Origin: Pseudomonadota bacterium
GTDB lineage: Bacteria > Pseudomonadota > Gammaproteobacteria > Xanthomonadales > SZUA-38
Length of the DNA stretch: 64,000 nucleotides
Assembly (NCBI GenBank): GCA_039195135.1
Contig: JBCCVP010000004.1
Location: 21,909-85,908 of the forward strand
Direction: 5' to 3'
How positions within the stretch are numbered: position 1 is the stretch's first letter; every line of letters starts with the position of its first letter. The position numbers and the translations under genes are program-made. This document shows positions 1-64,000 of the stretch, piece by piece. The notes below the pieces were generated by a model. That model searched no databases. It was not told where the DNA came from and saw only the letters and a list, made by a program, of their open reading frames with translations.

Positions 1-62
1 GCTCCAACCTCCAGCTTTGCCGGTGCTACAGTCGATGCTTTGTATCCAGCGGAGACCCCTCC

Positions 63-503
63 ATGAGAGCTTTTCTGGGCATCAGCCTCCTGGCATTGAT
101 CGCAGGTTGCAGCAGCGTTTCCCGCGTTTCTGACGAAGCGGGCGCCAACGCCTGCGACCCTGCTGCGGCCCCCGCGCTGCTGGTGGTGGTCGGCGATAAC
201 TTGAATCCCGACCAGTATCGCGCGTACGGCGAGGCGCTTGCCGCAGCGGGCCTGTATGAGCGGCTGGAGGGTTACTACCTGGCGCTGGGAGATCCGGATC
301 GGGTGCTGGAAGGGGAGTGGCCGGAGCCGCGTTTTCAGGTGCTCGCGCGCTTTCCCTGCCTCGCGGCTGTGGAGGCATTCTGGTACTCGTCTGAATACGA
401 AGAAATCAAGAAACTGAGAACCGGGGCCGGCGCCGTCGTCGCGGCGGCCTTTGAGGAACGCTCGGTGCCCGAGCGGGTGCGGTGGTTGCGCCCGGAGCGG
501 TAG
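63..503 (+). CDS. Lipoprotein with DUF1330-like domain
   Basis: 146-aa ORF with an N-terminal signal peptide and lipobox (LIAGC). The C-terminal ~95 aa (ALLVVVGDNLNPDQYRAYGE...FPCLAAVEAFWYSSEYEEIKKLR) resembles the DUF1330 dimeric alpha-beta barrel family. Confidence 0.6.
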   Translation: MRAFLGISLLALIAGCSSVSRVSDEAGANACDPAAAPALLVVVGDNLNPDQYRAYGEALAAAGLYERLEGYYLALGDPDRVLEGEWPEPRFQVLARFPCLAAVEAFWYSSEYEEIKKLRTGAGAVVAAAFEERSVPERVRWLRPER

Positions 504-542
504 CCGCTCCGGGCACAGGTTTTCTGCCTGAAACCTCGTCGA

Positions 543-1034
543 TCAGCTGAGAGGCTCGGGCTGATAGGGCAGCGAGGAGTGGTGCAGGATAATCCGCAGC
601 GTGCCTGCCTCGTCCTTTTTGTAACCCCAGCTCTTGTCGACCTTGGTCACGTTGCCGTCCTTGTCGGTGCAGGTGACCCAGCCCATCCACATGGCGACAT
701 CGCCCTGAATGAAACTGGCGGCGGTCTCGGACTCAACCGTGCGCCACCCTTTGATGCCGAACCCGCCATCAAGCGGGTACTCGGCGCTGTGGCCGACAAA
801 GTAGGCCAGCGCGCCGTCGCGGGTTGGCCGAAAGGTTTTCTCGCCGCTGGCGAGGGTAGGTTTGAACAGCACCGGACCCAGGTTGTAGCCGTACGCGGCA
901 TCCAGTGCGCCGCCGGCCGTTTCCCGGGCGGCGTCGATGCCCCCGTCTTCAAAGGCCTTCGACACGGCGACAAGAGCGTCGCCCCAGATTTTGCGTGCTT
1001 CAGCAAGTTCCTGTTCAGTGATAGTTGCGGTCAT
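543..1034 (-). CDS. NTF2-like (SnoaL/DUF4440-type) protein of unknown function
   Basis: ORF is open to 1055, but the ATG at 1034 is preceded by GGAGA at 7 nt. The sequence (WGDALVAVSKAF...DVAMWMGWVTCTDKDGNVTKVDKSWGYKK) looks NTF2-like. The fold assignment is from recollection only. Confidence 0.5.
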   Translation of the reverse strand: MTATITEQELAEARKIWGDALVAVSKAFEDGGIDAARETAGGALDAAYGYNLGPVLFKPTLASGEKTFRPTRDGALAYFVGHSAEYPLDGGFGIKGWRTVESETAASFIQGDVAMWMGWVTCTDKDGNVTKVDKSWGYKKDEAGTLRIILHHSSLPYQPEPLS

Positions 1035-1176
1035 TACGTTCTCCGAAATTGGCACCCGTCAGGTGCAGGTTGCGGCCCGGGGCCTATCGGAGCCCCGCAC
1101 CGCCGTTGATCAAATGTTGAATCAGGCGGACCGGCCGGGCTTTGATCTGCCCGGCCGGTCGCGCAATGCTGTCGAT

Positions 1177-2865
1177 CTAGCTCGCCGCGGGTGCCTCCTG
1201 AGGCGGCGTGCCGGCAGCGCCGCCGCCGGTTGCCTCTTCCACTTCGGAGAGGGCCGCCTGGAGTGCCTCCAGCCGGGTGGGATGAGTGGTGTCGCCGGGG
1301 ATGCAGTGGTCCGCGTTCAGACCCTCCAGCACGTCCTTAACTTCCTTGCTCATGCCCGTGACGTAGAGCGTTTTATGCGCCAGCCGAGCGTCGCAGGCGA
1401 TCGTCTCCACCGCTCGGGCGGCGGATACGTCGAGAAACGGCACCCGGGAGAAGTCGAGCACGATCGCGGCGGTATGATCCCGCACGCGTTCCCGGACCTG
1501 GTGGCCTACGTCGGCGGCAGCGCCGAAGCTTAAGGGGCCCCCAAAATCGAACAGGGTGATTTTGCCCGCGCCGCGGTCCAGAATCGCCTGTTCCTCGTTG
1601 GTGGTGATGGAACCCTCGGGGTTTTTGAAGTCGTCCAGCTGCTGGTCCGCCATGCGCTTCACAAACGCCAGCGCTGCCAGCACGACGCCCACCGCGACGG
1701 CGGTAATCAGGTCGACAAAGACGGTGAGGCCGAGCACCAGCACCATCAGCACCAGATCCCAGCGGGGGCCCTGATGGGCGCGCTTGAGGTAGGACACGTC
1801 AACAATGTCGTACCCCACCTTGATCAGAATGCCGGCCAGCACCGCGTGGGGAATCTGCGAGGCCAGCGGCGACAGGCTGAGCACCACCGCCAGCAGCACC
1901 AGGGCGTGCAGCATGCCCGCCAGCTTGGTGGAACCCCCGGTCCGAATGTTCACCACCGTACGCATGGTGGCGCCGGCGCCGGGAATGGCGCCGAACAGGC
2001 CGGCCACCGTGTTGCCGATACCCTGGCCTACCAGCTCCTTGTCCGAGTCGTGGCGGGTTCGGGTCATGTTGTCCGCCACCAGCGACGTCAGCAGACTGTC
2101 GATGGCGCCCAGGATGGCCAGGATGATGGCCGCTTCCACCACGATCAGAAAGCTGTCCTGACTGAATTCCGGGAGCACAAAGGACGGCAATCCGGTGGGG
2201 ATGTCGCCCAGCACAGGTGAGCCTTTGATGAACAGGCTCAGTACGGTGCCGATGATCAGCGCCGCCATGGCGCCGGGGATGAACTTACCCAGTGATTTGG
2301 GCCAGAAGAAAATCACCACCAGGGTGACGACGCCCACGGTCAGAGCAGCCCAGTTTGGATCAACCACCGCAGACGGAATAGCGGCCAGGGCAGGGATGGT
2401 TCCGCCTCCGTCGGGTTCGTGGCCAAATAGTCGCGAAAGCTGCAGCGCGATGATGATGCAGCCGATGCCGCTCATAAAGCCCGATACCACGGGGTAGGGG
2501 ACCAGTCGAATGTACTGGCCCAGCCGCATCACGCCAAAGGCGATCTGCAGCAGGCCCGCCAGCACCACCGAGGCAAAGATCAGCCCGACGTTGCCGCTCA
2601 GAGAGCCGAACACGCCGGCAAACACCACCACCATGGGACCCGTGGGGCCCGAGACGTTGGCGCCCGTGCCGCCGAACAGGGAGGCGAAAAAGCCAACAAT
2701 GATGGCGCCCCACAGGCCGGCGATGGGGCCGGCCCCGGAGGCCTCGCCGAATGCCAGGGCCAGCGGGAGGGCAACGATACCGGTGGTCAGTCCACCGTAA
2801 ATGTCTCCCCGCAGGTTACTAAAGTCGAAAAAGGGTGTTCGCTCCTGTGCGGCAGCGGTATTCAT
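1177..2865 (-). CDS. SulP-family anion transporter with C-terminal STAS domain
   Basis: 562 aa with multiple glycine-rich TM segments typical of SulP. The C-terminal STAS-like region reads ITLFDFGGPLSFGAAADV...LDFSRVPFLDVSAARAVE. Confidence 0.9.
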   Translation of the reverse strand: MNTAAAQERTPFFDFSNLRGDIYGGLTTGIVALPLALAFGEASGAGPIAGLWGAIIVGFFASLFGGTGANVSGPTGPMVVVFAGVFGSLSGNVGLIFASVVLAGLLQIAFGVMRLGQYIRLVPYPVVSGFMSGIGCIIIALQLSRLFGHEPDGGGTIPALAAIPSAVVDPNWAALTVGVVTLVVIFFWPKSLGKFIPGAMAALIIGTVLSLFIKGSPVLGDIPTGLPSFVLPEFSQDSFLIVVEAAIILAILGAIDSLLTSLVADNMTRTRHDSDKELVGQGIGNTVAGLFGAIPGAGATMRTVVNIRTGGSTKLAGMLHALVLLAVVLSLSPLASQIPHAVLAGILIKVGYDIVDVSYLKRAHQGPRWDLVLMVLVLGLTVFVDLITAVAVGVVLAALAFVKRMADQQLDDFKNPEGSITTNEEQAILDRGAGKITLFDFGGPLSFGAAADVGHQVRERVRDHTAAIVLDFSRVPFLDVSAARAVETIACDARLAHKTLYVTGMSKEVKDVLEGLNADHCIPGDTTHPTRLEALQAALSEVEEATGGGAAGTPPQEAPAAS

Positions 2866-2941
2866 GTTTTCTCTCCTAGGTGGGGCGCTCTTAGGCGCTC
2901 CGAATTGTGATTCGAAGGTTTCACGGATCGGTGGTTGTTAT

Positions 2942-3310
2942 TTAGCTATCCGTTTGCGCAACCGGGGTGGATTCCCACAGTTGTCTCGCATCGTTGATTT
3001 CGTCGGGGGACACGGCATTCATGCGTCCCTCGACAAAGGCCAACCCGTCAATAATCCAGTTGGCGATTTCGGGCTGAACGAGGTGGTAGATGTGGTGCCG
3101 GCCCTCGCGTCGCTCGTCGACCACCCGGTGCACCCGCAGAATGCCCAGATGCTGGGAGGCACGGGTGGGCGCGATGTCCAAGGTCTCGGCCAGCGTATTA
3201 ACGTCCGCTTCGCCACCACGGAGTTCTTCGATCAGGCGAATGCGGTCCGGATGCGCGATGGACTTAAGAAGTTGAGCAAGCTCTTTGGCGACGACGTTGC
3301 GAGCGGGCAC
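2942..3310 (-). CDS. ArsR/SmtB-family transcriptional regulator
   Basis: 122 aa with a GTG start. Shows the winged-HTH signature (LLKSIAHPDRIRLIEELRGGEADVNTLAETLDIAPTRASQHLGILR). Lies immediately upstream of, and co-oriented with, the SulP gene. Confidence 0.85.
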   Translation of the reverse strand: MPARNVVAKELAQLLKSIAHPDRIRLIEELRGGEADVNTLAETLDIAPTRASQHLGILRVHRVVDERREGRHHIYHLVQPEIANWIIDGLAFVEGRMNAVSPDEINDARQLWESTPVAQTDS

Positions 3311-3327
3311 TTAGCTATATGTTTACG

Positions 3328-3345
3328 TATTCAAGTATTTGAATA
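3328..3345. promoter_or_regulatory. Perfect palindrome TATTCAA-gtat-TTGAATA, a putative ArsR-type operator overlapping divergent promoters
   Basis: 7-bp inverted arms seen directly in the AT-rich stretch 18 bp upstream of the arsR-like start. A plus-strand sigma70-like pair, TTTACG (3322-3327) and TATATT (3344-3349), brackets it. Confidence 0.4.
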
Positions 3346-3557
3346 TATTAATACATGAAAGTATGAAGATTTCGTGAATTCCGGGGCGGTTGGCTTGCGG
3401 GGTGGGAGATTGTTGCGATGTTAACGGACGCTTACGCTCCGTTTAACTCTTTCTTAATGCAAATGTTAGTACCTTAACCCTGCACTCGCTAACGAATTAA
3501 CCCTGACCTCTTCTGGGATTGGCAGATCGGGTCGAAGGTAATCGGGGCAGTAGCTCA

Positions 3558-3608
3558 GGGCTCAAGCATGGAGTTTGGTCAGCACTCCCGCTTGAGCCCT
3601 TTCTTTTG
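3558..3608 (+). terminator. Orphan intrinsic terminator on the plus strand
   Basis: GGGCTCAAGC (3558-3567) pairs with GCTTGAGCCC (3590-3599). An inner GGAGT/ACTCC stem extends the hairpin, and TTTCTTTTG follows. No plus-strand gene lies upstream. Confidence 0.5.
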
Positions 3609-3672
3609 AACGCCCATCATAGGGGCGCTTCAGCTCAATCCCAAGCAAAATCAGCCGGGGCCAGCGGACCAC

Positions 3673-4359
3673 GTGAAAATACTCATTGTCGAAGATAACC
3701 CTGATATTGCCGCCAACATAGGCGATTACCTGGAAGACCGGGGTCACGTTGTCGACTTTGCCGGCGACGGTGTCACCGGCCTGCACCTGGCCGTGGTCAA
3801 CGAGTTTGACGCCATCGTGCTGGATCTGATGCTGCCAGGCATGGACGGACTGGACGTCTGTCGCAAGCTGCGGGAGGAAGCGCGCAAGAACACCCCGATT
3901 CTGATGCTCACGGCGCGCGACGCGCTGGAGCAGAAGCTGGAGGGTTTCAAAACCGGCGCTGACGACTACATGGTCAAGCCGTTTGAGCTGCAGGAGCTGG
4001 AGGCGCGGCTGGTGGTGCTGGCCCGCCGCGGCAAGGCCGTTGAACCGCGGGTGCTGGTGGTCGGGGATCTGGAGTACAACCTGGACACGCTGACCGTCAC
4101 TCGGGCCGGCACCGATATCAATCTCAACCCCACCGGCCTCAAACTGCTGCAGCGCCTCATGGAGGCGTCGCCGCGGGTGGTATCCCGGCACGAACTGGAA
4201 CTGCGCGTGTGGGGCGAAGAACTGCCTGACAGCGATAGCCTCCGGGTGCATATTCACAGCCTGCGGGCCGCCATCGACAAGCCTTTCGATGCGCCGATGA
4301 TCCAGACCCGGCACGGCATCGGATACCGCCTGGTTCAGCCCGATGCAGTTCAAGCGTAG
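3673..4359 (+). CDS. OmpR-family response regulator (two-component system 1)
   Basis: 228 aa with a GTG start. The receiver domain (ILIVEDN...DLMLPGMDG...LMLTARD...GADDYMVKPF) is followed by a winged-helix trans_reg_C domain (...IQTRHGIGYRL). Confidence 0.9.
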   Translation: MKILIVEDNPDIAANIGDYLEDRGHVVDFAGDGVTGLHLAVVNEFDAIVLDLMLPGMDGLDVCRKLREEARKNTPILMLTARDALEQKLEGFKTGADDYMVKPFELQELEARLVVLARRGKAVEPRVLVVGDLEYNLDTLTVTRAGTDINLNPTGLKLLQRLMEASPRVVSRHELELRVWGEELPDSDSLRVHIHSLRAAIDKPFDAPMIQTRHGIGYRLVQPDAVQA

Positions 4360-5656
4360 GCTACGCGACCGAATCATCATCTCGTTTCTGCTGTTTGGGA
4401 CGCTGCTGAGCGGCCTGTTCGCGGTGACGGCGTTGGGGATGCGCCAGAATCTGGAAAACGCGCTCATCGATGAAACCCTTGTGCGGGATCTGGACGAGTG
4501 GCTGGATCAGATCCTGAGCGGCGACACCGAAGGTGCCGGATTCTCCTCCCGCTACTACGCCTGGCTCGGACGTCGGAACCTGGCCCTGAGCAACCTGCCT
4601 GAAGCCCTGCCGGACGATTCGGAGCTGCGCGAGCGGGTCGTGGAGCTGGTCGGCCTGCCCAACGGCATCCATGAAATTGCGACGGTAAGCCGCCGCTACA
4701 AAATTGCCGTCGACAAACGGCCCGAGCTTTGGGGCTATGTGGTCTACGACACCACGCCGGATCCGCGGGAAAACCTGCTGCTGTTCGGTTTCCTGGCGGG
4801 ACTTGGCGTTGCCTTTTCTCTTCTGATGCTGGTGCTCGCCATCTGGTCGTCGAAGCGGGTCATCCGGCCCGTTTCGGATCTGGCCCGGCGCGTCAGCGCC
4901 ATGGGCAAAGGCACCCATCCGGAAGCGCTGGCGTCCAACTATGCAGACGACGAAGTCGGGCAGCTGGCCCGGGCCCTGGATGAATATGCCGAACGGCTCA
5001 CGGCGCTGGTGGTGCGCGACAAGGAGTTCAACGCCGATGTCAGCCACGAGCTCCGAACGCCGCTGGCGGTCATCAAAAGCGCCACCGAACTGCTGCTGGC
5101 ACAGCCGAATGTCGACGAAAAAACCCGCACCCGCCTGACCCGCATTGAGCGGGCCGCGCGCCAGACCACCGAATTGACCGAGGCGCTGCTGCACCTGGTG
5201 CGGGCGGAACGGGTCGACCGGGTCACCGGCGAGTATTTCCGGGTGGACAAGATTGTTGAAGAGGTTGTCGACTTCAAGCGTCCCCAGATCGGCAACAAAC
5301 CCATCTCCGTGTCGGTCAACGTGGAAGATTCGTTTTTAGTCTGCGCGCCCGAGTCGGTGATCGCCGTCGCGTTGGGTAACCTCATCGGCAACGCCTTTAA
5401 ATATACGCCCCAGGGCAACGTCGATATCACCGTCGGCGCCAACCGCGTGGTCGTGGAAGACACCGGCCCGGGTCTGGCGGAAGACGAGATGCAGAAGGTG
5501 TTCACGCGCCACTACCGGGGCAGCACCGTCAAAGGCAAAGGTTCGGGTCTGGGGCTGGCCATCGTGCAGCGCTTCTGTGAACTCTACGAGTGGACCGTGG
5601 AAGTCGCCAGCCGCGAGGGCGGCGGCCTGCGAGCCACCCTTTCCTTCGGCCGCTGA
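4343..5656 (+). CDS. Sensor histidine kinase (two-component system 1)
   Basis: 437 aa with two TM segments and a HAMP-like linker. H-box is SHELRTPLAVI; N/G boxes are GNAFKYT, DTGPGL and GSGLGLAIV. Overlaps the end of the response regulator gene by 17 bp. Confidence 0.9.
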   Translation: MQFKRRLRDRIIISFLLFGTLLSGLFAVTALGMRQNLENALIDETLVRDLDEWLDQILSGDTEGAGFSSRYYAWLGRRNLALSNLPEALPDDSELRERVVELVGLPNGIHEIATVSRRYKIAVDKRPELWGYVVYDTTPDPRENLLLFGFLAGLGVAFSLLMLVLAIWSSKRVIRPVSDLARRVSAMGKGTHPEALASNYADDEVGQLARALDEYAERLTALVVRDKEFNADVSHELRTPLAVIKSATELLLAQPNVDEKTRTRLTRIERAARQTTELTEALLHLVRAERVDRVTGEYFRVDKIVEEVVDFKRPQIGNKPISVSVNVEDSFLVCAPESVIAVALGNLIGNAFKYTPQGNVDITVGANRVVVEDTGPGLAEDEMQKVFTRHYRGSTVKGKGSGLGLAIVQRFCELYEWTVEVASREGGGLRATLSFGR

Positions 5657-5754
5657 CCAGGCCCACCTGCTCGGCCCCAGCGGGGTCGATTGAATGTCAT
5701 CCGGCCCTGTGCCATGTTCTGCGCCTTAACCGAGCTGGGGAGCTGTCGTTGGGG

Positions 5755-6609
5755 GTGGAAGAAAAACTGAGGAGTGCCCGGCAGGCATTCGACGAGGCGC
5801 GCTTTACCGAGGCCGCGCGCCGGTGCCGGGAGCTGATGAACGAGCCGGACATCACGCCGCCGCTGGTGGCCGCCGCGCTGGCCCTGGAGGGGGGGGCGCT
5901 GGTGCAGCTCGGTCAATATCGCCGGGGCCTCAAATCGCTGCACGAATCCGTCAACGTCCACGAAGCGCTGGGGGAGGAGATGTCTACCGGCTTTGCGCAC
6001 AACTACATCGGTGCCGCCAGCGAGGAGCTGAAAGATCTGGCCGGTGCCTACGCGCACTACGAGCGGGCGTTGTATCTCGCTGACCAGGCGGCGGACCGGT
6101 CTCTCCAGGCCCGGGTGCTCGCCAATCTCGGGGACGCGCTGGTGACGGACGGCAAACCGGAGCAGGCCCTGGTGCATCTGAAGCGGGCGGCCGGCTGCGC
6201 GCAAGCGGTTGAAGAATGGTCCCTGCTGGGCTGGGTGGAGGGGGCAACGGCTCGCGCCCTGATGAGCACCGGCGATCTGGAGCAGGCCGGTTTGTATTTT
6301 GAAAACGCCATCACCCACAGCCACGCCGGGTCCGGCGCGCGCGCCGAGGGGGAGATCCTGCTGCACTTTGGCAATTACCTTAAGGCGATGAATCTCAAGG
6401 AGCAGGCGCTGGAGAACTATCGCTCGGCGCTCAGGATATTTGCGCGCGTCAACGCGCGCTGGGGCATCCGCCGAGCCCATCGGGCTCTGTCGGATTTTTA
6501 TGCCGACAACGGCCAGTACCAAAAGGCCCTCGAGCACTACCGCCTGTTCCATGAGGCCCACGCCGACATGCTGGAGGAGCTGACGGACGCCTGGGAGTCC
6601 CAAAGCTGA
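5755..6609 (+). CDS. TPR-repeat protein
   Basis: ORF is open from 5590, but its first ~55 codons are Arg/Pro-rich junk. GTG at 5755 begins a TPR-like sequence (repeated A..Y..AL motifs, e.g. AYAHYERALYLADQ and ALENYRSALRIFARV). Its stop overlaps the folA start (TGATG). Start is uncertain. Confidence 0.6.
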   Translation: MEEKLRSARQAFDEARFTEAARRCRELMNEPDITPPLVAAALALEGGALVQLGQYRRGLKSLHESVNVHEALGEEMSTGFAHNYIGAASEELKDLAGAYAHYERALYLADQAADRSLQARVLANLGDALVTDGKPEQALVHLKRAAGCAQAVEEWSLLGWVEGATARALMSTGDLEQAGLYFENAITHSHAGSGARAEGEILLHFGNYLKAMNLKEQALENYRSALRIFARVNARWGIRRAHRALSDFYADNGQYQKALEHYRLFHEAHADMLEELTDAWESQS

Positions 6610-7400
6610 TGAAAAGACCCACGATCACCCTGATTGCCGCATTAGACCGGCGCCGTGCCATCGGCCGCGACGGCGACCTTCCCTGGCATCTGCCGGAGGA
6701 CCTGAAGCACTTCAAGCGGGAGACGCTGAATAAGACCATGGTGATGGGACGACGCACCTTTGACGAGATCGGCAAGCCGCTGCCGCGCCGCCACAACGTG
6801 GTGATCACCCGGGGCGGCCGGAAATTTCCCAAAGGCATTACGCCGGTTAAGTCCCTCGCCGAAGCGCTGGCCATCGCCGAGTCGCCGGAGGTGATGATCG
6901 CCGGCGGCGGCGAGATCTACCGGCTGGCGCTGCCGCGGGCGGACCGGCTGCTGCTCAGTCATGTCGACACGGTGGTTGCGGACGCCGATACCTTCTTTCC
7001 GCGATTTTCCAAAAAGCGCTGGGCCGGCTGGCTGATGGATCGACAGGGACAGGACCCGCGCCACGAGCACGCCGTCGAGTTCTGGGAATACCTGCCGGCG
7101 ATCAAAGACGACAAGGTGCTCTGCCGCACTCCCGCCGAAGGTCGTCGACCCACGCGCATTCCCAGCTGGAAATTTGACGCGATGACCGATGCCATTCTTG
7201 GCGCCGTCGACGCGGCGCCGGACGGGCGCATCGCGTTTCGTGATCTCGCTGCGGCGGTAGGCAAGCAACTGCCGGCGGAGCAGCGCAGCAAACTCGGCTC
7301 TATCGGCTGGCACGTAACCTGCGTCAAGCTGGAGCTGGAGGTGCGGGGCACCCTTACCCGCGGCAAAGCCGGCGGCCGGCAGGTGCTCTACCGCACCTGA
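6609..7400 (+). CDS. folA: Dihydrofolate reductase with a ~100-aa C-terminal extension
   Basis: The N-terminal ~160 aa are a clear DHFR (ITLIAALDRRRAIGRDGDLPWHLPEDLKHFKRETLNKTMVMGRRTFDEIGKPLPRR...IAGGGEIY). There is no stop after the DHFR domain, and 100 further residues follow. The 3' end overlaps convergent apaH by 13 bp. Confidence 0.85.
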   Translation: MKRPTITLIAALDRRRAIGRDGDLPWHLPEDLKHFKRETLNKTMVMGRRTFDEIGKPLPRRHNVVITRGGRKFPKGITPVKSLAEALAIAESPEVMIAGGGEIYRLALPRADRLLLSHVDTVVADADTFFPRFSKKRWAGWLMDRQGQDPRHEHAVEFWEYLPAIKDDKVLCRTPAEGRRPTRIPSWKFDAMTDAILGAVDAAPDGRIAFRDLAAAVGKQLPAEQRSKLGSIGWHVTCVKLELEVRGTLTRGKAGGRQVLYRT

Positions 7401-8185
7401 AACGGCCGCTCCGGCCGGCGCAGGTCCACCGCGGTCAGCGCGCCACCCCACACGCAGCCCGAGTCCAGGCACACGGCGGAAGGCGTGACGTGGTAGCCCA
7501 GCGTCGCCCAATGGCCAAACAGTACGCGCCAGGATTTCTTGCGCTCTTGAGGCCACGCAAACCACGGTTTCAGGCCCCGGCGCTGGGTCCCCGGCGGGCC
7601 TTTATGCTCGGCGTCAAATCTCCCTTCTGCATCCAGATACCGCATCCGGGTCAGGGTGGCGGCGATGGCGCGGCGGCGGCTGCTGCCCGTAAGGTTTAAG
7701 TCCCAGGAGGGTTTGTTGCCGTAAAGCTGGCCAATGCGTTCTTCCCAGTCCCGGGCCTGAAGCAGCCGCTCCAGCTCCCGAGCCCTTGCCCGCGCTTCCC
7801 GCGGCTTCCACGTCGGGTGGATGCCGGCGTGAACCAAAATGGTCTTGCGCTTCTTGAACAGCTTCAGCAGCCGCTGATGGCGCAGCCAGTGGATCAGTTC
7901 GTCAGCGTCCGGCGCCGCAACAACCTGCGCCAGTTCCCGCTCCGGCCGCTTCACCGCTCCGGCCGCCAGCGCCAGCAGATGCAGGTCGTGATTACCCAGC
8001 ACGGCCCGGACCGATTTGCGGTGCTTGAAGGCGAAGCGAAGGACCTTCAGGGATTGGCCGCCGCGATTCACCAGGTCTCCGGCAAACCAGAGTTTGTCCC
8101 GGCCCGGATCAAACGCCACCCGATCCAGCAGCCGACGCAGGTCGTCGTAGCAGCCCTGCACGTCGCCAACGACGTAGCGGGTCAT
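7388..8185 (-). CDS. apaH: Bis(5'-nucleosyl)-tetraphosphatase (symmetrical)
   Basis: Starts at MTRYVVGDVQGCYDDLRRLL...GDLVNRGGQS...GNHD, the calcineurin-like ApaH signature. The ATG at 8185 was chosen over the longer ORF start. The convergent neighbour is folA, as in E. coli. Confidence 0.9.
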   Translation of the reverse strand: MTRYVVGDVQGCYDDLRRLLDRVAFDPGRDKLWFAGDLVNRGGQSLKVLRFAFKHRKSVRAVLGNHDLHLLALAAGAVKRPERELAQVVAAPDADELIHWLRHQRLLKLFKKRKTILVHAGIHPTWKPREARARARELERLLQARDWEERIGQLYGNKPSWDLNLTGSSRRRAIAATLTRMRYLDAEGRFDAEHKGPPGTQRRGLKPWFAWPQERKKSWRVLFGHWATLGYHVTPSAVCLDSGCVWGGALTAVDLRRPERPFQVR

Positions 8186-8277
8186 CGCCGATGCAGCCCG
8201 GACCTGTGGCAATCAGCGCAAACCGCTTGCCGCGTGAGTGTTACCATGCGCGCTTTTCCGTACGGCCCCGATCCCTC

Positions 8278-9987
8278 ATGCGAGCTTCCCGCTTTCACAT
8301 TACCACCGTAAAAGAGACCCCGGCGGACGCCGAGATTGCCAGTCATCAGTTGATGCTGCGCACGGCGATGATAAGGCGTCTGACCTCCGGCATCTATACC
8401 TGGACTCCGCTCGGCTACCGCGTGCTGCGCAAGGTAGAAAATATTGTGCGCGAAGAAATGGACGCGGCCGGCTGCCTGGAGATGCTGATGCCATCGGTGC
8501 AGCCGGCGGAGCTGTGGCAGGAAAGCGGTCGCTGGGACGTCTTCGGGCCGCTGCTGCTGAAGATGGCGGACCGGGCCGAGCGGGACTACTGCTTTGGACC
8601 CACCCATGAAGAGGTGGTGAGCGAATTTGCCCGCGACGAAATCAAAAGCTACAAGCAGCTGCCGATCAACGTGTACCAGATTCAGACCAAGTTCCGCGAT
8701 GAGATCCGGCCGCGCTTTGGCGTGATGCGGTCGCGGGAATTCATCATGAAAGACGCCTATTCCTTCCACCTGGACCAGGCGTCCATGGACGAGACGTATC
8801 AGGACATGTACCGCGCCTACAGCCGCGTTTGTGAGCGCATGGGGCTTCAGTATCGGGCGGTGCAGGCGGACTCCGGCGCCATCGGCGGCAGCCACTCGCA
8901 CGAGTTTCAGGTGCTGGCCGAATCCGGCGAAGACGCCATCGTTTACTGCCCCGACAGCGACTACGCAGCCAATGTCGAGACCGCGGAAGGTGTGCCGGAT
9001 CGGGAGACCCCGCCGGCGCCCGCGGCGACCTTGAGCGAAGTGGCCACGCCGGAGGAGCGGACGATTGAGCAGGTGGCGGCGCGGCTGGGTGTTGAGTCGG
9101 ACCAGTGCCTGAAAACGCTGGCGGTAAAAGACGCCGACGGCGAACTGGTGCTGCTGGCGCTGCGCGGTGATCACCAGCTGAACGAAATTAAAGTGGGGCG
9201 GATTCCCAGGTTTGCCGGCGGCTGGGAGTTTGCCGGCCCGGAAGACATCGAGACACACCTGGGGGCCGAGCCCGGGTTCATAGGCCCGGTCAAGGTAGAC
9301 CTGCCGGTGATTGTCGATCGCAGCGCAGCCGTGCTGGCGGATTTCGTCTGTGGCGCAAATAAAAACGGCTACCACCTGACGGGCGCCAACTGGGACCGGG
9401 ACGCCCGGCATGAGCAGGTCGCCGATCTGCGCAACGTGGGGGCGGGCGACCTGAGCCCCGACGGCGCGGGTGTGCTGGCGGAGGCCCGGGGCATCGAGGT
9501 CGGGCATATCTTTCAGCTCGGCACCAAGTATTCGGAATCCATGGGGGTGACCGTGCTCGACGAGCAGGGGAAGTCCCGGCCGCTCCTGATGGGGTGCTAC
9601 GGCATCGGGGTGAGCCGCTTCGTCGGCGCTGCCATCGAGCAGCACCATGACGAGGCCGGTATCTGCTGGCCCGAAGGCATTGCGCCGTTTCAGGTGGCCC
9701 TGCTACCAATGAACGCCCACAAGTCCCACCGGGTGAAAGAGGCGGTGGAGTCGATCTATCAAACGCTCTCGGCGGCGGGCATCGAGGTCATTCTGGATGA
9801 CCGGGGGCTGCGGCCCGGCGTGATGTTTGCGGAGTGGGAGCTGATCGGCGTGCCCCACCGGCTGGTGATCGGCGAGCGAGGTCTAGATCAGGGGCAGGTG
9901 GAATACCGGCGCCGCACCGCGAGCGAGAATGAGTTTCTGCCGCTGGACGGGCTGCTCGAGGCGCTTCGGGAGAAACTGGAGGGTTAG
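8278..9987 (+). CDS. proS: Proline--tRNA ligase
   Basis: Begins [46 protein letters not shown]. Carries class II motifs and a bacterial-type insertion domain. The ATG at 8278 gives 569 aa. Confidence 0.95.
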
Positions 9988-10129
9988 CGTTTGCGCCGCA
10001 GGCCCGGGCCAGCGCGGCAAGACCTTAAGGCTAGGATCCGCGGGCGCCGGGGTCGGATTTTTCTGTCCCCCGGCCGGGCTTTTTCGCTTATCATTCCGCC
10101 TCCGCTTCCCGCTCCTGCGAGACCGCACC

Positions 10130-11611
10130 ATGTTGATTTTTGACCAGTCTGCGGAAGGCCGCAGCGCCTTTGCCCAGCACCCCGCCGCGGTGGACGTTGC
10201 CGACGATCTTGCCGGTGAGATTCCGCCCGAGCTGCGGCGCCGGGAGTCTGCCGCGCTGCCGGAGGTTTCCGAGCTGCAGGTGGTGCGTCACTACACGCGC
10301 CTGTCGCAGAAGAACTTCGCCATCGACACGCACTTTTATCCGCTTGGGTCCTGCACGATGAAGTACAACCCGCGGGCCTGTAACCGGCTGGCGATGCTGG
10401 ACGGATTTCTGTCACGCCACCCGAGCGCCCCCGCTTCCCTGTCCCAGGGGTTTTTGAGCGGCATGCACGAGCTGCAGGACATCCTCGGCGAGGTCACCGG
10501 CATGAAAGGGGTGTCGCTGACGCCCATGGCCGGCGCCCAGGGAGAATTCACCGGCGTTGCCATGATCCGCGCCTACCACCTGGCGCGCGGCGACCTGGAG
10601 CGCACGGAGATTATCGTGCCTGACGCGGCCCACGGTACAAATCCCGCCACCGCCATCATGTGTGGCTTCAAGGTGCGGGAGATTCCCACCGCGGCGGACG
10701 GCGACGTGGACTTTGCCGCGCTGGAGGAGGCCGTGGGCCCCCAGACCGCGGGCATCATGCTGACCAATCCGTCTACCTTGGGTGTGTTTGAGCGGCGCAT
10801 CAAAGACATCGCGGAGCTGATTCACGATGCCGGCGGGCTGCTGTACTACGACGGCGCCAACCTGAACGCCATTCTGGGCAAAGCCCGACCCGGCGACATG
10901 GGTTTTGATGCGATTCACATGAACCTGCACAAAACGTTCTCAACCCCGCACGGGGGCGGCGGCCCAGGCGCCGGCGCGGTGGGGGTATCGGAGCGCCTGC
11001 TGCCATTTCTGCCGATTCCCATCGTGGGACGCGACGAGGACGGGACGTACCGCTGGCTCGACGAAAATGACCGGCCCCAGTCGATCGGCCGCCTGTCGGC
11101 TTTTGCCGGCAACGCCGGTGTGCTGCTGCGGGCCCTGATCTACGCCCGGCTGCTCGGCCGGGAAGGGATGAGCCGGGTTGCCGAATACGCCACGCTCAAC
11201 GCCAACTATCTGGCCCGGCGGCTTGCCGACGCCGGCTTTACGCTGGCTTTCCCCACCCGCCGCGCGAGTCACGAATTCATCGTGACGCTCAAAGCTGAGG
11301 CGCGGGAGTTTGGGCTGACGGCCACGCATCTTTCGAAGATGCTGCTGGACGAGGATTTTCACGCGCCGACCAACTACTTCCCGCTGCTGGTGCCGGAGTG
11401 CCAGCTGATCGAACCCACGGAAACCGAGCCGAAAGCGGTGCTGGATGAGTTTGTCGACGCGATGGTGCGCATTCGCGACGCGGCCCGGGACAACCCTGAG
11501 CACGCGGAGGCGGCGCCCTACCACATGCCGGTGCGCCGCCTGGACGACGTGAAAGCGGCCCGGCAGCTGGACCTCAAGTACGGGACAGAAGAAACCCGCA
11601 AGGCGTCCTGA
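10130..11611 (+). CDS. gcvPB: Glycine dehydrogenase (aminomethyl-transferring) subunit 2
   Basis: 493 aa from the ATG at 10130. Strongly GcvPB-like ([39 protein letters not shown]...[16 protein letters not shown]). Confidence 0.9.
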
Positions 11612-11641
11612 CCCGGCCGGGGGAGGGCGCCGGCCGGGCTG

Positions 11642-14131
11642 CTACCCGGCCTGCCGCAGGGTGACCACGGGAGGCGTGTTGAGCACGCTCCGGGAACCCA
11701 ACAGGCCGGTCACCCCGATAATCAGGCCACCGGCCGCAAGGCCCACCGCCGGCAGCCACCAGCTGGGGTTGTAGGGCATCTCAAAGACTTCCGTGGCCAG
11801 CAGCCAGCCGGCCCCCAGGGCCGCCGCTGCTGCCAGCACGCCGGCGACCGCGCCGATCAGCGCAAACTCAGAAAACAGCGCCGCCCGCAGCTGCTGACCC
11901 GAGCCGCCCAGCGTACGCAGCACCGCCCCTTCATGCTGCCGCTGACTTAAACCCGCGCTGAGGGCCGCAAGCAGCACGACGACCCCGGCGAGCAGCGTGA
12001 ACACGAATACGACCTGCACCGTCAGCGACACCCGATCGATCATTGTGCGCACCCGCTCGAGGATCGAGCCCACGTCGAGCACCGACACGTTCGGGGCGGT
12101 ACGGACCAGCTCGGCGATCTGTCCAAACTGCTCCTTGGGCAGATACAGGCTGCTGATGAAAGTGTGGGGCAGGTTGGCGTCGATCACGTCGGTAAAGGAG
12201 ATAAAGAAGTTGGGCTGGAAAGAATCCCAGTCCACTTCCCGCAGCGAGGTGACCGTGCCGGTCACCGTCTGGCCGCCGGAGGTAAACGCCATCGTGTCGC
12301 CGATGCCCAGCCGCATGGATGCTGCCCACTCCTGCTCGAGCGAAATCTGCAGGCCCGGGACGTTCGCATCCCGCCACTGGCCTTCGGTCAGCGTGTTGCC
12401 CGCCGTCAGCTTCGGCGCCCAGGAGATGTTGACGTTGCCGTCGATGCGCCGCTGCGCCCGGGGTGAATCCAGCAGCGCCGCGCTGGGCTCCAGGCCGTTA
12501 ATCTGGGTGAGCCGGGCCACCGCGATGGGAAACAGGCCCTGGGTTAATGCTCCGCTGCGGGCCAGCTGCTGCTGCACTGCGTCCACCTGGGCCGGCTGGA
12601 TATTGATCAGAAAATAGTTGGGCGCGTCGTCCGGCAGCGTGTTGCGCCAGCCGCTCATGAGGTCCCGCTGCACCACGCCGAGGAGAAAGATCGCCGTAAG
12701 GCCAAGTCCGAGCCCCGCCACCTGCAGCAGCACGCCGCGGTTGCGGCGGGCGAGGTTGGCAACCCCGTAGCGCCAGCCCAGCGTGCGTCCCCGGGCCAGC
12801 CGGCGGGCTCCGCGGATCAGCAGCCAGGCGCCGGCGGCCAGCACCAGCCCGGCGCCGAGGGTGGCGCCGGCCATGACGGCTCCCAGCGTGAGATCCGCTG
12901 ACAGCCACCAGATCAGCGCAAGCGAAAACGCCACCATGGTCAGATCGCCCAGGTAATGGCGAGCGGACAGGGTGCCAAGCTGCCGGTTGAGCACCCGCAC
13001 CGGCGGCACCCGGCGCAGCCGGCTGAGCGGCGGCAGGCCGTAGCCCAGCAGCGTCAGCAGGCTGACGCCGCTGGCGGTGAGCACCGGCGTCAGACTGGCC
13101 TGGGGCACGTCGCCGGGCAGCAGGTCGCCGAGGGACAGCACCAGCAGATACTGGCTCAGATAACCCGCGCCGGCGCCCAGCAGGACCGCCGGCAGTCCCA
13201 GCCAGAGCAATATGAGCGCAAACGCAGCCAGCACCTGGTTCTGCCGGCAGCCGAGGCAGCGCAGGATGGCCACCGAGTCCAGGTGGCGCTCCACAAAACG
13301 GCGCACCGCAATGACGATGGCAATGCCGGAGAGCAATACCGCCGTCAGCGCAGCCAACATGAGAAACTGCCGGGCCCGATCCAGGGCGCGGCCAATCTGC
13401 TGCTGCGATTCGGCCAGGGTCGCGATGCGCTGGCCCCGCTCGAGGCGATCCTCAAGCCAGGTCTCAAAACTGCTGACCGACTCCGCGTCGCCGGCGATCA
13501 GCGTGCGATATTGAACCCGGGCGCCGTCGCCCAGGAGTCCGGCCGCAAGCACGGCGTCGTAGTCGACCATCACCCGGGGCGCCAGGCCAAACACGCCGCC
13601 GCCGGCATCGGGCTCAAGCGCGATGGTGCGGGTGACGCGAAACACCCGGTCCCCGAGCTCCAGCGTATCGCCCATCGTCAGCTGCAGCTCCGCAATCACT
13701 CGCGGATCTACCCAGGCCTCGTCGGGGGCCGGCGTTCCCAGGGCGGGGGTGGCCGGGCCATAGGGCGCCTCCGCCAGCTCCAGGGTCCCGCGGAGGGGAT
13801 AGCCCGGCGATACACCTTTGACCTGAACGAGCAGCGATGCATCGCCGGCAAACGACACGGTGGGAAACTCCAGCGTGCGGGCGCTGGCCAGGCTCCGCTC
13901 CTGCGCCTCGCCCCGCCAGTCCTGCTCCGGCACGCGGCGGGACTGGATCACCAGGTCCGCCGCCAGCAGCTCGTTGGCGCCCTGGGTCAGAGCGCTGTCC
14001 ACCCGCTCGGCAAACGCGCCGACGGCGGTGAGGGCCGCGGCGGATACGGCAAGCGCAAACGCCAGCGCCCGCAGCTCACCGGAGCGCCACTCCCGGCGCA
14101 CCTGGCGCAGGGAAAACTGAATCGGCTTCAT
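11642..14131 (-). CDS. FtsX-like ABC transporter permease (YbbP-like)
   Basis: Begins MKPIQFSLRQVRREWRSGELR. The protein is large, with two FtsX-type TM bundles. Its start overlaps the ATPase stop (ATGA). Confidence 0.85.
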   Translation of the reverse strand: MKPIQFSLRQVRREWRSGELRALAFALAVSAAALTAVGAFAERVDSALTQGANELLAADLVIQSRRVPEQDWRGEAQERSLASARTLEFPTVSFAGDASLLVQVKGVSPGYPLRGTLELAEAPYGPATPALGTPAPDEAWVDPRVIAELQLTMGDTLELGDRVFRVTRTIALEPDAGGGVFGLAPRVMVDYDAVLAAGLLGDGARVQYRTLIAGDAESVSSFETWLEDRLERGQRIATLAESQQQIGRALDRARQFLMLAALTAVLLSGIAIVIAVRRFVERHLDSVAILRCLGCRQNQVLAAFALILLWLGLPAVLLGAGAGYLSQYLLVLSLGDLLPGDVPQASLTPVLTASGVSLLTLLGYGLPPLSRLRRVPPVRVLNRQLGTLSARHYLGDLTMVAFSLALIWWLSADLTLGAVMAGATLGAGLVLAAGAWLLIRGARRLARGRTLGWRYGVANLARRNRGVLLQVAGLGLGLTAIFLLGVVQRDLMSGWRNTLPDDAPNYFLINIQPAQVDAVQQQLARSGALTQGLFPIAVARLTQINGLEPSAALLDSPRAQRRIDGNVNISWAPKLTAGNTLTEGQWRDANVPGLQISLEQEWAASMRLGIGDTMAFTSGGQTVTGTVTSLREVDWDSFQPNFFISFTDVIDANLPHTFISSLYLPKEQFGQIAELVRTAPNVSVLDVGSILERVRTMIDRVSLTVQVVFVFTLLAGVVVLLAALSAGLSQRQHEGAVLRTLGGSGQQLRAALFSEFALIGAVAGVLAAAAALGAGWLLATEVFEMPYNPSWWLPAVGLAAGGLIIGVTGLLGSRSVLNTPPVVTLRQAG

Positions 14132-14841
14132 GACTGGCCAGCCACCGCCTGGGGACGGCTCGCGGGAGGAACGATGCGTCCCGCCTCCAGCCGGATCACC
14201 TGGCGACACCGTTGCGCCAGCCGCTCGTCGTGGGTCACCAGCACCAGCGCCGTGCCGGACTGATGGTTGAGCTCGAACAGCAGCTCGGTGATTTCGAGGC
14301 CGGTGTTGCTGTCCAGGTTGCCGGTGGGTTCGTCCGCAAACAGAATGCGCGGCTGCCCCGCGTAGGCCCGGGCGATTGCGACCCGCTGTTTCTCGCCGCC
14401 GGACAGCTGGTTGGGGTAGTGGTGAACCCGCTCCGCCAGGCCGACCCGCGCCAGAATGTCCCGGGACGCAGTGTCCGGCGCTGCGACACCCGCCAGCTCC
14501 AGCGGCAGCATCACGTTTTCCAGCGCGGTCAGGCTGTCCAGCAGGTGGAAAGACTGGAAAACAAAACCAACGCCGCGGCCTCGAAGCGCAGCGCGCTCAT
14601 CCTCGGACAGGGCGTTGAGGTGCTGGCCCAGGAGCTCGACGCTGCCGCTGCTGGGAAGGTCGAGCCCCGCGAGAAGTCCCAGCAGCGTGGTTTTGCCGGA
14701 GCCCGAGGGGCCAACAATCGCCACCGTGTCGTTTGACGAAATGGACACATCCGATGGGTGCAGAATCGTCAGGTCCCCGCCTGGTCCGTGCACCACTTTG
14801 CCGATATCCTTGGCCTTAAGTATGAAATCTTCCGTCGTCAT
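14128..14841 (-). CDS. ABC transporter ATP-binding protein (YbbA-like)
   Basis: Walker A is GPSGSGKTT, the signature is LSGGEKQR, and Walker B is ILFADEPTGNLD. Synteny with tesA and the ybbP-like permease matches E. coli. Confidence 0.9.
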   Translation of the reverse strand: MTTEDFILKAKDIGKVVHGPGGDLTILHPSDVSISSNDTVAIVGPSGSGKTTLLGLLAGLDLPSSGSVELLGQHLNALSEDERAALRGRGVGFVFQSFHLLDSLTALENVMLPLELAGVAAPDTASRDILARVGLAERVHHYPNQLSGGEKQRVAIARAYAGQPRILFADEPTGNLDSNTGLEITELLFELNHQSGTALVLVTHDERLAQRCRQVIRLEAGRIVPPASRPQAVAGQS

Positions 14842-15499
14842 TTCTGCTCTCTTGCTGCTACTCGGCGCCGTTGCGACCCCGCGCGCGGAACATGCCGCGC
14901 AGGGTGCGGTACTGGTTCTGGGTGACAGCCTCAGCGCTGGCTATAACCTGTCGCTAGGTGCCGGCTGGGTCGACCTTCTAGGCAACAGGCTTGCCGCCTG
15001 CGGGGTGGAGGTCGTCAACGCCAGCATCAGCGGCGAAACATCCGCCGGCGGTCTGTCCAGACTACCGGACCTGCTCACCCGCCACCATCCGTCGATCGTC
15101 GTGGTTGAACTTGGCGGAAATGACGGTTTGCGGGGCCAGCCGACAATGAAGTTGTATGAAAATCTGCGTGAGATCGCGGTGAAGTCCGCCGCCGCCGGGG
15201 CTCAGGTAGTGCTCGCCGGGATACAGATCCCCGGCAACTACGGCGCCCGTTATCGGCGCAATTTTGCGGAGATCTATCCAAAGCTGGCGGGCGAGCTGGA
15301 GCTTAAGCTGATCCCGTTTTTTATGGACGGCGTCGCGCTGAATCCGGAGCTGATGCTGAGCGACGGCATTCATCCCAATGCCGCCGGGCAGCCCCGGCTG
15401 TTGGCCAACGTGATGCCGGCGCTGGCGCCGCTGCTGCCCACCTGCGACCTGTCCCAGACCCCGCCGGGTGAATCAAAGACAAGCCAGACGACGCCTTAA
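14822..15499 (+). CDS. tesA: GDSL arylesterase / acyl-CoA thioesterase I / lysophospholipase L1
   Basis: Signal peptide MKSSVVISALLLLLGAVA. SGNH blocks are VLGDSLSAGY, ASISGETS, ELGGNDGLRG and DGIHPN. Its start overlaps the divergent ybbA-like start by 20 bp. Confidence 0.85.
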   Translation: MKSSVVISALLLLLGAVATPRAEHAAQGAVLVLGDSLSAGYNLSLGAGWVDLLGNRLAACGVEVVNASISGETSAGGLSRLPDLLTRHHPSIVVVELGGNDGLRGQPTMKLYENLREIAVKSAAAGAQVVLAGIQIPGNYGARYRRNFAEIYPKLAGELELKLIPFFMDGVALNPELMLSDGIHPNAAGQPRLLANVMPALAPLLPTCDLSQTPPGESKTSQTTP

Positions 15500-15651
15500 G
15501 GCGCTGATTTAAAAACAAAACCCTGAATTTTCGGGCAAGAATCCCAGATCAGCCGGTGATTTCAAGGTGACGGCACCGCAGACCGTCATTCACACCCCCA
15601 TCATGGCGCCGATTCGTATACTGGGGGATTACTTCAGCTTGGTACTCAACT

Positions 15652-16371
15652 ATGGGAGCGGATGACCAAGGCCTGATCCTCATGATTGAGGACAACCACG
15701 ATATCGCTGAGATGGCGTCGGAATACTTGGAGCGTCGCGGCTACCGAATGGATTTTGCGGCAGACGGCGTGACGGGACTGCATCTGGCCGTGACCAACAC
15801 CTACGACTGCATCGTGCTTGACCTGATGCTGCCGGGGATGGATGGGCTGGCCCTGTGCCGGCGGCTTCGGCAGGACGGAAAGAGTTCCACGCCGGTCATC
15901 ATGCTGACGGCGCGCGACACGCTTGAAGACAAGATTGAGGGTTTGGATTCCGGCGCCGATGACTACCTGGTCAAGCCGTTTGAGATCCGCGAACTGGCGG
16001 CGCGTATTTCTGCCCTGATCCGTCGAGACCGGCGCCAGGTCAGTCACGAGGTGCTGCAGGTCGGCGACATGTCCCTCGACACGTCTACCCTGAAGCTGCG
16101 CCGCGGCGGCCAGGATCTGCAGGTGTCGCCGATTGCTTTGAAGCTTCTTACCATCCTGATGCGGGAATCTCCCAAGGTGGTTTCCCGGCGTGATATTGAG
16201 CATGAGGTCTGGGGCGATGTGCTGCCCGACTCCGACACGCTCCGCAGCCACCTGTATAACCTGCGCAAGGTGATCGACAAGCCCTTCGACCGGCCGCTGC
16301 TCCATACGATCCACAGCGCGGGCTATCGTCTGGCGGATCTCGAAGAGGAAGCTGATCGGGCCAACGCCTGA
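15652..16371 (+). CDS. OmpR-family response regulator (two-component system 2)
   Basis: 239 aa and a close paralogue of 3673-4359 (DGVTGLHLAV...VLDLMLPGMDGL...MLTARD...GADDYLVKPF...DKPFD). Confidence 0.9.
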   Translation: MGADDQGLILMIEDNHDIAEMASEYLERRGYRMDFAADGVTGLHLAVTNTYDCIVLDLMLPGMDGLALCRRLRQDGKSSTPVIMLTARDTLEDKIEGLDSGADDYLVKPFEIRELAARISALIRRDRRQVSHEVLQVGDMSLDTSTLKLRRGGQDLQVSPIALKLLTILMRESPKVVSRRDIEHEVWGDVLPDSDTLRSHLYNLRKVIDKPFDRPLLHTIHSAGYRLADLEEEADRANA

Positions 16372-16372
16372 C

Positions 16373-17734
16373 GTGTCCGCTCGCGACCCTCAGCGCGGCG
16401 GCGTTCGACGCCGTCTTTTCTATGGCTTCGCGATGCAGGTCGGCGCGATTTCGCTGGCGGTGCTGCTCGGTGTCGGCGCTACCTCCCTCGTCATCCGCGG
16501 ATCGCTGCTTGAGCGCGCGCTGCTCGATGAGGCCGAGACGCTCACCGAGCGGCTTCAGGAAGATCCCGACGCCGCACCTCCGCATACCACCAATCTGAGA
16601 GCCTACGTGCTGCGTGGCCCCGGCGACGCGGTGCCGGACTATCTCACTGCGCTGGACGATGGGTTTCACGAACTCGACGACTCGGTGCCCGGGGCCATCG
16701 TCTACGTCACCGAGCGCGAGGTGGGCCGCCTGTTTCTGGTCTTCCAGCAGGATTACGTGCAGTCCCTGTCGCTGCTCTTCGGCATCGTACCGTTGGGGCT
16801 GGTGCTGCTGACGATTTATCTGGTCACCTGGTGGACCTACCGCATGTCCCACCGCGCCGTATCTCCCCTGGTGAAGCTGGCCCGGCGGGTGGAAAACCTC
16901 AACCTGAACCGCCTTGACGATGCCGAGTTTGACCCGGACAGCTTCGCCAAGAGTGATGACGAGGTGTACATCCTCACCAATGCCCTGCGCCAGCTCTCCG
17001 GCCGCATCCAGCGGTTTGTGGAACGCGAGCGTAACTTCACCCGGGACGCCAGCCACGAGCTTCGAACCCCCGTCACGGTGATCCAGATGGCGGCGGACAT
17101 GCTGCTTGAAGAGGGAGACCTGGCTCCCTATCAGGAACGCTCCGTGCGCCGGATTCAGGGCGTTGCGAAGGATATGCACGCGCTGATCGAAGCGCTGCTG
17201 ATGCTCGCCCGGGAAAGTGGCGAGGGTATGGCGGTAAAAGACTTCTGCGTCAACGACGTGGTGAGCGACGAGCTGGACCGCTACGAGTTTCTGGTGCGCA
17301 ACAAACAAGTGCGGCTGGTGCAAACCGATCGATTCCGGATGCACGTCCTCGGGCCGCCGAGCGTACTGGCGGTGATGATCGGCAATCTCATCCGCAACGC
17401 CTGCGCCTACACCAACGAAGGCGACGTCAAGGTGACCGTGGGCCGGGGATTTGTGTCGGTGGATGACTCCGGCGTCGGCATGGCGGAGGAGCACGTCTCT
17501 CGCGTGTTTGAGCCCTTTTATCGTGGCGGGCGCACGGGAAAAGGAGGCCATGGCGTGGGCCTTACCATTGTGAAACGGCTGGCGGATCGGTTTGGCTGGC
17601 CGGTGGAAATCCAGTCTGAGCTGGGGGTGGGTACCTGCGCAACCATCTACTTTCCGGAATACACCGTCGGCGATGACGCGGTGGTCGAGCGCAAGGCCGT
17701 GCCGCCGGTGCCGGCCGGTACATCGCTATATTGA
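16373..17734 (+). CDS. Sensor histidine kinase (two-component system 2)
   Basis: 453 aa with a GTG start 1 nt after the response regulator stop. H-box is SHELRTPVTVI and the HATPase boxes are NACAYT, DSGVGM and GHGVGLTIV. Paralogue of 4343-5656. Confidence 0.9.
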   Translation: MSARDPQRGGVRRRLFYGFAMQVGAISLAVLLGVGATSLVIRGSLLERALLDEAETLTERLQEDPDAAPPHTTNLRAYVLRGPGDAVPDYLTALDDGFHELDDSVPGAIVYVTEREVGRLFLVFQQDYVQSLSLLFGIVPLGLVLLTIYLVTWWTYRMSHRAVSPLVKLARRVENLNLNRLDDAEFDPDSFAKSDDEVYILTNALRQLSGRIQRFVERERNFTRDASHELRTPVTVIQMAADMLLEEGDLAPYQERSVRRIQGVAKDMHALIEALLMLARESGEGMAVKDFCVNDVVSDELDRYEFLVRNKQVRLVQTDRFRMHVLGPPSVLAVMIGNLIRNACAYTNEGDVKVTVGRGFVSVDDSGVGMAEEHVSRVFEPFYRGGRTGKGGHGVGLTIVKRLADRFGWPVEIQSELGVGTCATIYFPEYTVGDDAVVERKAVPPVPAGTSLY

Positions 17735-17746
17735 GATAAAAAGATA

Positions 17747-17776
17747 TTGACAAACGGCACCGATCGGGCTTCAATA
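17747..17776 (+). promoter_or_regulatory. Sigma70-type promoter for the riboswitch-controlled gene
   Basis: TTGACA (17747-17752), a 17-nt spacer, then TTCAAT (17770-17775). This would place the transcription start a few nt before riboswitch helix P1. Confidence 0.4.
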
Positions 17777-17782
17777 AAGCGG

Positions 17783-17908
17783 TACTCATTGAGACCGGCT
17801 GAGGGACAGGCCCTTAGAAGCCGGGGCAACCTGCAGGTTTAACCCACCTGCAACGGTGCCAATTCCTGCGAAGTGACGGAATTGTTCCAGCACTTCGGGA
17901 AATGAGTG
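17783..17908 (+). promoter_or_regulatory. SAM-I (S-box) riboswitch
   Basis: Read directly: P1 ACTCATT (17784-17790) pairs with AATGAGT (17901-17907). Conserved cores are GAGA..GGCTGAGGGAC.GGCCC..GAAGCC.GGGCAACC, then P3 TGCAGGT/ACCTGCA, then ACGGTGCCAATTCC. Located 108 nt upstream of a Cys/Met PLP enzyme gene. Confidence 0.85.
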
Positions 17909-18015
17909 TCGGCAAAGCGCAGCCGAGGCTGTCGCCCAGGAACCGATACCCACCCAGCTCCAGCATGCTTCTGGCGCAGGACCAATGAGACACCGGACCA
18001 TCGGAGATCATTGGA

Positions 18016-19227
18016 ATGAGCCAGCTGAGCGACCTGACCCCCACACCCCATGCAGGCACCGTCGCGGTGCGCACCGGCATTGAGTCGGACGCAGAACACG
18101 GTGCCGTAGTGCCGCCCCTTTATCTGAGCAGCAATTTTGCGTTCCGGGGCTTCGATGACAAACGCACCTACGACTACACCCGCTCCGGCAATCCCACGCG
18201 GGACCTGCTGGCGGAAGCGCTGAGCAAGCTGGAGGGCGGCGCCGGCGCAGTGGTCACCGGTTCCGGCATGTCGGCGGTTTACCTCGTCACGCATCTGCTT
18301 AAGGCGGATGACCTCGTGTTGGCACCCCACGACTGCTACGGCGGCTGCTACCGGCTGTTTGAGAACCTTGAAAAGCAGGGCAAGCTGCAGCTCAGATTCT
18401 GTGACTACTCCGACACCGCCGCGGCCCGGGCCCGCATCCTCGAGGAAAAGCCCCGCCTGGTGTGGCTGGAAACTCCCAGCAACCCGCTGCTGCGCATCAG
18501 CGACGTCCGCGCCCTGGCGGAGGCGGCGCACAGTGTGGACGCGCTGGTGGTGGTGGATAACACCTTCCTATCGCCGGCGCTGCAAAAGCCGATCAGCCTG
18601 GGCGCAGACCTCGTGGTGCATTCCACGACGAAATATCTGAATGGCCATAGCGATGTGGTGGGTGGCGCTGTGGTGGCGGCCACGGACGAGCTGCACGAGC
18701 AGGTAGCCTGGTGGGCGAACTGCATCGGCGTGACCGGGGCACCTTTCGACAGCTTCCTGACGCTGCGCGGCATCCGCACGCTGAAGGTTCGCGTCGCCCA
18801 GCACGAAGCGAATGCCCGGCGCCTGGTGGATGTGCTGGCGGCACACCCGGCGGTGGCCCGCGTTTACTATCCGGGCCTGACCAACCATCCCGGACACGCC
18901 ACGGCCCGACGCCAGCAGAGCGGTTTTGGCGGCATGATCAGCTTTGAGCTGCGCGGTGGGCGCGAGGAAGTGACCACTTTCCTGCGGGAGCTCAGGCTGT
19001 TTTCCCTGGCCGAGTCCCTGGGCGGCGTTGAGTCCCTGGTGGCCCATCCGGCCACCATGACCCATGCGGCCATGAGTGAGGAAGCCCGGGCCGAGGCCGG
19101 CATTGCCGAAACGCTGGTGCGCCTGTCGGTGGGCATCGAGGACGAAGAAGACCTGGTAGAAGACCTGAACGCAGCCCTCGATAGCGCCCAGGAAATCACG
19201 GACCTCCAGACCGCCGCCACGGCGTAA
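18016..19227 (+). CDS. Cys/Met-metabolism PLP-dependent enzyme (cystathionine gamma-synthase / O-succinylhomoserine (thiol)-lyase type)
   Basis: 403 aa with family hallmarks YTRSGNPTR, the PLP-lysine context HSTTKYLNGHSDVVGG, and ESLGGVESL. The MetB versus MetZ/MetC subtype cannot be resolved by eye. Confidence 0.85.
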   Translation: MSQLSDLTPTPHAGTVAVRTGIESDAEHGAVVPPLYLSSNFAFRGFDDKRTYDYTRSGNPTRDLLAEALSKLEGGAGAVVTGSGMSAVYLVTHLLKADDLVLAPHDCYGGCYRLFENLEKQGKLQLRFCDYSDTAAARARILEEKPRLVWLETPSNPLLRISDVRALAEAAHSVDALVVVDNTFLSPALQKPISLGADLVVHSTTKYLNGHSDVVGGAVVAATDELHEQVAWWANCIGVTGAPFDSFLTLRGIRTLKVRVAQHEANARRLVDVLAAHPAVARVYYPGLTNHPGHATARRQQSGFGGMISFELRGGREEVTTFLRELRLFSLAESLGGVESLVAHPATMTHAAMSEEARAEAGIAETLVRLSVGIEDEEDLVEDLNAALDSAQEITDLQTAATA

Positions 19228-19335
19228 CTGGCTACCGAGTCAGGCCCTCGAAAGTGCCGCGAAATGGAACAAGCGAGTCGGCAAAGTTTCCGGCGAGTCT
19301 CGTTTGCCGCCCTGGCGGGTCCGGCGAGGGCGCGC

Positions 19336-21384
19336 CTAGCGGCGATAAACCTCGAGTGGGGGCTGCGAGGACATCCAGCGGATGGCCACGACTTCACCCC
19401 CGGACTCCAGGTGGGCCAGATAGGCCCGAGAAAGCTCTTGGTCATACAAAAGACGCGAAAAGGGTTTGCCCATCGCCGCCATCAACGCTTCAATCTCCGC
19501 CTGACGCTGACGAGCCTCCGCCAGATCAGCCTCGCTTTCCATCCGTTCCAGCAGCAGGATCTCCTTGGCGAGTCCGATCTTCGTATTCACCAGGTGAGAC
19601 CCGGGCAGCTGGAGCGATTTGGCGGCCACCAGGCAGGCTGACCACATCGCTGGATCTTCTGAATCCGCGCACTGGCGGTATAGATGAAAACTGGGGACGG
19701 GCAGGGCAGCTCCCACGGTGAAGGCAAACAGGGTGGGGGCCTGAGGCCAAAGGCCCAGCCGGTCAGCTGGCGGCGGCGGTCCCATATGGCGACCGATTAC
19801 CTGCGCCAGCGCACCAACCACCAGTCCAAAGCCCGTTCTCATCGACTTTGCCTCCCCTGACCGCAGGAGCAGCGCTTTTGCCGCGGCCGCCTGACCGAGC
19901 TCAATTTGCGCGTAAGCGGCCGCCAGATAACCCATGGCGTCTTCTGGCTCGGTACCGATAATGCGATGAGCGACGTCGAGCGTGCACAAGACATCCTGAC
20001 CACACCAGCCTAACGCGATCCTGCTGGCGAGCGGATCAGTCGGGAAACGGACCAGGAGTTCCTCCCGGGGCCGGTCCCAGTCCTCCCGCGGGCCGCTTTC
20101 CGGCCATTTAGCCATATCCTCCAGGATCCGGAGGACAACCTGCGCTTCGGCGCTCGGGTCCTGGCGAACCCGATCCAGGAATGCTGTGGATCGGATGATT
20201 GGATCAAGGACCTCAAGCTGCCGTTCCGCCTCGGCGATTGCCATCTCCTCGGTGACGCAGGCTGGCGCCGTCGCCGGTAGCTTGAGTTTCAGGCAATCCA
20301 CCCGGCTACTGGACGAGGGAGCAAGAACGGGGAGGGATCCGTTGCCGCCGCGTTCGAATTGGTAAGTGCCCCAAACGTCGACTTCGGAATCCAGTTCGCC
20401 GTACTCGACCCAGGCGTCGAGGATGGGTTTGACCCGTCCCTTGTATTCCATCATCGACTGTACGCCCTGAAACTTCTGCTGCCGTAAACGCAGCGCCTGG
20501 CGTTCTAGCTGGAGGGCGGCCAGAGCGTCCACGTCATTCCGCTGGGAGTAAACCCTGGCCTCGAAAAAGAGGGCGAGCTGATTGGCGAGTACGAGGGTGC
20601 CCGGCAGCTTGAGCGCCCTGGCCGCGTTGAGGCAGATTGACAGCAGCGGTTCATCTTTGGCCTGCTGACAGGGCACATTCAGGCTGTTGTGGGGGGCCGT
20701 CAGCAAATGCGCAAGCATCCCGCCCGACAGCTCAAACAGTGCTAGTTCGGCTTGATCCAGCGTATCTTCCAGGGGGCCGCCGGCTTCCTCGAACACCTCA
20801 TACAGCGCGCGGACGATGGCCCACAATCCCAGATGAAGCCTGGGCCGCTCTGCTGCCGCACTCATCCATTGGGCGGCCGTTTCAAGATGCCCCTGGCGTC
20901 GTGCCAGATCACCGAGGAACAGGTACCCGACGGCATTGTCTGGGTGATACGAAACCAGCGCCTCGCCGTGGCGGTGGGTGCAGTCAGCAGGAGTTTCCAA
21001 CTGGCTTTGCTGGCAATGCACCAGCATCAACACCCGGGGCGCCAGTTCCTGGGGCGCGAGGGCAATCGCCGCGTTGAGCTGCGATTCGAAGACGTAGGCG
21101 CCGGGCCCCTGGGCCGATCCGGAGGCGGGACCGTCGGGATAACGCATCAACATCGCGTAGGCGACCTGGTGCTTCCACGTGGACTGGGGCCTCAGATATT
21201 CCCTGAACTCGGGCGAAAAGATCTGCGCTTGCCACGCGTCCGACAGGCGCGCCTGTTCGGCTCTTAGATCCCCCTCGGAAACGGTTACGCCGACCGATTC
21301 GAGATAAATCTCGCGACGCACCGTGACCGCGTCGGCAATGCCGGCGCTGGGAAAGGCTGATACCAGAAGCAGGGTCGTAAACAT
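19336..21384 (-). CDS. Secreted protein of unknown function with an internal ~300-aa duplication
   Basis: The ATG at 21384 gives signal peptide MFTTLLLVSAFPSAGIADA. The two halves share motifs (P[DE][ND]A[VM]GYL; C..A[AR][AK][AS]L[KQ]LPG) and conserved Cys positions. I recognise no family. Confidence 0.6.
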   Translation of the reverse strand: MFTTLLLVSAFPSAGIADAVTVRREIYLESVGVTVSEGDLRAEQARLSDAWQAQIFSPEFREYLRPQSTWKHQVAYAMLMRYPDGPASGSAQGPGAYVFESQLNAAIALAPQELAPRVLMLVHCQQSQLETPADCTHRHGEALVSYHPDNAVGYLFLGDLARRQGHLETAAQWMSAAAERPRLHLGLWAIVRALYEVFEEAGGPLEDTLDQAELALFELSGGMLAHLLTAPHNSLNVPCQQAKDEPLLSICLNAARALKLPGTLVLANQLALFFEARVYSQRNDVDALAALQLERQALRLRQQKFQGVQSMMEYKGRVKPILDAWVEYGELDSEVDVWGTYQFERGGNGSLPVLAPSSSSRVDCLKLKLPATAPACVTEEMAIAEAERQLEVLDPIIRSTAFLDRVRQDPSAEAQVVLRILEDMAKWPESGPREDWDRPREELLVRFPTDPLASRIALGWCGQDVLCTLDVAHRIIGTEPEDAMGYLAAAYAQIELGQAAAAKALLLRSGEAKSMRTGFGLVVGALAQVIGRHMGPPPPADRLGLWPQAPTLFAFTVGAALPVPSFHLYRQCADSEDPAMWSACLVAAKSLQLPGSHLVNTKIGLAKEILLLERMESEADLAEARQRQAEIEALMAAMGKPFSRLLYDQELSRAYLAHLESGGEVVAIRWMSSQPPLEVYRR

Positions 21385-21474
21385 CGGGATTTTATACCCG
21401 GCAGGTTCGCCCCGGACCAGTGTCAAAAGTCGGTCAGGCCAACCAAGGGCCTGACTCGACCAGTGTCCTAATGC

Positions 21475-22740
21475 CTAAATGATGGAGAGCGGCGAGTAGT
21501 TGTAGCCCGGAAAAACCGAGTTGACGATGCCTGGCCCGTTGCCCAGGACCACGTCCATCACCGTGCTGTTGACCTGGCGAAAATCCGTGCTGGGTACCAC
21601 GCCGTCACCGTCCCGGTCCTGGGTGGCCAGCTGGGGTGGGGTGCCGTAGACACCGCCGGCGATGCGTCCGCCGATCACCGTCATCGGATTGCCATACCCG
21701 TGGTCGGTGCCCCGGTTGCCGTTTTCGCTTACCTGCCGACCAAATTCGCTTTGGATCACAATGCAGACGTCATCGGCGTTTTTGTTCGGGTCCGCGGCGA
21801 TATCTTGGTAAAACGCCGCGACCGCATCCGACAGGCGGGAAATGCGCTGACCGAAGCCGGTGTTGGCATTCAGCGGCTGCTGGTTGTTGTGCGTGTCCCA
21901 GCCGCCCAGGTCCACCGTCGCGGCGGCGATACCCAGATCGAGCTTCCACAGCTGCGCCACCAGCGCGAGGCTTTCGGCAAAATTCTCGTCCGGATAGGTC
22001 ACACCGCCGGCCGGCGTATAGCCATCCAGATCCAGCGAATTGATCAGCTGCACCGCGTCGACGGCAGACTGGGCCGCCAGGTCGAGAGACCCCCCGCCGC
22101 TGTACAGTTCGGCGAGCCCGAGCAGATGCGTCTCCTCGTAAATGCCGGTGTTGGGGCTGAAGCCGCCGGCGGAATCCAACGTGGCAATATCCGGGTAGCC
22201 AGCCATACTGACCGGCGGCGTCGAGTCCGCCGCCAGCGCGGTGAACACCGCGTCGTTGCTGTGCGGAATGCCCTGCAGGTAGCGCCCCATAAATCCGCCG
22301 ACGGAAGCGTTCAGGCTACCCGGCGTGCCCAGCTCAATCTCCTCCTGCGCATCAAAATGGCTTCGGGTCAGCGCGTCCAGCGGATGACCGACGGCGTGGA
22401 TGAAGGCGGTGTTGCTCCGGATCGAGTGAAGGCCGGCGCAAAGCCGATTGAGGCCAAAGCCGGCCCCGCCGGGCAGATCGGCCAGGCTCAGCGTATCGGC
22501 CGGGGGGATGAAAATGTCGTCCCGGTCCTGCGCGTAGGCGGCCTGGGCCGCACCGCTGGTGGGCACCATGTAGCTGAGCCCGTCCATGCCGCCGCGCAGA
22601 AAAATGTACACCAGCAGCTTCGTGGGGGATGTGCCGGCGGTGCCGGCCTGAATGCGCTGGGTTAGACCCAGGCCGACGGTCGTGGCCGTGCCCGCGCCGA
22701 CGCCGGCAAGAAAACGGCGTCGATTGATGCTCGTCGTCAT
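21475..22740 (-). CDS. DUF1501 family protein (sulfatase/alkaline-phosphatase-like), Tat signal
   Basis: Twin-arginine leader is MTTSINRRRFLAGVGAG. The C-terminal motif SEFGRQVSENGNRGTDHGYG is typical of DUF1501. Confidence 0.85.
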   Translation of the reverse strand: MTTSINRRRFLAGVGAGTATTVGLGLTQRIQAGTAGTSPTKLLVYIFLRGGMDGLSYMVPTSGAAQAAYAQDRDDIFIPPADTLSLADLPGGAGFGLNRLCAGLHSIRSNTAFIHAVGHPLDALTRSHFDAQEEIELGTPGSLNASVGGFMGRYLQGIPHSNDAVFTALAADSTPPVSMAGYPDIATLDSAGGFSPNTGIYEETHLLGLAELYSGGGSLDLAAQSAVDAVQLINSLDLDGYTPAGGVTYPDENFAESLALVAQLWKLDLGIAAATVDLGGWDTHNNQQPLNANTGFGQRISRLSDAVAAFYQDIAADPNKNADDVCIVIQSEFGRQVSENGNRGTDHGYGNPMTVIGGRIAGGVYGTPPQLATQDRDGDGVVPSTDFRQVNSTVMDVVLGNGPGIVNSVFPGYNYSPLSII

Positions 22741-22753
22741 TGTGTTTCTCCTG

Positions 22754-24739
22754 TCAGCGCTGAATGAACTGGGGGGACCAGAGAATCAGCTTCACCAGTC
22801 CCGTAAGGCGCGAACGCCAGTCCCGGGTGGAAGCGTCCCGCTCCAGCTCGTCCCGGGGAATGGGGTCGTCCGCTCCCCACAAATCAGCGTTTGCCTGATT
22901 ACCGGGATAGTCCTGGGTCATAAACTGCAGGCAGACCCGACCGATCCTGGTGGGTGCGCTGGCGTAGCCGCCGCTGCCGGTCCAGCTGCTGGCGGGGGTG
23001 AAGCCCAGAGCCCAGTTGCACCAGAACTCCACCAGCTGCCGCGGCGTCGGATCTCCGCTCAGGCTTGCCAGCGTGATGTCGATGGCCCGCATGACCCGGG
23101 TCTCCTGGTTCGACACGTTGCGGTCCAGCAGCCAATCGATTGTGCGCCAGCTCTGTACCAGCGTTGTGGAGCCTTCCCAGTGGGTGCGGTTATCGGGGTA
23201 CCCGTCAGGAGTGCGCCAGGCAAACAGCTGCTGCCCGGCACCGTCATAGAGGCGCTCAAAGCTGTTGCTGTTGCCGTCGTTCGTGCGCCAGGTGTAGTCG
23301 CACCCGGCGGCGCGCATGGCCGATACGATGTATTCAAATGGCCGCCGCATCTTCTCGCCCCAGTAGCTGGGGCTTTTGAACTCATCTGAAAGCAGAATGA
23401 CCCGCAGCGTCCGGGCAATCTGGTCCGGGCTCTTGCGGTGGGCCAGAAAGGTCGCCGCCGCGCTGTCCACCAGCGACTGTGGCGGTTCGTCCGCCACCAG
23501 GCGCTGACACAGCTTGCGGGCAACATGCTGGGCGGTAGCCGGGTGATAAGCGGCGAGTTTGACGATCAGTCGGCCTTCGGTTTCGGCGGGAAGGCCGGAG
23601 GGAATCGCCGACACGCCGAGCGTCAGCACCGCTTTCGTCGAGTCTTTGTTGTGCTCGTCTTCCTGTGCAAAAAACAGCCCGGTACCGCAGCTCGTGTCGG
23701 TATTTTCGTCGCCGTAGCGCCAGCCGGTCATGGACTGGGCTGCCGTGAGGACGTCGTCGTCGGTGTAGACCGCGGCGATATCAAGATTGGGGTCGGCCAG
23801 GTATCCGAGGTTGATGTCGTTCAGTTCCGGGTCATTGAGTGCCGTATAGGGGTTGCTGCCGAGGGACTCGACGAACCTCGGATTGGCGTTCCCGTCGTAG
23901 GCGCCGGAGCCGAGACAGTGCAGCTCAAAAAGCTCCCGGCAGTAGTTTTCGTTAATCGCACCGCCGCGGCCGTTCACGTAGTTGTCCAGGTAGCGAAGCA
24001 TGGCAGCGTGTTTGGCCGACGCGTACATCATCTCGTAGAAGTTGCCGAAGACGTTGGCCCGCATCACGTCCCGATCCCAGGACACCATGGACACATACAG
24101 GTCGGCGTTGAGGCGGCCAAACACGTTGAGGTGGTTGTGCCAGAAATCCACCATCAGCTCCCGCAGCTGCCAGCGGCTGTAGCAGGCCGCAGTAAAGGTG
24201 TAGCGCTCAAGCTGATTGAACGGCCGCGTGTACTCGCTGAAGCCGTTACATTCGTAGGTGGAAAACAGCTGCGTCTGGCTTTGCCCGAGCAGGTTGAACT
24301 CCGACGCGTGGGCCGCAATGCGGGCGTCGAGCTCCGGATCCTCGGACGTGGGCGCCAGCTGTTCCTCGACGTAAGCCGCCAGTCGCTGATCGTCGGTGCT
24401 GCCAAGGGACTGAAAATAAGCCAGATCCCCGGTCTGGGCGAAGTTGGTAGTCAGGGACTCAAAGCCATTGGCCAGAATCACATCCGGATTGCCGGCGCTG
24501 CCGCCGGTGATACCGCGGCTAACGCCAAAGCCCATCTTGCTGAGCACGCGCACCGCAAAGGGCGGTGTGAGGGTGCCGTCCGATCCTCCCTTGGGGCTTG
24601 CGACCCCGCGCCGATCGGCCCCGGGTTTGCGTTCAGCGGTTGATCCCTGAGCGGGAACACTGGCCAGGCCTGCGAGCGATCCTGCTCCGGCGGCCTTGAG
24701 AAAGTGGCGACGTCCTGTCTGATGGAAGGGGGTCCGCAT
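22754..24739 (-). CDS. DUF1800 family protein, Tat-like signal
   Basis: Leader is GRRHFLKAAGAGSLAGLA. The DFWHNHLNVF motif is characteristic of DUF1800. Lies 13 bp upstream of the DUF1501 gene, the usual pairing. Confidence 0.85.
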   Translation of the reverse strand: MRTPFHQTGRRHFLKAAGAGSLAGLASVPAQGSTAERKPGADRRGVASPKGGSDGTLTPPFAVRVLSKMGFGVSRGITGGSAGNPDVILANGFESLTTNFAQTGDLAYFQSLGSTDDQRLAAYVEEQLAPTSEDPELDARIAAHASEFNLLGQSQTQLFSTYECNGFSEYTRPFNQLERYTFTAACYSRWQLRELMVDFWHNHLNVFGRLNADLYVSMVSWDRDVMRANVFGNFYEMMYASAKHAAMLRYLDNYVNGRGGAINENYCRELFELHCLGSGAYDGNANPRFVESLGSNPYTALNDPELNDINLGYLADPNLDIAAVYTDDDVLTAAQSMTGWRYGDENTDTSCGTGLFFAQEDEHNKDSTKAVLTLGVSAIPSGLPAETEGRLIVKLAAYHPATAQHVARKLCQRLVADEPPQSLVDSAAATFLAHRKSPDQIARTLRVILLSDEFKSPSYWGEKMRRPFEYIVSAMRAAGCDYTWRTNDGNSNSFERLYDGAGQQLFAWRTPDGYPDNRTHWEGSTTLVQSWRTIDWLLDRNVSNQETRVMRAIDITLASLSGDPTPRQLVEFWCNWALGFTPASSWTGSGGYASAPTRIGRVCLQFMTQDYPGNQANADLWGADDPIPRDELERDASTRDWRSRLTGLVKLILWSPQFIQR

Positions 24740-24872
24740 GCCATGCCTCTCCGATTCAAAGCTTCCCCAAACTAGGTCGCCGGCGAGACGGATATTGTGA
24801 TGAACGTCAGATTTTTTGCGGTTGCGAAGAATTGCCTGCGCAATGTTCGACAGACGAAAAAAGGTCGAACCG

Positions 24873-26165
24873 TCAGGTTGCCGGTTTTTTCAGCCGTGTA
24901 CTGATCTCCGATTTGGCTTCGGCGAGTATCGACTGGCGATCCAGCGAACCCACGATGTCCCGCACCGTCTGCTTCGGCCCGTTGCTGCCCCAGGATTTGC
25001 CGTTGATCAGGTAAGCCTCGGCGGCTCGACCGACAAGGTAGGTGGCGTAGTAGGCAAGGGCGCCCTGGGCAACGCCGGTGACAGCGACGGAAAAACCCGC
25101 GCTCAGCGTCTTGAGGGCCGAGGACACCAGGTGTACGCCCCACACGGCCCCCATCAGAGCGGCAAGCTGCGCGGCGATGGTGGCCAGCACTCGCCCGCTT
25201 TCCCGCCGCGTCATCGGCAGGCCGTAAACCCGCGACAGCTGAGCGACGAGCGCGACGTCCAAAGCCGCCGCCGCCAGCAGGTCTGCGACCGGCACCGGGT
25301 TAAGGGCGACGGCAACCCCTTTGGTAAGGCTGTAGGTGCGCAGCACCTTTTCCGCAATCTGCCGCCGGGCCTTCACGAGCCGCGTGGACACCTGGTCGGT
25401 CAGGCGTCCGGCAAACAAAGCTGCGTTCAGCGCCGCCAGGGTTTTGCCCTCCGCTTCCAGCACCTCCCAGATGCGCTCCTTCAGCGCCTGCACGTCGGGC
25501 TCCCGAGCCCGCTGCTCTTCCCGCTCCGAGCCGTCCGCGTTCTGCACGATCACGGTCTGGGGCCGGGGACTGGCGGCCACCGGCAGGATGTTGCCCGGCT
25601 GTACCAGACCTTCGCACTGAGCCCTAAGCGCCGCCAGCAGCTGCGCCGTTTCTGCCGCGGTGTAGCGGTCCGTTTTGTTCAGTACGGCAAGGATCGGGCG
25701 GTGCGCAGCGGCCACGATGCGCATGGCCCGGATCTCCGCCTGGGAGATATCACCGTCCAGAACGAACACCACCAGATCAGCCCGCTCCGCCACCTCAAAC
25801 GCCAGCTTCTCCCGCGCCTCCCCGTCGAGCTCGTTGATGCCGGGCGTGTCAATAAGATGTACGCCGCCGCTGCGGGCGTCGTGCCAGCGGGTGGTCTGGG
25901 GCTGGCGGGTTTCGCCGTGGAGCGGACTGACGGAAAACAGCGCCTCCCCGACCAGGGCGTTCAGCAACGAAGACTTGCCGGCGCTGACTTTGCCAAATAC
26001 GGCCAGGTGGATTTCGCCCCGGTCCAGCTTCTCGGTCATCGCCTCAACCTGGGCGTAGTCGGCTTCCAGCTCTGCCCGAATCTCCTCAGGGATGCTGCGA
26101 TCGTTCAGCAGGTCCCGCAGGTTCTCGGCCGCTTTGAGCAGATGCTGATCAGCGGGCTTATCCAT
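24873..26165 (-). CDS. GTPase with C-terminal DUF697-like membrane-associating region (paralogue B)
   Basis: The ATG at 26165 overlaps the upstream gene's stop by 8 bp. G1 is GKVSAGKSSLLNAL, G3 is DTPG, G4 is NKTD. The hydrophobic C-terminal region is GVAVALNPVPVADLL...GFSVAVTGVAQGALAYYATYLVG. Confidence 0.8.
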   Translation of the reverse strand: MDKPADQHLLKAAENLRDLLNDRSIPEEIRAELEADYAQVEAMTEKLDRGEIHLAVFGKVSAGKSSLLNALVGEALFSVSPLHGETRQPQTTRWHDARSGGVHLIDTPGINELDGEAREKLAFEVAERADLVVFVLDGDISQAEIRAMRIVAAAHRPILAVLNKTDRYTAAETAQLLAALRAQCEGLVQPGNILPVAASPRPQTVIVQNADGSEREEQRAREPDVQALKERIWEVLEAEGKTLAALNAALFAGRLTDQVSTRLVKARRQIAEKVLRTYSLTKGVAVALNPVPVADLLAAAALDVALVAQLSRVYGLPMTRRESGRVLATIAAQLAALMGAVWGVHLVSSALKTLSAGFSVAVTGVAQGALAYYATYLVGRAAEAYLINGKSWGSNGPKQTVRDIVGSLDRQSILAEAKSEISTRLKKPAT

Positions 26166-27624
26166 CGCTTCCTCCGCCGCGCCGCAGCTGCCGAAGGGCG
26201 AGTTTGGCATAGTCCACCACGCGCTCCTCCGCCGCCTCATCCAGGCTTTTACCAAACTGCTCCGCCGCAAATACCGGGTCCAGCGCCCGCTGCTCCTCCA
26301 GCGACGCGCAGACCGAGCGTCCCAGGCTGTCGAAAATCATGCCGTAGGCGGCGGCGTGGATGACGCCGCCGGTGAGGGTACCGATGCCCGGAAAAGCCTT
26401 AAACGCATTGCCGGTAACGGCAAGCACCAAAGCGGTGGTCTTTTTGAGCCGGTCGCCGGCGAGGGACAGAAAACGGTCGATCTCAATCTCCTTGACCGGC
26501 ACTTCGTACAGGGTGCCCAGTTCGCGCAGAAAACGGGTGGCCAGCGCCGCCTGGATAATGAGGTCGGAGCCCGGCGTGATGGCCGCCAGCGCCCCGATCA
26601 CCGCCCGCCGCGCGTACTTTTCCGTAATGGCTTCACCCTCCGCCTGGCGATGGGAGGTCTCCGCCTGTTCGAGCTTTTCGCTGGCCAGCTGCACGCTGGC
26701 CCGCTCCCGGTCCGCGTCGAGGCTTTGCCGGCCCAGCAGCTGATCAATCGCCTGCCACAGGGGCTCCACGTCCGCCGGCCGCTCGCGGGTGGTCGTCTGT
26801 TCCACATCGGCGCGCTGTACCAGTACCTGCTCCTGGTGGCCGGCGGAGACCGCCACCACGGCGATGGCCCGGTCATCCAGACGCTGACCGAGCGAGTCGG
26901 TCAGCTGTGCAAGCTCCTCGGCGCTGTAGCGATCGGCCTTATTCAGCGCCACCACCAGAGGTTTTTGAAAGGTCTGCAGCCGCTCCAGCGCCCGGGCGTC
27001 ATCCCGATCGAGGTCGCCGTCGGCCACGTAGACGACCACGTGGGCCCGGGTGGCTTCGTCGGCCGCCGCCGGCTCAAGGTCCGCGGTGGCTTCGTGGCCC
27101 AGGCCGGGCAGGTCGGCAAGCTGCACGATCCGGCCGCGCCGCTCGCCGCGAAAATGAGCGATCCGAGTGGTGGTGCCGCCGCGCACGTCGCTGGTCGACT
27201 GCTGTTCTGGCAGCAGCGCGGAGATCAGCGCGCTTTTGCCGGCGGAAGCGCCGCCGAACAGGGCAATAAACTGCTCGCCCGACTCGGATCGCCGGTCAAG
27301 CTCCTTCAATTCCCGCTCTGCCTGGCCCACCGCCGCGCCCTTTCCCCGGGCATGCTCGATGCGGTCCCGCAGCGACTCCGGATCCACCACCGGCGGCGCC
27401 CGGCGCTGTTCCCGCGGCGGACCCCGCAGCAGCCGCAGCCCCAGCCAGGTGCTCGCCGCGGCAAAAGCCAGCGCAAGGCCGCCGAAGACCGGCGGCGCCC
27501 AGGGTCCGATCGCCCGCAGGCGCTCGAGCACCGACAGCAGCAGGTCGGCAGAGAGCAGAAGTGCCACCAGACTTAAAGCGGCAAACAGGGCGACGAGAAT
27601 GGCGCCCAGCGTTCGAACGGTCAT
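26158..27624 (-). CDS. Membrane-anchored GTPase with DUF697-like C-terminal region (paralogue A)
   Basis: Has two N-terminal TM helices. G1 is GGASAGKSALISAL, G3 is DLPG, G4 is NKAD. The C-terminal region is AVIGALAAITPGSDL...AFPGIGTLTGGVIHAAAYGMI. Confidence 0.8.
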   Translation of the reverse strand: MTVRTLGAILVALFAALSLVALLLSADLLLSVLERLRAIGPWAPPVFGGLALAFAAASTWLGLRLLRGPPREQRRAPPVVDPESLRDRIEHARGKGAAVGQAERELKELDRRSESGEQFIALFGGASAGKSALISALLPEQQSTSDVRGGTTTRIAHFRGERRGRIVQLADLPGLGHEATADLEPAAADEATRAHVVVYVADGDLDRDDARALERLQTFQKPLVVALNKADRYSAEELAQLTDSLGQRLDDRAIAVVAVSAGHQEQVLVQRADVEQTTTRERPADVEPLWQAIDQLLGRQSLDADRERASVQLASEKLEQAETSHRQAEGEAITEKYARRAVIGALAAITPGSDLIIQAALATRFLRELGTLYEVPVKEIEIDRFLSLAGDRLKKTTALVLAVTGNAFKAFPGIGTLTGGVIHAAAYGMIFDSLGRSVCASLEEQRALDPVFAAEQFGKSLDEAAEERVVDYAKLALRQLRRGGGSDG

Positions 27625-27723
27625 CAGCAGATTATCGCACGGTGGCCCGGGCGGGCAGGGTGGAGATGGTTGGGTTCGGCGCGACGGGTGCCCTGGTGCT
27701 TCAGGGCAGGGCCGCAGATCTGC

Positions 27724-29082
27724 TCAGCCCGCGAAGGCGAGCTTTTTGAGCCAGGTTGGTCGCTGGGACTCCCAGGACTCCATGATCAGATTGGGGTCGA
27801 GCCCAAACTCGCCGGAGGCCAGTCCTCGCTTGATGCTGACCGGCTGATCCTCATGCTGGTGATTGTAGTCCCGCAGGTCGACCCGCTCGAGCTTCTCCAG
27901 CGGGCGCTTGTTCTGGTTCAGCACCATCAGCACCACGGGCTGGATGCGCTGGTCCACGTTCTGTTCCTTGATCAGCGCCACCTCGCCGGTGCTCAGTTCC
28001 ACCAGCGTTCCGGTCGGGTAAATACCCAGGGCCTGAATGAACTCCTCCACCAGCTGGGCCTGGAACAGCACATCCCGATGGTCGTAGAGGAAGTCCGTCG
28101 CGGCCGCCGCCGTGTGCACCCGGTCGGTGTGTGGCCGTAGGCTCGTCATGGCGTCATAGGTATCTGTCAAGCCGGCGATGCGGGCCAGCAGCGGAATCTG
28201 ATCGCCAAATTTGCCTTCCGGGTAGCCGGAGCCGTCAAACCGCTCGTGGTGATTCTCCACCACCTCGATAATGTCGTCGCCGATGCCGACGCAGCGGTCC
28301 AGGATCTGTACGCCGTCCGTGACGTGGGCTCGAACCTTCTCCACCTCTTCCTCAGTAAGCGGGCCCTGCTTCTCCAGCAGTCGCCGGGGCAGGCGGGCTT
28401 TGCCCACCTCGCACAGCAGGGATCCCAGCGCCAGCCGGTCAAGCTGCTGCTCGCTGAGCCCGAGGTGGCGGCCGAGCACGGTGGACAGTACCGCCATGCG
28501 CACCGAGTGGCCGTAGGAATAGGAATCGCGATCGCGCAGCTTGATCATCCAGACAAAAGCGTCCGGGTGCCGGATGATGCTCTGCACCATATGCCGCGCC
28601 GTGCGCTTGACCCCGCGAACCGTCAAACCCCGGCCGACGCGCACGTCGTCTACCGCGCTGGCCACTTCCCGGGAGAGATCGAGATGGAATTGCTGCGCCC
28701 GCTTCATTTCCTTACGGAACCCTTTCGGGGCGTTGTAGAAATCGGAGCGGATCTTGATGGGAACCGCGGTGATACCGAAGTTACCCTCGTGAGGGCCAAG
28801 TCGGCGCGCCGGCGACGGCACGTCGCGCTCAATGTCATCTTCAAATCGCTGACCGGGTCGCCATGGCCGATTGGCAATGGAGTCAGCATTGGGGGGAACT
28901 CCCCGGAGCACGTCGACGTAGACGAAACTGCAGTACTTCTGCAGCGCGGAGATATCGCGCTCGCCACGGATGACGAACCCTTGGAAAGGAAACGGCGTAG
29001 ACAACCACGGCCGGTCAAGCTGGCATACGTACATGCCCTTGATCAGATTGTCGACTTCGACCTGTACCTGTTCAACTCGCAT
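27724..29082 (-). CDS. HD-GYP domain protein (putative c-di-GMP phosphodiesterase) with DUF3391-like N-terminus
   Basis: N-terminus is LIKGMYVCQLDRPWLSTPFPFQGFVI. HD-GYP core includes HSVRMAV...HHERFDGSGYPEG. Confidence 0.9.
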   Translation of the reverse strand: MRVEQVQVEVDNLIKGMYVCQLDRPWLSTPFPFQGFVIRGERDISALQKYCSFVYVDVLRGVPPNADSIANRPWRPGQRFEDDIERDVPSPARRLGPHEGNFGITAVPIKIRSDFYNAPKGFRKEMKRAQQFHLDLSREVASAVDDVRVGRGLTVRGVKRTARHMVQSIIRHPDAFVWMIKLRDRDSYSYGHSVRMAVLSTVLGRHLGLSEQQLDRLALGSLLCEVGKARLPRRLLEKQGPLTEEEVEKVRAHVTDGVQILDRCVGIGDDIIEVVENHHERFDGSGYPEGKFGDQIPLLARIAGLTDTYDAMTSLRPHTDRVHTAAAATDFLYDHRDVLFQAQLVEEFIQALGIYPTGTLVELSTGEVALIKEQNVDQRIQPVVLMVLNQNKRPLEKLERVDLRDYNHQHEDQPVSIKRGLASGEFGLDPNLIMESWESQRPTWLKKLAFAG

Positions 29083-29410
29083 TGAACGACAGTACCCCCT
29101 TATCCTTCCTCAAAAGACACGTCTCCCGTAAGTGGCGGGAAGCGCGCCGACAACAACGCCATTTAAAGGTATGACGTAACAACCCGGTGAGTCTGAGAAC
29201 TCGATCACAATCCGGTAGAGAAACCTTCCCTCCGCGCGACCGTTCACCCGATGACCGGACGCGGATTTGAACACCAGAAGGCGGCAAACCAGAGTGGAGT
29301 TATACTGAGCTTCGTTACCCCTTACGTCGCCCAGCCCCTTTAAAGTAATGCATGAAAGACCGTGCGTCCAGCTTCAGGTTGCCCCAAGTCGCTGAATTAA
29401 CATTGCTTAA

Positions 29411-32400
29411 ATGATTTTGACGCGGGTTTTAGGACTTTTTTTCGTTGCGGCGTTTGGGCTTTCTGCGCAAACGTCAGGCTGGGCCTCATCTCCCGTAGTG
29501 GATGTGTACACGGTGGACGCGGGTCTGCCGTCGGCAACCATCAACGCCCTGGCCCAGGATCAGGATGGCTACCTGTGGATCGCCACCACCGACGGCCTGG
29601 CCCGGTTTGACGGGCTTAAGTTCGCCATTTACCGGGCCGACGCCCGCACGGACGCGGCGCTGGCCGGCAATCAGGTGCAGGCGCTGCTGGTCGACCGCGC
29701 CAACCGGCTCTGGATTGCCAGCGAGAGTGCCGGGCTGACCGTTCTGGGGCCTGATCGGAACGAATTTGTACCGGTGGCGGCACCAGCCCTCGGCAGTGCC
29801 GATATCTGGACGCTGGCGGAAGACCAGGATGGCTTTGTCTGGGCCGGTCTGTACCAGGGTGGGCTCCGGCGCATCGATCCGGAGAGCCTTGCGCTGCAGG
29901 ACTATCCGGCCTCCGGCGCCCTGAATGGCGGCACCGTCTTCAGCCTCGCCGTCGACGATGCCAACGTGGTCTGGGTGGGCACGGTGGGGAGCGGGTTGAA
30001 GCGCCTCAGCAGCGACCGGGCGAAGCTGACGGACGTGCCGCTGGAAGGTGCAAACGTCTGGGCCATCGAGGCGGCCGGAAAAGTGCTGCGGGTATCGCTG
30101 TCCGGCCGGGTGGGCACCTATTCGCCGGCCACCGGCGATTTTCTTGAACTGCCGGCGCAGCCAAACGAGGTCACCACGCTGGCGCCACTGCCCGACGGCC
30201 GGGCCTGGCTCGGCAGCTATAGCGGCCTTGCCCTGACCAACAGCGCCTTCACCCGCGTGCCACAGCAGATTGAGAGCCAACCGGCGCTCCGGGATTCACT
30301 GCCCACCAATCAGGTCAACGCGCTGCTGGTGGACGCCGAAGGCAGCCTCTGGGTCGGCACCACCGACGGCCTGGCGCGGCTCCAGTCGGGCTGGCGCAAC
30401 TTTACGATCCATCGCCACGACCCGCTGGGCGATCGCAGCATCAGCCACAGCCCGCGCGTGGTGGCGTCCACCGTGCAGTCCATCTGGGTGGGCGGCGTCA
30501 ACGGCTGGCTGGATCGGATCGATCGGCAAAGCGGTGAGGCAACCCGCCTGCCGCGACCCGACATCGACGGCATGCCGGCCACCGGTGGCGTCTGGGCGCT
30601 CCAGCCGGTAGGCGAGTCGCCCCTGTGGATGGGCGTCACCGGCGGCGTTGTGCGCTGGGACACGGGGCAGGGGACACATCGCTTCTGGCCGGTGCAGCCC
30701 CGGTCGCCGGATGCGGGCCCCGTGCGCGTGGATCGGATCCAGCGTGATCGCCAGGGTGGGCTGTGGCTGGGCGCCGCCGGGCGCGGCCTGCTGCGACTGG
30801 ATCTTTCCAGCGGCGAGCTGGAAGACCTGACGGAGAAGCTCAGCGGCTCCCACGTGGAGCAGCTGGCGCTGGCCCCCAACGGTGATCTCTGGGTTGCCTC
30901 GGACCGTGGCCTCGATCGCGTCGCGCCCGAATCCCGCACCGTGACCGCGCTGCTGCCGGAAGCGATGCACGTGCTTGCCTTCGCTTTTGGTCTGAACCGG
31001 GACGTGTGGCTGGCGGGCGTCAATGGCCTCATTCGCTACGAGCGCACGGCCAACGCGCTGACCCAGCCCCAACCGCTGGCGGACGCGCAGGGGGTTCCCC
31101 GGATCCGCTACGGCGGGCTGGCGGTGGATACCGCCGGTGATCTCTGGCTGACCAGCCGGCGCGGCCTTTATCGCTATCGGCCCGCCAGCGGCCTGACGCA
31201 GCGTTTTGGACGCAGCGAGGGGCTGCCGGGCGCGGAGTTTCGCGATCAGCCCCTGGGGCGCGGGCCGGAAGGGGAGCTGCTGGCCACCCTGCGACGGGCG
31301 GTGCTGGCCTTTGACCCGCTGACCGTGTCGGTCAGCGGGGCGCCGCCGCCGGTGGTGATCGAGACGGTACAGGTGGGGGAGCGCACGCTGCACCGGGGCG
31401 CCGGCGGGTGGTCACCCGTGGACCTGGATCACGAATCTTCCGGCATTACCTTTCGCTACGCTGCCCTCTCGCTGATCAACCCGCAGGGAAATCAGTACGC
31501 CTACCGCCTAACCGGCCTCGATGCCGATTGGATCTACGCGGGCAACACGCGGGAGCGGACCTACAACAATCTGCCGCCGGGGAATTACCGTTTTGAAGTC
31601 AAAGCGGCGGATGCCCGGGGCTACTGGAATGAAAGCCCGGCCTCGGTTGAAGTCTCGGTGGCCTTTCCGCCGTGGCGCACCGGCTGGGCCTACGGCGCCT
31701 ACGTGCTGGCGCTGCTCGGCCTGATGGCCGGCGCCGCCAGCAGTTTCCGCGGCCGATTGAAGCGCGGGCATGCGCTGGAGCGAGCGCAGGAACGGCAGAA
31801 CTGGGCCGAGACCCAGCGCGACATGACCCTCTCGCTGACCTCGTCGCTGGACGTCACGGAGATTCTCAAGCGACTGCTGCGCGGACTGGCGGAGGTGGTG
31901 CGCTCGGACCGGGCGGTGGTGAGCGTGGACGCCGCCGGCCTGCCCCGGGCTCAGGTCCACGATGGTTTTGAGACCTCGGACCTGCCCAATTTCCGCGACA
32001 TTCGAAACACCATCAAGCAGCTGTCCCGGGCCTCCAGCGAGGAGCCGACCACGCTGTCCGCCATGGGACAGCTCGGCACCAGCATCACCGTTCCGGTGGC
32101 CACCGCGGATCGCGTCATGGGTGTCGTCACCCTTGAAACCGCCGATGACGCCGGCTACATGGAGCGCGATCGGATGATGGCCGCCACCTACGCCCGGCAG
32201 GCGGCGGCCGCCCTCGACAATGCCCGGCTGTTTCGCCAGGTGCGCAAACTCGCCGACGAGGCGGAGTCCGCCAACGAGGCCAAATCGGATTTTCTGGCCA
32301 AGATGAGCCACGAGATCCGCACCCCGATGAACGGCGTCCTCGGCATGACGGAAATGCTGCTGGAGACGGCCCTGTCGGAGGACCAGCGGAACTACGCGCA

Positions 32401-33760
32401 GGCGGTGCAGGACTCTGGAAACGTCCTGCTCAACATCATCAACGACATTCTGGATTTGTCGAAGATCGAGGCCGGCAAGCTGGAGCTGGAGGAGATCGAC
32501 GTGCAGCTGGGGCCGCTGGTGGAGCAGACGGTCAAACTGTTCAGCGGCGCGGCCAGCAAAAAAGGCCTGGAGCTGGGTTATCTGATCGATCCGGAGATGC
32601 CCCGGCATTACCAGGGTGACCCGGTCCGCATCCGCCAGGTGCTGATGAATCTGCTGAACAACGCGCTCAAGTTCACCGAACGGGGCCGGGTGCGGGTCGA
32701 CGTGAGCCCGGGGGCCAAGGGCACGCTGCGGTTTGTCGTCAAAGACACCGGTATCGGCATGGATACGGGAGCCTACCGGCAGCTGTTTCAGCCTTTTACC
32801 CAGGCGGACCAGTCCACCAGCCGACGCTACGGCGGCACCGGTCTGGGTCTTGCCATCTGCCGCCAGCTGGTGGAAAAGATGGGTGGCTCCATCGACGCTG
32901 TCACCAAGGAGGGCCACGGCAGCCTGTTCTGGTTTGAATTACCCCTGAAGCAGGTGGCCGACGCGGTGGAGCCCCGGCTGCCGGGCATCGACTGGCTGGA
33001 GCAGGGGGTTTGCCTGGTGCTGATGCGTCCCTCGGTCGCCCGGGATGCGGTCTGCGCTTTTCTGCGCTACCAGCGGATCGAAGTTGCGATATCTACCGGG
33101 GCGCCGGCGGAGCCCCTGCCGGCCACGCCGCCGGCGCTGGTGGTGGCGCAGGCGGAGGCGTGGAACCCCGAGCTGGCGCAGCAGCTGAGTCGGCCGGCGG
33201 ACCCGTTACCTGTCCTGTGGGTGGTGGACGAGGCGGGGGCCCCGGACCTGCCGCCGGGACTGCGGGCGGCAGCCACGCCGCTGCGGGCCCCGGTGTTTGA
33301 ATCGGAACTGATGCTGCGGCTGATCGAGGCGTCTTCCGGAGCGCAGCCCGACGTCGCGGCGGTGGCGCCGGCGGCAGCGACCGGCCGGCAGATTCTGGTG
33401 GTGGAGGACAACCCCATGAACCAGGCCGTCGTGCTGGAGATGCTCGACAGCCTGGGACACTCGGTGGACGTGGTGGACAGCGCCGCTTTGGCCCTCACCC
33501 AGGTGGAAAACGGCCACTACGACCTGATCCTGATGGATTGCGATCTCCCGGTGACCAGCGGCCTTGAGCTGACCCGGAGCCTGCGCGCTCACGCCGATGC
33601 ACGGATCCAGGAGGTGCCGATCATCGCTCTGACGGCGCACGCCGGCGCCGACTTCGAGCGTCGCTGTCTGGAGGCCGGCATGAATGCCTACCTGGACAAG
33701 CCGGTGAGTAAAGACCGCCTGCGGGCGGCCATTAATGAGGTGCTCACCCGGGCCGCCTGA
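29411..33760 (+). CDS. Hybrid sensor histidine kinase with periplasmic beta-propeller (Reg_prop/Y_Y_Y) sensor, GAF, HisKA-HATPase, pseudo-receiver and receiver
   Basis: 1449 aa. Repeated ...D..G.LW[IV][AG]T..GL.R.. propeller blades. Y_Y_Y region is [16 protein letters not shown], followed by a TM segment and a GAF-like region. H-box is [11 protein letters not shown], HATPase box is GGTGLGLAI, and the C-terminal REC is [11 protein letters not shown]...[10 protein letters not shown]. Confidence 0.9.
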
Positions 33761-33781
33761 GGACGCCCCGGTTCGGCAAAA

Positions 33782-34855
33782 CTAGCCCGCGTTCGCCCGG
33801 CGGCGGCTGGACTCGTGCACGTGTTCCACCAGCACGGCCAGATGGTCCGGATTGATGTCCGGCGTGATGCCATGGCCAAGGTTAAAGACATGGCCGGGGC
33901 CGTCGCCGTAGCTCTCCAGCACCCGTTCCGCCTCCTGCCGGATGGCGTCCGGGGAAGCGGCCAGCAGCGCCGGATCCAGGTTGCCCTGCAGCGCCACCCG
34001 GTCCTCCGTATAGCGGCGGGCCTCCGCAAGGTCGGTGGTCCAGTCCACGCCCAGGGCGTCCGCGCCCGAGCGGGCAAGATCCGCCAGCCGTGGCCCGGCG
34101 TTTTTGGTGAATAGCACCACGGGCACCCGGCGGCCCTCCGCCTCCCGGTCCAGCTGATCCACGATGTACTGCATGTAGTGCAGCGAGAACTCCCGGTACA
34201 GGCGGGGGCTCAGCGCGCCGCCCCAGGTATCAAACACCATGACCGCCTGGGCACCGGCGGCGATCTGGGCATTGAGGTACGCCACGACGGAATCGGCCAG
34301 CACCTGAAGTAGCTGCCGGGCCGTTTCAGGCTGTTCCACCAGCAGGGCCTTAACGCGGCCAAAAGTCCGGCTGCTGCCTCCTTCCACCATGTAGGTGGCC
34401 AGCGTCCAGGGGCTGCCGGAGAACCCGATGAGCGGCACCCGGCCCTTGAGCTCGCGTCGGATCACGGACACAGCGTCGGTGACATAGCCCAGTTCGTCGG
34501 CAATGTCGGGCACGGCCAGCGCCTTGATGTCGGCAGCGGTCCGCACCGGGCGTTCAAAACGCGGGCCTTCCCCTTCAGCAAAATACAGGCCGCAGCCCAT
34601 GGCATCGGGAATGGTCAGGATGTCGCTGAACAGAATGGCGGCATCCAGAGGAAATCGCCGCAGGGGCTGCAGGGTCACCTCGCAGGCGAGGTCGGGGTTT
34701 TTGCACAGGGACATGAAATCGCCCGCCTGGCTGCGCACCTCCCGGTATTCGGGCAGGTAGCGGCCGGCCTGGCGCATGATCCAGACCGGGGTGTAGTCCA
34801 CCGGTTCGCGCAGGAGGGCCTTCAGGAGGGTGTCGTTCTCAAGGGACGGATTCAT
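33782..34855 (-). CDS. hemE: Uroporphyrinogen decarboxylase
   Basis: 357 aa with the N-terminal signature [19 protein letters not shown] and ...[20 protein letters not shown]. Confidence 0.95.
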
Positions 34856-34959
34856 GCCACCTCACGGGTCAGTCAGCCAGGAAAGCTCGCCATTTTAGCC
34901 TGCATCTTTGATTGCCGTGAGTATTTGCATGAGTGCCACGGGGGTTGGGTGATGGACGG

Positions 34960-36246
34960 CTACTGCTGCTGCTCCCGAAGCTTGTTCTGCAGGGGGCCGA
35001 TCGTGCGCACCCAGGGCGAGCGGACGCTGGACGGCAGCTGGTCCCGGGCCGCCTCGGCCTGGGCCAGGGAAGCGAAACTGCCGGTCAGCAGCAGTGTGCG
35101 AACGCCGGCCCCTTCGTCCAGATCCAGCGCGTACACCTCCCGCGGGTCCACACCGTGGCGCCGCAGATAGGGCGTGAGCAGCCGCCGGCTCGACAGGCTG
35201 GTGAGCTGGATGCCGTAGCCGTCGGGCGGCAGGGTCAGGAAGGCAGTGGCGGTGAGTACCCGCGCGCGGACCACCGGCCGGCCGGGCGGCCGCTCCTGCG
35301 GCGGCGGCGGCGTCATCTGCCGGGATGCGGGGGTTGGATCTTCTGCGGCCGGCGCCGCTGCTTCGGCGGGCTGTCGGGCAGCGGGTTCCGGTGAACGAGC
35401 GGGTGTTGACACTGGTTCAGAACCTGTTTCGGGTTCTGGCTCGGGTTCTAGCGCCGGCTGCAGCACCGTGGGTTTCGGGTCTTGAATGCTGAGCTCTATC
35501 GACTCCAACTTCTCGGATTCCTCAGGTTCCGGGTCGGCGGGAGCGGGGTCCGATGCGTCCTCCCGGGACTCCAAGGCCGGTGGGGTTTCACTTTCCGCCG
35601 CCGGCTCGTTGGCTGCCAGCACCAGCGGCTCGGATTCTGACGGCGCCGCAGCGGGCGCCGCGGGGGTAACTGCCGGTGCAAGCGCCACCGCTTCCGTTGG
35701 CTCGGGCTCGGGTTCAGGCTGGGGTTCGGGTCGGGTCGGGGGCTGAACCACCGCCGTTGCTGCCGGCGTCTCAGTTAACCGGGCGTAGTTTCGAATCGGG
35801 CCGGCGAGGCCCGCCACCTCGGCAATCTGCGGCCGGATCGCCTGCACCGCCGCGGGCATGGCCACCACGGCCCGGGCCGCCTGGGCGCGGGACACAAATC
35901 GACCCCAGAGGATCAGCTGGCGGGTGTTGTCCCCCTCGATGATCGGCATAAAGCGCACCAGGGACGGATCCAGGCCGTAGCTTTCGACAAAGTCCGGGAT
36001 TTCATCGGGCGCCGAGACGCTCGCGATCTTGAGCGTGAACAGATCCGCCCGGGCCGGCGCCACCGGTTGCGGCGCCGGCAGCAGCGCGTCGACGGTGGAC
36101 ACCCCCAGCGTTGGATCATTCGCCAGGTCCGGCAGCGGCACGATGGTGGGGCCCGGCTCTACCGCCGGCGGGGGCTCCGGCAGCGGTGCGGCCAGCGGGG
36201 TCGCGCCCCCTTCAGCGCAGCGCCAGGCGCCCTGCTCACCGGCCAC
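34960..36246 (-). CDS. DamX-like protein with two SPOR domains and a Pro/Glu/Ala-rich linker (start unresolved)
   Basis: C-terminal SPOR (GYGIQLTSLSS...LLLTGSFASLAQAEAARDQLPSSVRSPWVRTIGPLQ) closely parallels E. coli DamX, and a second SPOR-like module (LFTLKIASVS...ILWGRFVSRAQAARAV) lies mid-protein. Sits downstream of aroK-aroB as damX does. GTG at 36246 is the first canonical start after the WGR stop, but it would omit the signal-like segment RRLAAVCLAAALLAAAPASA encoded at 36333-36274. Confidence 0.6.
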   Translation of the reverse strand: MAGEQGAWRCAEGGATPLAAPLPEPPPAVEPGPTIVPLPDLANDPTLGVSTVDALLPAPQPVAPARADLFTLKIASVSAPDEIPDFVESYGLDPSLVRFMPIIEGDNTRQLILWGRFVSRAQAARAVVAMPAAVQAIRPQIAEVAGLAGPIRNYARLTETPAATAVVQPPTRPEPQPEPEPEPTEAVALAPAVTPAAPAAAPSESEPLVLAANEPAAESETPPALESREDASDPAPADPEPEESEKLESIELSIQDPKPTVLQPALEPEPEPETGSEPVSTPARSPEPAARQPAEAAAPAAEDPTPASRQMTPPPPQERPPGRPVVRARVLTATAFLTLPPDGYGIQLTSLSSRRLLTPYLRRHGVDPREVYALDLDEGAGVRTLLLTGSFASLAQAEAARDQLPSSVRSPWVRTIGPLQNKLREQQQ

Positions 36247-36308
36247 GCAGACCCAGCGGTCGTCACTTTCCTGGGCGCTTGCCGGGGCTGCCGCGAGCAG
36301 CGCCGCCG

Positions 36309-36566
36309 CTAGGCAGACCGCTGCGAGGCGCCGTGGATGAACATCACCTGATAGCCGCGCTTGAGCTGCCGGTCGCGCTGAAAAATCAGCGCAGCCTGGG
36401 CTTCGTCCAGGGAGGTGAAGTGCTCCAGCCGCTGCGTGCCCCGGCCGCCGACGGGTCCCCACTGGCGCAGCACGGTCCATCCGCCCAGCAGGTCTTCCTG
36501 CAGGATCAGCTGATAAAAGCGCAGCGTTTCGCCAGGCTGCGGTCGGGTCTGCATAAAAATTCGCAT
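36309..36566 (-). CDS. Small WGR-domain protein
   Basis: 85 aa with a WGR-like core LRFYQLILQEDLLGGWTVLRQWGPVGGRGTQRLEHFTSLDEAQAALIFQRDRQLKRGYQV. Third-codon-position GC is strongly high in this frame but not in the overlapping 544-aa ORF frame. Confidence 0.7.
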   Translation of the reverse strand: MRIFMQTRPQPGETLRFYQLILQEDLLGGWTVLRQWGPVGGRGTQRLEHFTSLDEAQAALIFQRDRQLKRGYQVMFIHGASQRSA

Positions 36567-36648
36567 CGCGGCGATGGGCGCGGTGGCGGAACATGGCGCT
36601 ATTTTAGCCTGGAGGCTCCGCGGATGCCCGATGCCCTTCTGACTTCCC

Positions 36649-37743
36649 CTAGCGGCCGGCCTGAGACCAGATCATGGTCTGGCGGATCGGATCGGTCGGG
36701 ACGTCGTCTCGAATCACCGCCCGGCCCAGTTTTTCGAGCAGGATCAGCCGCAGTCGTCCGGCGCGGTTTTTCTTATCCAGCCGCATGGCGGCGAGCAGCG
36801 TTTCCGGGTCCAGATCCTGGGGCAGGCTCACGGGTAATCCGGCAGCGGTGAGGAGATTCACAACCGGTTCCACCGCCGCCGGTTCCAGTAGATCCAGAGC
36901 TGCGGACAGGTGGGCAGCGCAGACCATGCCGATGGCCACCGCTTCCCCGTGCAGGACTTCGCCGTAGCCGGCCTTCGCCTCGATCGCATGACCAAAAGTG
37001 TGGCCCAGGTTGAGCAGGGCGCGCTGCCCGGCTTCCCGCTCATCCGCAGCCACCACCTGCGCCTTGTGTTCCACCGACCGGGCAACGGCAAAACCCAGCG
37101 CTTCAGCATCCAGGGCCAGCAGGCTGGCCATGTGGTTTTGCAGCCAGCCAAGAAACTCCGGGTCCCGGATCAGGCCGTATTTGATCACCTCGGCAAGACC
37201 CGCGCGCAGCTCCCGCGGGGCCAGCGTCTTGAGCGTCGCGAGGTCCACCAGCACGGCTTCCGGCTGATGGAAGGCGCCGACCAGGTTTTTGCCGGCCGGG
37301 ATATTCACCGCGGTTTTGCCGCCCACGGAGGAGTCGACCTGGGCCAGCAGCGTGGTGGGAATCTGAACGAACTTAACGCCGCGCATCCAGGTGGCGGCGG
37401 CAAAGCCCACCAGGTCGCCGATCACGCCGCCGCCCAGCGCCACCAGCGTGCAGTCCCGCTGGGCGCCAATCTCGCTCAGGTAGCCATGAAGGCGGCTTAG
37501 GGTATCCATGCTTTTCTGGCCTTCGCCCGGCGGCAGCACCAGCGAGTGGATCTGCGCTGCCTCGAGCGCCTGCGTGAGGATTGCGAGGTAGGGCGGCGCC
37601 ACGTTTTCGTCGGTGACGACCACCACGGCGCCGGTGCCCAGGAAAGACGTTAGCCAGGCGCCGTCTTCCAAGATGCCGGGCCCGATGCGCACCGGATAGC
37701 TGCGCGCGCCCAGATCGATCGTGACGGTGTGTTCAGATGGCAT
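36649..37743 (-). CDS. aroB: 3-dehydroquinate synthase
   Basis: 364 aa with motifs GGGVIGDLVGFAAATWMRGV, VDSSVGGKTAVN and NLGHTFGHAIE. Confidence 0.95.
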   Translation of the reverse strand: MPSEHTVTIDLGARSYPVRIGPGILEDGAWLTSFLGTGAVVVVTDENVAPPYLAILTQALEAAQIHSLVLPPGEGQKSMDTLSRLHGYLSEIGAQRDCTLVALGGGVIGDLVGFAAATWMRGVKFVQIPTTLLAQVDSSVGGKTAVNIPAGKNLVGAFHQPEAVLVDLATLKTLAPRELRAGLAEVIKYGLIRDPEFLGWLQNHMASLLALDAEALGFAVARSVEHKAQVVAADEREAGQRALLNLGHTFGHAIEAKAGYGEVLHGEAVAIGMVCAAHLSAALDLLEPAAVEPVVNLLTAAGLPVSLPQDLDPETLLAAMRLDKKNRAGRLRLILLEKLGRAVIRDDVPTDPIRQTMIWSQAGR

Positions 37744-38260
37744 AGTCGCTGCCGCGAATACTCGCCAGCACCCGCTGCGTCATGCGAGCCACGCTGACCG
37801 GCTCCGAGGGTACGATCAGATCCGCCAGGGACTCATAGATCGGGTTTCGTTCCCGCGCCATATGCTCAAGGATTTCCTCGCGGTTGGGTTTGGACAGCAG
37901 CGGCCGCCGCTTGTCCCGGCAAAGCCGCGACAGCTGCCGCTCCACCGGCGTGGAAAGGTACACCACAAAACCGCAGCGTCGCATTTCCCGCTGGTTTTCC
38001 TCCGCCACCACAGCGCCGCCGCCGGTGGCGAGAGCAATGCCCTTTCGGGCGCAGGCATCGCGCAGCGCGCGCGTTTCCCGCTGCCGGAATCCCGATTCTC
38101 CTTCGATATCAAAAATCAGCGGAATGTCGGCCCCGGTGCAGCGCTCAATCTCCTGATCCAGGTCGAGAAAATCCAGCCCCAGCTGCTGCGCCACGCGGCG
38201 CCCGACGGTGGTTTTGCCAGCGCCGGTGGGGCCGATAAAGATGAGGTTTTGCCGGGACAT
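37733..38260 (-). CDS. aroK: Shikimate kinase
   Basis: The ATG at 38260 gives MSRQNLIFIGPTGAGKTTVGRRVAQQLGLDFLDLDQEIE (P-loop). The upstream part of the longer ORF is Arg/Pro/Gly junk. The gene's 3' end overlaps the aroB start by 11 bp. Confidence 0.9.
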   Translation of the reverse strand: MSRQNLIFIGPTGAGKTTVGRRVAQQLGLDFLDLDQEIERCTGADIPLIFDIEGESGFRQRETRALRDACARKGIALATGGGAVVAEENQREMRRCGFVVYLSTPVERQLSRLCRDKRRPLLSKPNREEILEHMARERNPIYESLADLIVPSEPVSVARMTQRVLASIRGSDYAI

Positions 38261-38479
38261 GGCAGGCGATGTTACCAGCGTGTCAGCGGTCCCGCTTCCC
38301 CGGTCCAGGCCCGTTGCCGGCGATGCCGGGCTGCGGGCTGGGCAGCGCCCCCGGTCCGGTACGCATTTGCCGGTCCGTGGCCACTTTCCGGGCCCCACTA
38401 GCAGCTCCTTTCAATCCGGCCTAAGATACCGCGCAACCGCTGAGCAAACCGCCGCACCGAGGCCAGACTCCTTGAGATC

Positions 38480-39016
38480 ATGACCCGCTTCATTGTTCTT
38501 TTCATGGTCATTTTGACCGCGCTGTTTTCACTGCAGATTTTCAAAGCGGTGCAGGACGCGGTGATCCTGCCGTTTACCGGCCTGATCGCCGACGTCTGCG
38601 TTTTTCTGGTCGGCGCGTTTGACGACGACGTGATTGCTTCGGGCAAAGTGATCCGCAGCACCGTGAACAACTTTGCCGTCTCCATCGAGCCGGGCTGCAA
38701 CGGCGTGGAGGCACTGATCGTGCTGTTCGCCGCCATCTTTGCCTTCCCCGCGCCGCTGAAGCACAAGCTGGTGGGTTTTGCTGTGGGTTTTGTCGCCGTC
38801 CAGGGGCTGAACCTGGTGCGCATCATCAGCCTGTTCTACCTGGGCCAGTGGAGTCTCACCGCCTTCAATTTTTTCCACCTGTATCTGTGGCAGGCGCTGA
38901 TTATTCTTGATGCCCTGGTGGTATGGCTGATCTGGCTGCGCTACCTGCCGCCCCGGGACAGCTCCAGCGGCGGCACGCCGCCGCTGGACGACGGCGGACT
39001 GCCGGAACCGGTTTGA
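38480..39016 (+). CDS. Short exosortase/archaeosortase-family protein (XrtH-like size class)
   Basis: 178 aa, polytopic. The family core is seen directly: Cys73 in EPGCNGVEALIVL, Arg114 in GLNLVRII, and His133 in FNFFHLYLW, with exosortase-typical spacing. The subfamily call is tentative. Confidence 0.6.
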   Translation: MTRFIVLFMVILTALFSLQIFKAVQDAVILPFTGLIADVCVFLVGAFDDDVIASGKVIRSTVNNFAVSIEPGCNGVEALIVLFAAIFAFPAPLKHKLVGFAVGFVAVQGLNLVRIISLFYLGQWSLTAFNFFHLYLWQALIILDALVVWLIWLRYLPPRDSSSGGTPPLDDGGLPEPV

Positions 39017-39867
39017 GTCTTAGCGACACCTCTCCCAGCGCCACCCTGTTCGCTGGCCTGGGCCGCCTCGGCGCCCGGGCCGCTGCGCTGCGCCGGGCGG
39101 CGGGCGGCGAGGTAGTGGGGCTGAATCGGTCTGGGACCGCGCGCAGCGGGATTCCGGCGCTGGCGGCGGATCTCACCCGGGCCCTTCCCGAACCGCTGCC
39201 GCCGGTCCGGGCGGTTGTCATCACCCTTGCCCCGCCGGCCCGGGATGCAAACGTATATCGCCAAACCTACGTAGACGGTGTCCGGCACCTGCTGGCCGCG
39301 CTGCCGCAGTCGGCTCGGCGGGTCATCTACGTGTCCTCCACGGTGGTGTACGGCGAGGACCGGGGCGGCTGGATCGATCTTGAGACGGCGGCGGATGGCA
39401 AATCCGAACGGGCCCGGGTACAGCTGGAGGCGGAGCGGCTGGTGGCAGACGCGGCGCCGGAGACCTGTGCGCTACGGCTTGGCGGGATCTACGGGCCGGG
39501 GCGCGATGCGCTGATCCGCCGGGTGAAGGACGCAAAGCCGGTGCAGCAGCGCCCGCCGCTTTATACCAATCGCGTGCATGAGCTCGATGCAGCCCGGCTG
39601 ATCAACCATCTGCTGGATCTGGAAGAGGTTCCGCCGGTGGTTCTTGGCGTTGATCATGAACCGGCGCCCGTTTACGACGTGAGCGCCTGGCTGGCCGCGC
39701 AGCTTGGCGCAGCGCCGCCCGCCGGAAAGGCCGGCTCCACGTCCGGAAAACGGATTCGGAACACGGCGACCCTTAAAAGCGGATTCACCTTTACCTATCC
39801 CGATTACCGGGCGGGCTACGGCGCGCTGATCTCCGACGCCGCCGGCGATATGATGGCGGACCTCTAG
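39013..39867 (+). CDS. NAD(P)-binding Rossmann-fold protein (SDR/epimerase-like)
   Basis: A TTG start overlaps the exosortase stop (TTGA). N-terminal glycine motif is ATLFAGLGRLG; later motifs are VYVSSTVVYG and LRLGGIYGPGR. Confidence 0.7.
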   Translation: MSLSDTSPSATLFAGLGRLGARAAALRRAAGGEVVGLNRSGTARSGIPALAADLTRALPEPLPPVRAVVITLAPPARDANVYRQTYVDGVRHLLAALPQSARRVIYVSSTVVYGEDRGGWIDLETAADGKSERARVQLEAERLVADAAPETCALRLGGIYGPGRDALIRRVKDAKPVQQRPPLYTNRVHELDAARLINHLLDLEEVPPVVLGVDHEPAPVYDVSAWLAAQLGAAPPAGKAGSTSGKRIRNTATLKSGFTFTYPDYRAGYGALISDAAGDMMADL

Positions 39868-39889
39868 GCACACATCCTTTCGAGACGGT

Positions 39890-40480
39890 ATGACAGATTC
39901 TCTGCTGCAAGAGGCGATCACGACTTTAGGAGCCTGGGTGGACGAGGCCCGGGCGGCGGGCGAGGTGGAGCCGACGGCGATGACCGTCGCCAGCGTCGCC
40001 GCCGACGGCCAGCCCAGCGCCCGGGTGGTATTGCTGAAGCAGCTCGACGCCCGCGGCGTGGTTTTCTACACCAACTATGATAGCCGTAAGGGCAAGGAGC
40101 TTCAGGGTGACCCGCGAGCGGCCGCGGTGTTTTATTTTTCCCGGTTGGATCGGCAGGTCCGGGTGGAAGGCCAGGTGGAACCGGTCAGCGACGCGGAGGC
40201 GGACGCCTACTTCGCCAGCCGTCATCGGGGAAGTCAGATTGGTGCCTGGGCCTCCGCCCAGTCCCGGCCCATCAACCACCGATCGGAGCTTGAGGCGCGC
40301 ATCGCGGAGCTGGAAAGCAAGTATGAGGGGCAGACCGTGCCCCGGCCGCCGCACTGGAGTGGCTTTCGCCTGATTCCCTCGGCCCTGGAGCTGTGGCAGG
40401 GGCGAGAGCACCGCATCCACGAGCGCTGGCGCTATGAAAACGGTGCCGCCGGCTGGCAGAAGATGCTGCTGCAGCCGTGA
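39890..40480 (+). CDS. pdxH: Pyridoxamine 5'-phosphate oxidase
   Basis: 196 aa with RVVLLKQLDARGVVFYTNYDSRKGKEL, QVRVEG, and the C-terminus ELWQGREHRIHERWRY...LQP. Confidence 0.95.
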   Translation: MTDSLLQEAITTLGAWVDEARAAGEVEPTAMTVASVAADGQPSARVVLLKQLDARGVVFYTNYDSRKGKELQGDPRAAAVFYFSRLDRQVRVEGQVEPVSDAEADAYFASRHRGSQIGAWASAQSRPINHRSELEARIAELESKYEGQTVPRPPHWSGFRLIPSALELWQGREHRIHERWRYENGAAGWQKMLLQP

Positions 40481-40893
40481 GCTTTTTTCGTGAACAGTTG
40501 GTGGTGGGGACATCCGGTCGGAGCCTTACCGAACTCAGCGCGGACCTGCGCCGGATGGTGAAAGACTCCGGTGCCGATGAAGGTCTTTGCCACGTTTTTC
40601 TCCACCACACCAGCGCCTCCCTGGTGATTATGGAAAACGCAGATCCCGACGTGCTGGCGGACCTCGAGCGGTTCATGGCGCGACTGGTGCCCGACGGGGA
40701 TCCGATCTACGAGCACACCGCCGAGGGCGAAGACGACATGGCGGCGCATGTGCGCATGGCGCTGACGCACACCGATCTTTCTATTCCGATCACCGCCGGT
40801 AAGCTGGACCTGGGCACCTGGCAGGGCGTGTACCTTTGGGAACACCGACACGCGCCGCATCGACGGCGACTCACCATTAGCGTGCTGACATGA
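40477..40893 (+). CDS. YjbQ/UPF0047 family protein (secondary thiamine-phosphate synthase-like)
   Basis: 138 aa. The GTG start overlaps the pdxH stop. Motifs are LCHVFLHHTSASLVIMENADPDV and GTWQGVYLWEHR. Confidence 0.85.
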   Translation: MSFFREQLVVGTSGRSLTELSADLRRMVKDSGADEGLCHVFLHHTSASLVIMENADPDVLADLERFMARLVPDGDPIYEHTAEGEDDMAAHVRMALTHTDLSIPITAGKLDLGTWQGVYLWEHRHAPHRRRLTISVLT

Positions 40894-41597
40894 CGCCGGC
40901 GCGCCGCAAGCTGGTGGACCACCGCCTCGCGCGACGCCAGCCGGACCTCACGGTGCTGCTGGAGCAGGTCCACAAGTCGCACAACTTCTCGGCCATCCTG
41001 CGCACCTGCGACGCCATCGGCGTCCACCGCGCTCACGTGGTGGCACCCCGCGGCGGCGCTCCCCTTTCCAATCATACGGCGCAGGGTTCGGAGAAATGGG
41101 TGCGGGTTACGCAGTTTGCGGACATGGCCACCGGCCAGGCGCGGCTCAAGGAAGACGGTTTTCAGCTGCTGGCGGCCCACCTTGATGACGCGGCGGTGGA
41201 CTACCGCGCCGTCGACTACACGCGGCCCACGGCTATTGTGCTGGGGGCCGAGCGCGACGGCGTGAGCGACACGGCCCTGTCCCGCTGCGACCAGACCATA
41301 GCGATCCCAATGCAGGGGATGGTTCAGTCCCTCAACGTTTCCGTGGCCTGCGCGCTGATCCTTTTTGAAGCGCAGCGGCAGCGGCTGGCGGCGGGACTCT
41401 ATGAGTCGCGCCGGCTGCGGGGAGAAGAGTATCGGCGCACCCGCTTCGAGTGGCTGCATCCAACGGTGGCGGCCCATTGCCAGCGCCACGGCTTTGCCTA
41501 TCCGGCTTTGGATGAGCAGGGGGAAATGCTCGAAGCTCCCCCGCTGACGCCCGGTGAGGCCGCCGCGCCAACCGGCGGGGAATTAATTGGCAGCTGA
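40890..41597 (+). CDS. trmH: SpoU-family tRNA (guanosine-2'-O)-methyltransferase
   Basis: 235 aa with motifs LLEQVHKSHNFSAILRTCDAIGV, IVLGAERDGVS and IPMQGMVQSLNVSVACALILFE. The start shows an ATGA overlap with the yjbQ-like gene. Confidence 0.8.
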   Translation: MTPARRKLVDHRLARRQPDLTVLLEQVHKSHNFSAILRTCDAIGVHRAHVVAPRGGAPLSNHTAQGSEKWVRVTQFADMATGQARLKEDGFQLLAAHLDDAAVDYRAVDYTRPTAIVLGAERDGVSDTALSRCDQTIAIPMQGMVQSLNVSVACALILFEAQRQRLAAGLYESRRLRGEEYRRTRFEWLHPTVAAHCQRHGFAYPALDEQGEMLEAPPLTPGEAAAPTGGELIGS

Positions 41598-41611
41598 AGA
41601 CTCAAAGCACC

Positions 41612-42061
41612 ATGAAAAAGATCTGGAGTGACTTGAAGAACGCCCTCGCGACCACGGCGCCGGCAGCTGTGGGCGAGGAAGCGGTGGCGCATCACGCAGC
41701 GGCGGCGCTGATGATCGAGATGTGCGAGGCGGATCTGAAAACCGAACCGGAGGAATTGGAGGCGGTGGCGGCGGCGCTTAAGGATGTGTTTGCCCTGAGC
41801 GAGGAGACGGTGACTGCCCTCGTGGCGGAAGCGCGGGCCAACAACAACGCCGAAATTTCCTACTATCCCCACGTGGAGACGGTGAACGAACTCTGTGGTC
41901 AGGCGGAAAAGGCGGACATCGTCCGCAGCTTGTGGCGGGTCGCCGCCGCGGACGGCAACGTCGACAAGTACGAAGAGCACTACCTGCGGCGGCTCTGCGA
42001 GCTGATCCACGTGCCGCACCGGGTCTTTGTCCAGACCCGGAATGAAGTTTTGAGTATCTGA
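41612..42061 (+). CDS. TerB-like family protein
   Basis: 149 aa. Helical, acidic repeats with LWRVAAADGNVDKYEEHYLRRLCELIHV are typical of TerB-like co-chaperone-fold proteins. Confidence 0.65.
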   Translation: MKKIWSDLKNALATTAPAAVGEEAVAHHAAAALMIEMCEADLKTEPEELEAVAAALKDVFALSEETVTALVAEARANNNAEISYYPHVETVNELCGQAEKADIVRSLWRVAAADGNVDKYEEHYLRRLCELIHVPHRVFVQTRNEVLSI

Positions 42062-42082
42062 CCGGCGGACGCCGGCGCAGCG

Positions 42083-42367
42083 CTACAACTTGTAGTGCTG
42101 AATCCTCTGGCGCAGCTTCCCCCGGCTGATGCCAAGCACCTCCGCGCAGCGGCTCTGATTGCCGCCGGTCCAGCGCAGCACCTCCGCAATCAGCGGCTTT
42201 TCCACCTGCTCAAGGAGGATGTGATAAAGATCTTCCGGCTCAGCGTGGCGGTTTTTGCGCAGAAAGCGCTGGACAGATCGGCGCACGTTGTCGTGCAGGG
42301 ACAGGCCGTTTTCATCGTTATGGCCCGGACCGTTGAGGAAATCACCGTTGGTATCGCGAAACGTCAT
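42083..42367 (-). CDS. fis: DNA-binding protein Fis
   Basis: The ATG at 42367 gives 94 aa. The C-terminal HTH is PLIAEVLRWTGGNQSRCAEVLGISRGKLRQRIQHYKL. The longer ORF N-terminus was rejected. Confidence 0.9.
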   Translation of the reverse strand: MTFRDTNGDFLNGPGHNDENGLSLHDNVRRSVQRFLRKNRHAEPEDLYHILLEQVEKPLIAEVLRWTGGNQSRCAEVLGISRGKLRQRIQHYKL

Positions 42368-42624
42368 TATGCTGGCGGCACTGGGCCGCTTCTCTCCCTT
42401 TCTTCTTCTAGTTCTAGGTCCGGGAAGCGTCCGGAGGACCCGGACCACTGAAAAGCCCCTCGGAAGAACATCATAACGATTGGGCGGCGATTTTGTAGTT
42501 GCGACTTTGTACAGTAGTTTTTTCTAAAAACTGAATGGTACCAGCCGGTTGGCGGGGTGTTTTGACCTGTCGCGGGATAAACCTGCGCTAACTTTTTTCA
42601 ACGTGGTGCAACTCGCCGGCACCC

Positions 42625-43461
42625 TCAGCGAAAAGCAAATTCAAAGGCCACCGCATCCTGCCCCGGGTCGATCACCTCAAACACCAGGGGCAGCAGGTGC
42701 CCCGGCGCCATACCATTGGGCTGTACGCCATCCAGATATTCCGCCGGGCCAAAACGGCGCATGGCCACCGGGTTGCCCGACAGGTCGGCCATGGTGATTT
42801 CCACGACCGGATGGGGCTGCGGAAACTCCGCCTGGTTCTGCATGGTCGCGCTGATCAGCAGGGCGCCGTCCACCGATGGGTGCGGCTCGATGCTGCGGCT
42901 GACCAGGAAGATTTGCTGCAGGTTACGCGGCATTTCGATATCGCAGCCGAAGACCACGCAGACCCGCACCACGAAGGGTCGCCAGGAGGGGCTTCGGGCC
43001 AGCAGATCATGCTGCTGGGCGAACCACTGCACCGCCAGGGTGGCGGCAAGCAGACCGCTCCATACGCCCCACAACCAGTTGCCCCGGGAGCGGTTCCGGG
43101 CCGCCCGTTCGCTCGCCAGCCGGGTTGCAATGCCGGAGACGGGGCTTGTTTCGGCTTCCGGGTCGGCGCTAGCCTCCGCCGGGGTCTCATCGGCAAGTGG
43201 CCCGTCGGCTTCGCCGGGCGCCCGGGGCCAGAACAGGTCGTCCATCGGCAGCTCTTCCGCGTTGGGGTCGGTGAGCGTCGGTGGGTGATCGCTGTGAAAA
43301 CAGGTGGGGATCTGGCCGTCCTCGTCCAGCATCTCGGACAGGGAGGTGACGGCAAAAAACACGGCGCCGCAGTTGCCGCAGCGCACGTTTCCCCGAGCCA
43401 CGGACAGGGCGTCGGCACTGACCGGGAAAACCGTATCGCATTCTTGGCATTGGGTGTACAA
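42625..43461 (-). CDS. Zinc-ribbon (MJ0042-type) plus DUF3426 membrane protein
   Basis: A TTG start at 43461 gives (M)YTQCQECDTVFPVSADALSVARGNVRCGNCGAVF. A TM segment follows, then a DUF3426-like C-terminus (LLISATMQNQAEFPQPHPVVEITMADLSGNPV). Start is uncertain. Confidence 0.7.
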   Translation of the reverse strand: MYTQCQECDTVFPVSADALSVARGNVRCGNCGAVFFAVTSLSEMLDEDGQIPTCFHSDHPPTLTDPNAEELPMDDLFWPRAPGEADGPLADETPAEASADPEAETSPVSGIATRLASERAARNRSRGNWLWGVWSGLLAATLAVQWFAQQHDLLARSPSWRPFVVRVCVVFGCDIEMPRNLQQIFLVSRSIEPHPSVDGALLISATMQNQAEFPQPHPVVEITMADLSGNPVAMRRFGPAEYLDGVQPNGMAPGHLLPLVFEVIDPGQDAVAFEFAFR

Positions 43462-43489
43462 GGTGCTGAGGTCCGGGTAAAGCTGCCGG

Positions 43490-44395
43490 CTAAGATACGG
43501 TGCCTTCCAGGCCCGCGTCCAGCAGCAGCCAGCCGTCCCGGGACGTTCGCTGGAAAGGGCCGAAGTGTGCCCCGTAGGCCTCCTCCACGGCCCGGGCCTG
43601 ACCGTCCAGCAGGCCCGACAGGAGCAGCCGGGTTTCCGCCTGCGCTGCGCTGATGACAGCCGGCGCAAGCTCAAGCAGCACCCCGGACACGATATTGGCC
43701 ACAATCAGGTCAAATGGTCCCTGCGCCTGCGCAACCGTTGAGTGCACCGTCAGCGGCAGCTTGTTACGCCGGGCGTTCTCAGAGCTGGCGGCAAGCGCCT
43801 GGGGATCGTTGTCGACGCCCACCACGGCCGCGGCCCCCAGCAGCGCCGCGGCCAGGCTCAGGATGCCGGAGCCGCAGCCGACATCCAGCACGCGTTTCCC
43901 CGCGAGGTTTGAATCTGCGAGCGCGTCCAGGCAGAGCGAAGTGGTGGCGTGGCTGCCCGTGCCAAAGGCCAGTCCCGGGTCCATGCGGAGCACCGCGTCA
44001 CCGTCCACTTCCTGGTGCCAGGGGCAGATGCAGAGATTTTGGTTGCTGCCAAACCAGGCCGGTTCAAAGTGCTTGAGCCAGGCCCGTTCCCAGGCCTGGT
44101 CCGCCAGAAAACGGGTGCAGAAGCTGGCCTGTTCGCCGGTCTGAAGCTCAGCCGACAGCTGTGCCGCCAGCGCCTCGGCGGCAGCGCCTTCGCAATCGCT
44201 AAAAAGGCCCCGCACCGTCAGCTCGGTCCACAGGGGGGTCGCCGCGGGAGCGGGCTCGACCACCGGTGGCGTGTCAGCGGCGGGCAGGAACGTCACCGCG
44301 TCGGCGCCGGCCGCCTCCCAGGCCGCCTCCACCGCGTCGGCTCTTTCCTGGCTGACCGTAACCTCCGCCTCCAGCCAACGCTTCGGGGGCGTCAA
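43490..44395 (-). CDS. prmA: Ribosomal protein L11 methyltransferase
   Basis: 301 aa. The TTG start overlaps the accC stop (TTGA). SAM motif is [20 protein letters not shown], with [14 protein letters not shown] upstream. Confidence 0.9.
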
Positions 44396-45747
44396 CTGGG
44401 CTCGGGCGTTTCCGCCAGCCGCTTCTCCAGGTAGTGGATGTTGGTACCGCCGGTCTGGAAGCCCTTGTCGGCCATGATGCGCTGGAGCAGGGGGATATTG
44501 GTGGCCACCCCTGTGATCAGGGTTTCCGCCAGCGCGCCGCGCATGCGGGCGATGGCAATTTCCCGGGTCTCGCCGTAGGCGATGAGTTTGCCGATCATGG
44601 AATCGTAGTTGGGCGGCACGCGATAGCCGTCATAGAGATGAGAATCAACCCGAATGCCCGGCCCGCCCGGCGGGTGGAACTGCTCCACCAGTCCGGGGGA
44701 AGGCATAAACGTGACCGGATCTTCGGCGTTGATGCGGCATTCCACCGCGTGGCCGCGCCAGCCGATCTGATCCTGGGTCAGCTTGAGCTTTTCGTTGGCC
44801 GCCACGCGGATCTGCTGGCTGATCAGATCGATACCCGTCACCCGCTCGGTGACGGGATGTTCCACCTGGATACGGGTGTTCATCTCGATGAAGTAGAACT
44901 GTCCGCCGTCATACAGGAACTCAAAGGTGCCCACGCCGCGATAGTTCATGCGTTTGCAGGCCGTCACGCACACTTCGCCAATTTCCTGCCGCTGCTGGGT
45001 CGTCAGGCCTGGTGCTACCGCCTCCTCAACCACCTTCTGGTGGCGCCGCTGCATGGAGCAGTCCCGCTCCCCAAGGTGAATCGCGTTGCCGTGCTGATCC
45101 GCCAGGACCTGGATCTCGATATGCCGCGGATCGGTGAGAAACTTCTCCATGTACACAACCTCGTTGCCGAAGGCCGCTTTGGCTTCCGACTGGGTCATGG
45201 CAATAGAGTTGTGCAGCGCCGCCTCGTTGTGCACCACGCGCATGCCGCGCCCGCCGCCGCCGCCCGCTGCCTTGACGATCACCGGGTAGCCGATCTTCCG
45301 CGCAATCTCCGCATTGCGGGTCCGGTCGCTGGTCAAAGGACCGTCGGAACCGGGCACGCAGGGTACCCCGGCTTCGCGCATCGTCTTGATCGCCGCCACC
45401 TTGTCGCCCATCAGGCGGATCGTGTCGGAGTGGGGGCCGATAAAGATGAACCCGCTCTCTTCCACCCGCTCGGCGAAGTCGGCGTTCTCCGACAGAAACC
45501 CGTAGCCTGGATGGATGGCGGACGCGTCGGTCACCTCCGCTGCCGCAATCAGCGCCGGGGTGTTCAGATAGCTTTCGGCCGGCGGGGGGCCGCCGATGCA
45601 GACCGATTCGTCGGCCATGGCAACGTGCTTCAGGTTGCGATCCACGGTGGAGTGGGCCGCCACGGTTTTGATGCCCATGGCGTTGCAGGCCCTGAGTACG
45701 CGCAGCGCAATCTCGCCGCGGTTTGCGATCAGAATCTTGTCAATCAT
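44392..45747 (-). CDS. accC: Acetyl-CoA carboxylase biotin carboxylase subunit
   Basis: 451 aa beginning [24 protein letters not shown]-grasp motifs are present and the match to AccC is full-length. Confidence 0.97.
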
Positions 45748-46217
45748 CAGCGCACAATCACCAGTGGCTGATCAAACTCCACGGGCTGCCCGGTTTCCGC
45801 CAGGATCGAAACCACTTTGCCGGAAACGTCCGACTCGATCTGGTTGAACATTTTCATCGCTTCCACAATGCACACCACATCGCCGGCGCGAATCTCCTGG
45901 CCGACGCGCACAAACGGATCGGATTCGGGATTGGGAGAGCCGTAGAACGTTCCCACCATCGGCGACCGAATTACATGGCCTTCCGGCTCCTCTTCCGCTT
46001 CCGCGGCGGGCGCGCCGCCGGCCTCTGCGTCTGCGCTGGGAGCGGGCGCCGGCGCAGCGGCGGGCATCGCAACCGGGGGTGGCGCGTAGGTGGGGGCGGG
46101 CATGTTCTTCGGGTAGCGGCTCAGACGCACCGCTTCATCATTCTCGCTGATTTCGATTTCCGCCAGATCTGAATCCTCCAGCAGTTCCACCAGCTTTTTT
46201 ATTTTTCGAATGTCCAA
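45747..46217 (-). CDS. accB: Acetyl-CoA carboxylase biotin carboxyl carrier protein
   Basis: 156 aa with a Pro/Ala linker and the biotinylation motif [14 protein letters not shown]. Confidence 0.95.
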
Positions 46218-46234
46218 GTTTTTCTCCCGTCAGT

Positions 46235-46681
46235 TCAGGCCGTGGTTCGGGCCAGATTAGCCGCTGCCCGAAGGGCGAGTTCATACCCCTGAGCGCCGAA
46301 GCCGGCCACCCGGCCTACGGCAATGTCGCTGAAATAATTGGTGCGGCGGAAAGGCTCCCGGGCGTCTGGATTGCTCAGGTGGACTTCAATCAGCTGCAGT
46401 TCGCTGGCGAGGACCGCATCCCGCAGCGCGACGCTGGTATGGGTGAAGCCGCCGGGATTGAGCAGCAGGAACCGACAGCCGGCGTCGGCTGCCGCGTGGA
46501 TGTGCTCGATGAGCTCATGCTCCGCGTTGGATTGCGCGTGGGTCAGATCAAGGTCCAGTTCGCCGGCCAGCCGGTCCAGCCGCTGCTGGATATCGCTGAG
46601 CGTGTCGGAGCCGTAGATCTCCGGCTCCCGCTTGCCAAGGCGATCAAGATTAGGCCCATTCAGGACGAGCACCCGGGCCAC
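46235..46681 (-). CDS. aroQ: Type II 3-dehydroquinate dehydratase
   Basis: 148 aa with [21 protein letters not shown] and [18 protein letters not shown]. Confidence 0.95.
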
Positions 46682-46790
46682 CGCTGCCCCCTTCCAGTCG
46701 TTGAGCGGGTCAGTGTGCCGAAGCTGCCCGCTTCTGTCCAGTTGGCGGCATTTAATCGCCCGTTGGGCGCCTATTCCGGCCCCTTTCCCG

Positions 46791-47348
46791 TTATTTTGCT
46801 TCGGCGAGCAGCTCGGCGGCCTGCGCGTTGAGGGTGTCCGCCTGCATTTCCCCCAGGGTCACAGACGCGACCTTCCCGTCCGCGCCAACCCAGATGCTGT
46901 AGGGCAGAACGCCGCTGCGATTGCCTAGGGATCGGGCGAAGGTGATGCCAGGCAAAGTCTCGGTAAGCAAAATGGGGTAGGTGACCGGCGTGTCCTTCAG
47001 AAATTCGGCAACCCGACCGGCCTCGTCCAGGGCTACGCCGAGCACCTGAAAGCCGTCCGCCGCGTGGCGCTGGTGCAGCGCCTCCAGCGCCGGCATCTCC
47101 TCCCGGCAGGGCGCACACCAGGTGGCCCAGAGGTTGATCAGCACCGGCTGGTTTTTGATGTCGGCGCGGCTGAGCGTGCCGCCGGTAAGCGCGGGGAACT
47201 GAAAATCCGGCAGCGACTGGCCGATGATGCTCTCGGTGGTCGGAGCCGCCTGGTCCGCGGCGGCGCGCTGCGCCTGCCAGCGCTGCACCACAAATCCACC
47301 GGCGGCCGCCACCGCCGCCACCGCGGCAATCAGCAGTCGCTGTCGCAT
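46791..47348 (-). CDS. TlpA/ResA-like periplasmic thiol:disulfide oxidoreductase
   Basis: 185 aa with an N-terminal anchor. Thioredoxin-fold motif is [17 protein letters not shown]. Overlaps the dsbD 3' end by 19 bp. Confidence 0.8.
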
Positions 47349-49615
47349 GAAAAAGCGGCCTTCACGTGTTCGGCAAACTCTGCCGGTCGCTGATAACCCA
47401 CCACTCGAAAGCCGGGGATCTCGTCGCCCGACGTATCAAAAAACAAAATTGCCGGCGGCCCGATGATATTGAAGCGGGACATCAGGGCCTGGTCGATATC
47501 GTCGTTGGCGGTTACGTCGGCCTTCAGGGCTCGTCCGCGGGCCAGCGCGTCCTGGACCTCCGCGACGGGGAAGGTGTACTTGTCCATGCGCTTGCAGTCT
47601 ACGCACCAGTCGGCGTAAAAATCGAGCATGACCGGCTGCCCCGCGGACGCGAGGATCCGGTCCAGGTCGGCCACGGATTTGATCGGCTCAAACGCCACCT
47701 TCTGCTCCGATTCGGGCTGCGCCACAAAGACGCCTTTGAGTGGCTGCATCCAATCCCGGCCACCGCCGGCGGCACCGATCAGCTGCATCAGGCCCACCGC
47801 CACCAGCAGCACCCCGAGCGCCTTCCACAGGCTCGGCCAGCCGGCCGTCTCGGTGCGCTCGAAGGCGCCGAGGTAAACGCCGCTGCCAATCGCAAGCGCG
47901 CCCCAGGCCAGCATGATCCAGGCTGGGGCCAGAATCCGTTCCAGCATCCAGATCGCCAGCCCCAGCAGGGCGACGCCAAACACCGCCTTTACCGCGTTCA
48001 TCCAGGCGCCGGCATGAGGCAGGATCCGCCCGGCCGACGTACCGATAATCAGCAGCGGCACCCCCATGCCGAGGGACAGGGCAAACAGCGCGAGGCCGCC
48101 GAGCAGGGCATCCCCGGTCTGACCGATGTAGATCAGGGCCGCGGCCAGCGGCGGGGCCACGCAGGGACCCACGATCAGCGCTGAGAGCACCCCCATAATG
48201 GCGGTGCCAATAAAGGTGCCGCCCTCCTGACGATCGCTCAGCCGGTTCAGCCGCTGCGTTAAGGCACTGGGCAGGTTGAGTTCGTAGAAGCCGAACATGG
48301 ACAGCGAAAGCAGCACGAACAGGCCGGCGAACAGGGCCAGCACCCAGGATTTCTGGAACCACGCCTGGAGATTTTCGCCGAACACGCCGGCGATCACGCC
48401 GGCGGCGGTGTAGGTCAGCGCCATGGCGAGCACGTAAATCAGGGAAAGCGTGAAAGCCCGGCGGGTGGTGATGCGGTCGCCCTGGCCGGCGATAATGCCC
48501 GACAGAATCGGCACCATGGGAAACACGCATGGGGTAAAGGCCAGCAGCAGCCCAAACCCGAAAAATGTGGCCAGCGTCAGCAGTCGACTGGTGCCGAGGG
48601 CCGTGGCGAGCCGATCCTGCTCCGAGACCCGCGCCCCCGCGCGGACCGGGGCTGCCGCTGCTGCCGCCGCCGCAACCTGTGTGACCGGGCCCGAGAAAGC
48701 TGGCAGATCGAGGGCTACGGACCTCGTAACCGGCGGGTAGCAGATGCCGGCTTCCTTGCAGCCTTGGTAGTCCGCTTCCAGCGTCAGCTCGCCGGCGGCG
48801 GAGGCTAGCCGGCGGAGCAGCACGGGCACCTCGACCTGTCCGTAGTACACGGTGGTGGCGCCAAAATGCTCGTCGGTCTTCGCCGCTCCCGGCGGCAGAT
48901 CAATACGGTCGATAACTGCTGCGCTGCCCTCCGGGACCCGCATCGCGATCTGATCGCGGTACAGGTAATAACCATCGGCGATGGTCCAGCGGGCCAGCAG
49001 CGCATCGCCGGCCACGGCGATCGTTTCAAAGCGGAACGCTTCGTCCACCGGCAGCGCGTCATCACCGCCGAGATTCAGGCCGGACGAGCTCCCCGCGAAC
49101 AGTCCGCCGCCGGCATCAGCGGAGGCCGCTCCCGGGAAACCGCTTGCGGCAAGGCCACCGGATTTGGCGGCCTCGATGGAGAGGATCTGGCGGTGAGGCG
49201 GGTAGCACACGCCAAGGTCTGCGCAGCCCTGGGAGCGCACTTCGAGCTCGAACGCCTGGCCGGTGCCGGTCTGTAGCGGCAAAAAGACGTCGATCTGCCC
49301 CCGGTAGGTTTCCTGCAGGCCAAAAAATTCGTCGTCTTTTTCTTCGCCGCTGGGCAGCATCGGCTCCCCCAGCGTGACGCCCGGCGACTGGCTGATGAAG
49401 TTCAGGCGACTCCTATATAAGTAGTAGCCATCGGCAACGGTCCACTTGAGCGTAACGTCGTCAGCAGCGGAGCGGACAGCAGTGACCGCAAACGCCTCCT
49501 CCACGGGGAGCAGGTCCGCTTCTTCGATGGCGCCCGCCGGCAGCGCCGCGAGCAGCAACAGGGCCGTGGTGAGCAGTAGGCGCAGAGCGCCGAAAAGGGG
49601 TTGTGGCATCTTCAT
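47330..49615 (-). CDS. dsbD: Thiol:disulfide interchange protein DsbD with a duplicated N-terminal alpha domain
   Basis: 761 aa. Two DsbD-alpha-like modules each retain the Cys pair (QGCADLGVCYPP and QGCKEAGICYPP). The TM core carries FTPCVFPM and VGPCVAPP. The C-terminal thioredoxin domain has YADWCVDCK. Confidence 0.9.
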   Translation of the reverse strand: MKMPQPLFGALRLLLTTALLLLAALPAGAIEEADLLPVEEAFAVTAVRSAADDVTLKWTVADGYYLYRSRLNFISQSPGVTLGEPMLPSGEEKDDEFFGLQETYRGQIDVFLPLQTGTGQAFELEVRSQGCADLGVCYPPHRQILSIEAAKSGGLAASGFPGAASADAGGGLFAGSSSGLNLGGDDALPVDEAFRFETIAVAGDALLARWTIADGYYLYRDQIAMRVPEGSAAVIDRIDLPPGAAKTDEHFGATTVYYGQVEVPVLLRRLASAAGELTLEADYQGCKEAGICYPPVTRSVALDLPAFSGPVTQVAAAAAAAAPVRAGARVSEQDRLATALGTSRLLTLATFFGFGLLLAFTPCVFPMVPILSGIIAGQGDRITTRRAFTLSLIYVLAMALTYTAAGVIAGVFGENLQAWFQKSWVLALFAGLFVLLSLSMFGFYELNLPSALTQRLNRLSDRQEGGTFIGTAIMGVLSALIVGPCVAPPLAAALIYIGQTGDALLGGLALFALSLGMGVPLLIIGTSAGRILPHAGAWMNAVKAVFGVALLGLAIWMLERILAPAWIMLAWGALAIGSGVYLGAFERTETAGWPSLWKALGVLLVAVGLMQLIGAAGGGRDWMQPLKGVFVAQPESEQKVAFEPIKSVADLDRILASAGQPVMLDFYADWCVDCKRMDKYTFPVAEVQDALARGRALKADVTANDDIDQALMSRFNIIGPPAILFFDTSGDEIPGFRVVGYQRPAEFAEHVKAAFSCDSDC

Positions 49616-49632
49616 GATGGTGGAAGACCGTG

Positions 49633-49983
49633 TCAGGCCCGATCAGCTTGCATCGTTTGCTGATCTATCCATTGAAGATAGTCCGGCAGGCCGTTTGTCA
49701 GGTCAACGGAAATCAGCTCCGGCACGTCGTAGGGATGGTGCTGCGCCAGCCAGCCCGCCAGCTGCTCCCAGCAAAAAGTGGTGGTTTTGATCACCATCAA
49801 GGTCTCCTCAGCCTGCTCCAGTTGCCCTTCCCAGCGATAGATCGACCGCACGCCGGGCAGTAGGTTCACGCAGGCCGCCAGCCGCGCGTTGACCAGCCCT
49901 GCAGCTAGACGCTCCGCGTCCTCCGGTGGGCAGGTGCTCAACGCCAGGACGGCATCGGTTGGGGTTGTGTGCGTCTTGTTCAT
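49633..49983 (-). CDS. cutA: Divalent-cation tolerance protein CutA
   Basis: 116 aa with LAACVNLLPGVRSIYRWEGQLEQAEETLMVIKT. Lies upstream of dsbD, as in E. coli. Confidence 0.9.
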   Translation of the reverse strand: MNKTHTTPTDAVLALSTCPPEDAERLAAGLVNARLAACVNLLPGVRSIYRWEGQLEQAEETLMVIKTTTFCWEQLAGWLAQHHPYDVPELISVDLTNGLPDYLQWIDQQTMQADRA

Positions 49984-50102
49984 TGGCCGGCGATAGTACC
50001 GCTGTCCTGCGCCTGTGGCGATCAGGGGGTGGCTGCGGGGTCGTCTAAATTACTGATTTTACTGGCATCAGGTCGGTAGACGAGAATTTTTCGTGAAATC
50101 CC

Positions 50103-50130
50103 CTTGAAAAGGGCCGGGACGGCTCCATTT
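50103..50130 (+). promoter_or_regulatory. Sigma32-type heat-shock promoter of groESL
   Basis: CTTGAAA (50103-50109), a 13-nt spacer, then CTCCATTT (50123-50130). The consensus is CTTGAAA-N13-14-CCCCATNT. Confidence 0.6.
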
Positions 50131-50155
50131 AGCACTCGCATATATCGAGTGCCAA
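50129..50155. promoter_or_regulatory. CIRCE operator (HrcA binding site)
   Basis: TTAGCACTC-gcatatatc-GAGTGCcAA has one mismatch to TTAGCACTC-N9-GAGTGCTAA. It lies 88 nt upstream of groES. Confidence 0.8.
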
Positions 50156-50242
50156 CGCCCCAGGGGATGCGGCGAAAGCCAACCAAGGGCACCAGGCCTC
50201 GCCCATTGTTGCTAGCTTCAACCTTTTGGAGGAAAACCATTC

Positions 50243-50533
50243 ATGAAAATCCGTCCGCTGCATGATCGCGTGATCGTCAGACGCATGGAAGAGGAGCGTA
50301 CCTCTCCCGGCGGTATCGTCATTCCGGACACGGCCACCGAGAAGCCCATCAAGGGTGAGGTACTGGCCGTGGGTAACGGCAAAATCCTGGAAAACGGCGA
50401 CGTTCGCTCGCTGGATCTTAAGGCCGGCGACAAGGTCCTGTTCGGCAAATATTCAGGTACCGAAGTCAAGGTCGACGGTGAAGAGCTGCTGGTGATGCGT
50501 GAAGACGACATCATGGCGGTCATCGAAGGCTGA
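50243..50533 (+). CDS. groES: Co-chaperonin GroES
   Basis: 96 aa beginning [31 protein letters not shown]. Confidence 0.97.
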
Positions 50534-50565
50534 GCCAGAACTTAAGAGAATTTAAGAGGAATTAA

Positions 50566-52209
<1,644 letters not shown>

Positions 52210-52240
52210 ATCAGCCACCCGGCCTAGCTATACCAAAAAA

Positions 52241-52266
52241 GCCCCGGTTCGCCGGGGCTTTTTTTT
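52241..52266 (+). terminator. Intrinsic terminator after groEL (A-tract upstream, so potentially bidirectional)
   Basis: GCCCCGG-ttcg-CCGGGGC is followed by TTTTTTTT and preceded by AAAAAA. Confidence 0.85.
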
Positions 52267-52306
52267 GCGCAGTGGTGGCGGCTGGCCGCCGCAAACGGAG
52301 CGCGTC

Positions 52307-52750
52307 TTACCGCGCCTGATCCAGGTCGGGAAGGCCGGTGGTGAGCCACCAGCGTTCGCGGGTTTCGTCCCAGCGCCAGAGCTGGCGGTCCATCACCACC
52401 TTTTCCACCGCCGTGTGGCGGTTGCTCAGGTAAAGCTGCACCGCCTGACTGAACTGGCCGTCCGCCGTGAAGGTACCGGGCCCGCTGACCTGGTAGCCGC
52501 TCACCTTGAACTGCTCGAGCCGGTTGATCTGAAACTCCAGCTGCCGGTCCGTTGGTCTTGATTCGGGATCAAGGAACTGCGCGGCGGTGCGGGCGGCATC
52601 CCAGCGCAGGGTTTTTCGATAAAGATTCAGCGTGCTGTCCAATTCCCGCGATCGCTGGTCAGAAGCACAGCCGGCAAGCAGCGCCAGCAGCAGTGGGGCC
52701 AGCAGGATCGGACGAAGCGGTAGAGGTTGCTGCAGCGAAAACGGATTCAC
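52307..52750 (-). CDS. Lipoprotein of unknown function
   Basis: 147 aa with a GTG start overlapping the upstream stop (GTGA). Lipobox is LLALLAGC. I recognise no family. Confidence 0.6.
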   Translation of the reverse strand: MNPFSLQQPLPLRPILLAPLLLALLAGCASDQRSRELDSTLNLYRKTLRWDAARTAAQFLDPESRPTDRQLEFQINRLEQFKVSGYQVSGPGTFTADGQFSQAVQLYLSNRHTAVEKVVMDRQLWRWDETRERWWLTTGLPDLDQAR

Positions 52751-53232
52751 GTGGGAGTCTCCAATCGGGCGACAAACCGCCCGTTAAGAATGACGTTGGG
52801 AGCATCGGCTTCGCCGACAAATGCCGACAGTTCGAGCCTGGCGACCGATTTTAGCCTGAGCTTGTCGAGAAATAACTCAAGCTCGCCGGCGCCGGGGCCC
52901 GTGCAATGGGCCGTCAGGGGATCCAGGGTGGGTTTGCGAAAGCTCAGCTCGCCGTCCTGGATCACGATATCTGCTTCCACGCCCGTCCGGCGCAGCGTGT
53001 TGAACAGCCAGCCCCAGCCCGCCATAAAGAGCAGACTTGCGAGGCAGCCGCCAAAGCCTGTGTGTTTATCATTGCGATTGGCCTCAAGCGGCGCCGATAG
53101 CGAAACACACACCGGCGCCACCCGGTCGACGCGCACCTGCATCGCGCGGGATATCGGCAGTTCCCGGTAAAGGTAGTCGGCAAAAAACTGTTCCTCCCGT
53201 CGCGTTTTGTCCAACTGGGCATACCCTGCCAT
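52747..53232 (-). CDS. YiiD C-terminal-type hotdog-fold thioesterase-like protein
   Basis: Starts at MAGYAQLD (53232), although the ORF is open to 53307. The motif KHTGFGGCLASLLFMAGWGW resembles the yiiD_Cterm putative thioesterase family. Confidence 0.6.
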   Translation of the reverse strand: MAGYAQLDKTRREEQFFADYLYRELPISRAMQVRVDRVAPVCVSLSAPLEANRNDKHTGFGGCLASLLFMAGWGWLFNTLRRTGVEADIVIQDGELSFRKPTLDPLTAHCTGPGAGELELFLDKLRLKSVARLELSAFVGEADAPNVILNGRFVARLETPT

Positions 53233-53394
53233 GCCTGCGCCAGCGCTAATTGTAGGCCACGCAGCGCCGGCCACACCATGCGCCGGAAGCGCACGGCGGC
53301 GAAGCATGTTTCACCACAACTCCTTCAGCGCCTCGCCATCGCCGGGAGACCGGCCCGGGGGCAGGCTTGGGACTGGCCAAAAATCAGCCTGCTC

Positions 53395-53793
53395 ATGTGG
53401 AAAATGTTTCTCCTGCTGCCCGTGCTGGGCGGCGCCGACCGCGTTGAGGTTTATCGCTGGAACGCGGCGGACGGAACCGTGGTGTTCAGCGACCGGCCCC
53501 AGGGCCATACCGCCGAACCCGCCCCGGTGCCGCCCGTAAACCTGCTGGAGCCGGTGCCGCCCGCCGCATCCGCGGCAGGCGCCGCCCCGCCGCCGCTGCC
53601 TCGCCGGGCGACGGCCGATCGCCGCCCCGGCGGTCCGGCACCGCTTGCAACCTGCGAGAAACTGCGCCGGGAAGTTGAGGAGCTGTGGCGCCAGCGCCGC
53701 CACGGCTACCCGGCAGGGAAGGGGCCAAAGCTGCGCAGCAGAACCCGGGAGCGCCAGCAGGCCCTGCGGGACCGCTGTGGCGTATGGCGCTGA
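53395..53793 (+). CDS. DUF4124 domain protein
   Basis: The ATG at 53395 gives signal MWKMFLLLPVLGG, followed by the DUF4124 hallmark VYRWNAADGTVVFSDRP. A Pro/Ala linker and a basic C-terminus follow. Confidence 0.65.
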   Translation: MWKMFLLLPVLGGADRVEVYRWNAADGTVVFSDRPQGHTAEPAPVPPVNLLEPVPPAASAAGAAPPPLPRRATADRRPGGPAPLATCEKLRREVEELWRQRRHGYPAGKGPKLRSRTRERQQALRDRCGVWR

Positions 53794-53875
53794 CCAGGCG
53801 TCGGCGCAAAGCGAAGCGGGGCAGATAGAGTATCCTTGGCGCTCCGCCGATCACGATCCGCTCGAGGGGATCTGC

Positions 53876-55684
53876 ATGTTTCGATCAACCGCTGTGCCGC
53901 TGGCCGCCGCGTTACTGCTGTTTTCCGCCGGGCTGACCGAGCTTCGGGCCCAGATTCAGGACCAGGGGCAGGCCCCCGGTCAACAAGCCCCAACCTCCGC
54001 CCCCGAACGCTTTCGCGAGCTGTACGAAGCAGAGTGGGAGTTTCGCCTGCGGGAGTCTCCGCGCCTTGCGACCGCGGTAGGAGATCGGCGCTTTAATCAC
54101 CTGCTTGCGCGGCAGCGGCCCGAGGATATCGAGCGCCGCACCCGCTATTGGAAAGGGGTGCTCAGCGAGCTTGAGCAGATCGATCGCGATGCGCTGGCGG
54201 CGGACGACCAGACCAATTACGCCATCTTCTATCGCCAGATCAAATCGTTTATCGACAATGTCGAGAACCAGGGTTACCTGATCCCGTTTACCAGCGACTG
54301 GGGGTTTTACTCCGGTCTGGCCCGCCTCCCGGCGGAGGTGCCGCTGGTCACGCTGGAGGACTACAACAATTACCTCGACCGCCTCGCGATGGTCCCGCTG
54401 GTCATCGACGACAACATTGCACTGATGCGCCGGGGCATCGAGGTGGGCATGACCCAGCCCCGGGTCATTCTGGCGGGCCGGGACAAGGCGATCAGCACGC
54501 ACGTGGTGGACGAGGTCAGCGCCAGCGTTTTTTACGCGCCGCTGAAAAAAATGCCCGAGAGCATCGATGAGATCCGCCGCACTCAGCTTGAGGCCCGGGC
54601 CGGCGCGCTGATCGGCGAACAGGTCATACCGGCGTTCGCCCGCCTGCTTGAGTTTTTCAACGGCGAGTACACCGACGGTGCGCGGGAAACGCTGGGCGCC
54701 AGTGAGTTCCCGAACGGCGCGCGCTACTACGCTGATCAGATCAGTTACTACACCACGCTGGATCTGACGGCGGAACAGATCCACGACATTGGGCTTAAGG
54801 AAGTCGCACGCATTCGCAGCGAGATGGAGGCGATCATCACGCAGCTCGAATTTGAAGGTTCGTTTGCCGATTTTCTTCAGTTTCTGCGCACCGATCCCCA
54901 GTTCTACGCTGAGTCACCGCGAGAGCTGATGATGGTGGCCAGCTACTACGCCAAAAAAATGGACGGCGCCCTGCCGAGGTTTTTCAAAACCCTGCCGCGG
55001 CAGCCCTACGGCGTGGAGCCGGTGCCGGCGGACCTGGCGCCGTTCTTTACCGGCGGACGCTACGTCGGCGCCCCCATCAGCTCGACGCGACCAGGCCTGT
55101 ATTGGGTGAATACCTACAACCTGGCTAGCCGCACCCTCTACACCATTCCCGCACTGACGCTGCACGAGGCGGCCCCGGGACACCATCTGCAGGCGGCGCT
55201 GGCGAAGGAGCAGGGGGAGCAGCCGCCGTTTCGGCGCAGCGACTATATTTCGGCCTACGGCGAGGGCTGGGGCCTGTACGCTGAATTTCTGGGGATCGAG
55301 GCGGGCATCTACGAAACGCCGTATGACCACTTCGGCCGGCTGACCTACGAAATGTGGCGCGCCTGTCGGCTGGTGGTGGACACGGGAGTTCACAACCTGG
55401 GGTGGACGCGCCAGCAGGCCCTGGACTACCTCGCGGGCAACACGGCCCTGTCCACACACGAAGTGACCACCGAGATCGATCGCTACATCTCCTGGCCGGG
55501 CCAGGCCCTGGCCTACAAACTGGGAGAACTTCGAATTCGAGCGCTTCGGGACCGCGCCACGGAGGCGCTGGGCGCCGCGTTCGACCTGCGGGAATTTCAC
55601 GACGTGGTGCTGGCCCAGGGTTCGGTGCCGCTTCCAATCCTGGAGTCAGCCGTTGATCAATACATTAAGGAGGCAGCGGAATGA
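53876..55684 (+). CDS. DUF885 family protein (putative metallopeptidase-like)
   Basis: The ATG at 53876 gives signal MFRSTAVPLAAALLLFSAG. The conserved motif HEAAPGHHLQ and overall length (602 aa) fit DUF885. Confidence 0.85.
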   Translation: MFRSTAVPLAAALLLFSAGLTELRAQIQDQGQAPGQQAPTSAPERFRELYEAEWEFRLRESPRLATAVGDRRFNHLLARQRPEDIERRTRYWKGVLSELEQIDRDALAADDQTNYAIFYRQIKSFIDNVENQGYLIPFTSDWGFYSGLARLPAEVPLVTLEDYNNYLDRLAMVPLVIDDNIALMRRGIEVGMTQPRVILAGRDKAISTHVVDEVSASVFYAPLKKMPESIDEIRRTQLEARAGALIGEQVIPAFARLLEFFNGEYTDGARETLGASEFPNGARYYADQISYYTTLDLTAEQIHDIGLKEVARIRSEMEAIITQLEFEGSFADFLQFLRTDPQFYAESPRELMMVASYYAKKMDGALPRFFKTLPRQPYGVEPVPADLAPFFTGGRYVGAPISSTRPGLYWVNTYNLASRTLYTIPALTLHEAAPGHHLQAALAKEQGEQPPFRRSDYISAYGEGWGLYAEFLGIEAGIYETPYDHFGRLTYEMWRACRLVVDTGVHNLGWTRQQALDYLAGNTALSTHEVTTEIDRYISWPGQALAYKLGELRIRALRDRATEALGAAFDLREFHDVVLAQGSVPLPILESAVDQYIKEAAE

Positions 55685-55890
55685 AAACACCATTCATACT
55701 GGGCGCAGCGATGCTCGCCATGGGCGGCTGCACGGTCTATCAGACGGAAGGGCCGGCGGAGCAGAACAAAACCCGCGACCTGACGCCCATCTGCCATGAG
55801 GGCAAAACGCTGCGCGTGGAGGATGACGTGGTGCGGGACTACCTGAACCAGGGCGCCTCGCTTGGCCAATGCGCCAGTCCCGACGGCTGA
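55681..55890 (+). CDS. Small Cys-containing lipoprotein
   Basis: 69 aa with an ATGA overlap to the DUF885 stop. Lipobox-like sequence is AMLAMGGC, and third-codon-position GC is high. The motif ICHEGKTLRVEDDVVRDYLNQGASLGQC recurs in small secreted proteobacterial proteins (from recollection). Confidence 0.55.
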   Translation: MKTPFILGAAMLAMGGCTVYQTEGPAEQNKTRDLTPICHEGKTLRVEDDVVRDYLNQGASLGQCASPDG

Positions 55891-55937
55891 CGGAAACGGT
55901 GCGGCGGGCGGACCGGCCCGGATAAGGCAAAGGCCGC

Positions 55938-58661
55938 GTGGACTTTCCCCAATCCATCACTCAGCTGGACCTGGGTGACGCGGAGTTTGCCCGGCAGCTG
56001 GAAGCGATCACCGCTTTCAGCGATTTTGCCGGCGCGATGCTGCGGGTCCACGGCGACTGGCTGGCGGAGCAATGGTCGAGCGGTGCGCTGAGCGCGCCTA
56101 CCTGGTCGGCCGACCTTGAGTTTGTCGAAGCAGGGTTCGATTCCCTGGATGAGCAGCTGCGGTTTCTGCGGCGGGTTCGGGGCCGGGGCCTGCTGGCGCT
56201 GCTGTGGCGGGATTTTGCCGGCACTGACACCGTCGAGCAGACCCTGCAAGGGCTCTCGGATCTGGCCGATGCTCTGGTCAGCCGGGCCGTTGCAATGGCG
56301 CAGGCCCGGCTGATTGCGAGCCATGGACAGCCGCGGGACGCGGCCGGCCGGCCGCAGGGGCTGGTGGTCCTTGGCCTGGGAAAACTCGGCGGCCAGGAAC
56401 TCAATTTTTCCTCGGATATTGACCTGATCTTCGCCTACCCGGCGGAGGGCCAGACGGAGGGCCGCCGCCCCGTCAGCGTGCAGGATTTTTTTTCCCGGGT
56501 GGTGCGGCAGGTGGTGGATCTGCTGCATCGGGTCACCGCCGACGGGCGGGTCTATCGCGTGGATCTTCGGCTGCGACCCTTCGGCGAGGCCGGCCGCCAG
56601 GTGCTCAATTTTTCGGCCATGGAGCAGTACTACCAGCGCTCCGGCCGGGACTGGGAGCGTTATGCGTTGATCAAAGCGCGGCCGGTGGCGGGAGATCTCG
56701 CGGCGGGTCATGAGCTGCTGGAGCGGCTGCAGCCGTTTGTCTACCGGCGCTACCTGGACTACGGCGCCTACGAGGCGCTGCGCGAGATGAAAGCCCTCAT
56801 CGACGCCAAAGCCAAAGATGCCCAGCGCAACCTCAAACTCGGCCCCGGGGGTATCCGGGAGCTGGAGTTTATGGTCCAGGCCATGCAGTTGGTGCGCGGC
56901 GGGAGCGAACCCGCGCTGCGGTCCCCCCGGTTGCTGCCGACCCTGGCTCAGCTCCCCGGGCTCGGCCTGATGGAGGAGACGACGGCGGCGGGCCTGGCGG
57001 AAGCCTATCGGTTCTTGCGGCGGGTTGAAAATCGCCTGCAGCAGGCGGCTGATCAGCAGACCCACGAACTGCCGGAATCGTGTGAGAGGCTGGCAACGGC
57101 CTGCGGAAAGCCGGATGCATCCGCGTTCGAGGCGGAGCTGTCGCGCCACCGGGCGCTGGTCCAGAAGGAGTTTATTCGCCTGCTGGCCGGGCCGGAAACG
57201 GTACCGGTGGAGAATCCGAGCTGGCGTGCCTGGCAGGAAGTGCGGGCCGGTCAGGAACCGGCGGCGGCGCTCGACGGAGCGGGGCTCAAAAGCAGCGAAG
57301 ATCTGGCCGCCGCCCTGGCCCGCTTTCGCCAGAGCGGTGGTCTGCGCAGCGCGGGTGAGAAGGGCGTGCGGTTGATCGACCAGCTGCTTCCGCGGATTCT
57401 TGATCAGGTGGTGGAGCTGGAGCACCCGGGCCGGGCGCTTGCGGGAACGCTCGACATCCTGGCCGCCGTTGCCAGCCGCACGGCTTACCTCGCCCTGCTG
57501 TCAGAACGGCCGGCGGTGCTCAAGCGGGTGCTCTGGGCGGCCGGCGTGTCCCCCTGGCTCGTTGCGACGCTGAAAGCTCAGCCGGGCCTGATGGATGATC
57601 TGATCGCGCCGGAACCAAGCGAAGACGCCGCTGCGCTCGAGGATCTGCTCAAGCTGGCCACGCAGCGCGCCGGTGAGGACGCGGAGCAGCAGCTCATGGC
57701 GCTGGTGCAGGTGCAGCGGCGGGAGATGCTGGCGCTGGCGGTGGAGTTTCTAACCGGCACCCGGCCAGGCCGGGATACCGCCCGCCGCTTGTCCGCCCTT
57801 GCCCAGGGCATTGTGGTGGAGGTGCTGTCCCTGTGCCGCAGCGAACTGTCGCAAAAGTACGGACTCCCCCGCAGCGGCATGCTGGAGGTGCTTGCCTACG
57901 GCACCTTCGGCGGCCGGGAGATGCGCTTTGACTCCGATCTCGATCTTGTTTTCCTGAGCAGCGACGACGCGGACGATGACAGCACCGACGGGGCAAACGG
58001 CATCTCGACGCAGCGATTTTTCACCCGTCTGACGCAGCGCCTGGTGGGACGCCTTTCGGCGAACTCGGCGCTGGGTCGGCTCTATGAGGTGGATACGCGA
58101 CTGCGTCCCAACGGCAACTCGGGCTTTTTGCTGTCCTCGGCCACGGCATTTGCCCGCTACCAGTCGGAAAGTGCCTGGGTTTGGGAATGGCAGGCCCTGA
58201 CCCGGGCCCGGGCGCTGAAGGTGGATGCGGCGCTGGCGCGCCGTTTTGACCGGGTGCGGCTGGATACGATCCGCCGGCCGCGGGATCGGGCTGCGCTGGC
58301 GCAGGCCATTGCGCAGATGCGTGGACGCATGCAGCGCGAGACTCCCGGGGCCTCCCGGCAGCTAAAGTTTGCGCCGGGAGCGCGGCTGGACGTTGAGTTT
58401 CTGACTCAGTATCTGGTGCTGGCGTTCGGGCAGCAGCATGCGGTGCTGGCGGAAGCTCGGGGTACCGCGGATACGCTGCGCGTTGCCGGTGAGGTGAGCC
58501 TGCTGAAAGCGACGGAGGTGGCGGGCCTGACGCAGGCTTACGATCGAGCGGTGGAGGCAGAGCTGCGGCAATCCCTTGGCTTGTCCGCGGCACCACCGGT
58601 GCCGGAAGACGCCGCGGCGGTGTCCACTATGTGGCAGCACTGGTTTGCGCCCTCGAGATAG
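55938..58661 (+). CDS. glnE: Bifunctional glutamine synthetase adenylyltransferase/adenylyl-removing enzyme
   Basis: 907 aa with a GTG start. Two nucleotidyltransferase modules are present (LGKLGGQELNFSSDIDLIF and YGTFGGREMRFDSDLDLVFL). Confidence 0.95.
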   Translation: MDFPQSITQLDLGDAEFARQLEAITAFSDFAGAMLRVHGDWLAEQWSSGALSAPTWSADLEFVEAGFDSLDEQLRFLRRVRGRGLLALLWRDFAGTDTVEQTLQGLSDLADALVSRAVAMAQARLIASHGQPRDAAGRPQGLVVLGLGKLGGQELNFSSDIDLIFAYPAEGQTEGRRPVSVQDFFSRVVRQVVDLLHRVTADGRVYRVDLRLRPFGEAGRQVLNFSAMEQYYQRSGRDWERYALIKARPVAGDLAAGHELLERLQPFVYRRYLDYGAYEALREMKALIDAKAKDAQRNLKLGPGGIRELEFMVQAMQLVRGGSEPALRSPRLLPTLAQLPGLGLMEETTAAGLAEAYRFLRRVENRLQQAADQQTHELPESCERLATACGKPDASAFEAELSRHRALVQKEFIRLLAGPETVPVENPSWRAWQEVRAGQEPAAALDGAGLKSSEDLAAALARFRQSGGLRSAGEKGVRLIDQLLPRILDQVVELEHPGRALAGTLDILAAVASRTAYLALLSERPAVLKRVLWAAGVSPWLVATLKAQPGLMDDLIAPEPSEDAAALEDLLKLATQRAGEDAEQQLMALVQVQRREMLALAVEFLTGTRPGRDTARRLSALAQGIVVEVLSLCRSELSQKYGLPRSGMLEVLAYGTFGGREMRFDSDLDLVFLSSDDADDDSTDGANGISTQRFFTRLTQRLVGRLSANSALGRLYEVDTRLRPNGNSGFLLSSATAFARYQSESAWVWEWQALTRARALKVDAALARRFDRVRLDTIRRPRDRAALAQAIAQMRGRMQRETPGASRQLKFAPGARLDVEFLTQYLVLAFGQQHAVLAEARGTADTLRVAGEVSLLKATEVAGLTQAYDRAVEAELRQSLGLSAAPPVPEDAAAVSTMWQHWFAPSR

Positions 58662-58713
58662 CGGTGAGACGGCGAGAGTAACGGCGGGACGGTTTGCGGA
58701 GCTTTTGGACGCC

Positions 58714-58742
58714 CCAATAAAGAAGGGGAGCCGAAGCTCCCC
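58714..58742 (-). terminator. Intrinsic terminator oriented for the minus strand
   Basis: On the minus strand, GGGGAGC-ttcg-GCTCCCC is followed by TTCTTTATT. On the plus strand the same hairpin is followed only by TTCAAAG. Confidence 0.6.
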
Positions 58743-59135
58743 TTCAAAGAAGTGTGTCAGTTCTCTGTTCGTCAGCAGTCTTAAGCCTGCGTCGCGCCGA
58801 ACCTTCCTGACTTTCCTGCGCCTTGCCGTTCCGAATAACCGCTTGGCTGCAGTTCCGAGCCGCTTCCCAGCCCGTTTTCTTTTTCGACGTCGCCGGCGCT
58901 TTCGCGTCGCCTGGCGTCTATCTCCGAGGAGTGCGACTCCTCTTCGCACCTGCCGCTGTGGTCTTTGCGAACTTCAGCTTACGCTTCCGCTCCGCGGCAG
59001 CCCGGGTCGTACCACTCGTCCCGGCTCGCTTGGCTGGTTCTCCGCTCCGGATTCCTGGTTGGGCTTCCGGCGCAGGGCCTGTCCGCTGCGTTGAAATCTA
59101 AGTTACGACCGGCCACCCCCGGCGTCAATTCCGCG
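58714..59135 (-). ncRNA. Candidate GGA-rich structured sRNA (CsrB/Rsm-like sponge?), hypothetical
   Basis: No credible ORF in any frame. I count 16 GGA on the minus strand versus 2 on the plus strand between 58743 and 59135. Local hairpins present GGA in their loops. A terminator lies at the 3' end and an AT-rich promoter-like region lies upstream. The 5' end is unknown. Confidence 0.3.
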
Positions 59136-59183
59136 TCAAAACTAAACAAAATATTGGCAAAAATACCAAAATACAAAGCAAAA

Positions 59184-59287
59184 GGGTCAGGTCTGTGCTT
59201 TGTGCATTTTCATGTTCGCTCCCCAATAAATTCAACTGATCAAAGAATTTATCCAGTCGCTTAGGGCCAGGTTTGTGCTTTTTGTTC
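59184..59287. repeat. Two ~22-bp direct repeats 80 bp apart in an AT-rich island
   Basis: GGGTCAGGTCTGTGCTTTGTGC (59184-59205) and GGGCCAGGTTTGTGCTTTTTGT (59264-59285) match at 18 of 22 positions. Confidence 0.5.
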
Positions 59288-59564
59288 AAAAGCGGTACAA
59301 AGGTTTTCAGCCCATTTTGGGGCTTCTCAAGAAAGTCATTAAAAAATATAAAAACCAATGATTTATGGTTTTTTTGGATAAACCGGCGTCTGAGTGGCTC
59401 GAGACATATATGTTCCGCTTTAGCGAAAATTCCTCAGATTTGGCCCAGCTTCCGCAGCTAAGCGGCGGAAATTCTTTTTATTTTTTTCAGCTGGCTCGGC
59501 GTAAAAAAAATCACCTGTCAGAGACACGGCCCGGAACGCTCGAAACCTGCTGGATTTACCAACG

Positions 59565-60503
59565 ATGACGCGGCCAGCGCGGATTTTGCTGGCGGACGGC
59601 TGGTACCACGTGGCCAATCGGGGGGCAGGGCGCCAACGGGTTTTTCGTAATGACCAGCACCGCGGCCTTTTCCTGGAACTCCTGCAGGATCTGCAGAGCG
59701 CCTTTGCCGTTGCGGTTCACGCCTACTGCCTGATGAGCAATCGCTACGACCTGATCGTGCACAACCGGGAGGCCAATCTGTCCGAGGCCATGCGCCATCT
59801 CAATGGGGTATACACGCAGCGCCACAATCGCGATGTGGGACGGGACGGTCCGTTATTTCGCGGCCGCTACCGGGCCGTCCTGTTTGACCCGGAGCTGGCC
59901 CTGCTGGCGGTGTCCCGGCATCTGCACCGCCGGCCACTGGCGACGGGCCGGGTCCCCACGCTGACCCGCTATCGCTGGTCCAGCTATCCCAGCTATGTGA
60001 CCCGGCGCCGGCGCCCGGACTGGCTGCACCGGGAGGCGGTGCTGGCGGCGGCAGCCGGTTCGGCCGCCCGCTATCGGGCCTATGTGGAGCGGGAAGGTGA
60101 ACCCAACGAGGTTGTGCGGCGCTTCTATCGTCAGAGCCGCCCCGGTCCCGTGCTCGGCGGGCCGGAGCTGCTCGCGCGGATTGCCGGGCAGGGCGACGCG
60201 GAGCTGACGGCGCCCGACGCCATTTCCTACCGTAGGGTGCTGCGGCTGGTTGCGGACCATTTTGAAGTGCCCCGGCGGAGCCTGCTCAGCGGAACTCAGG
60301 GCCGTCTCAATGAACCGCGCCTTGCGGCGATCTGGCTGTGCCGGCGCCACTGTCGCCTCACGCTCAAGGAGCTGGCGGCCGTTTTTCGGGTAGCGGGGTT
60401 CGGCACCATATCCGCTGCGCTCAACCGGATGCCTAAGCGCATGGGGCCCCGCTTCTGGAAACAGGTCGCGGCCCTTGAGGCGCAGCTTGCGCCGCAGCCC
60501 TGA
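59565..60503 (+). CDS. IS200-like/REP-associated Y1 transposase-fold protein with degenerate catalytic motifs, fused to a DnaA-domain-IV-like HTH
   Basis: 312 aa. The N-terminus (LADGWYHVANRGAGRQRVF...HAYCLMSNRYDLIV...GPLFRGRYRAV...YRWSSYPSY) follows the Y1 family pattern. The C-terminus (RRSLLSGTQGRLNEPRLAAIWLCRRHCRLTLKELAAVFRVAGFGTISAAL) resembles the DnaA C-terminal domain. Confidence 0.8.
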   Translation: MTRPARILLADGWYHVANRGAGRQRVFRNDQHRGLFLELLQDLQSAFAVAVHAYCLMSNRYDLIVHNREANLSEAMRHLNGVYTQRHNRDVGRDGPLFRGRYRAVLFDPELALLAVSRHLHRRPLATGRVPTLTRYRWSSYPSYVTRRRRPDWLHREAVLAAAAGSAARYRAYVEREGEPNEVVRRFYRQSRPGPVLGGPELLARIAGQGDAELTAPDAISYRRVLRLVADHFEVPRRSLLSGTQGRLNEPRLAAIWLCRRHCRLTLKELAAVFRVAGFGTISAALNRMPKRMGPRFWKQVAALEAQLAPQP

Positions 60504-60537
60504 CGCTCCCCCGGGACTCAGCTTATCGCTTGAGGTG

Positions 60538-62364
60538 TCACCCCTTCCCGCGCTTCAGGTCCCGAGCGAGAAAACGACTGCTGGCCACGGCCAGCGCCAG
60601 GTCCCGGGGAATCGGCCAGGGCTCGCGGGTGAGCAGGCTCACGAGCCACTCGGCCAGCAGCGGCGCGCTGGTAAACCCCCGGGCCCCCAGGCCGCCGATG
60701 ACAAACTCGCTGTCCACCCACGCCACCGGCTCTCCCTCCGGACCGCCCCGCAGCCAGCGCAGGCGAGGCCGGGAGGCGGGGCCGTCAAGCCGGGGACCGG
60801 CCGCCGGTAGCCGGTCCGGGGTTGCGGCGCGCCAGCCGGACCAGCTTCCACTGACCGGCCCGTCCAGAAACGGGAAGGCCCGCTGCACCTCGTCGGCAAG
60901 CCGGTCCCGCTCCCCCGCCTCAGGTTCGCGGGTAAAGCTGGCCCCGGCCCACAGCTGTTGCTGCTGGTCCACCGGATGGAGATATTTCCCGCGATGCAGG
61001 CTGCAGCGCAGTGCCGCCGCGGAAGGGCGCGCCTGGTAACGGAGGCAATGACCATGCCAGCGGCTGAGCTTCAAATCTTCGGCGCCGGGCCAGGCGCCGG
61101 CCCCCGGCGCCCAGATCAACGTTTCCGGCGCTGTGGATTCGCCGTCTTCCTCCTTCGGTCGGGAGGAACCGTAGTCCACCACCGTCCCCGCCTCGGGAAA
61201 CCAGAGGCCGCCGGTGTTGTCCGGCAGCGAGACGCCGGCCACCTCCGCGGCACTGCCTCCATCCAGCACGGAAAGCTGCTCCGGTGGGGGCGCCCAGATC
61301 GCCTCGATCTGGCGCTGGCGATCGAGGTCGGCGGCGTCCTCGGCCAGCAGCAGCGCGCCATGGGCGCGAAACCCGGTGGTCTGCCGCCAGAAGCGCAGCG
61401 CGTACCGGTACGCCAGCCAATACCAGCGGCCGGCGGGTCCATCACCCGCCTCAAGGCGAGGCATGACCGAGAGGCTTGGATTATCCGAGGCTCGCCCACC
61501 CCGATCCTCTAGCCGGGCCGCGATCCCGCGGCGTTTCAATGCGACGGCGACGCTGCGGCCGGCCACCCCGCTGCCGCGGATACGCACCGGCCCGCGCGCG
61601 GCGGCCGCCGGCGGCCGGAACCAGCCTGGACACCGGCTTTTGGGCTGGCCGGAAAAGGTGCCCAGCAGCCGCTCCCGCTTGCGGCCGAAGCCGGCGGTCT
61701 TGCGCACGGCAAAACCGGCAGCGGACAGTCCCCGACGCACCACGCCGGCAGCGGTGAAGGTGGCCAGGGTGGCACCCGGGGCGGACAGGCGGCCCACCTC
61801 CCGCAGCACCGCGTCGGACCACATGGCCGGGTTGTGCGCCGGCGCAAAACCGTCCAGAAACCAGGCGTCCACCTCGGCTTCCAGTTGCTCAAGCTGATCC
61901 AGCACATCGCCAAGCAGCAGGGTAAGGCACACGCCGTCCTTAAGGTGGTAGCGGTGGAAGCCGGGGGTGGCGGCGTCCAGGGTCTGGCGCAGCTGGCCGC
62001 TTAGGGGAGCGAGCTGCGGCCAGGCGCCATGGATGTCGCTGAGTTCGGCGGCGGACAGCGGGTGGCCTTCCACGCTCACGTAGTGCAGCTGCTGGTCCGG
62101 CTGGCGGTTTTTGCGCCAGGCGTGCCAGGTGCAGAGAAAATTCAGACCGGTGCCGAACCCCGTTTCGCCGATCACAAAAGTTGGCCGGTTTCGCCAGCGC
62201 CCGGGCAGGTCGCAGCCCGAGAGAAATACCGCTTCTGCTTCTGCCGGCCCGTGCTCGGGCTGAAAGTAGATGTCGCCGTAGCGGCCGGAGATCAGCCCGC
62301 CGCCGGCGTCCCGGGAAACTTGCGCATCTCCCAGCAGTCCGTGCCGTTTGCCCTGCGTGGACAC
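60538..62364 (-). CDS. mnmC: Bifunctional tRNA mnm5s2U34 biosynthesis protein (methyltransferase / FAD oxidoreductase)
   Basis: 608 aa with a GTG start. The N-terminal domain has YGDIYFQPEHG, GETGFGTGLNFL and VDAWFLDGFAPAHNPAMW. The C-terminal half is a DAO-like FAD domain. Confidence 0.9.
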   Translation of the reverse strand: MSTQGKRHGLLGDAQVSRDAGGGLISGRYGDIYFQPEHGPAEAEAVFLSGCDLPGRWRNRPTFVIGETGFGTGLNFLCTWHAWRKNRQPDQQLHYVSVEGHPLSAAELSDIHGAWPQLAPLSGQLRQTLDAATPGFHRYHLKDGVCLTLLLGDVLDQLEQLEAEVDAWFLDGFAPAHNPAMWSDAVLREVGRLSAPGATLATFTAAGVVRRGLSAAGFAVRKTAGFGRKRERLLGTFSGQPKSRCPGWFRPPAAAARGPVRIRGSGVAGRSVAVALKRRGIAARLEDRGGRASDNPSLSVMPRLEAGDGPAGRWYWLAYRYALRFWRQTTGFRAHGALLLAEDAADLDRQRQIEAIWAPPPEQLSVLDGGSAAEVAGVSLPDNTGGLWFPEAGTVVDYGSSRPKEEDGESTAPETLIWAPGAGAWPGAEDLKLSRWHGHCLRYQARPSAAALRCSLHRGKYLHPVDQQQQLWAGASFTREPEAGERDRLADEVQRAFPFLDGPVSGSWSGWRAATPDRLPAAGPRLDGPASRPRLRWLRGGPEGEPVAWVDSEFVIGGLGARGFTSAPLLAEWLVSLLTREPWPIPRDLALAVASSRFLARDLKRGKG

Positions 62365-62527
62365 TAGTGGACTGTAACGGCCAGTTTGAAAGCGCCTGCG
62401 TGCGCCTCGAACACGAATGCGGCGTTGCGCCTCGGACCAAAGAGCCTGCCACTGCTCGTCGGCGCGCCTTGCCTTGGTGCCCGACGCGTCACGCAGCCAC
62501 TTCCGAATTGGCCGTTACAGTCCACTA
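62365..62527. mobile_element. 163-bp MITE-like palindromic element (Correia-like)
   Basis: Perfect 19-bp terminal inverted repeats: TAGTGGACTGTAACGGCCA (62365-62383) and TGGCCGTTACAGTCCACTA (62509-62527). The interior is imperfectly self-complementary. TA lies at both ends. The element is bounded by the upstream gene's stop codon and the mnmC start codon. Confidence 0.6.
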
Positions 62528-64000
62528 AAAGCCGAACAGGTGGTCGATGCTGAAGCGGGTCTGGTCTCCGTCGCCGGCCAGCAGACCGTGGTAGCCGAAT
62601 AGGCGGCAGGTCACGTCGCGGATGAGCAGCTGGCTGGCGTGGCGCAGCACGCCCTGCGCAAACAGCTCGTCTATGAACAACAGCCGCGAGCCACGAAGCG
62701 GGATCGCGCAGTGAGTGCTGGCGAGTTGCTTGCCGGCGCTGTCCAGCAGCCGCAGTTCCGTGGCGGAGGCAGCGTGCCAGCGGGTCGAAGCGGGATATAT
62801 CAGACAGATAAAGGTGCGCTCCCCGGGCTGCCCGAGTCGCACGTAGAGCCGCGTCGTCAGCCCCGGTGCCGGTCCGCCGTAGCTCTGCGGTTCGCCGCGC
62901 CACACGTTCAGCATATTGAACATGTGGCTGCCAAAACTGGTTTCGGCCAGGTGCCCGGACGCCCGGTGGCGATAGCGGAAGATGGCGTGCAGCCAGCCGT
63001 CCACCGGCCCCGGGTGGGTCCGGTCATAGCTCAGTGCGAGGTGCTGTCCCGCCGGCACGGCCCGCCAGCGGTGGTCGTCTGCCTCGGCCACGTGGATCGG
63101 CTGGCGCTCAAGCTCCCGCCCATCCTGATCGTAGGTTCGCAGCAGCAGCTGCTGCGGTCCGTCCTGCACCGGCGACATGGGCGTCACCAGCAGCTGAGAT
63201 TCAAACTGATCTATCGGCAGCAGCGGGGCGGTGAGCAGGTACGCGTCTCCCAGTTGGGGTTCTACGTCCCAGAAGTCTGCGTCGGGAGTCAGATCATCAC
63301 GGCGGATATTGGCGTGGGCCACGTGGCTGCGGCCAGCTCGTGTCACCTCATAGCGGGGACGCAGCACCTGGTGCTGCGCTTCCAGCGTCGCCTGGGAGCG
63401 GTGGGCGGCGGCGGGCAGCCGCCAGGCCGCGGTACCCAGCGGTGGCACCGTTCCCTCAAAGACCGTGGGCTCTGGGGCTCCCGCCAGGCCCAAGCTGCCG
63501 GCCGGCAGGGGGCGCGCATGGGGATTTTGAATCCAGAGCGTCACGGACTCATCCGCCCGGCTCGACAGCGGGATGCCCCCGTAGCGTGCCGCGGGCCAGA
63601 TGTTGCTGTCGTGGGTGGTGGTGAGCTCTGCCCCGTCCCGGCGGAAGTCGAGAACATATTTCAGGACGTCGTGGCCCCGGGCGCCGACCGCGTGCACCAG
63701 CAGCTGACCGTCGAAGGAGGGCAGCGCGAACCGTTCCCGCACCTCGCCGCTGTCGATCACGATCTGCTGCTGCGCCGGCCCGGCTGCAACGTCCCAGCGT
63801 TTGAGTTCGCTGCCGTCGCCGGCGTAGAGCACGCAGCGCAGCGTGACCTGCGTTGCGCCGTAGCGTGCCCAGTAGTTGTTGGTGCAAAAGCGCGTGGCCA
63901 GCTGCGGCCCGGCGCGAAACAGCGCCAGGTCGTAAACAAAATTCAGCGGCGACAGGTAGTCTTCGGGAAAGGTCAGCCACGAGCCCGCCAGCTTTAGGGA
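62525..64000 (-). CDS. Protein of unknown function (5' end beyond the window)
   Basis: The frame stays open with no stop from 63832 to the window edge, with coding-like composition (..FPEDYLSPLNFVYDLALFRAGPQLATRFCTNNYWARYG..). More than 490 aa are visible. I recognise no domain. Confidence 0.6.
   Translation of the reverse strand, partial: SLKLAGSWLTFPEDYLSPLNFVYDLALFRAGPQLATRFCTNNYWARYGATQVTLRCVLYAGDGSELKRWDVAAGPAQQQIVIDSGEVRERFALPSFDGQLLVHAVGARGHDVLKYVLDFRRDGAELTTTHDSNIWPAARYGGIPLSSRADESVTLWIQNPHARPLPAGSLGLAGAPEPTVFEGTVPPLGTAAWRLPAAAHRSQATLEAQHQVLRPRYEVTRAGRSHVAHANIRRDDLTPDADFWDVEPQLGDAYLLTAPLLPIDQFESQLLVTPMSPVQDGPQQLLLRTYDQDGRELERQPIHVAEADDHRWRAVPAGQHLALSYDRTHPGPVDGWLHAIFRYRHRASGHLAETSFGSHMFNMLNVWRGEPQSYGGPAPGLTTRLYVRLGQPGERTFICLIYPASTRWHAASATELRLLDSAGKQLASTHCAIPLRGSRLLFIDELFAQGVLRHASQLLIRDVTCRLFGYHGLLAGDGDQTRFSIDHLFGF

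Follow-up and report, generated by a model that had tools for sequence, protein, structure and literature searches.

A conserved gene pair encoding paralogous, putatively membrane-anchored GTPases in Gammaproteobacteria

Two adjacent genes, referred to here as A and B, form an uncharacterized, conserved system in many Gammaproteobacteria. Both encode GTPases that are predicted to be membrane anchored, as judged from hydropathy and helical hairpins in AF2 models. Our search for functional literature on the A/B family found none, and neither GTPase falls into a family of established function, in keeping with the first-pass annotation of this DNA, which had no function to assign. Coordinates are positions in the window, the 64,000-nt stretch of DNA that was analyzed. 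The three co-oriented open reading frames described earlier are all present on its minus strand, in the order DUF3391/HD-GYP gene (27724 to 29082), 99-nt gap, gene A (26158 to 27624), and gene B (24873 to 26165). Orthologs of both A and B are present in 80 fetched genomes (40 to 79% identity), indicating that A and B are genes and not chance open reading frames.

Architecture of GTPases A and B

GTPase A (488 aa) was delineated from its open reading frame, Pfam matches, and an AF2 model (mean pLDDT of 87.2; pTM of 0.80), and its orthologs show 40 to 66% identity. It consists, in order, of an N-terminal two-helix membrane anchor, a compact G domain, a long helix, and a divergent DUF697-like tail. 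Residues 1 to 67 (27424 to 27624, minus strand) form a predicted transmembrane hairpin, with Kyte-Doolittle peaks of 2.84 and 1.52 and AF2 helices at residues 3 to 24/26 to 39 and 43 to 67. The hairpin is followed by a basic stretch, RLLRGPPREQRR, and its topology is predicted to be N-in/C-in, which would place the G domain in the cytoplasm. Motif positions define the G domain at aa 118 to 300 (26725 to 27273, minus strand; MMR_HSR1, E = 3.6e-13), with G1 (GGASAGKS) at aa 124 (27232 to 27255), G3 (DLPG) at aa 171, and G4 (NKAD) at aa 228. The columns G124, S127, G129, K130, S131, T151/T152, D171, P173, G174, N228, K229, and D231 are invariant in 20 orthologs.

GTPase B (430 aa from the ATG at 26165) was delineated in the same way (mean pLDDT of 83.0; pTM of 0.68) and has orthologs at 54 to 79% identity. 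N-terminal helices precede a compact G domain, a 63-residue helix, a DUF697 hydrophobic hairpin, and C-terminal helices. Pfam identifies MMR_HSR1 (E = 6.4e-20), Dynamin_N (52 bits; cutoff, 27), and DUF697 (E = 4.3e-30). The G domain (aa 52 to 225; 25491 to 26012, minus strand), placed by motif positions and invariant columns, contains G1 (GKVSAGKS) at aa 58 (25971 to 25994), G3 (DTPG) at aa 106, and G4 (NKTD) at aa 163, along with a conserved beta-hairpin insert (G212, E214, and R219; AF2 beta strands at 203 to 208 and 214 to 219). The DUF697 domain (aa 253 to 409; 24939 to 25409, minus strand) covers profile positions 4 to 161 of the 162 in PF05128, with hydropathy of 1.81 to 1.86. It comprises an NPxPxxD break, a YGLP loop, hydrophobic helices at 320 to 353 and 358 to 387, and a conserved GKSWGxxGPK; the invariant residues are N289, P290, P292, D295, Y314, G315, P317, K352, G357, S391, W392, G393, G396, P397, and K398.

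A DUF697-like tail had been proposed for both proteins. This holds directly for B, and for A it holds by profile comparison. The A tail (aa 338 to 463; 26236 to 26613, minus strand) was delimited by hhalign to the DUF697 region of B. The Pfam match of A to DUF697 is under the cutoff (E = 8.8e-4), the tail alone scores 19.5 bits against a cutoff of 27.7, and its assignment to DUF697 was made solely through profile comparison and the precomputed DUF697 (PF05128) matches of many A orthologs. Because the tail is only weakly hydrophobic (maxima of 1.25 to 1.47), its membrane insertion is uncertain.

A and B align by BLASTP with 36% identity over 225 aa (E = 4e-22), and hhalign of the two family profiles aligns 357 columns, tail included, with a probability of 100% (E = 1.3e-44). 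In the AF2 models, the elements follow the same order in both proteins, and a helix of 46 to 63 residues links the G domain to the DUF697 module. These comparisons indicate that A and B are full-length paralogs. Throughout both families, no variation is seen in the GxxSxGKS, T, DxPG, and NKxD residues, and A and B are both likely active GTPases.

The start codon of B lies over the stop codon of A in an 8-nt overlap, ATGGATAA (26158 to 26165, minus strand). A Shine-Dalgarno-like sequence, GGAGGAAG (26168 to 26175, minus strand), is found 2 nt upstream of the ATG of B, inside gene A. Overlap is obligatory in 54 of 65 evaluable loci: all candidate B starts in these loci fall within the 3' end of A. 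Judging from the sequence, A and B are translationally coupled. The overlap and the BLASTP match both agree with the earlier description of paralogous membrane GTPases whose genes overlap by 8 bp.

Relationship to dynamin-like and Era-type GTPases

The first-pass annotation also drew an analogy with bacterial dynamin-like pairs, and this analogy is reasonable: B scores above threshold for Dynamin_N, its top Foldseek matches are MFN2, BDLP, LeoA, MFN1, IniA, Cj-DLP, and Fzo1, and bacterial dynamin-like proteins (DLPs) are usually operon pairs working heterotypically (PMC6104087). Matches to LeoA/LeoBC profiles at E = 1e-15 to 1e-17 point the same way. The A/B P-loop GxxSxGKS with DxPG matches the GRTSNGKS/DSPG of MFN2, and the P-loop also matches the dynamin string GQSAGKS. 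Whole-chain Foldseek alignments of B to DLPs are weak (TM-scores of 0.28 to 0.34; rmsd of 13 to 28 Å), with E values no better than those for the Era/EngA G domains, and the top matches of A are mixed (EngA-like proteins, LeoA, Arl13B, GIMAP, IRG, and septin). By hhalign, the A/B G domain matches Era (E = 1.3e-15) more closely than it matches RdcA/CrfC, a dynamin-like protein of E. coli (E = 1.7e-7; probability of 93.8%), and it lacks the large insertion that dynamins carry between G1 and G3. The dynamin likeness of A and B is one of architecture and not of family membership.

A different reading is that A and B are membrane-tethered translation or ribosome-assembly GTPases of the Era/EngA kind, acting, for example, in local membrane-protein biogenesis. 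The best G-domain sequence matches are indeed EngA/Der, Era, MnmE, and HydF; however, all equivalog scores are far under their cutoffs (e.g., 59.7 versus 237 for Era), KH, RNA-binding, and other ribosome-binding domains are absent, and the C-terminal half is DUF697. In addition, Era-type K-loop GTPases generally have an Asn at the P-loop position where A and B have an invariant Ser. We regard a ribosomal role as very unlikely.

An independent GTPase/DUF697 partnership exists in E. coli, where ycjX and ycjF share a 4-nt overlap and ycjF encodes an inner-membrane protein with DUF697. The ycjX product is reported to be a GTP-binding protein (Tsai 2019). The ycjX/ycjF genes are under sigma-32 control and are frequently linked to psp genes (PMC3041696); a membrane-stress role is predicted for the YcjX GTPase family (PMC11237479).

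Genomic context and signaling neighbors

Of 77 informative genomes, 67 have A immediately upstream of B, and the loci with this order span Lysobacterales, Chromatiales, Competibacteraceae, Woeseiaceae, and Thiothrix. In most of the Gammaproteobacteria carrying A and B, the two genes lie side by side in one orientation and overlap. Strict coupling is not universal, since B has no A gene within 8 kb in four loci and a YceI/cytochrome b561/YceI cassette lies between A and B in six. No gene universally conserved around the pair was found in the fetched loci. The flanks include hemE, aroB, and Cys/Met-metabolism genes. The pair is chromosomal. No plasmid or phage homologs of A or B were found at an E value of ≤1e-10, and this, together with the housekeeping flanks, argues that the pair is housekeeping, not mobile. 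The same observations count against a role in phage defense or conflict as a dynamin-like system of the LeoA/LeoBC type, suggested by PADLOC LeoA/LeoBC profile matches to the pair (E = 1e-12 to 1e-17). These matches are restricted to the G domain, though, no nuclease or toxin partner is present, the chromosomal position is stable, and 54 to 79% identity between orders is typical of vertical inheritance, making a defense role highly improbable.

Downstream of B on the minus strand are genes assigned by Pfam to DUF1800 (22754 to 24739) and DUF1501 (21475 to 22740). In the Woeseiaceae-type loci L058, L063, and L073, a distantly related DUF1800/DUF1501 pair (24 to 34% identity) is encoded upstream of A, and another is 3.4 kb upstream of A in L070. 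An association of this pair with A-B is possible but unproven.

The gene upstream of A (27724 to 29082, minus strand) encodes a 452-aa protein with DUF3391 (E = 6.8e-20) and HD_5 (E = 7.7e-30) matches in Pfam. Its HHERFDGSGYP motif is intact (28219 to 28251), and its HD dyad, two residues important for catalysis, is replaced by C224-E225 (28408 to 28413), as aligned to the HD of the active proteins V-cGAP3 and PmGH (5z7c and 4mcw). CE or SE at this position is conserved in nine linked orthologs, and HD occurs there in none of the 120 closest homologs. Since the dyad is absent, phosphodiesterase activity is not to be assumed; by sequence, a role as sensor or regulator is more probable for the protein than the c-di-GMP phosphodiesterase activity it had been assigned. 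The spacer between this gene and A (27625 to 27723; 99 nt) has no detected terminator-like or sigma-70-like site, and cotranscription of the two genes is possible.

The HD-GYP gene adjoins A-B in 9 of the 80 fetched loci and in L081, all from one Lysobacterales-like clade that also has hemE/aroB/Cys_Met synteny in common. Within it the HD-GYP-A-B order is retained down to 49% HD-GYP identity; more distant DUF3391/HD-GYP homologs lie in other genomic contexts. The three genes had been presented as a block, yet it is A-B alone that is widely conserved. The giant divergent hybrid sensor kinase reported earlier is present (1,449 aa; 29411 to 33760, plus strand), with Reg_prop propellers, Y_Y_Y, GAF, HisKA, HATPase_c, and REC domains in Pfam. 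It adjoins the cluster in L001 to L009, L027, L029, L066, L076, L080, and L081, all Lysobacterales-like and several with hemE/aroB synteny.

The link of these neighbors to the signaling-controlled membrane function first suggested is weaker than proposed, given its restriction to one clade and the degenerate dyad. In its general form, with A-B governed by the sensor kinase and by an HD-GYP protein acting as a phosphodiesterase, c-di-GMP control is improbable. The divergent kinase and HD-GYP-A-B order is conserved in 10 loci, and GTPase/c-di-GMP cross talk has a precedent (PMC6510439). Nevertheless, about 57 of the 67 loci with A directly before B lack an adjacent HD-GYP gene, the dyad is CE with HD in no close homolog, the HD-GYP protein has no REC domain to take phosphate from the kinase, and vertical synteny can explain the adjacency. 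In this lineage only, the HD-GYP protein and the hybrid kinase may add nucleotide-second-messenger or two-component control.

Proposed function of the A-B pair

We tentatively propose, at somewhat less than an even chance, that A-B works as a GTP-driven heterotypic device that maintains or remodels the inner membrane. A and B would be made in fixed stoichiometry and would assemble into a heterotypic complex at the inner membrane, on its cytoplasmic side. Their G domains may pair in a GTP-dependent, GAD-type manner, as in dynamin-like pairs, Toc34/159, and SRP/FtsY. Pairing would move the long helices, and the membrane-embedded DUF697 hairpins would receive this motion. The likeliest output would be tethering, sealing, fusion, or curvature control.

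A less probable but possible explanation is a membrane-tethered regulatory switch, in which A and B respond to the GTP pool or to a membrane cue by controlling partner proteins and do not themselves reshape the membrane. Models for this reading would be YcjX/YcjF and the E. coli pair RdcA/RdcB, activators of the diguanylate cyclase DgcE; the partner controlled in this lineage would be the degenerate HD-GYP protein, the hybrid kinase, or both. RdcA, a dynamin-like GTPase, activates a c-di-GMP enzyme together with RdcB and needs GTP hydrolysis to do so (PMC6510439), and rdcB overlaps rdcA. The compact, Era/Ras-sized A/B G domain resembles those of switch GTPases, and the short spacer with no detected terminator and the retained HD-GYP-A-B order also favor a switch. 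Against it, no single partner gene is conserved with A-B across clades, the HD-GYP and kinase adjacency belongs to a single clade in which flanking synteny is also shared, and the DUF697 hairpin is so strongly conserved as to suggest that the effector is the membrane module itself.

Invariant polar residues within the hydrophobic hairpin of B (Q333, T363, Q367, and K352) and Gly/Ala-rich helices would also suit a GTP-gated transport or insertion device, with the DUF697 helices of A and B together making up a channel or a receptor site gated by the G domains. FeoB, in which a permease carries a fused G domain, and Toc34/Toc159, which are paralogous receptor GTPases, would be its models; FeoB_N Pfam matches are above threshold for both proteins, and Toc34/Toc33 are among the sequence and fold matches. 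This FeoB/Toc similarity is restricted to the G domain, however, and each protein has just two to three hydrophobic helices, those of A being weak. There is no transporter family match and no nearby conserved substrate-related gene, and we consider transport unlikely.

If the membrane maintenance or remodeling proposal is true, A-B, with its Era-sized G domain, would be a miniature functional analog of machines of the mitofusin/BDLP/atlastin type and of the heterotypic DLP pairs of bacteria.

Gene layout and conservation of the GTPase pair

Three co-oriented genes are encoded on the reverse strand of the window: an HD-GYP protein gene (27724-29082, 452 amino acids [aa]; Pfam DUF3391, E = 6.8e-20, and HD_5, E = 7.7e-30), gene A (26158-27624, 488 aa), and gene B (ATG at 26165 to 24873, 430 aa). 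The G domain of GTPase A carries the motifs GGASAGKS, DLPG, and NKAD, and its paralogue B has GKVSAGKS, DTPG, and NKTD together with a DUF697 tail (E = 4.3e-30). ORF analysis, Pfam searches, and motif location confirm the gene order, the motifs, the 99-nt spacer between the HD-GYP gene and A, and the 8-nt A/B overlap described in the first-pass annotation. A promoter and terminator scan of low power detected no terminator-like or sigma-70-like site in this spacer; it returned no promoter-like sites, and terminator-like sites were as frequent as in shuffled sequence. A mechanical ORF list gives B an alternative TTG start at 26270 and a longer ORF, but orthologue alignments and the GGAGGAAG site ahead of the B start (26168-26175, reverse strand) indicate that translation begins at the ATG at 26165. 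This ATG overlaps the TAA of A within the octamer ATGGATAA (26158-26165, reverse strand).

Relatives of B include at least 4,807 database sequences at E ≤ 1e-5, and a joint A and B profile recovers 648 clusters (50% identity) at E ≤ 1e-30. Scanning one genome per species gave 553 loci, and we analyzed the best 80 of these, which come from Lysobacterales/Xanthomonadales, Chromatiales, Competibacteraceae, Woeseiaceae, Ectothiorhodospiraceae, Thiothrix, and relatives. Among the best 80, A lies immediately 5' of B at 67 of the 77 informative loci. All available B start codons fall within the 3' end of A at 54 of 65 evaluable loci, indicating that translational coupling of the two genes is conserved and not a local accident. 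A YceI/cytochrome b561/YceI cassette splits A and B in six Lysobacterales loci (L029, L040, L064, L066, L076, and L080; about 5900-8000), and at four loci the same cassette precedes B, which has no A gene within 8 kb (L023, L030, L042, and L059). Clustering of all flanking ORFs at the best 80 of 553 loci identified no third universally conserved neighbor gene; the neighbors are clade-specific. Of the three-gene block originally proposed, the conserved unit is the translationally coupled GTPase pair A-B only.

In Competibacteraceae, a gene for a 4HBT_2 (YbgC/FadM-like) thioesterase is found 5' of A at 18 loci (5899-6408 in locus L018, where it overlaps the start of the longest A ORF by 17 nt), and a DUF3301 gene is found 3' of B at 20 loci, usually 5 to 17 nt beyond it (L018, 9280-9603). 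Such neighbors could be a sign of a connection with lipids or the membrane. Chromatiales loci carry a conserved 140-aa protein 5' of A (L013, 5947-6369, and 8 other loci) that is rich in Glu, Lys, and Arg, is probably helical or coiled-coil, and has no family match. A DUF1800/DUF1501 pair flanks A and B in two different clades, but not on the same side: it is 3' of B in the window's clade (21475-24739) and 5' of A in Woeseiaceae-type loci (L058, 3345-6375; L063, L073, and L070), with 24 to 34% identity between the two sets; this may be either a recurrent association or a coincidence. A 696-aa ORF 3' of the DUF1501 gene in the window (19336-21426, reverse strand) is coding-like, with a GC3 of 0.71, and has no Pfam or NCBIfam match.

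Inheritance of the pair is chromosomal and vertical. In the window it is surrounded by the chromosomal housekeeping genes hemE and aroB and genes for a SPOR protein and a Cys/Met pyridoxal phosphate (PLP) enzyme, and searches of 72,556 plasmids and 50,697 phage genomes returned no homologues at E ≤ 1e-10. This bears on a role in defense, which could be read into the matches of both A and B to the LeoA/LeoBC profiles of PADLOC. Those matches cover the G domain only, homologues are absent from the plasmids and phages searched, and the surroundings are housekeeping genes; we therefore rejected a LeoABC-type system and regard a defense function as extremely improbable.

The HD-GYP neighbor

Among the loci analyzed, an HD-GYP orthologue lies 5' of A only at eight of the nine loci L001 to L009, at L027, and at an additional locus, L081, whose protein is 49% identical to that of the window. 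The exception among the nine is L002, where the contig stops inside gene A. The linkage to an HD-GYP gene is therefore confined to one lineage. The linked loci also carry a divergent hybrid sensor kinase of the Reg_prop/Y_Y_Y type (29411-33760, forward strand, in the window) and often hemE/aroB/Cys_Met synteny, so vertical synteny explains the HD-GYP adjacency as well as a functional connection does. DUF3391/HD-GYP homologues of lower identity (45% and 42%) have unrelated surroundings.

The first-pass annotation had described this neighbor as a cyclic di-GMP phosphodiesterase. It resembles the HD-GYP phosphodiesterases PmGH (4mcw), V-cGAP3 (5z7c), and PA4781 (4r8z) in its HD_5 fold (104.3 bits against a cut-off of 27.2), first His, HHE triad, and intact GYP motif, with HHERFDGSGYP at aa 278 to 288. 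It differs from them in having an N-terminal DUF3391 domain in place of REC and a Cys-Glu dyad in place of HD. This dyad, Cys224-Glu225 (28408-28413), lies in LLCEVGK and aligns with the HD of V-cGAP3 (LLHDIGK) and PmGH (MHDIGK). The nine linked orthologues conserve CE, with SE in one case, and among the 120 closest DUF3391/HD-GYP homologues HD does not occur at this position; the dyads found are MD (34), SE (19), CE (18), CQ (17), and AD (8), together with SQ, CD, and others. Ser-Gln also occupies this position (LSQVGK) in an "HD domain/sensory box protein" whose structure was solved recently (PDB 9rbz/9rc0), so that a degenerate HD-GYP domain similar to the SQ variants of this clade is known structurally.

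The HD residues of HD-GYP structures are metal ligands. Because this dyad is missing, phosphodiesterase activity should not be assumed for the neighbor, and a sensory or regulatory role is at least as likely. Pfam searches detected no REC domain in the protein that could take phosphate from the neighboring kinase. The whole clade annotated as cyclic di-GMP phosphodiesterases may be non-catalytic or use other metal ligands, and for annotation the consequence is that this label, in the Cys-Glu HD-GYP clade, covers proteins without the catalytic dyad. With a degenerate dyad in this neighbor and a linkage restricted to one lineage, we consider a general function of A and B centered on cyclic di-GMP, as first proposed, quite unlikely.

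Domain architecture and relatives of A and B

A and B are paralogous along their full length. They share 36% identity over 225 G-domain residues (BLASTP, E = 4e-22), and profiles of their orthologues align over 357 columns (A 105-463, B 39-410) with a probability of 100% and E = 1.3e-44. The tail of B matches Pfam DUF697 with 105 bits, whereas that of A scores 19.5 bits, under the 27.7 cut-off; PF05128 is among the precomputed domain hits of many A orthologues. The profile-profile alignment indicates that the A tail is a divergent DUF697 despite its own sub-cut-off score. Both proteins pass the MMR_HSR1 (PF01926) gathering score of 21.9 (A, 50.1 bits; B, 71.8 bits). In neither family do the G1 G/S/G/K/S residues, the switch-I Thr, DxPG, or NKxD vary, suggesting that A and B should each bind and hydrolyze GTP. 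Judged from orthologue identities in the same genomes (40 to 66% for A, 54 to 79% for B), A is evolving faster than B.

AlphaFold2 models of both proteins are fairly confident (B, pLDDT 83.0 and pTM 0.68; A, pLDDT 87.2 and pTM 0.80) and agree in the order of their elements, from N-terminal helices through G domain, long helix, break, and DUF697 to C-terminal helices. The G domain is compact and Ras/Era-sized, spanning about 175 to 185 aa, with a conserved beta-hairpin insert (G212, E214, and R219 in B). It is followed by a single very long helix of 46 to 63 residues (A 302-347, B 226-288) that breaks at a conserved motif, NPxPxxD in B and PGSD in A, and DUF697 is modeled as three helices in both. 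A begins with two hydrophobic helices (residues 3-39 and 43-67; Kyte-Doolittle peaks of 2.84 and 1.52). The DUF697 helices of B (320-353 and 358-387) have a hydropathy of 1.81 to 1.86, enough for a transmembrane hairpin, and those of A are less hydrophobic, at 1.25 to 1.47. The N-terminal hairpin of A and the DUF697 hairpin of B thus appear, from the models and hydropathy, to be complementary membrane anchors. PDB searches with the A and B sequences found G-domain relatives alone, and no solved structure covering DUF697.

The nearest G-domain sequence matches are EngA/Der, Era, MnmE, and HydF. In hhalign comparisons, the joint profile aligns with E. coli Era over 145 columns (E = 1.3e-15) and with the dynamin-like E. 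coli RdcA/CrfC over 104 columns (E = 1.7e-7), so that by profile comparison the A/B G domain is closer to Era than to RdcA. This similarity could point to a membrane-tethered, ribosome-associated role, but Pfam detects no KH or other RNA-binding domain in A or B, and the NCBIfam equivalog scores are far under their cut-offs (Era, 59.7 against 237; EngA, 64.6 against 306.7). With G-domain similarity as the only common ground, we rejected membership in the Era/EngA ribosome-assembly families, and a ribosomal role is very unlikely.

Bacterial dynamin-like proteins (DLPs) are typically operon pairs that act heterotypically (PMC6104087). Like Cj-DLP1/2, LeoA/LeoBC, Streptomyces DynA/DynB, and BDLP, A and B are two paralogous GTPase genes in one operon (67/77 loci paired, 54/65 overlapping). 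Their models run from N-terminal helices and G domain through one 46- to 63-residue helix and a hydrophobic hairpin to C-terminal helices, an order that may correspond to that of DLPs and mitofusin/atlastin. They differ in size (430 to 488 aa, against 560 to 740 aa for LeoA, BDLP, and RdcA), in having one long helix where DLPs have neck and trunk bundles, and in using DUF697 as membrane module instead of a paddle. The Foldseek top matches of B are MFN2, BDLP, LeoA, MFN1, IniA, Cj-DLP, and Fzo1, but these are weak matches overall, with TM-scores of 0.28 to 0.34 and E-values no better than for Era; those of A are a mixture of EngA-like proteins, LeoA, GIMAP7, IIGP1, and septin. Over whole chains, TM-scores of A and B against DLPs and mitofusin are only about 0.3.

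The Pfam Dynamin_N cut-off of 27 is exceeded by B (52 bits) and not by A (20.1 bits), and MMR_HSR1 scores higher for both. The GxxSxGKS P-loop and DxPG of A and B match GRTSNGKS and DSPG of MFN2, and the P-loop also matches the dynamin string GQSAGKS; the P-loop of Era-type GTPases is typically GxPNxGKS instead. Dynamin-specific insertions and the large G domain of about 300 aa are absent from A and B; the distance from G1 (about aa 64-91) to G3 (aa 226 onward) in RdcA exceeds that in B by about 135 aa. Given the weak structural matches, we do not file A and B as dynamins. The dynamin-pair analogy drawn earlier for this locus is one of architecture and gene organization; by profile, the G domain is nearer to Era.

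A P-loop GTP-binding protein is also coupled to a DUF697 inner-membrane protein in E. coli YcjX-YcjF, where the two are separate, whereas A and B each join GTPase and DUF697 in a single polypeptide, and duplication of this fusion has produced a heteropair. E. coli ycjX is said to have been described by Tsai in 2019 as encoding a GTP-binding protein. YcjX belongs to another GTPase family (DO-GTPase/DUF463), and Pfam finds no DUF463 match in A or B. The hhalign comparisons of the B family with the single sequences of YcjX (probability 4.9%, E = 0.008) and YcjF (E = 0.03 over 44 columns, covering the DUF697 core motif only) are nearly uninformative. We therefore rejected membership in the YcjX-YcjF module, with which A and B have only the logic of a GTPase with DUF697 in common; the fused A and B and the split ycjX-ycjF indicate that this combination recurs in both forms. 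The ycjX-ycjF genes are sigma-32 regulated and often psp-linked (PMC3041696), and a function in membrane stress has been predicted for the YcjX family (PMC11237479). In E. coli K-12, ycjX and ycjF overlap by 4 nt (L085, 3118-5573), as do rdcA and rdcB (L086, 5136-8239), so that in both cases a GTPase and its partner have a translational-coupling layout like that of A and B.

The RdcA-RdcB system is the model for the main alternative to a membrane-active assembly, a regulatory switch. RdcA (YjdA/CrfC) is detectably homologous to B over G3 to G5, and RdcA/RdcB activates the cyclase DgcE through GTP hydrolysis (PMC6510439); a plausible partner for such a switch in the window's clade would be the HD-GYP protein with its degenerate dyad. 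RdcA differs from A and B, however, in being a soluble DLP of 742 aa. Its partner RdcB is no GTPase, and the enzyme they act on is a MASE1-domain diguanylate cyclase, not an HD-GYP protein. We regard a switch of this kind as possible but doubtful.

Among NCBIfam models, that of the cyanobacterial slr1306 family (NF049994) scores best against both A and B; it covers the G domain and part of the tail (B 19-380). Scores of 159.2 bits for B and 75.3 bits for A, against a cut-off of 490, identify them as related non-members. Together with sll0804, an FZO-like dynamin, slr1306 reportedly affects growth at low CO2, as seen in a growth screen (Zhang 2008). The FZO-like dynamin annotation of sll0804 is found in PMC12223511. 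A full-text search, judged by titles, returned no paper giving GTPase-DUF697 proteins a function and only passing mentions of DUF697; similarly, no functional study was found in the literature on DUF697, UPF0283, slr1306, and sll0804. A and B are members of this catalogued but uncharacterized GTPase-DUF697 (PF01926 plus PF05128) group, within which they form a heteropaired variant of a new type that follows a logic like that of DLPs.

A possible role at the inner membrane

We tentatively favor a model in which A and B form an inner-membrane assembly of fixed stoichiometry that maintains or remodels the membrane. GTP-dependent pairing of the two G domains would shift the long helices, and this motion would act on the DUF697 hairpins and through them on the bilayer. 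A GTP-gated transport or receptor device would place the same membrane-anchored pair in another role, which we think improbable.

It is also conceivable, although we would not expect it, that A and B represent an unrecognized class of minimal, integral-membrane, heterotypic remodeling GTPases, a bacterial "mini-mitofusin/atlastin" whose G domain would be of the size of Era's, with DUF697 as a deforming or sealing module that YcjX would drive in trans in enterobacteria. If so, DUF697 proteins in general would gain a role in GTP-powered inner-membrane repair. The GTPase-DUF697 family is large (648 clusters at 50% identity and E ≤ 1e-30) and conserved, and the conserved, coupled A/B heteropair offers a concrete, testable way into DUF697 function, including that of E. 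coli YcjF. Should the DLP-like reading prove correct, the range of membrane-remodeling GTPases would come to include a much smaller scaffold resembling Era.

Follow-up and report, generated by a model that had tools for sequence, protein, structure and literature searches.

A new family of structured RNA genes in uncultured gammaproteobacteria, with a domesticated transposase as probable regulator or binding partner

Results

A structured RNA gene in the gap after glnE

In the window (the whole 64,000-nt stretch of DNA analysed), the gene-free gap that follows glnE carries a minus-strand RNA gene (59093-58716) that represents a new family of structured non-coding RNAs of ~380 nt. The explanation of the locus that we favour, with modest confidence, is that a domesticated transposase probably regulates or binds this new RNA. 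The earlier note on this DNA had seen here a candidate CsrB/Rsm-type sponge, or failing that a divergent or new family. The sponge was not supported, and the fallback was borne out: the RNA has an independent gene with its own promoter and terminator. The gene and its signals are as follows.

58716-59093, minus strand: structured non-coding RNA gene, ~378 nt; ends inferred from the −10 element (5′, to within ~3 nt) and from the U-tract (3′)
59123-59128, minus strand: −35 hexamer TTGACG; TTGAC invariant in 14/14 copies
59100-59105, minus strand: −10 hexamer TAACTT, 17 nt past the −35; family pattern TAnnnT, mostly TARYYT
58714-58745, minus strand: intrinsic terminator with 11-bp stem, UUCG loop and U-tract; helix 99% paired in the family, with 4 covarying pairs

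An nhmmer search with the family profile revealed 14 homologous copies in ~11 uncultured Lysobacterales-like genomes (E 1e-61 to 1e-101), all of them metagenome-assembled. Mean column identity over the 14 sequences was 66% for the RNA and 82% for its core segment, and a 49-nt stretch was identical between the window and homologous locus L001. The RNA was better conserved than its neighbours; GlnE and MnmC proteins were 43-50% identical between the same genomes. Over 0.43 Mb (the window plus 25 loci), the family profile and a covariance model of the core found no further copies. When JGI metagenome contigs were scanned for exact matches to the pattern of the invariant core, only a contig already in the locus set was returned, and searches of viral contigs and PLSDB plasmids returned nothing.

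The −35 and −10 elements were spaced by 16-18 nt in 14/14 copies (TTGAC-N16-18-TAnnnT). Of two promoters guessed at earlier, TTGACG-N17-TAACTT (59128-59100) was conserved in all 14 homologues, whereas TTGGTA-N17-TTTAGT was not conserved. The −10 of most copies was identical to TATAAT at 3/6 positions, and because it matched at these positions only, an initial promoter and terminator scan did not flag the RNA promoter. This conserved element is predicted to be a sigma-70-type promoter in which the −35 is strong and the −10 weak, and the gene to end in an intrinsic terminator; the weak −10 would fit an activator-dependent promoter. A sigma-54 promoter candidate picked out by eye (TGGTAT...TTGCC) had the wrong spacing and was not conserved. 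The terminator reads GAAGGGGAGC-TTCG-GCTCCCCTTC followed by TTTATT on the minus strand (58745-58722); it has the minus-strand orientation claimed for it earlier and is the sole terminator-like site within 58400-59800. A promoter and a terminator hairpin with U-tract lay on the same strand in 14/14 copies, as expected of an independent gene. The minus strand is the RNA strand, as G-U pairs, promoter and terminator all indicate.

The gap is evidently non-coding, as had been claimed from its lack of a credible ORF. GC content by codon position was flat (0.59/0.61/0.66, compared with 0.75/0.48/0.79 in glnE). In the alignment of RNA homologues, variable sites were distributed 96/97/91 over the three positions, with no 3-periodicity of substitutions, and gaps of 1-2 nt prevailed (122/154 gap runs). 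We looked on both strands for a reading frame kept among homologues, with substitutions of period three and indels that stay in frame, and neither strand had this pattern. A coding sequence on one or the other strand, intact or decayed to a pseudogene, could be read from a stop-free stretch opposite the RNA (58576-59094, 172 aa) and from ORFs that gene callers placed in relatives (L017, 2701-3204; L018, 4929-5411). However, all three frames of the strand opposite the RNA were stop-free simultaneously, because that strand is only 12% A, and the called ORFs of L017 and L018 had no Pfam match. The U-poor RNA strand makes the opposite strand stop-poor, and spurious ORFs are thus called over the RNA in relatives. 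Together with the flat codon-position GC and the indel pattern, this leaves the coding reading with next to no credibility.

Conserved fold and core

The structural features of the RNA, all on the minus strand, are listed from 5′ to 3′.

59047-59070: 5′ hairpin CCGGA...UCCGG; helices 2 and 3 covary at 4/4 pairs
59002-59024: hairpin with the conserved loop (R)GUGGUA; helix 4, 6/6 pairs covary
58958-58962: ACCAC, candidate pseudoknot partner of GUGGU (59015-59011); both almost invariant
58926-58942: hairpin GAGGAGU-CGC-ACUCCUC; helix 8, 100% paired, 3/5 pairs covary
58873-58922: near-invariant core, 50 nt, with GAUAG, a GNRA-capped hairpin (58918-58886) and the A-rich single strand GAAAAAGAAAA
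58756-58811: 3′ domain of nested helices preceding the terminator; helices 13 and 14, 96% paired, 5/8 pairs covary

The consensus fold has 64 pairs, with 93.5% of cells paired. Compensatory changes occurred at 31/64 pairs, compared with 12.3 ± 2.0 in shuffles (0/500) and 4-11 in slid controls. In a small family of related members the shuffle control overstates significance; safer evidence comes from the slid controls and from how many distinct pair types occur. The covariation check proposed for an alignment of relatives thus supported the structure. Many G-U pairs in the consensus fold fix the strand as minus. The RNA has ~14 conserved helices arranged around the near-invariant core.

In the core segment, 48/112 columns were invariant among the 14 sequences. 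The upper stem of the core hairpin showed compensatory changes in L015 and L020b, and its tetraloop varied among GAAA, GGAA and GCAA. The pairing of GUGGU with ACCAC showed a single compensatory change (G-C to A-U, in L029) and is a weak candidate for a pseudoknot.

Three hairpins had been proposed earlier as carriers of looped GGA sites. CCGGA...TCCGG (59070-59047) is conserved and covarying, but it encloses the sole well-conserved GGA (CAGGAA) with its GG paired to the upstream CC (pairs 33-42 and 34-41 in alignment A4) rather than in a loop. The GGCT...AGCC hairpin clashes with a conserved helix, and GCGC...GCGC is present in some homologues but not kept in others.

GGA content and the sponge question

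The minus strand of 58743-59135 has 16 GGA and the plus strand 2, exactly as counted before. We compared these counts with a base-composition baseline. With 12% U and 62% purine (A 26%, G 34-35%), the minus strand has a purine-rich, U-poor composition that is a trait of the whole RNA family. Mononucleotide shuffles of 58743-59135 gave 13.0 ± 2.9 GGA (p = 0.20), and those of the RNA proper gave 11.8 ± 2.7 against the observed 16 (p = 0.09). The 16 GGA are thus explained by the base composition of the minus strand. Among same-size windows across the 64 kb, ~1.3% reached 16 GGA on one strand, mostly within genes.

A CsrA/RsmA sponge would titrate the CsrA dimer through many exposed GGA sites, like CsrB, RsmY and RsmZ. 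The size of the RNA and its terminal terminator are compatible with such a role, its GGA density (16 per 381 nt) is ~70% of that of CsrB, and RsmA is known from Xanthomonadales (PMC3937308, PMC7694677). GGA counts were 1.1-1.45x expectation in 14/14 copies; however, p values per copy ranged from 0.04 to 0.41, which is no enrichment beyond composition. In the window RNA, AGGA occurred 4 times (3.1 expected) and ANGGA 0 times (3.1 expected), and neither was enriched in most copies. The E. coli CsrB control, by contrast, had 22 GGA where 12.3 were expected (p = 0.0003) and 14 AGGA where 3.8 were expected.

Nor were the GGA preferentially exposed. Their mean probability of being unpaired was 0.46 in the window RNA, compared with 0.47 for all G/A, and 6/16 exceeded 0.6; across copies it was 0.28-0.54 against a background of 0.42-0.49. 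In the CsrB control it was 0.80 against 0.53, and 18/22 exceeded 0.6. One CAGGAA and one UCAGGAA-like site are semi-conserved, but GGA positions are otherwise unconserved: outside the terminator, one GGA column was kept in at least 8/10 homologues, and there the GG is base-paired with covariation. What is invariant in the RNA is a GC-rich hairpin rather than a series of GGA loops.

In a covariance-model search of the window with Rfam 15, no CsrB, CsrC or Rsm model matched at the gathering score or at E ≤ 10. The same search of the window and four homologous loci gave, at both thresholds, otherwise chance-level matches; the exceptions were CsrC at 15.8 bits in L017b (gathering score 61), a slight point in favour of the sponge, and the hairpin of the CrcZ terminator. 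The Rfam check proposed earlier thus showed that the RNA matches no described family in these loci. The GacA/UvrY box (TGTAAG-N6-CTTACA), already reported as missing, is indeed absent; the element conserved upstream reads ACAGACCTGACCCC and is a direct repeat with no palindromic symmetry. A search for csrA and hfq in the 64-kb window and loci L001-L029 (~0.4 Mb, partial genomes only) found neither. The GGA, which lack enrichment, exposure and conservation alike, the Rfam searches and the upstream element do not support the CsrB/Rsm architecture. In our reading the RNA is no multi-site sponge for CsrA, and such a function is quite unlikely.

An Hfq/Crc-type sponge such as Pseudomonas CrcZ, a ~400-nt RNA whose A-rich motifs sequester Hfq, was also considered. 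The size is similar, a conserved A-rich linker GAAAAAGAA fits AANAANAA and (ARN)3, and the GGGGAGCUUCGGCUCCCC hairpin is identical to the CrcZ hairpin, with Rfam CrcZ scores of 20.6 and 18.7 bits. However, the matches are confined to the terminator hairpin, and 20.6 bits is far from the gathering score of 95. CrcZ has six A-rich motifs; the copies of the new RNA have 0-2 AANAANAA motifs each, and their promoter is of the −35/−10 type rather than sigma-54. We regard this reading as very unlikely.

The divergent neighbour gene

The RNA gene stands back to back with a gene for a transposase homologue.

59136-59564, no strand: AT-rich spacer from the RNA promoter to the divergent gene; 35-49% GC in a window of 65% GC
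59565-60503, plus strand: divergent gene; its 312-aa product is homologous to TIRYT-type Y1 transposases and has a DnaA domain IV helix-turn-helix at the C terminus (Pfam, profile)

The neighbour protein matched Pfam Bac_DnaA_C (E 1e-5) and, just below the 23-bit cut-off, Y1_Tnp (22.4 bits); its family profile matched solved DnaA domain IV structures (E 2e-13). Over its full length it is homologous (36-43% identity) to HUH-intact Y1_Tnp + Bac_DnaA_C proteins. At the HUH site, where the active type has N-H-Y-H, the window protein has N-R-Y-D. N-R-[YF]-D was found in 19/19 homologues at ≥55% identity, and H-Y-H was kept in 87/120 homologues listed, all 87 at ≤46% identity. Among the homologues listed, HUH loss was confined to the RNA-linked clade. 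The WSSY tyrosine motif was retained despite HUH loss. The neighbour is predicted to be a catalytically dead transposase derivative that retains its DNA-binding domain.

The RNA was present in 11/11 RYD-clade loci with sufficient upstream DNA, at an RNA-to-ATG distance of 437-498 nt in 10 loci. The flanks of these loci fall into three contexts: glnE/mnmC, HPPD/sulfotransferase-like and SnoaL/pepA. Three stand-alone RNA copies (b copies) have no adjacent transposase-derived gene, and both RNA paralogues are retained in three genomes. The RNA was not found beside HUH-intact homologues in the loci examined, nor after glnE in 12 more distant genomes, and no module-free genome among those compared had glnE adjoining mnmC. 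A link to glnE was rejected: these 12 glnE loci have no RNA, and the RNA occurs without glnE where the other neighbour is kept. By this gene order the RNA is linked to the divergent neighbour, its link to glnE being incidental. A dispersed REP-like repeat was likewise rejected; in the window, box and core occur at the RNA locus only.

Transposon-end-like boxes upstream of the RNA promoter

Three elements were found in the spacer.

59147-59157, minus strand: conserved CCAATATTTTG between box and −35; glnE-type loci only, alignment A2
59183-59204, no strand: proximal TIR-like box AGGGTCAGGTCTGTGCTTTGTG (plus strand); forms direct repeat D4 with the distal box
59263-59284, no strand: distal TIR-like box AGGGCCAGGTTTGTGCTTTTTG; 86% identical to the proximal box and starting 80 nt away

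CCAATATTTTG resembles the IHF core (CAANNNNTTG) and may function accordingly. The proximal box lies upstream of 14/14 copies, including the three stand-alone ones, and strict box matches across the collected loci were almost solely upstream of RNA copies. Box spacing was 80-81 nt in 7/7 copies in which both boxes were detected, over three genomic contexts. Depending on the context, 6 to ~55 nt separate the proximal box and the −35, a variation that is unusual for a simple activator site.

Locus L022 has an HUH-intact homologue flanked by a canonical perfect 26-nt TIR pair, and the proximal box matches 10/12 of the first bases of this TIR. It also fits GGGGWSAS, the published TIR motif of TIRtron ends (PMC3733652, PMC6006769), and the boxes are oriented towards the gene as a left TIR is. 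We sought a downstream inverted partner of the boxes and found none; the TIR homology is limited to 10-13 nt because this partner is missing. The boxes could alternatively be inert relics of a transposon end.

A more sweeping alternative is that the whole region is a decayed transposon-end or REP-like sequence that hitch-hikes with the neighbour gene and has no RNA function. The boxes are transposon-end-like and the region adjoins a transposase homologue. However, the compensatory changes preserve pairing and include G-U pairs, which the opposite strand would present as A-C mismatches; 14/14 copies keep promoter and terminator; both paralogues are retained in three genomes; and conservation of the RNA exceeds that of the flanking proteins. 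We see very little chance of such a relic.

The boxes could also be DNA docking sites in a ribonucleoprotein, with the HUH-less Y1 domain binding an invariant UAG-tagged RNA hairpin; the premise is that Y1 ancestors bind tagged DNA hairpins. The core consists of GAUAG and then an imperfect GC-rich palindrome, recalling by eye the REP hairpins with a GTAG tag to which RAYTs bind (PMC3479197, PMC3733652). TIRYTs, however, go with double-stranded TIRs and not with hairpins (PMC3733652). Gene and RNA co-occur strictly through rearrangements, the WSSY tyrosine is kept where HUH is lost, and the core is invariant even where paired, which suggests sequence-specific recognition. On the other side, the stand-alone b copies have no adjoining gene, the REP-hairpin resemblance was judged by eye alone, and we know of no Y1 transposase that binds RNA. 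Binding of this kind is unlikely, if worth bearing in mind.

Discussion

The reading that we prefer is that transcription of the RNA is controlled through the two boxes upstream of its promoter, which are direct repeats of 22 nt spaced by 80 nt. These would be derived from TIRYT transposon ends (terminal inverted repeats) and would be bound by the protein of the neighbour gene, a putative Y1 derivative that lost the HUH metal-binding histidines and kept the DnaA-type DNA-binding domain. By analogy, the pair may work like OxyS-OxyR, GcvB-GcvA and SgrS-SgrR, with the stand-alone RNA paralogues controlled in trans. More speculatively, the RNA may act in trans via the invariant core, with binding of a protein partner as the likeliest mechanism. 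Taken together as one scenario, an HUH-less TIRYT transposase and a 380-nt RNA would have been domesticated as a conserved two-gene module, with the transposon ends serving as operators of the RNA gene or with RNA-hairpin binding; we hold this joint scenario as a tentative and rather doubtful one.

The structured RNA family is well supported and absent from Rfam 15, and it occurs in poorly studied uncultured gammaproteobacteria. The locus also points to an unreported kind of transposase domestication, in which an HUH-less Y1 protein with a DnaA-type domain, boxes and an RNA gene are co-inherited through rearrangements. If the two-gene module is true, its RNA would be a new class of large bacterial ncRNA and, to our knowledge, the first ncRNA functionally coupled to a derivative of a Y1 HUH transposase. 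Counts of short motifs such as GGA need a base-composition baseline and a positive control.

CsrB, CsrC and RsmX/Y/Z (RF00018, RF00084, RF00195, RF00166) are likewise stand-alone, trans-encoded and purine-rich. CsrB (369 nt) is comparable in size to the window RNA and also ends in an intrinsic terminator, and both kinds of RNA have a conserved upstream box and paralogous copies within one genome. However, the box of the new RNA is a transposon-end-like repeat rather than a GacA/UvrY palindrome, and its conserved core is a GC-rich GNRA hairpin, with GGA and AGGA unenriched, unexposed and unconserved. Pseudomonas CrcZ/CrcY (RF01675) share the length of ~400 nt, an A-rich motif and an identical GGGGAGCUUCGGCUCCCC hairpin. 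Membership would call for a model match and five or six AANAANAA motifs; the new RNA reached 20.6 bits (gathering score 95), with 0-2 motifs per copy and one A-rich site, and has no sigma-54 promoter.

TIRtrons are TIRYT genes flanked by GGGGWSAS-type TIRs (Di Nocera et al. 2013, PMC3733652) and form subclass 2.1 in the scheme of Quentin et al. 2018 (PMC6006769). HUH-intact TIRYT-type proteins with DnaA_C are full-length homologues of the neighbour protein (36-43% identity), and the boxes match the TIR motif. In contrast to TIRtrons, HUH is replaced by R-Y/F-D, a structured RNA gene is attached, and the boxes lie 275-380 nt upstream of the gene as direct repeats in tandem, not as an inverted pair placed tightly around it.

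In OxyS-OxyR, GcvB-GcvA and SgrS-SgrR, the sRNA gene is divergent from that of its own regulator. The new locus similarly has an RNA gene back to back with a gene for a DNA-binding protein, operator-like repeats between them and a weak −10. Here the presumed regulator, linked to the RNA by inference, is a transposase derivative rather than a LysR-type or other classical regulator, and the base-pairing sRNAs OxyS, GcvB and SgrS are much smaller and less structured than the RNA.

OLE, raiA, ROOL and HEARO are large structured bacterial ncRNAs of unknown function that were found by comparative genomics. The new RNA has no sequence or covariance-model similarity to them, a different and much narrower host range and a new protein associate. 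Its function is likewise not obvious, and it resembles them in being several hundred nucleotides long, in having many helices that covary, along with a GNRA tetraloop and possibly a pseudoknot, and in keeping the same gene neighbourhood.

A minus-strand RNA gene in the gap after glnE

The gap between glnE and a transposase-like gene showed no coding signal, as an earlier note had judged from its lack of a credible ORF. GC content was flat by codon position, substitutions across the RNA homologues lacked 3-periodicity, and 122 of 154 gap runs in the homologue comparison were 1 or 2 nt long. ORFs or called genes lie over the RNA in the window (58576-59094, +) and in L017 (2701-3204, +) and L018 (4929-5411, -), two loci from other genomes. 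The strand opposite the RNA contains only ~12% A, which leaves few stop codons in any of its three frames. The called products gave no Pfam match, and these ORFs are probably spurious. The features of the locus are as follows.

55938-58661, glnE, one border of the gap
58745-58714, minus strand, terminator GAAGGGGAGC-UUCG-GCUCCCCUUC with U-tract, from terminator scan
58922-58873, minus strand, near-invariant RNA centre: GAUAG, GNRA-capped hairpin, single strand GAAAAAGAA
59105-59100, minus strand, -10 TAACTT; TAnnnT lies 16-18 nt past TTGAC in 14/14 copies
59128-59123, minus strand, -35 TTGACG; TTGAC invariant in 14/14 copies
59183-59204, proximal 22-nt box, direct repeat upstream of the promoter
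59263-59284, distal 22-nt box, direct repeat 86% identical to the proximal box
59565-60503, plus strand, transposase-like gene, other border of the gap

One of the two promoter candidates named in the earlier note held up, as did its terminator: the TTGACG...TAACTT pair has a counterpart in all 14 copies of the RNA, and the minus-strand terminator, U-tract included, is common to them all. It was the sole terminator-like site flagged between 58400 and 59800 (loops ≤8 nt). The -35/-10 position places the 5′ end near 59092, giving an RNA of ~378 nt. A plus-strand terminator-like hairpin (59450-59487: TTCCGC, 9-nt loop, GCGGAA, then ATTCTTTTTATTTTTTT) was missed by the scan because its loop exceeds 8 nt. 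It lies in an AT-rich spacer only ~80 nt before the ATG of the transposase-like gene, is conserved in sequence only among close relatives, and could be the end of a short plus-strand transcript or an attenuator. Between a DUF885 gene and glnE, a conserved 69-aa ORF (55681-55890, +) starts with a signal peptide that bears a lipobox-like LAMGGC; it is 51-59% identical in L001, L014, L015 and L028 and has no Pfam family in relatives.

Family and consensus fold

GlnE proteins of other genomes were at most 47% identical to that of the window. The L001 intergenic region matched the window at 70% over 424 nt (E 1e-42; nhmmer E 4e-69), with one identical stretch of 49 nt. Adding contigs with genes for proteins closely related to the neighbouring one enlarged the family to 14 distinct copies (profile E-values 1e-61 to 1e-101), a small set of related members, all from metagenome-assembled genomes. 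RNAalifold on MAFFT alignments, none fitted to a structure, yielded a consensus of ~14 helices. In the 14-sequence alignment, standard pairs filled 93.5% of cells, and compensatory changes occurred at 31/64 pairs; column shuffles gave 12.3±2.0 (0/500), and sliding the partners by 1-3 columns gave 4-11. A separate count yielded similar values. Frequent G-U pairs, which are A-C mismatches on the other strand, and the orientation of promoter and terminator assign the RNA to the minus strand. In the near-invariant centre, the upper stem of the hairpin covaries, and the tetraloop is GAAA, GGAA or GCAA. The loop GUGGU (59015-59011) is able to pair with ACCAC (58962-58958) in a possible pseudoknot, weakly backed by one compensatory change in L029.

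The RNA region of the window had no match in Rfam 15, either at gathering score or at E≤10. These comparisons show a new family of predicted structured ncRNA with its own putative promoter and terminator, the fallback (a divergent or new family) of the earlier note. The only Rfam match at gathering score across the 64-kb window was a SAM-I riboswitch (RF00162; 17783-17908, +; 86.9 bits, E 3e-19).

Comparison with Csr/Rsm and CrcZ sponges

The GGA count of the earlier note (58743-59135; 16 on the minus strand, 2 on the plus strand) was reproduced. Minus-strand composition is A 26%, G 34-35%, C 27% and U 12%. Mononucleotide shuffles gave 13.0±2.9 GGA for that interval (p=0.20) and 11.8±2.7 for the RNA proper (p=0.09). 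The GGA excess is what base composition predicts; the unusual trait is thus a purine-rich, U-poor strand, not the GGA triplet. E. coli CsrB served as positive control in the same tests.

GGA tests on CsrB and the window RNA
GGA, observed vs expected: CsrB 22 vs 12.3 (p=0.0003); window RNA 16 vs 11.8 (p=0.09)
AGGA, observed vs expected: CsrB 14 vs 3.8; window RNA 4 vs 3.1
ANGGA, observed vs expected: CsrB 7 vs 3.8; window RNA 0 vs 3.1
Mean P(unpaired), GGA vs all G and A: CsrB 0.80 vs 0.53; window RNA 0.46 vs 0.47
GGA sites with P(unpaired) >0.6: CsrB 18/22; window RNA 6/16

The remaining 13 copies resembled the window RNA. A single non-terminator GGA column was kept in eight or more of 10 copies, and covariation accompanies the pairing of its GG with a CC upstream. 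The box upstream of the RNA is no GacA box. The sole Csr-like signal was a CsrC match in a single homologue, at 15.8 bits against a gathering score of 61. The architecture of a CsrB/Rsm-type sponge was not supported: by the tests that CsrB passed, GGA was neither enriched nor exposed, its positions were poorly conserved, and the window gave no Csr or Rsm match in Rfam. RsmU, an RsmA-sequestering RNA of Xanthomonas, is unrelated; it is mRNA-derived (PMC7694677).

CrcZ matches reached ~20 bits against a gathering score of 95 and covered the terminator hairpin only; each copy has 0-2 A-rich motifs, mostly one. The stem-loop GGGGAGCUUCGGCUCCCC, the terminator hairpin core (window 58722-58745, -; L017 2728-2780), is identical to a hairpin at positions ~342-363 of the Pseudomonas CrcZ model, which accounts for these weak matches; the two probably converged on the same stable type of UUCG hairpin. 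A core this invariant and a fold this complex suggest that the RNA has a specific macromolecular partner instead of acting by titration at many sites.

Linkage to a transposase-like gene

The RNA lay 437-498 nt upstream of the transposase-like gene, in divergent orientation, in 11/11 close-clade loci with enough upstream DNA; the flanking genes varied (glnE/mnmC, HPPD/sulfotransferase-like, SnoaL/pepA). Twelve other glnE loci lacked the RNA, so the glnE neighbourhood is incidental. In three genomes there is also a stand-alone paralogue, located between the genes for NAD kinase and an AsnC-type regulator. Gene-linked (a) and stand-alone (b) copies cluster by type, indicating an old duplication. 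In L017 (2725-3101 and 5188-5563), and likewise in L020 and L027, the paralogues are 2.5 kb apart and flank the AsnC-type regulator and a 4-hydroxyphenylpyruvate dioxygenase-like gene.

The neighbouring gene encodes 312 aa, with a Y1 (IS200-like) transposase domain in the N-terminal half and a C-terminal DnaA domain IV helix-turn-helix, the build of TIRYT type, subclass 2.1 (PMC3733652, PMC6006769). N-R-[YF]-D replaced the HUH motif in 19/19 homologues at ≥55% identity. Most homologues at ≤46% identity have N-H-Y-H, and H-Y-H is kept in 87 of the 120 listed. Both groups have the WSSY tyrosine motif, and the RYD-type clade keeps the helix-turn-helix. This clade looks like a domesticated, non-catalytic transposase, judging from its motifs. 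The two HUH-intact homologues inspected had no upstream gap and no RNA. Neither a TIRYT clade lacking HUH nor an RNA associated with a derivative of a Y1 transposase was described in any paper that we found.

No copy lacked the proximal box. Among paralogues, both boxes were detected for L017a, L017b and L027b and the proximal box only for the others. Box starts were 80-81 nt apart in all 7 copies with both detected, across three contexts, and the proximal box lay ~6, 16 or 55 nt from the -35 by context. The glnE-type loci have an additional conserved CCAATATTTTG between that box and the -35. Within the window, the box is confined to this locus, with no downstream inverted partner. Its plus-strand reading starts (G)GGGTCAGGTCTGTG, which fits the GGGGWSAS motif reported for TIRtron terminal inverted repeats (PMC3733652). 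L022 is a canonical TIRtron, with a perfect 26-nt TIR (5955-5980, 6948-6973) around an HUH-intact homologue; the ATG comes 21 nt after the left arm, and the 3′ end of the gene overlaps the right arm. The first 12 bases of this repeat (GGGTCAAGTCTTGTG...) agree with the box at 10 positions, in the same orientation toward the gene. Comparison of loci thus shows genetic linkage of a putative RNA gene to an HUH-less TIRYT-like gene and to boxes that resemble transposon ends.

Proposed roles

The neighbour protein appears to have shed the catalytic metal site while retaining the DNA-binding domain. It would probably bind the boxes and control the promoter of the RNA, whose -10 is weak; for the stand-alone paralogues, this control would probably be in trans. 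A less likely alternative is binding of the protein to the UAG-tagged invariant hairpin of the RNA, in the way that RAYTs bind GTAG-tagged REP hairpins (PMC3479197). The RNA belongs with the structured bacterial ncRNAs that stand alone and have a neighbour gene of their own; its host range is narrow, and its transposase link is unusual. OxyS-OxyR, GcvB-GcvA and SgrS-SgrR each have an RNA beside its regulator. Control through the boxes would give the RNA and the transposase derivative this same layout.

Follow-up and report, generated by a model that had tools for sequence, protein, structure and literature searches.

Proteins in which a Y1 transposase domain is fused to a DnaA_C domain have already been described as TIRYTs, the proteins of TIRtrons (Di Nocera et al. 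2013, PMC3733652); in the classification of Quentin et al. (2018, PMC6006769), subgroup 2.1.2 of Y1 HuH subclass 2.1 has a Bac_DnaA_C-like C-terminus. The HUH motif and the tyrosine of the published TIRYTs were reported to be conserved “in all”, and their TIRs carry the motif GGGGWSAS (PMC3733652). Y1 sequences lacking the HuH or Y motifs were discarded as likely non-functional by Quentin et al. (PMC6006769). The protein described here, encoded in a 64-kb stretch of gammaproteobacterial DNA that we call the window, is such a sequence. What is new about it is not the Y1 + DnaA_C fusion: it is the clade to which the protein belongs, in which all four catalytic positions have been replaced.

The gene (59565..60503, plus strand) encodes 312 amino acids, and an identical product is present in NCBI under the annotation “MAG: transposase [Pseudomonadota bacterium]” (P0001). 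Its description as a catalytically dead TIRYT-type protein draws on the reading frame, Pfam and NCBIfam profiles, an AF2 model, Foldseek and dN/dS. Family alignments delimit a Y1 (HUH) transposase-fold domain at aa ~6-139 (59580..59981, plus strand), which is followed by a conserved middle region and by a DnaA-domain-IV-like helix-turn-helix (HTH) at aa ~216-308 (60210..60488, plus strand). Both domains had been proposed in the initial annotation, and both are upheld here by profile and fold comparisons. Taken singly, the window protein scores below threshold with both Pfam models: Y1_Tnp matches aa 13-91 (E 1.4e-4; at 22.4 bits, the gathering score of 23 is narrowly missed), and Bac_DnaA_C matches aa 224-284 (E 1e-5, 25.9 bits vs. 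a gathering score of 31.5). The aligned relatives match them more generally (Y1_Tnp in 30/33, best 1e-14; Bac_DnaA_C in 32/33, best 9e-13). The NCBIfam model REP_Tyr_transpos aligns to aa 6-139 over its positions 4-146 of 146 (E 2e-9), and the family profile matches the DnaA domain IV structures 2hcb, 1l8q and 1j1v at 1e-14 to 3e-11. Homology over the full length reaches 471 representative clusters (E ≤ 1e-30). PADLOC returned no match to a defence system at the locus.

The AF2 model of the 312-aa protein has a pLDDT of 92.6 and a pTM of 0.79, and its secondary-structure elements follow the order expected for Y1 proteins: a beta-alpha-beta-beta-alpha-beta core and the C-terminal helix that normally bears the Tyr. 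The best Foldseek match is 4er8_A, a REP-associated tyrosine transposase with a REP hairpin (E 1e-5, target TM 0.76), and the IS608 and ISDra2 TnpA proteins come next (top set 4er8, 2vjv, 2a6m, 2xo6, 2f4f). Searched by sequence, the PDB gave no match to the Y1 domain, whether that of the window protein or that of an intact relative; the domain is thus tied to 4ER8 and IS608 only by the fold search. When the same model was compared with the DnaA DNA-binding domain 3pvp, the C-terminal domain matched with a TM of 0.78. R252, which lies in a P-R-L-A stretch, is invariant in the 33-sequence alignment and nearly so in a 117-sequence one; it would be the counterpart of DnaA's minor-groove Arg. The resemblance to DnaA domain IV is one of fold and profile-level homology over aa ~216-308, whereas domains I-III (and with them the AAA+ domain) are absent and the recognition-helix residues differ: the DnaA stretch DHTTV is HYSSV in the family consensus and G-F-G-T-I-S in the window protein. 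TIGR00362 (DnaA) aligns to aa 218-292 only, at 21 bits vs. 344, and the protein is accordingly not a DnaA.

With the TIRYT/TIRtron systems the window protein shares the fused two-domain architecture (~310-330 aa), 35-47% full-length identity to the intact members, and the non-catalytic motifs WYHVxNRG, GVYTQ, DGPLFRGRY and YRWSSY. It differs from them in that the HUH motif, the Tyr and the Asn ligand, which the published TIRYTs conserve, are replaced. The likeness to RAYT/REPtron proteins (E. coli TnpA-REP, 4ER8) and to IS608/ISDra2 TnpA lies in the Y1 fold and in the end-to-end REP_Tyr_transpos alignment; in its single-copy, host-maintained status the window gene resembles the domesticated RAYTs (PMC5581495). 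Those proteins, however, retain both HUH and Tyr and have ssDNA hairpins, either REPs or subterminal palindromes, as their substrates, whereas the window protein has an additional HTH, has lost the catalytic residues, and is accompanied by no REP-like hairpin family that we could see.

The loss is evident in the 117-sequence alignment. Ninety members have H-Y-H / Y / N at the catalytic positions, where the window protein has R60-Y61-D62 in place of HUH (59742-59750), H119 in place of the catalytic Tyr (59919-59921) and R123 in place of the third metal ligand, N/Q (59931-59933; all plus strand); it reads SRHLHRRPL where its relatives have SRYIHRNPL. Neither the HUH nor the Y-x-x-x-N/Q motif of Y1 proteins is therefore present. 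The degenerate motifs sit where they are expected in the AF2 model (strand E60-67 and helix H109-121), and the profile and family alignments contain no shifted intact HUH or Tyr anywhere, as the initial annotation had supposed.

These replacements define a narrow gammaproteobacterial clade, which we call the dead clade and which comprises 19 protein clusters; the data set is small, with about 11 loci, and comes entirely from MAGs or metagenomes. Its HUH column is R-[YF]-D in 19/19 clusters; position 119 is occupied by H in 16 clusters, by R in 2 and by Y in 1, and position 123 by R in 17 and by K in 2. Outside the clade, HYH/Y/N is found in 90/98 members, and the sole columns that separate the two groups are 60, 62, 123, 127 and 146. 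Identities are 48-89% inside the clade and 27-47% between it and the other members. From these alignments, the dead-clade protein is most likely no longer able to cut DNA. Catalytic loss may be a recurrent fate in the Y1 + DnaA_C family, as one or more catalytic positions are substituted in about 20% of the closest representatives of the family.

Could the dead clade simply be a decaying relic, i.e., a functionless, pseudogenised transposase? The discarding of motif-less Y1 sequences as likely non-functional (PMC6006769) and the one-in-five frequency of catalytic substitutions would accord with such a view. The selection analysis contradicts it: dN/dS is 0.09 against the closest relative (85% identical) and 0.097 for the pair L003/L094, with an overall range of about 0.06-0.14 at a dS of ~1, and the lowest values of the protein (0.058-0.078) are those of the Y1 domain. 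The dead-clade protein is under strong purifying selection, and all of its parts are retained. The reading frames are full-length and intact in 19 clusters, the order glnE-gap-gene-mnmC is retained in 6 loci, and this conserved synteny spans orthologs of 55-64% identity. Considering also that the replacements are clade-wide and that the AF2 model is highly confident, we regard a relic as very improbable. The initial annotation's view of a domesticated, non-catalytic protein is supported by the low dN/dS, the synteny and the fixed replacements. It also withstands the two findings that were named in advance as able to overturn it, since neither a displaced intact HUH or Tyr nor, within the 64-kb window, additional copies with IS200/IS605-type ends turned up.

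Inheritance of the dead-clade gene is vertical in these loci, with a single copy per locus; tblastn of the 64-kb window returned only the gene itself and no second copy. The constraint on the Y1 domain hints that dsDNA binding is no more important than the binding of nucleic-acid hairpins (ssDNA or RNA) or some other activity specific to Y1 domains. The HTH is less constrained than the Y1 domain, an observation that we counted against a model in which the protein is a regulator acting on dsDNA.

Upstream of the gene lies the AT-rich island that the initial annotation had pointed out (GC 0.38-0.42 at 59100-59500), and in it a 22-nt direct repeat (D1). Two short boxes are found here. Box 1, AGGGTCAGGTCTGTG (family consensus GGGGTCAGGTCTGT; 59183..59197, plus strand), belongs to D1 and is marked by invariant columns and by its resemblance to TIRs; it is located at -381 from the ORF start and ~90 nt upstream of the start of an RNA described below. 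Box 2, AGGGCCAGGTTTGTG (59263..59277, plus strand), is the other member of the direct repeat, is more degenerate but TIR-like, and lies 80 nt from box 1. Across 6 loci the boxes are invariant within an island that otherwise fails to align, and their spacing is 80-81 nt in the window, in L007, L090 and L008, and in an orphan copy, L007b. The box motif occurs at only two sites in the 64-kb window, both upstream of the gene.

The intact relatives carry GGGTCA[AG] at -44..-52 in 57/60 loci and an inverted copy of it at about +3 in 46/60, where the chance expectation is 0.028 per locus. The dead clade has the TIR motif upstream only (-280..-440), as two direct copies 80-81 nt apart that fit both GGGGWSAS and the GGGTCAR TIRs of the relatives. 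By this comparison of sequences, the boxes and the TIRs of the intact relatives are homologues. Their arrangement is different: the left TIR of a TIRtron is found at ~-48, whereas the boxes here stand at -300/-380 as a direct pair with no downstream repeat. A downstream inverted repeat of TIR type is absent from the dead-clade loci, no inverted repeat is conserved around the gene or around the unit of RNA and gene, no flanking hairpin pairs or inverted repeats of IS200/IS605 type were found at the gene, and the 64-kb window holds no family of box repeats. One candidate for a downstream TIR, GGGGTGAC at 60544..60537, looked promising, as the underlying motif has only 11 matches in the whole window, but it was treated as a chance match: it overlaps with the stop codon of mnmC and is missing from every ortholog. 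Instead of being bracketed by GGGGWSAS terminal inverted repeats, as a TIRYT gene is, this gene has two upstream direct copies only. The earlier statement that IS ends are missing is thus correct downstream, but upstream there are two boxes with homology to the transposon ends of the relatives.

The initial annotation had also described repeats and DnaA-box-like 9-mers in the island. The direct repeat is there, but it consists of TIR-type boxes rather than DnaA boxes, and the 9-mers do not exceed expectation (34 window-wide matches to TTWTNCACA with ≤1 mismatch vs. 29.7 expected). Of these, only two, both imperfect, lie in the island, which has no perfect box. These counts bear on a possible replication function, in which a DnaA-like protein would bind an origin and the island would be that origin or a DnaA-titration site with TTATCCACA-type boxes. 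The DnaA-domain-IV-like HTH, the AT-rich island alongside and the replication-fork targeting on which Quentin et al. speculated (PMC6006769) would all suit such a role. Nonetheless, the only conserved elements of the island are the TIR-type boxes and the promoter of the RNA, the recognition stretch differs from that of DnaA, there is no AAA+ domain, and the TIR consensus is itself unlike DnaA boxes (PMC6006769). We consider a role in replication hardly credible.

The 900-nt gap upstream of the gene contains, in its GC-normal half, a candidate structured non-coding RNA of ~380 nt (58714..59093, minus strand; core 58851-58947), which was detected by conservation, covariation and CM/nhmmer searches. 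This conserved RNA gene was overlooked in the initial annotation. Its predicted transcription (59093->58714) is divergent from that of the protein gene, and in the locus alignment the RNA block is better conserved than the protein gene. RNAalifold gave -108.5 kcal/mol for the minus strand vs. -90.2 for the plus strand. The fold of 11 sequences has 68 pairs (94.8% paired), 41/68 of which show compensatory changes; the corresponding controls were 8-10 compensatory pairs in slid alignments and 0 of 500 shuffles. The model has 14 helices, numerous hairpins in it are conserved, and its core is invariant. A Rho-independent terminator was located by a terminator scan (58714..58745, minus strand; a 10-bp stem, GAAGGGGAGC/GCTCCCCTTC, followed by a U-tract), and its stem, helix 14, is kept with compensatory changes in 11/11 copies.

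A putative sigma-70-type promoter of the RNA (59100..59128, minus strand) was recognized by conservation: it has a -35 element TTGACG (59128..59123), a 17-nt spacer and a -10 element TAACTT (59105..59100), and the pattern TTGAC + TA(A/G)(C/T)(C/T)T with a spacer of 17-18 nt is conserved in 7/7 aligned RNA copies. The consensus scan missed it because the -10 element matches at just 3 of 6 positions. On the other side, the region between box 2 and the ORF start (59285..59564, unstranded) is an AT-rich spacer by composition that is poorly conserved and aligns badly; presumably, it holds the promoter and 5' UTR of the protein gene.

No conserved ORF is present within the RNA block. Rfam gave no match at the gathering threshold for the window and 5 orthologous loci, and permissive filters added only noise (E 1.4-10). 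No homologs of the RNA were found on plasmids or in IMG/VR, and the JGI metagenomes contained none beyond one contig already in the locus set. The RNA is accordingly a candidate for a new large structured RNA without an Rfam family. A sponge of the CsrB/RsmZ type was considered and rejected: GGA counts are within ~1.5-2 sd of composition-matched shuffles, and GGA in loops is unconserved. There is no conserved box-like sequence inside the RNA; the GUCAGG of helix 11 is part of a covarying stem. A likeness between the RNA core and a segment of the coding region falls on D-A-E codons and was treated as coincidence; the two segments have the same sense and hence are not complementary.

All dead-clade loci whose flanks are long enough contain the RNA; their neighbourhoods are of four unrelated kinds, and RNA, boxes and gene move together across these four genomic contexts as a unit of ~1.9 kb. 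Beside the intact relatives the RNA was found in none of 78 loci (nhmmer and core covariance model). The locus thus differs from intact TIRtrons in being syntenic, single-copy and provided with an obligatory structured RNA that they lack. A partly degenerate relative, P0029, has neither the large gap nor the RNA in its context, which makes the link specific to the fully dead clade. The nhmmer/CM matches lie only beside dead-clade genes; L007 and L090 additionally contain orphan copies of the RNA, which keep both boxes, box 1 again being upstream of the RNA, and lack any gene remnant. Such gene-less copies with boxes accord with action of the protein on the boxes in trans. The distance from box to promoter differs by ~40 nt among lineages, a variability not typical of classic activator sites, which we counted against the regulator model.

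The travels of this unit raise the question of whether the protein is still an enzyme, be it one with a re-wired active site (H119 or another nucleophile) or one that mobilises the RNA-gene unit. Besides the four neighbourhoods and the duplication of RNA and boxes in L007 and L090, the specific and conserved, rather than random, nature of the replacements might be cited for this idea. Yet the three metal ligands are replaced by residues incapable of HUH-type chelation; position 119 varies among H, R and Y, which argues against a new nucleophile; and the locus has no TIR pair, no repeat family in the window and only one copy. Moreover, the relocated lineages are just 55-60% identical, such that ordinary rearrangement over a long time suffices. 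An active enzyme therefore seems improbable to us.

A different role is suggested by the company that the RNA keeps. The dead Y1 domain could bind the adjacent RNA to form an RNA-scaffolded or RNA-guided DNA-binding complex, for which the boxes would be loading or target sites. The strict association of the RNA with the dead clade and its absence from intact relatives would be explained, as would the fact that constraint is strongest on the Y1 domain in a protein that has lost catalysis; the top structural match is a hairpin-bound RAYT (4er8), and the RNA is rich in conserved hairpins around an invariant core. Nevertheless, the RNA has no obvious variable guide-like segment and no conserved box-like sequence, and simple regulation accounts equally well for the co-occurrence. 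We know of no evidence for RNA binding by any Y1 protein. A ribonucleoprotein is in our estimation a possibility to be taken seriously, if not a probable one, and it is compatible with a regulatory function.

There is a precedent in TldRs, TnpB-like nuclease-dead repressors that are transposon proteins working with RNAs (bioRxiv 10.1101/2023.11.30.569447). The analogy is functional: in both cases a protein of an IS200/IS605-type transposon has lost catalysis, is kept by the host and adjoins a non-coding RNA gene. No homology is implied; TldRs have the RuvC/TnpB fold and the present protein the unrelated Y1/HUH fold, and a guide function is not apparent in the RNA here. More tentatively still, protein and RNA may together make up a TIRtron-derived system in which the Y1 domain holds the RNA and the complex acts at the boxes or at RNA-specified sites. 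If true, the TnpB-to-TldR route, by which a transposon nuclease turned into an RNA-associated regulator, would have its parallel among Y1/HUH proteins.

The reading that we favor, and to which we give somewhat better than an even chance, is that the protein is a non-catalytic, domesticated TIRYT regulator that acts via the TIR-derived boxes on the RNA gene and probably on its own. The ancestor would have been a ~1-kb TIRtron, with a GGGTCAR inverted repeat on either side of its gene, at about -48 and +3. In the dead lineage the right repeat would have been lost, the left one surviving as two boxes 80 nt apart, while the metal-binding histidines and the Asn ligand changed to Arg, Asp and Arg/Lys and the nucleophilic Tyr mostly to His. 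The boxes would then have come to stand upstream of the promoter of the clade-specific ~380-nt RNA gene, which would be transcribed away from the protein gene. The protein, probably dimeric like other Y1 enzymes, would bind these TIR-derived boxes (GGGTCAGGTCTG) and thereby control transcription of the RNA and probably of the protein gene too. We infer box binding, the domain that would carry it out and the regulatory outcome from comparative sequence data. In such a scheme a transposase would have become a transcription factor, and a transposon end an operator.

Motif-less Y1/HUH proteins, which the superfamily's main survey set aside as pseudogenes (PMC6006769), thus include a selected, vertically inherited clade. 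The sole known genomic correlate of the RNA is the dead-clade protein, which gives an experimental handle on both. Cases in which a transposase became a DNA-binding factor are well known in eukaryotes; to our knowledge, they have rarely been documented in bacteria. The dead clade has lost all four catalytic residues, and yet it is strongly selected, is inherited vertically and remains linked to relic transposon ends. It may thus represent a clean bacterial case of a transposase converted to a DNA-binding factor and of a TIR converted to a cis-element.

The open reading frame at window positions 59565–60503 (+) encodes 312 amino acids, and an identical protein is deposited at NCBI as “MAG: transposase [Pseudomonadota bacterium]” (P0001). 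In Pfam, Y1_Tnp covers residues 13–91 at 22.4 bits, slightly below the gathering score of 23, and Bac_DnaA_C covers residues 224–284 at 25.9 bits (gathering score 31.5); the NCBIfam model REP_Tyr_transpos spans residues 6–139 end to end (E 2e-9). The family context removes doubt about these domains: Y1_Tnp matches 30 of 33 aligned relatives (best E 1e-14), Bac_DnaA_C matches 32 of them (best E 9e-13), and a 117-sequence family profile matches crystal structures of DnaA domain IV at E 1e-14. An AlphaFold2 model built from the 117-sequence alignment (pLDDT 92.6, pTM 0.79) was compared with the PDB using Foldseek. The top match was 4er8_A, the E. coli REP-associated tyrosine transposase with a bound REP hairpin (E 1e-5, target TM 0.76), followed by the TnpA structures of IS608, ISDra2 and IS200; the DnaA DNA-binding domain 3pvp was also matched (TM 0.78). 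These results bear out the initial annotation of a Y1 fold joined to a DnaA-domain-IV-like helix-turn-helix (HTH).

Is the active site of such a protein intact? In 90 of the 117 aligned members, the HUH column (CLMxNHYHLL) reads H-Y-H and the SRYIHRNPL column carries Y...N. At the same columns the window protein has R60-Y61-D62 and H119...R123. The replaced residues sit on strand 60–67 and helix 109–121 of the model, as in Y1 enzymes, and the alignment offers no alternative or shifted HUH or Tyr. Because the catalytic columns are replaced and no substitute was found, the earlier description of a protein that has lost both the HUH histidines and the catalytic tyrosine was correct.

The 19 clusters (90% identity) nearest to the window protein, to which they are 54–85% identical, form what we call the dead clade; their hosts are Xanthomonadales, Lysobacterales and unclassified gammaproteobacterial MAGs. 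Each of the 19 has R-[YF]-D at the HUH position; the Tyr position holds H in 16, R in 2 and Y in 1, and the Asn position R in 17 and K in 2. Identity is 48–89% inside the clade and 27–47% to the rest of the family. Only columns 60, 62, 123, 127 and 146 cleanly split the clade from the remaining alignment; judged from these sequences, the separating columns are essentially the active site. The sample comprises about 11 loci and the 19 protein clusters, all from MAGs or metagenomes. In a library of 1.84 billion representative sequences at 50% identity, the clade corresponds to one representative (P0014) among 471 family representatives (E<=1e-30). Among the 150 closest 50%-identity Y1+DnaA_C representatives (P0121–P0267), 31 carry at least one HUH/Tyr substitution, the first His often being Q, E, S, G or R and the Tyr sometimes F, H, L or R; the Asn ligand is often changed too. 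Given this frequency, catalytic loss may be recurrent in the Y1+DnaA_C family.

Selection was gauged by Nei–Gojobori dN/dS in two pairs. For the window gene and its relative at L096 (85% amino acid identity, dS about 1.0), dN/dS was 0.092 overall, 0.078 in the Y1 domain and 0.113 in the HTH; for L003 and L094, the values were 0.097, 0.058 and 0.109. By this measure, constraint is strongest in the Y1 domain, the one stripped of its chemistry, and these low ratios exclude a decaying pseudogene. A gap of ~900 nt precedes the gene and travels with it. The order glnE-gap-gene-mnmC is kept in orthologs of 55–64% identity (L001, L003, L094, L005, L008), and in three other lineages the gene has the same gap in unrelated neighbourhoods: HPPD/sulfotransferase (L007, L090), SnoaL/leucyl aminopeptidase (L092) and PQQ-repeat protein/hemerythrin (L097). 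That the gene is a dead relic is contradicted by both dN/dS and synteny, and we give this explanation almost no credence. Downstream of mnmC, the window has a 435-aa ORF (62525–63832, −) in the syntenic slot that holds a ~612-aa Pfam-less protein in the orthologs.

The Y1+DnaA_C fusion has already been described as subgroup 2.1.2 of the class 2 Y1 HuH proteins (Quentin et al. 2018, PMC6006769). For those authors, subclass 2.1 is the same group that Di Nocera et al. 2013 (PMC3733652) had called “TIRYT”: RAYT-like genes between terminal inverted repeats (TIRs) sharing a GGGGWSAS motif, the units being named “TIRtrons”. Di Nocera et al. reported the HUH motif and catalytic Tyr to be conserved in all TIRYTs (PMC3733652), and Quentin et al. 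dropped sequences without these motifs as probably non-functional (PMC6006769). Of 60 loci of catalytically intact relatives, 57 have a coding-strand GGGTCA[AG] at −44 to −52 relative to the start codon, and 46 have an inverted copy ~3 nt beyond the stop codon (chance expectation, 0.028 per locus). Five to six tandem inverted GGGTCAR boxes at ~13-nt spacing lie just past the intact TIRYT stop codon in L024 (~3981–4075) and L082 (~3987–4040), and the intact relative L039 has two TIR copies upstream.

An AT-rich island (GC 0.38–0.42) lies upstream of the window gene and, as had been noted, carries repeats: box 1 (AGGGTCAGGTCTGTGCTTTGTG, 59183) and box 2 (AGGGCCAGGTTTGTGCTTTTTG, 59263) are direct copies 80 nt apart. 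Across six orthologous loci, both are among the few invariant columns of an otherwise unalignable island. Their consensus, GGGGTCAGGTCTGT, is clearly recognisable as the TIR found in intact relatives (L075 GGGGTCAGGTTGC, L029 GGGTCAGGCGTTG, L016 GGGTCAAGTCTAG). In the dead clade the boxes form a direct pair at −280 to −440, spaced 80–81 nt, and no inverted partner was found downstream of the gene. A downstream TIR candidate in the window, GGGGTGAC, was rejected; it shares bases with the mnmC stop codon, and all orthologs lack it. The initial annotation's statement that the gene has no flanking IS ends thus stands for the downstream side, but the two upstream boxes match the relatives' TIRs. 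With copy number checked within contigs, the 64-kb window contained no second copy of the gene and no further close box match. Residual or re-wired catalysis seems quite improbable to us, as every metal ligand is gone, position 119 is variable, and there is neither a TIR pair nor a repeat family. The DnaA-box-like 9-mers claimed for the island did not hold up, DnaA boxes being at chance frequency in the window. This lack of enrichment, together with the alignment of the DnaA recognition stretch “DHTTV” with “HYSSV” of the family consensus, makes a replication or DnaA-box role extremely unlikely.

Within the gap, the ~390 nt nearest glnE (58714–59107) are more conserved than the protein gene. 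Here, between glnE and the island, lies a candidate RNA of ~380 nt (59093→58714, −). It closes with a canonical minus-strand terminator, and upstream of it the alignment of RNA copies contains a conserved promoter-like pair, TTGAC-N17/18-TA(A/G)(C/T)(C/T)T; a consensus promoter scan made no call for this putative promoter, which is inferred from conservation. Terminator and promoter-like pair point to a candidate minus-strand transcription unit independent of the window gene. RNAalifold gave −108.5 kcal/mol for the minus strand vs. −90.2 for the plus strand (covariation terms, −9.3 vs. −3.6), and G-U pairs of the minus strand would become A-C on the plus strand. The consensus of 11 copies has 68 pairs in 14 helices, with 94.8% of cells paired. 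Compensatory changes occur in 41 of the 68 pairs, vs. 8–10 when partners were slid 1–3 columns; none of 500 shuffles reached the observed values, and the fold of the window copy has z = −2.8. No conserved ORF was found over the RNA, and Rfam returned no match for it at gathering score in the window and five orthologous loci, nor even at E<=10. A CsrB-like RNA was discarded, the GGA signature being absent. This combination of minus-strand unit, conserved structure and absence of ORF, Rfam or CsrB-like matches leads us to propose the ~380-nt element as a candidate for a new structured RNA. The window's only Rfam family at gathering score is a SAM riboswitch (RF00162, 17783–17908, +; 86.9 bits).

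Pfam-less ORFs called over the RNA in L005 (160 aa, 6929–7411, −) and L090/L091 (167 aa, 4701–5204, +) are probably annotation artefacts. The −35 element, TTGAC[C/G] (window 59123–59128), corresponds to the box core GGTCAA in reverse complement, and the promoter region in L001 (~7579–7590) reads GTGGGTCAATTG; a TIR copy may have given rise to the RNA promoter. The invariant core hairpin (58891–58911) resembles, in the same sense, the coding stretch 60192–60212, the D-A-E(V/L) codons before the HTH; in L092, positions 7309–7324 and 8657–8672 match at 15/16 nt. This likeness is probably a coincidence in GC-rich DNA.

The RNA was searched for with nhmmer and with a calibrated covariance model built on its invariant core (97 nt). 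These searches found it at every dead-clade locus with sufficient upstream sequence and beside no catalytically intact relative in 78 loci. P0029, a relative with a partly degenerate active site (RYH / Y / I), has neither RNA nor long gap at its locus; in L095 (6123–7732) a ParB_N-domain gene and a TIR_2-domain gene come after its gene, an arrangement with a defence-like look. L007 (4681–5180, −) and L090 (4723–5230, −) each have an additional RNA copy, an orphan, in the gap between NAD kinase and AsnC-regulator genes, 2.4 kb away from the main copy. Upstream of its promoter lie both boxes, again 80 nt apart, and no trace of a protein gene or remnant adjoins it. Because the orphan copies keep the boxes without the gene, the boxes belong to the RNA promoter region. 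One protein gene could, from this arrangement, serve two RNA loci in trans. A further reading, tentative but compatible with regulation, is that the Y1 domain holds the RNA and both act together as a ribonucleoprotein (RNP); the extreme constraint on this domain and the hairpin-bound RAYT as best structural match speak for it.

By descent, the window protein belongs to TIRYT subclass 2.1.2, but it lacks what defines that family functionally, namely HUH, Tyr and the TIR pair; we class it as a newly found, domesticated TIRYT variant. We found no paper on TIRYTs or RAYTs that have lost catalysis yet remain under selection, nor on an RNA associated with either. The nearest conceptual precedent, unrelated in fold, is TldR, nuclease-dead TnpB derivatives that work with RNAs as transcription factors (bioRxiv 10.1101/2023.11.30.569447). 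Replacement of HUH, Tyr and Asn across the clade, dN/dS of ~0.09 and the missing TIR pair agree with the original suggestion of a domesticated, non-catalytic protein rather than an active transposase. The simplest reading would be a TIRtron captured by its host. Transposase catalysis would have been lost through replacement of the metal ligands (H, H and N by R, D and R/K) and of the nucleophile (Y, mostly by H), with fold, HTH and probable dimer retained. The right transposon end would have disappeared, and the left would persist as an operator-like box pair before the divergent RNA gene. We lean, if modestly, toward the protein binding these boxes and thereby regulating the RNA, and probably itself too.
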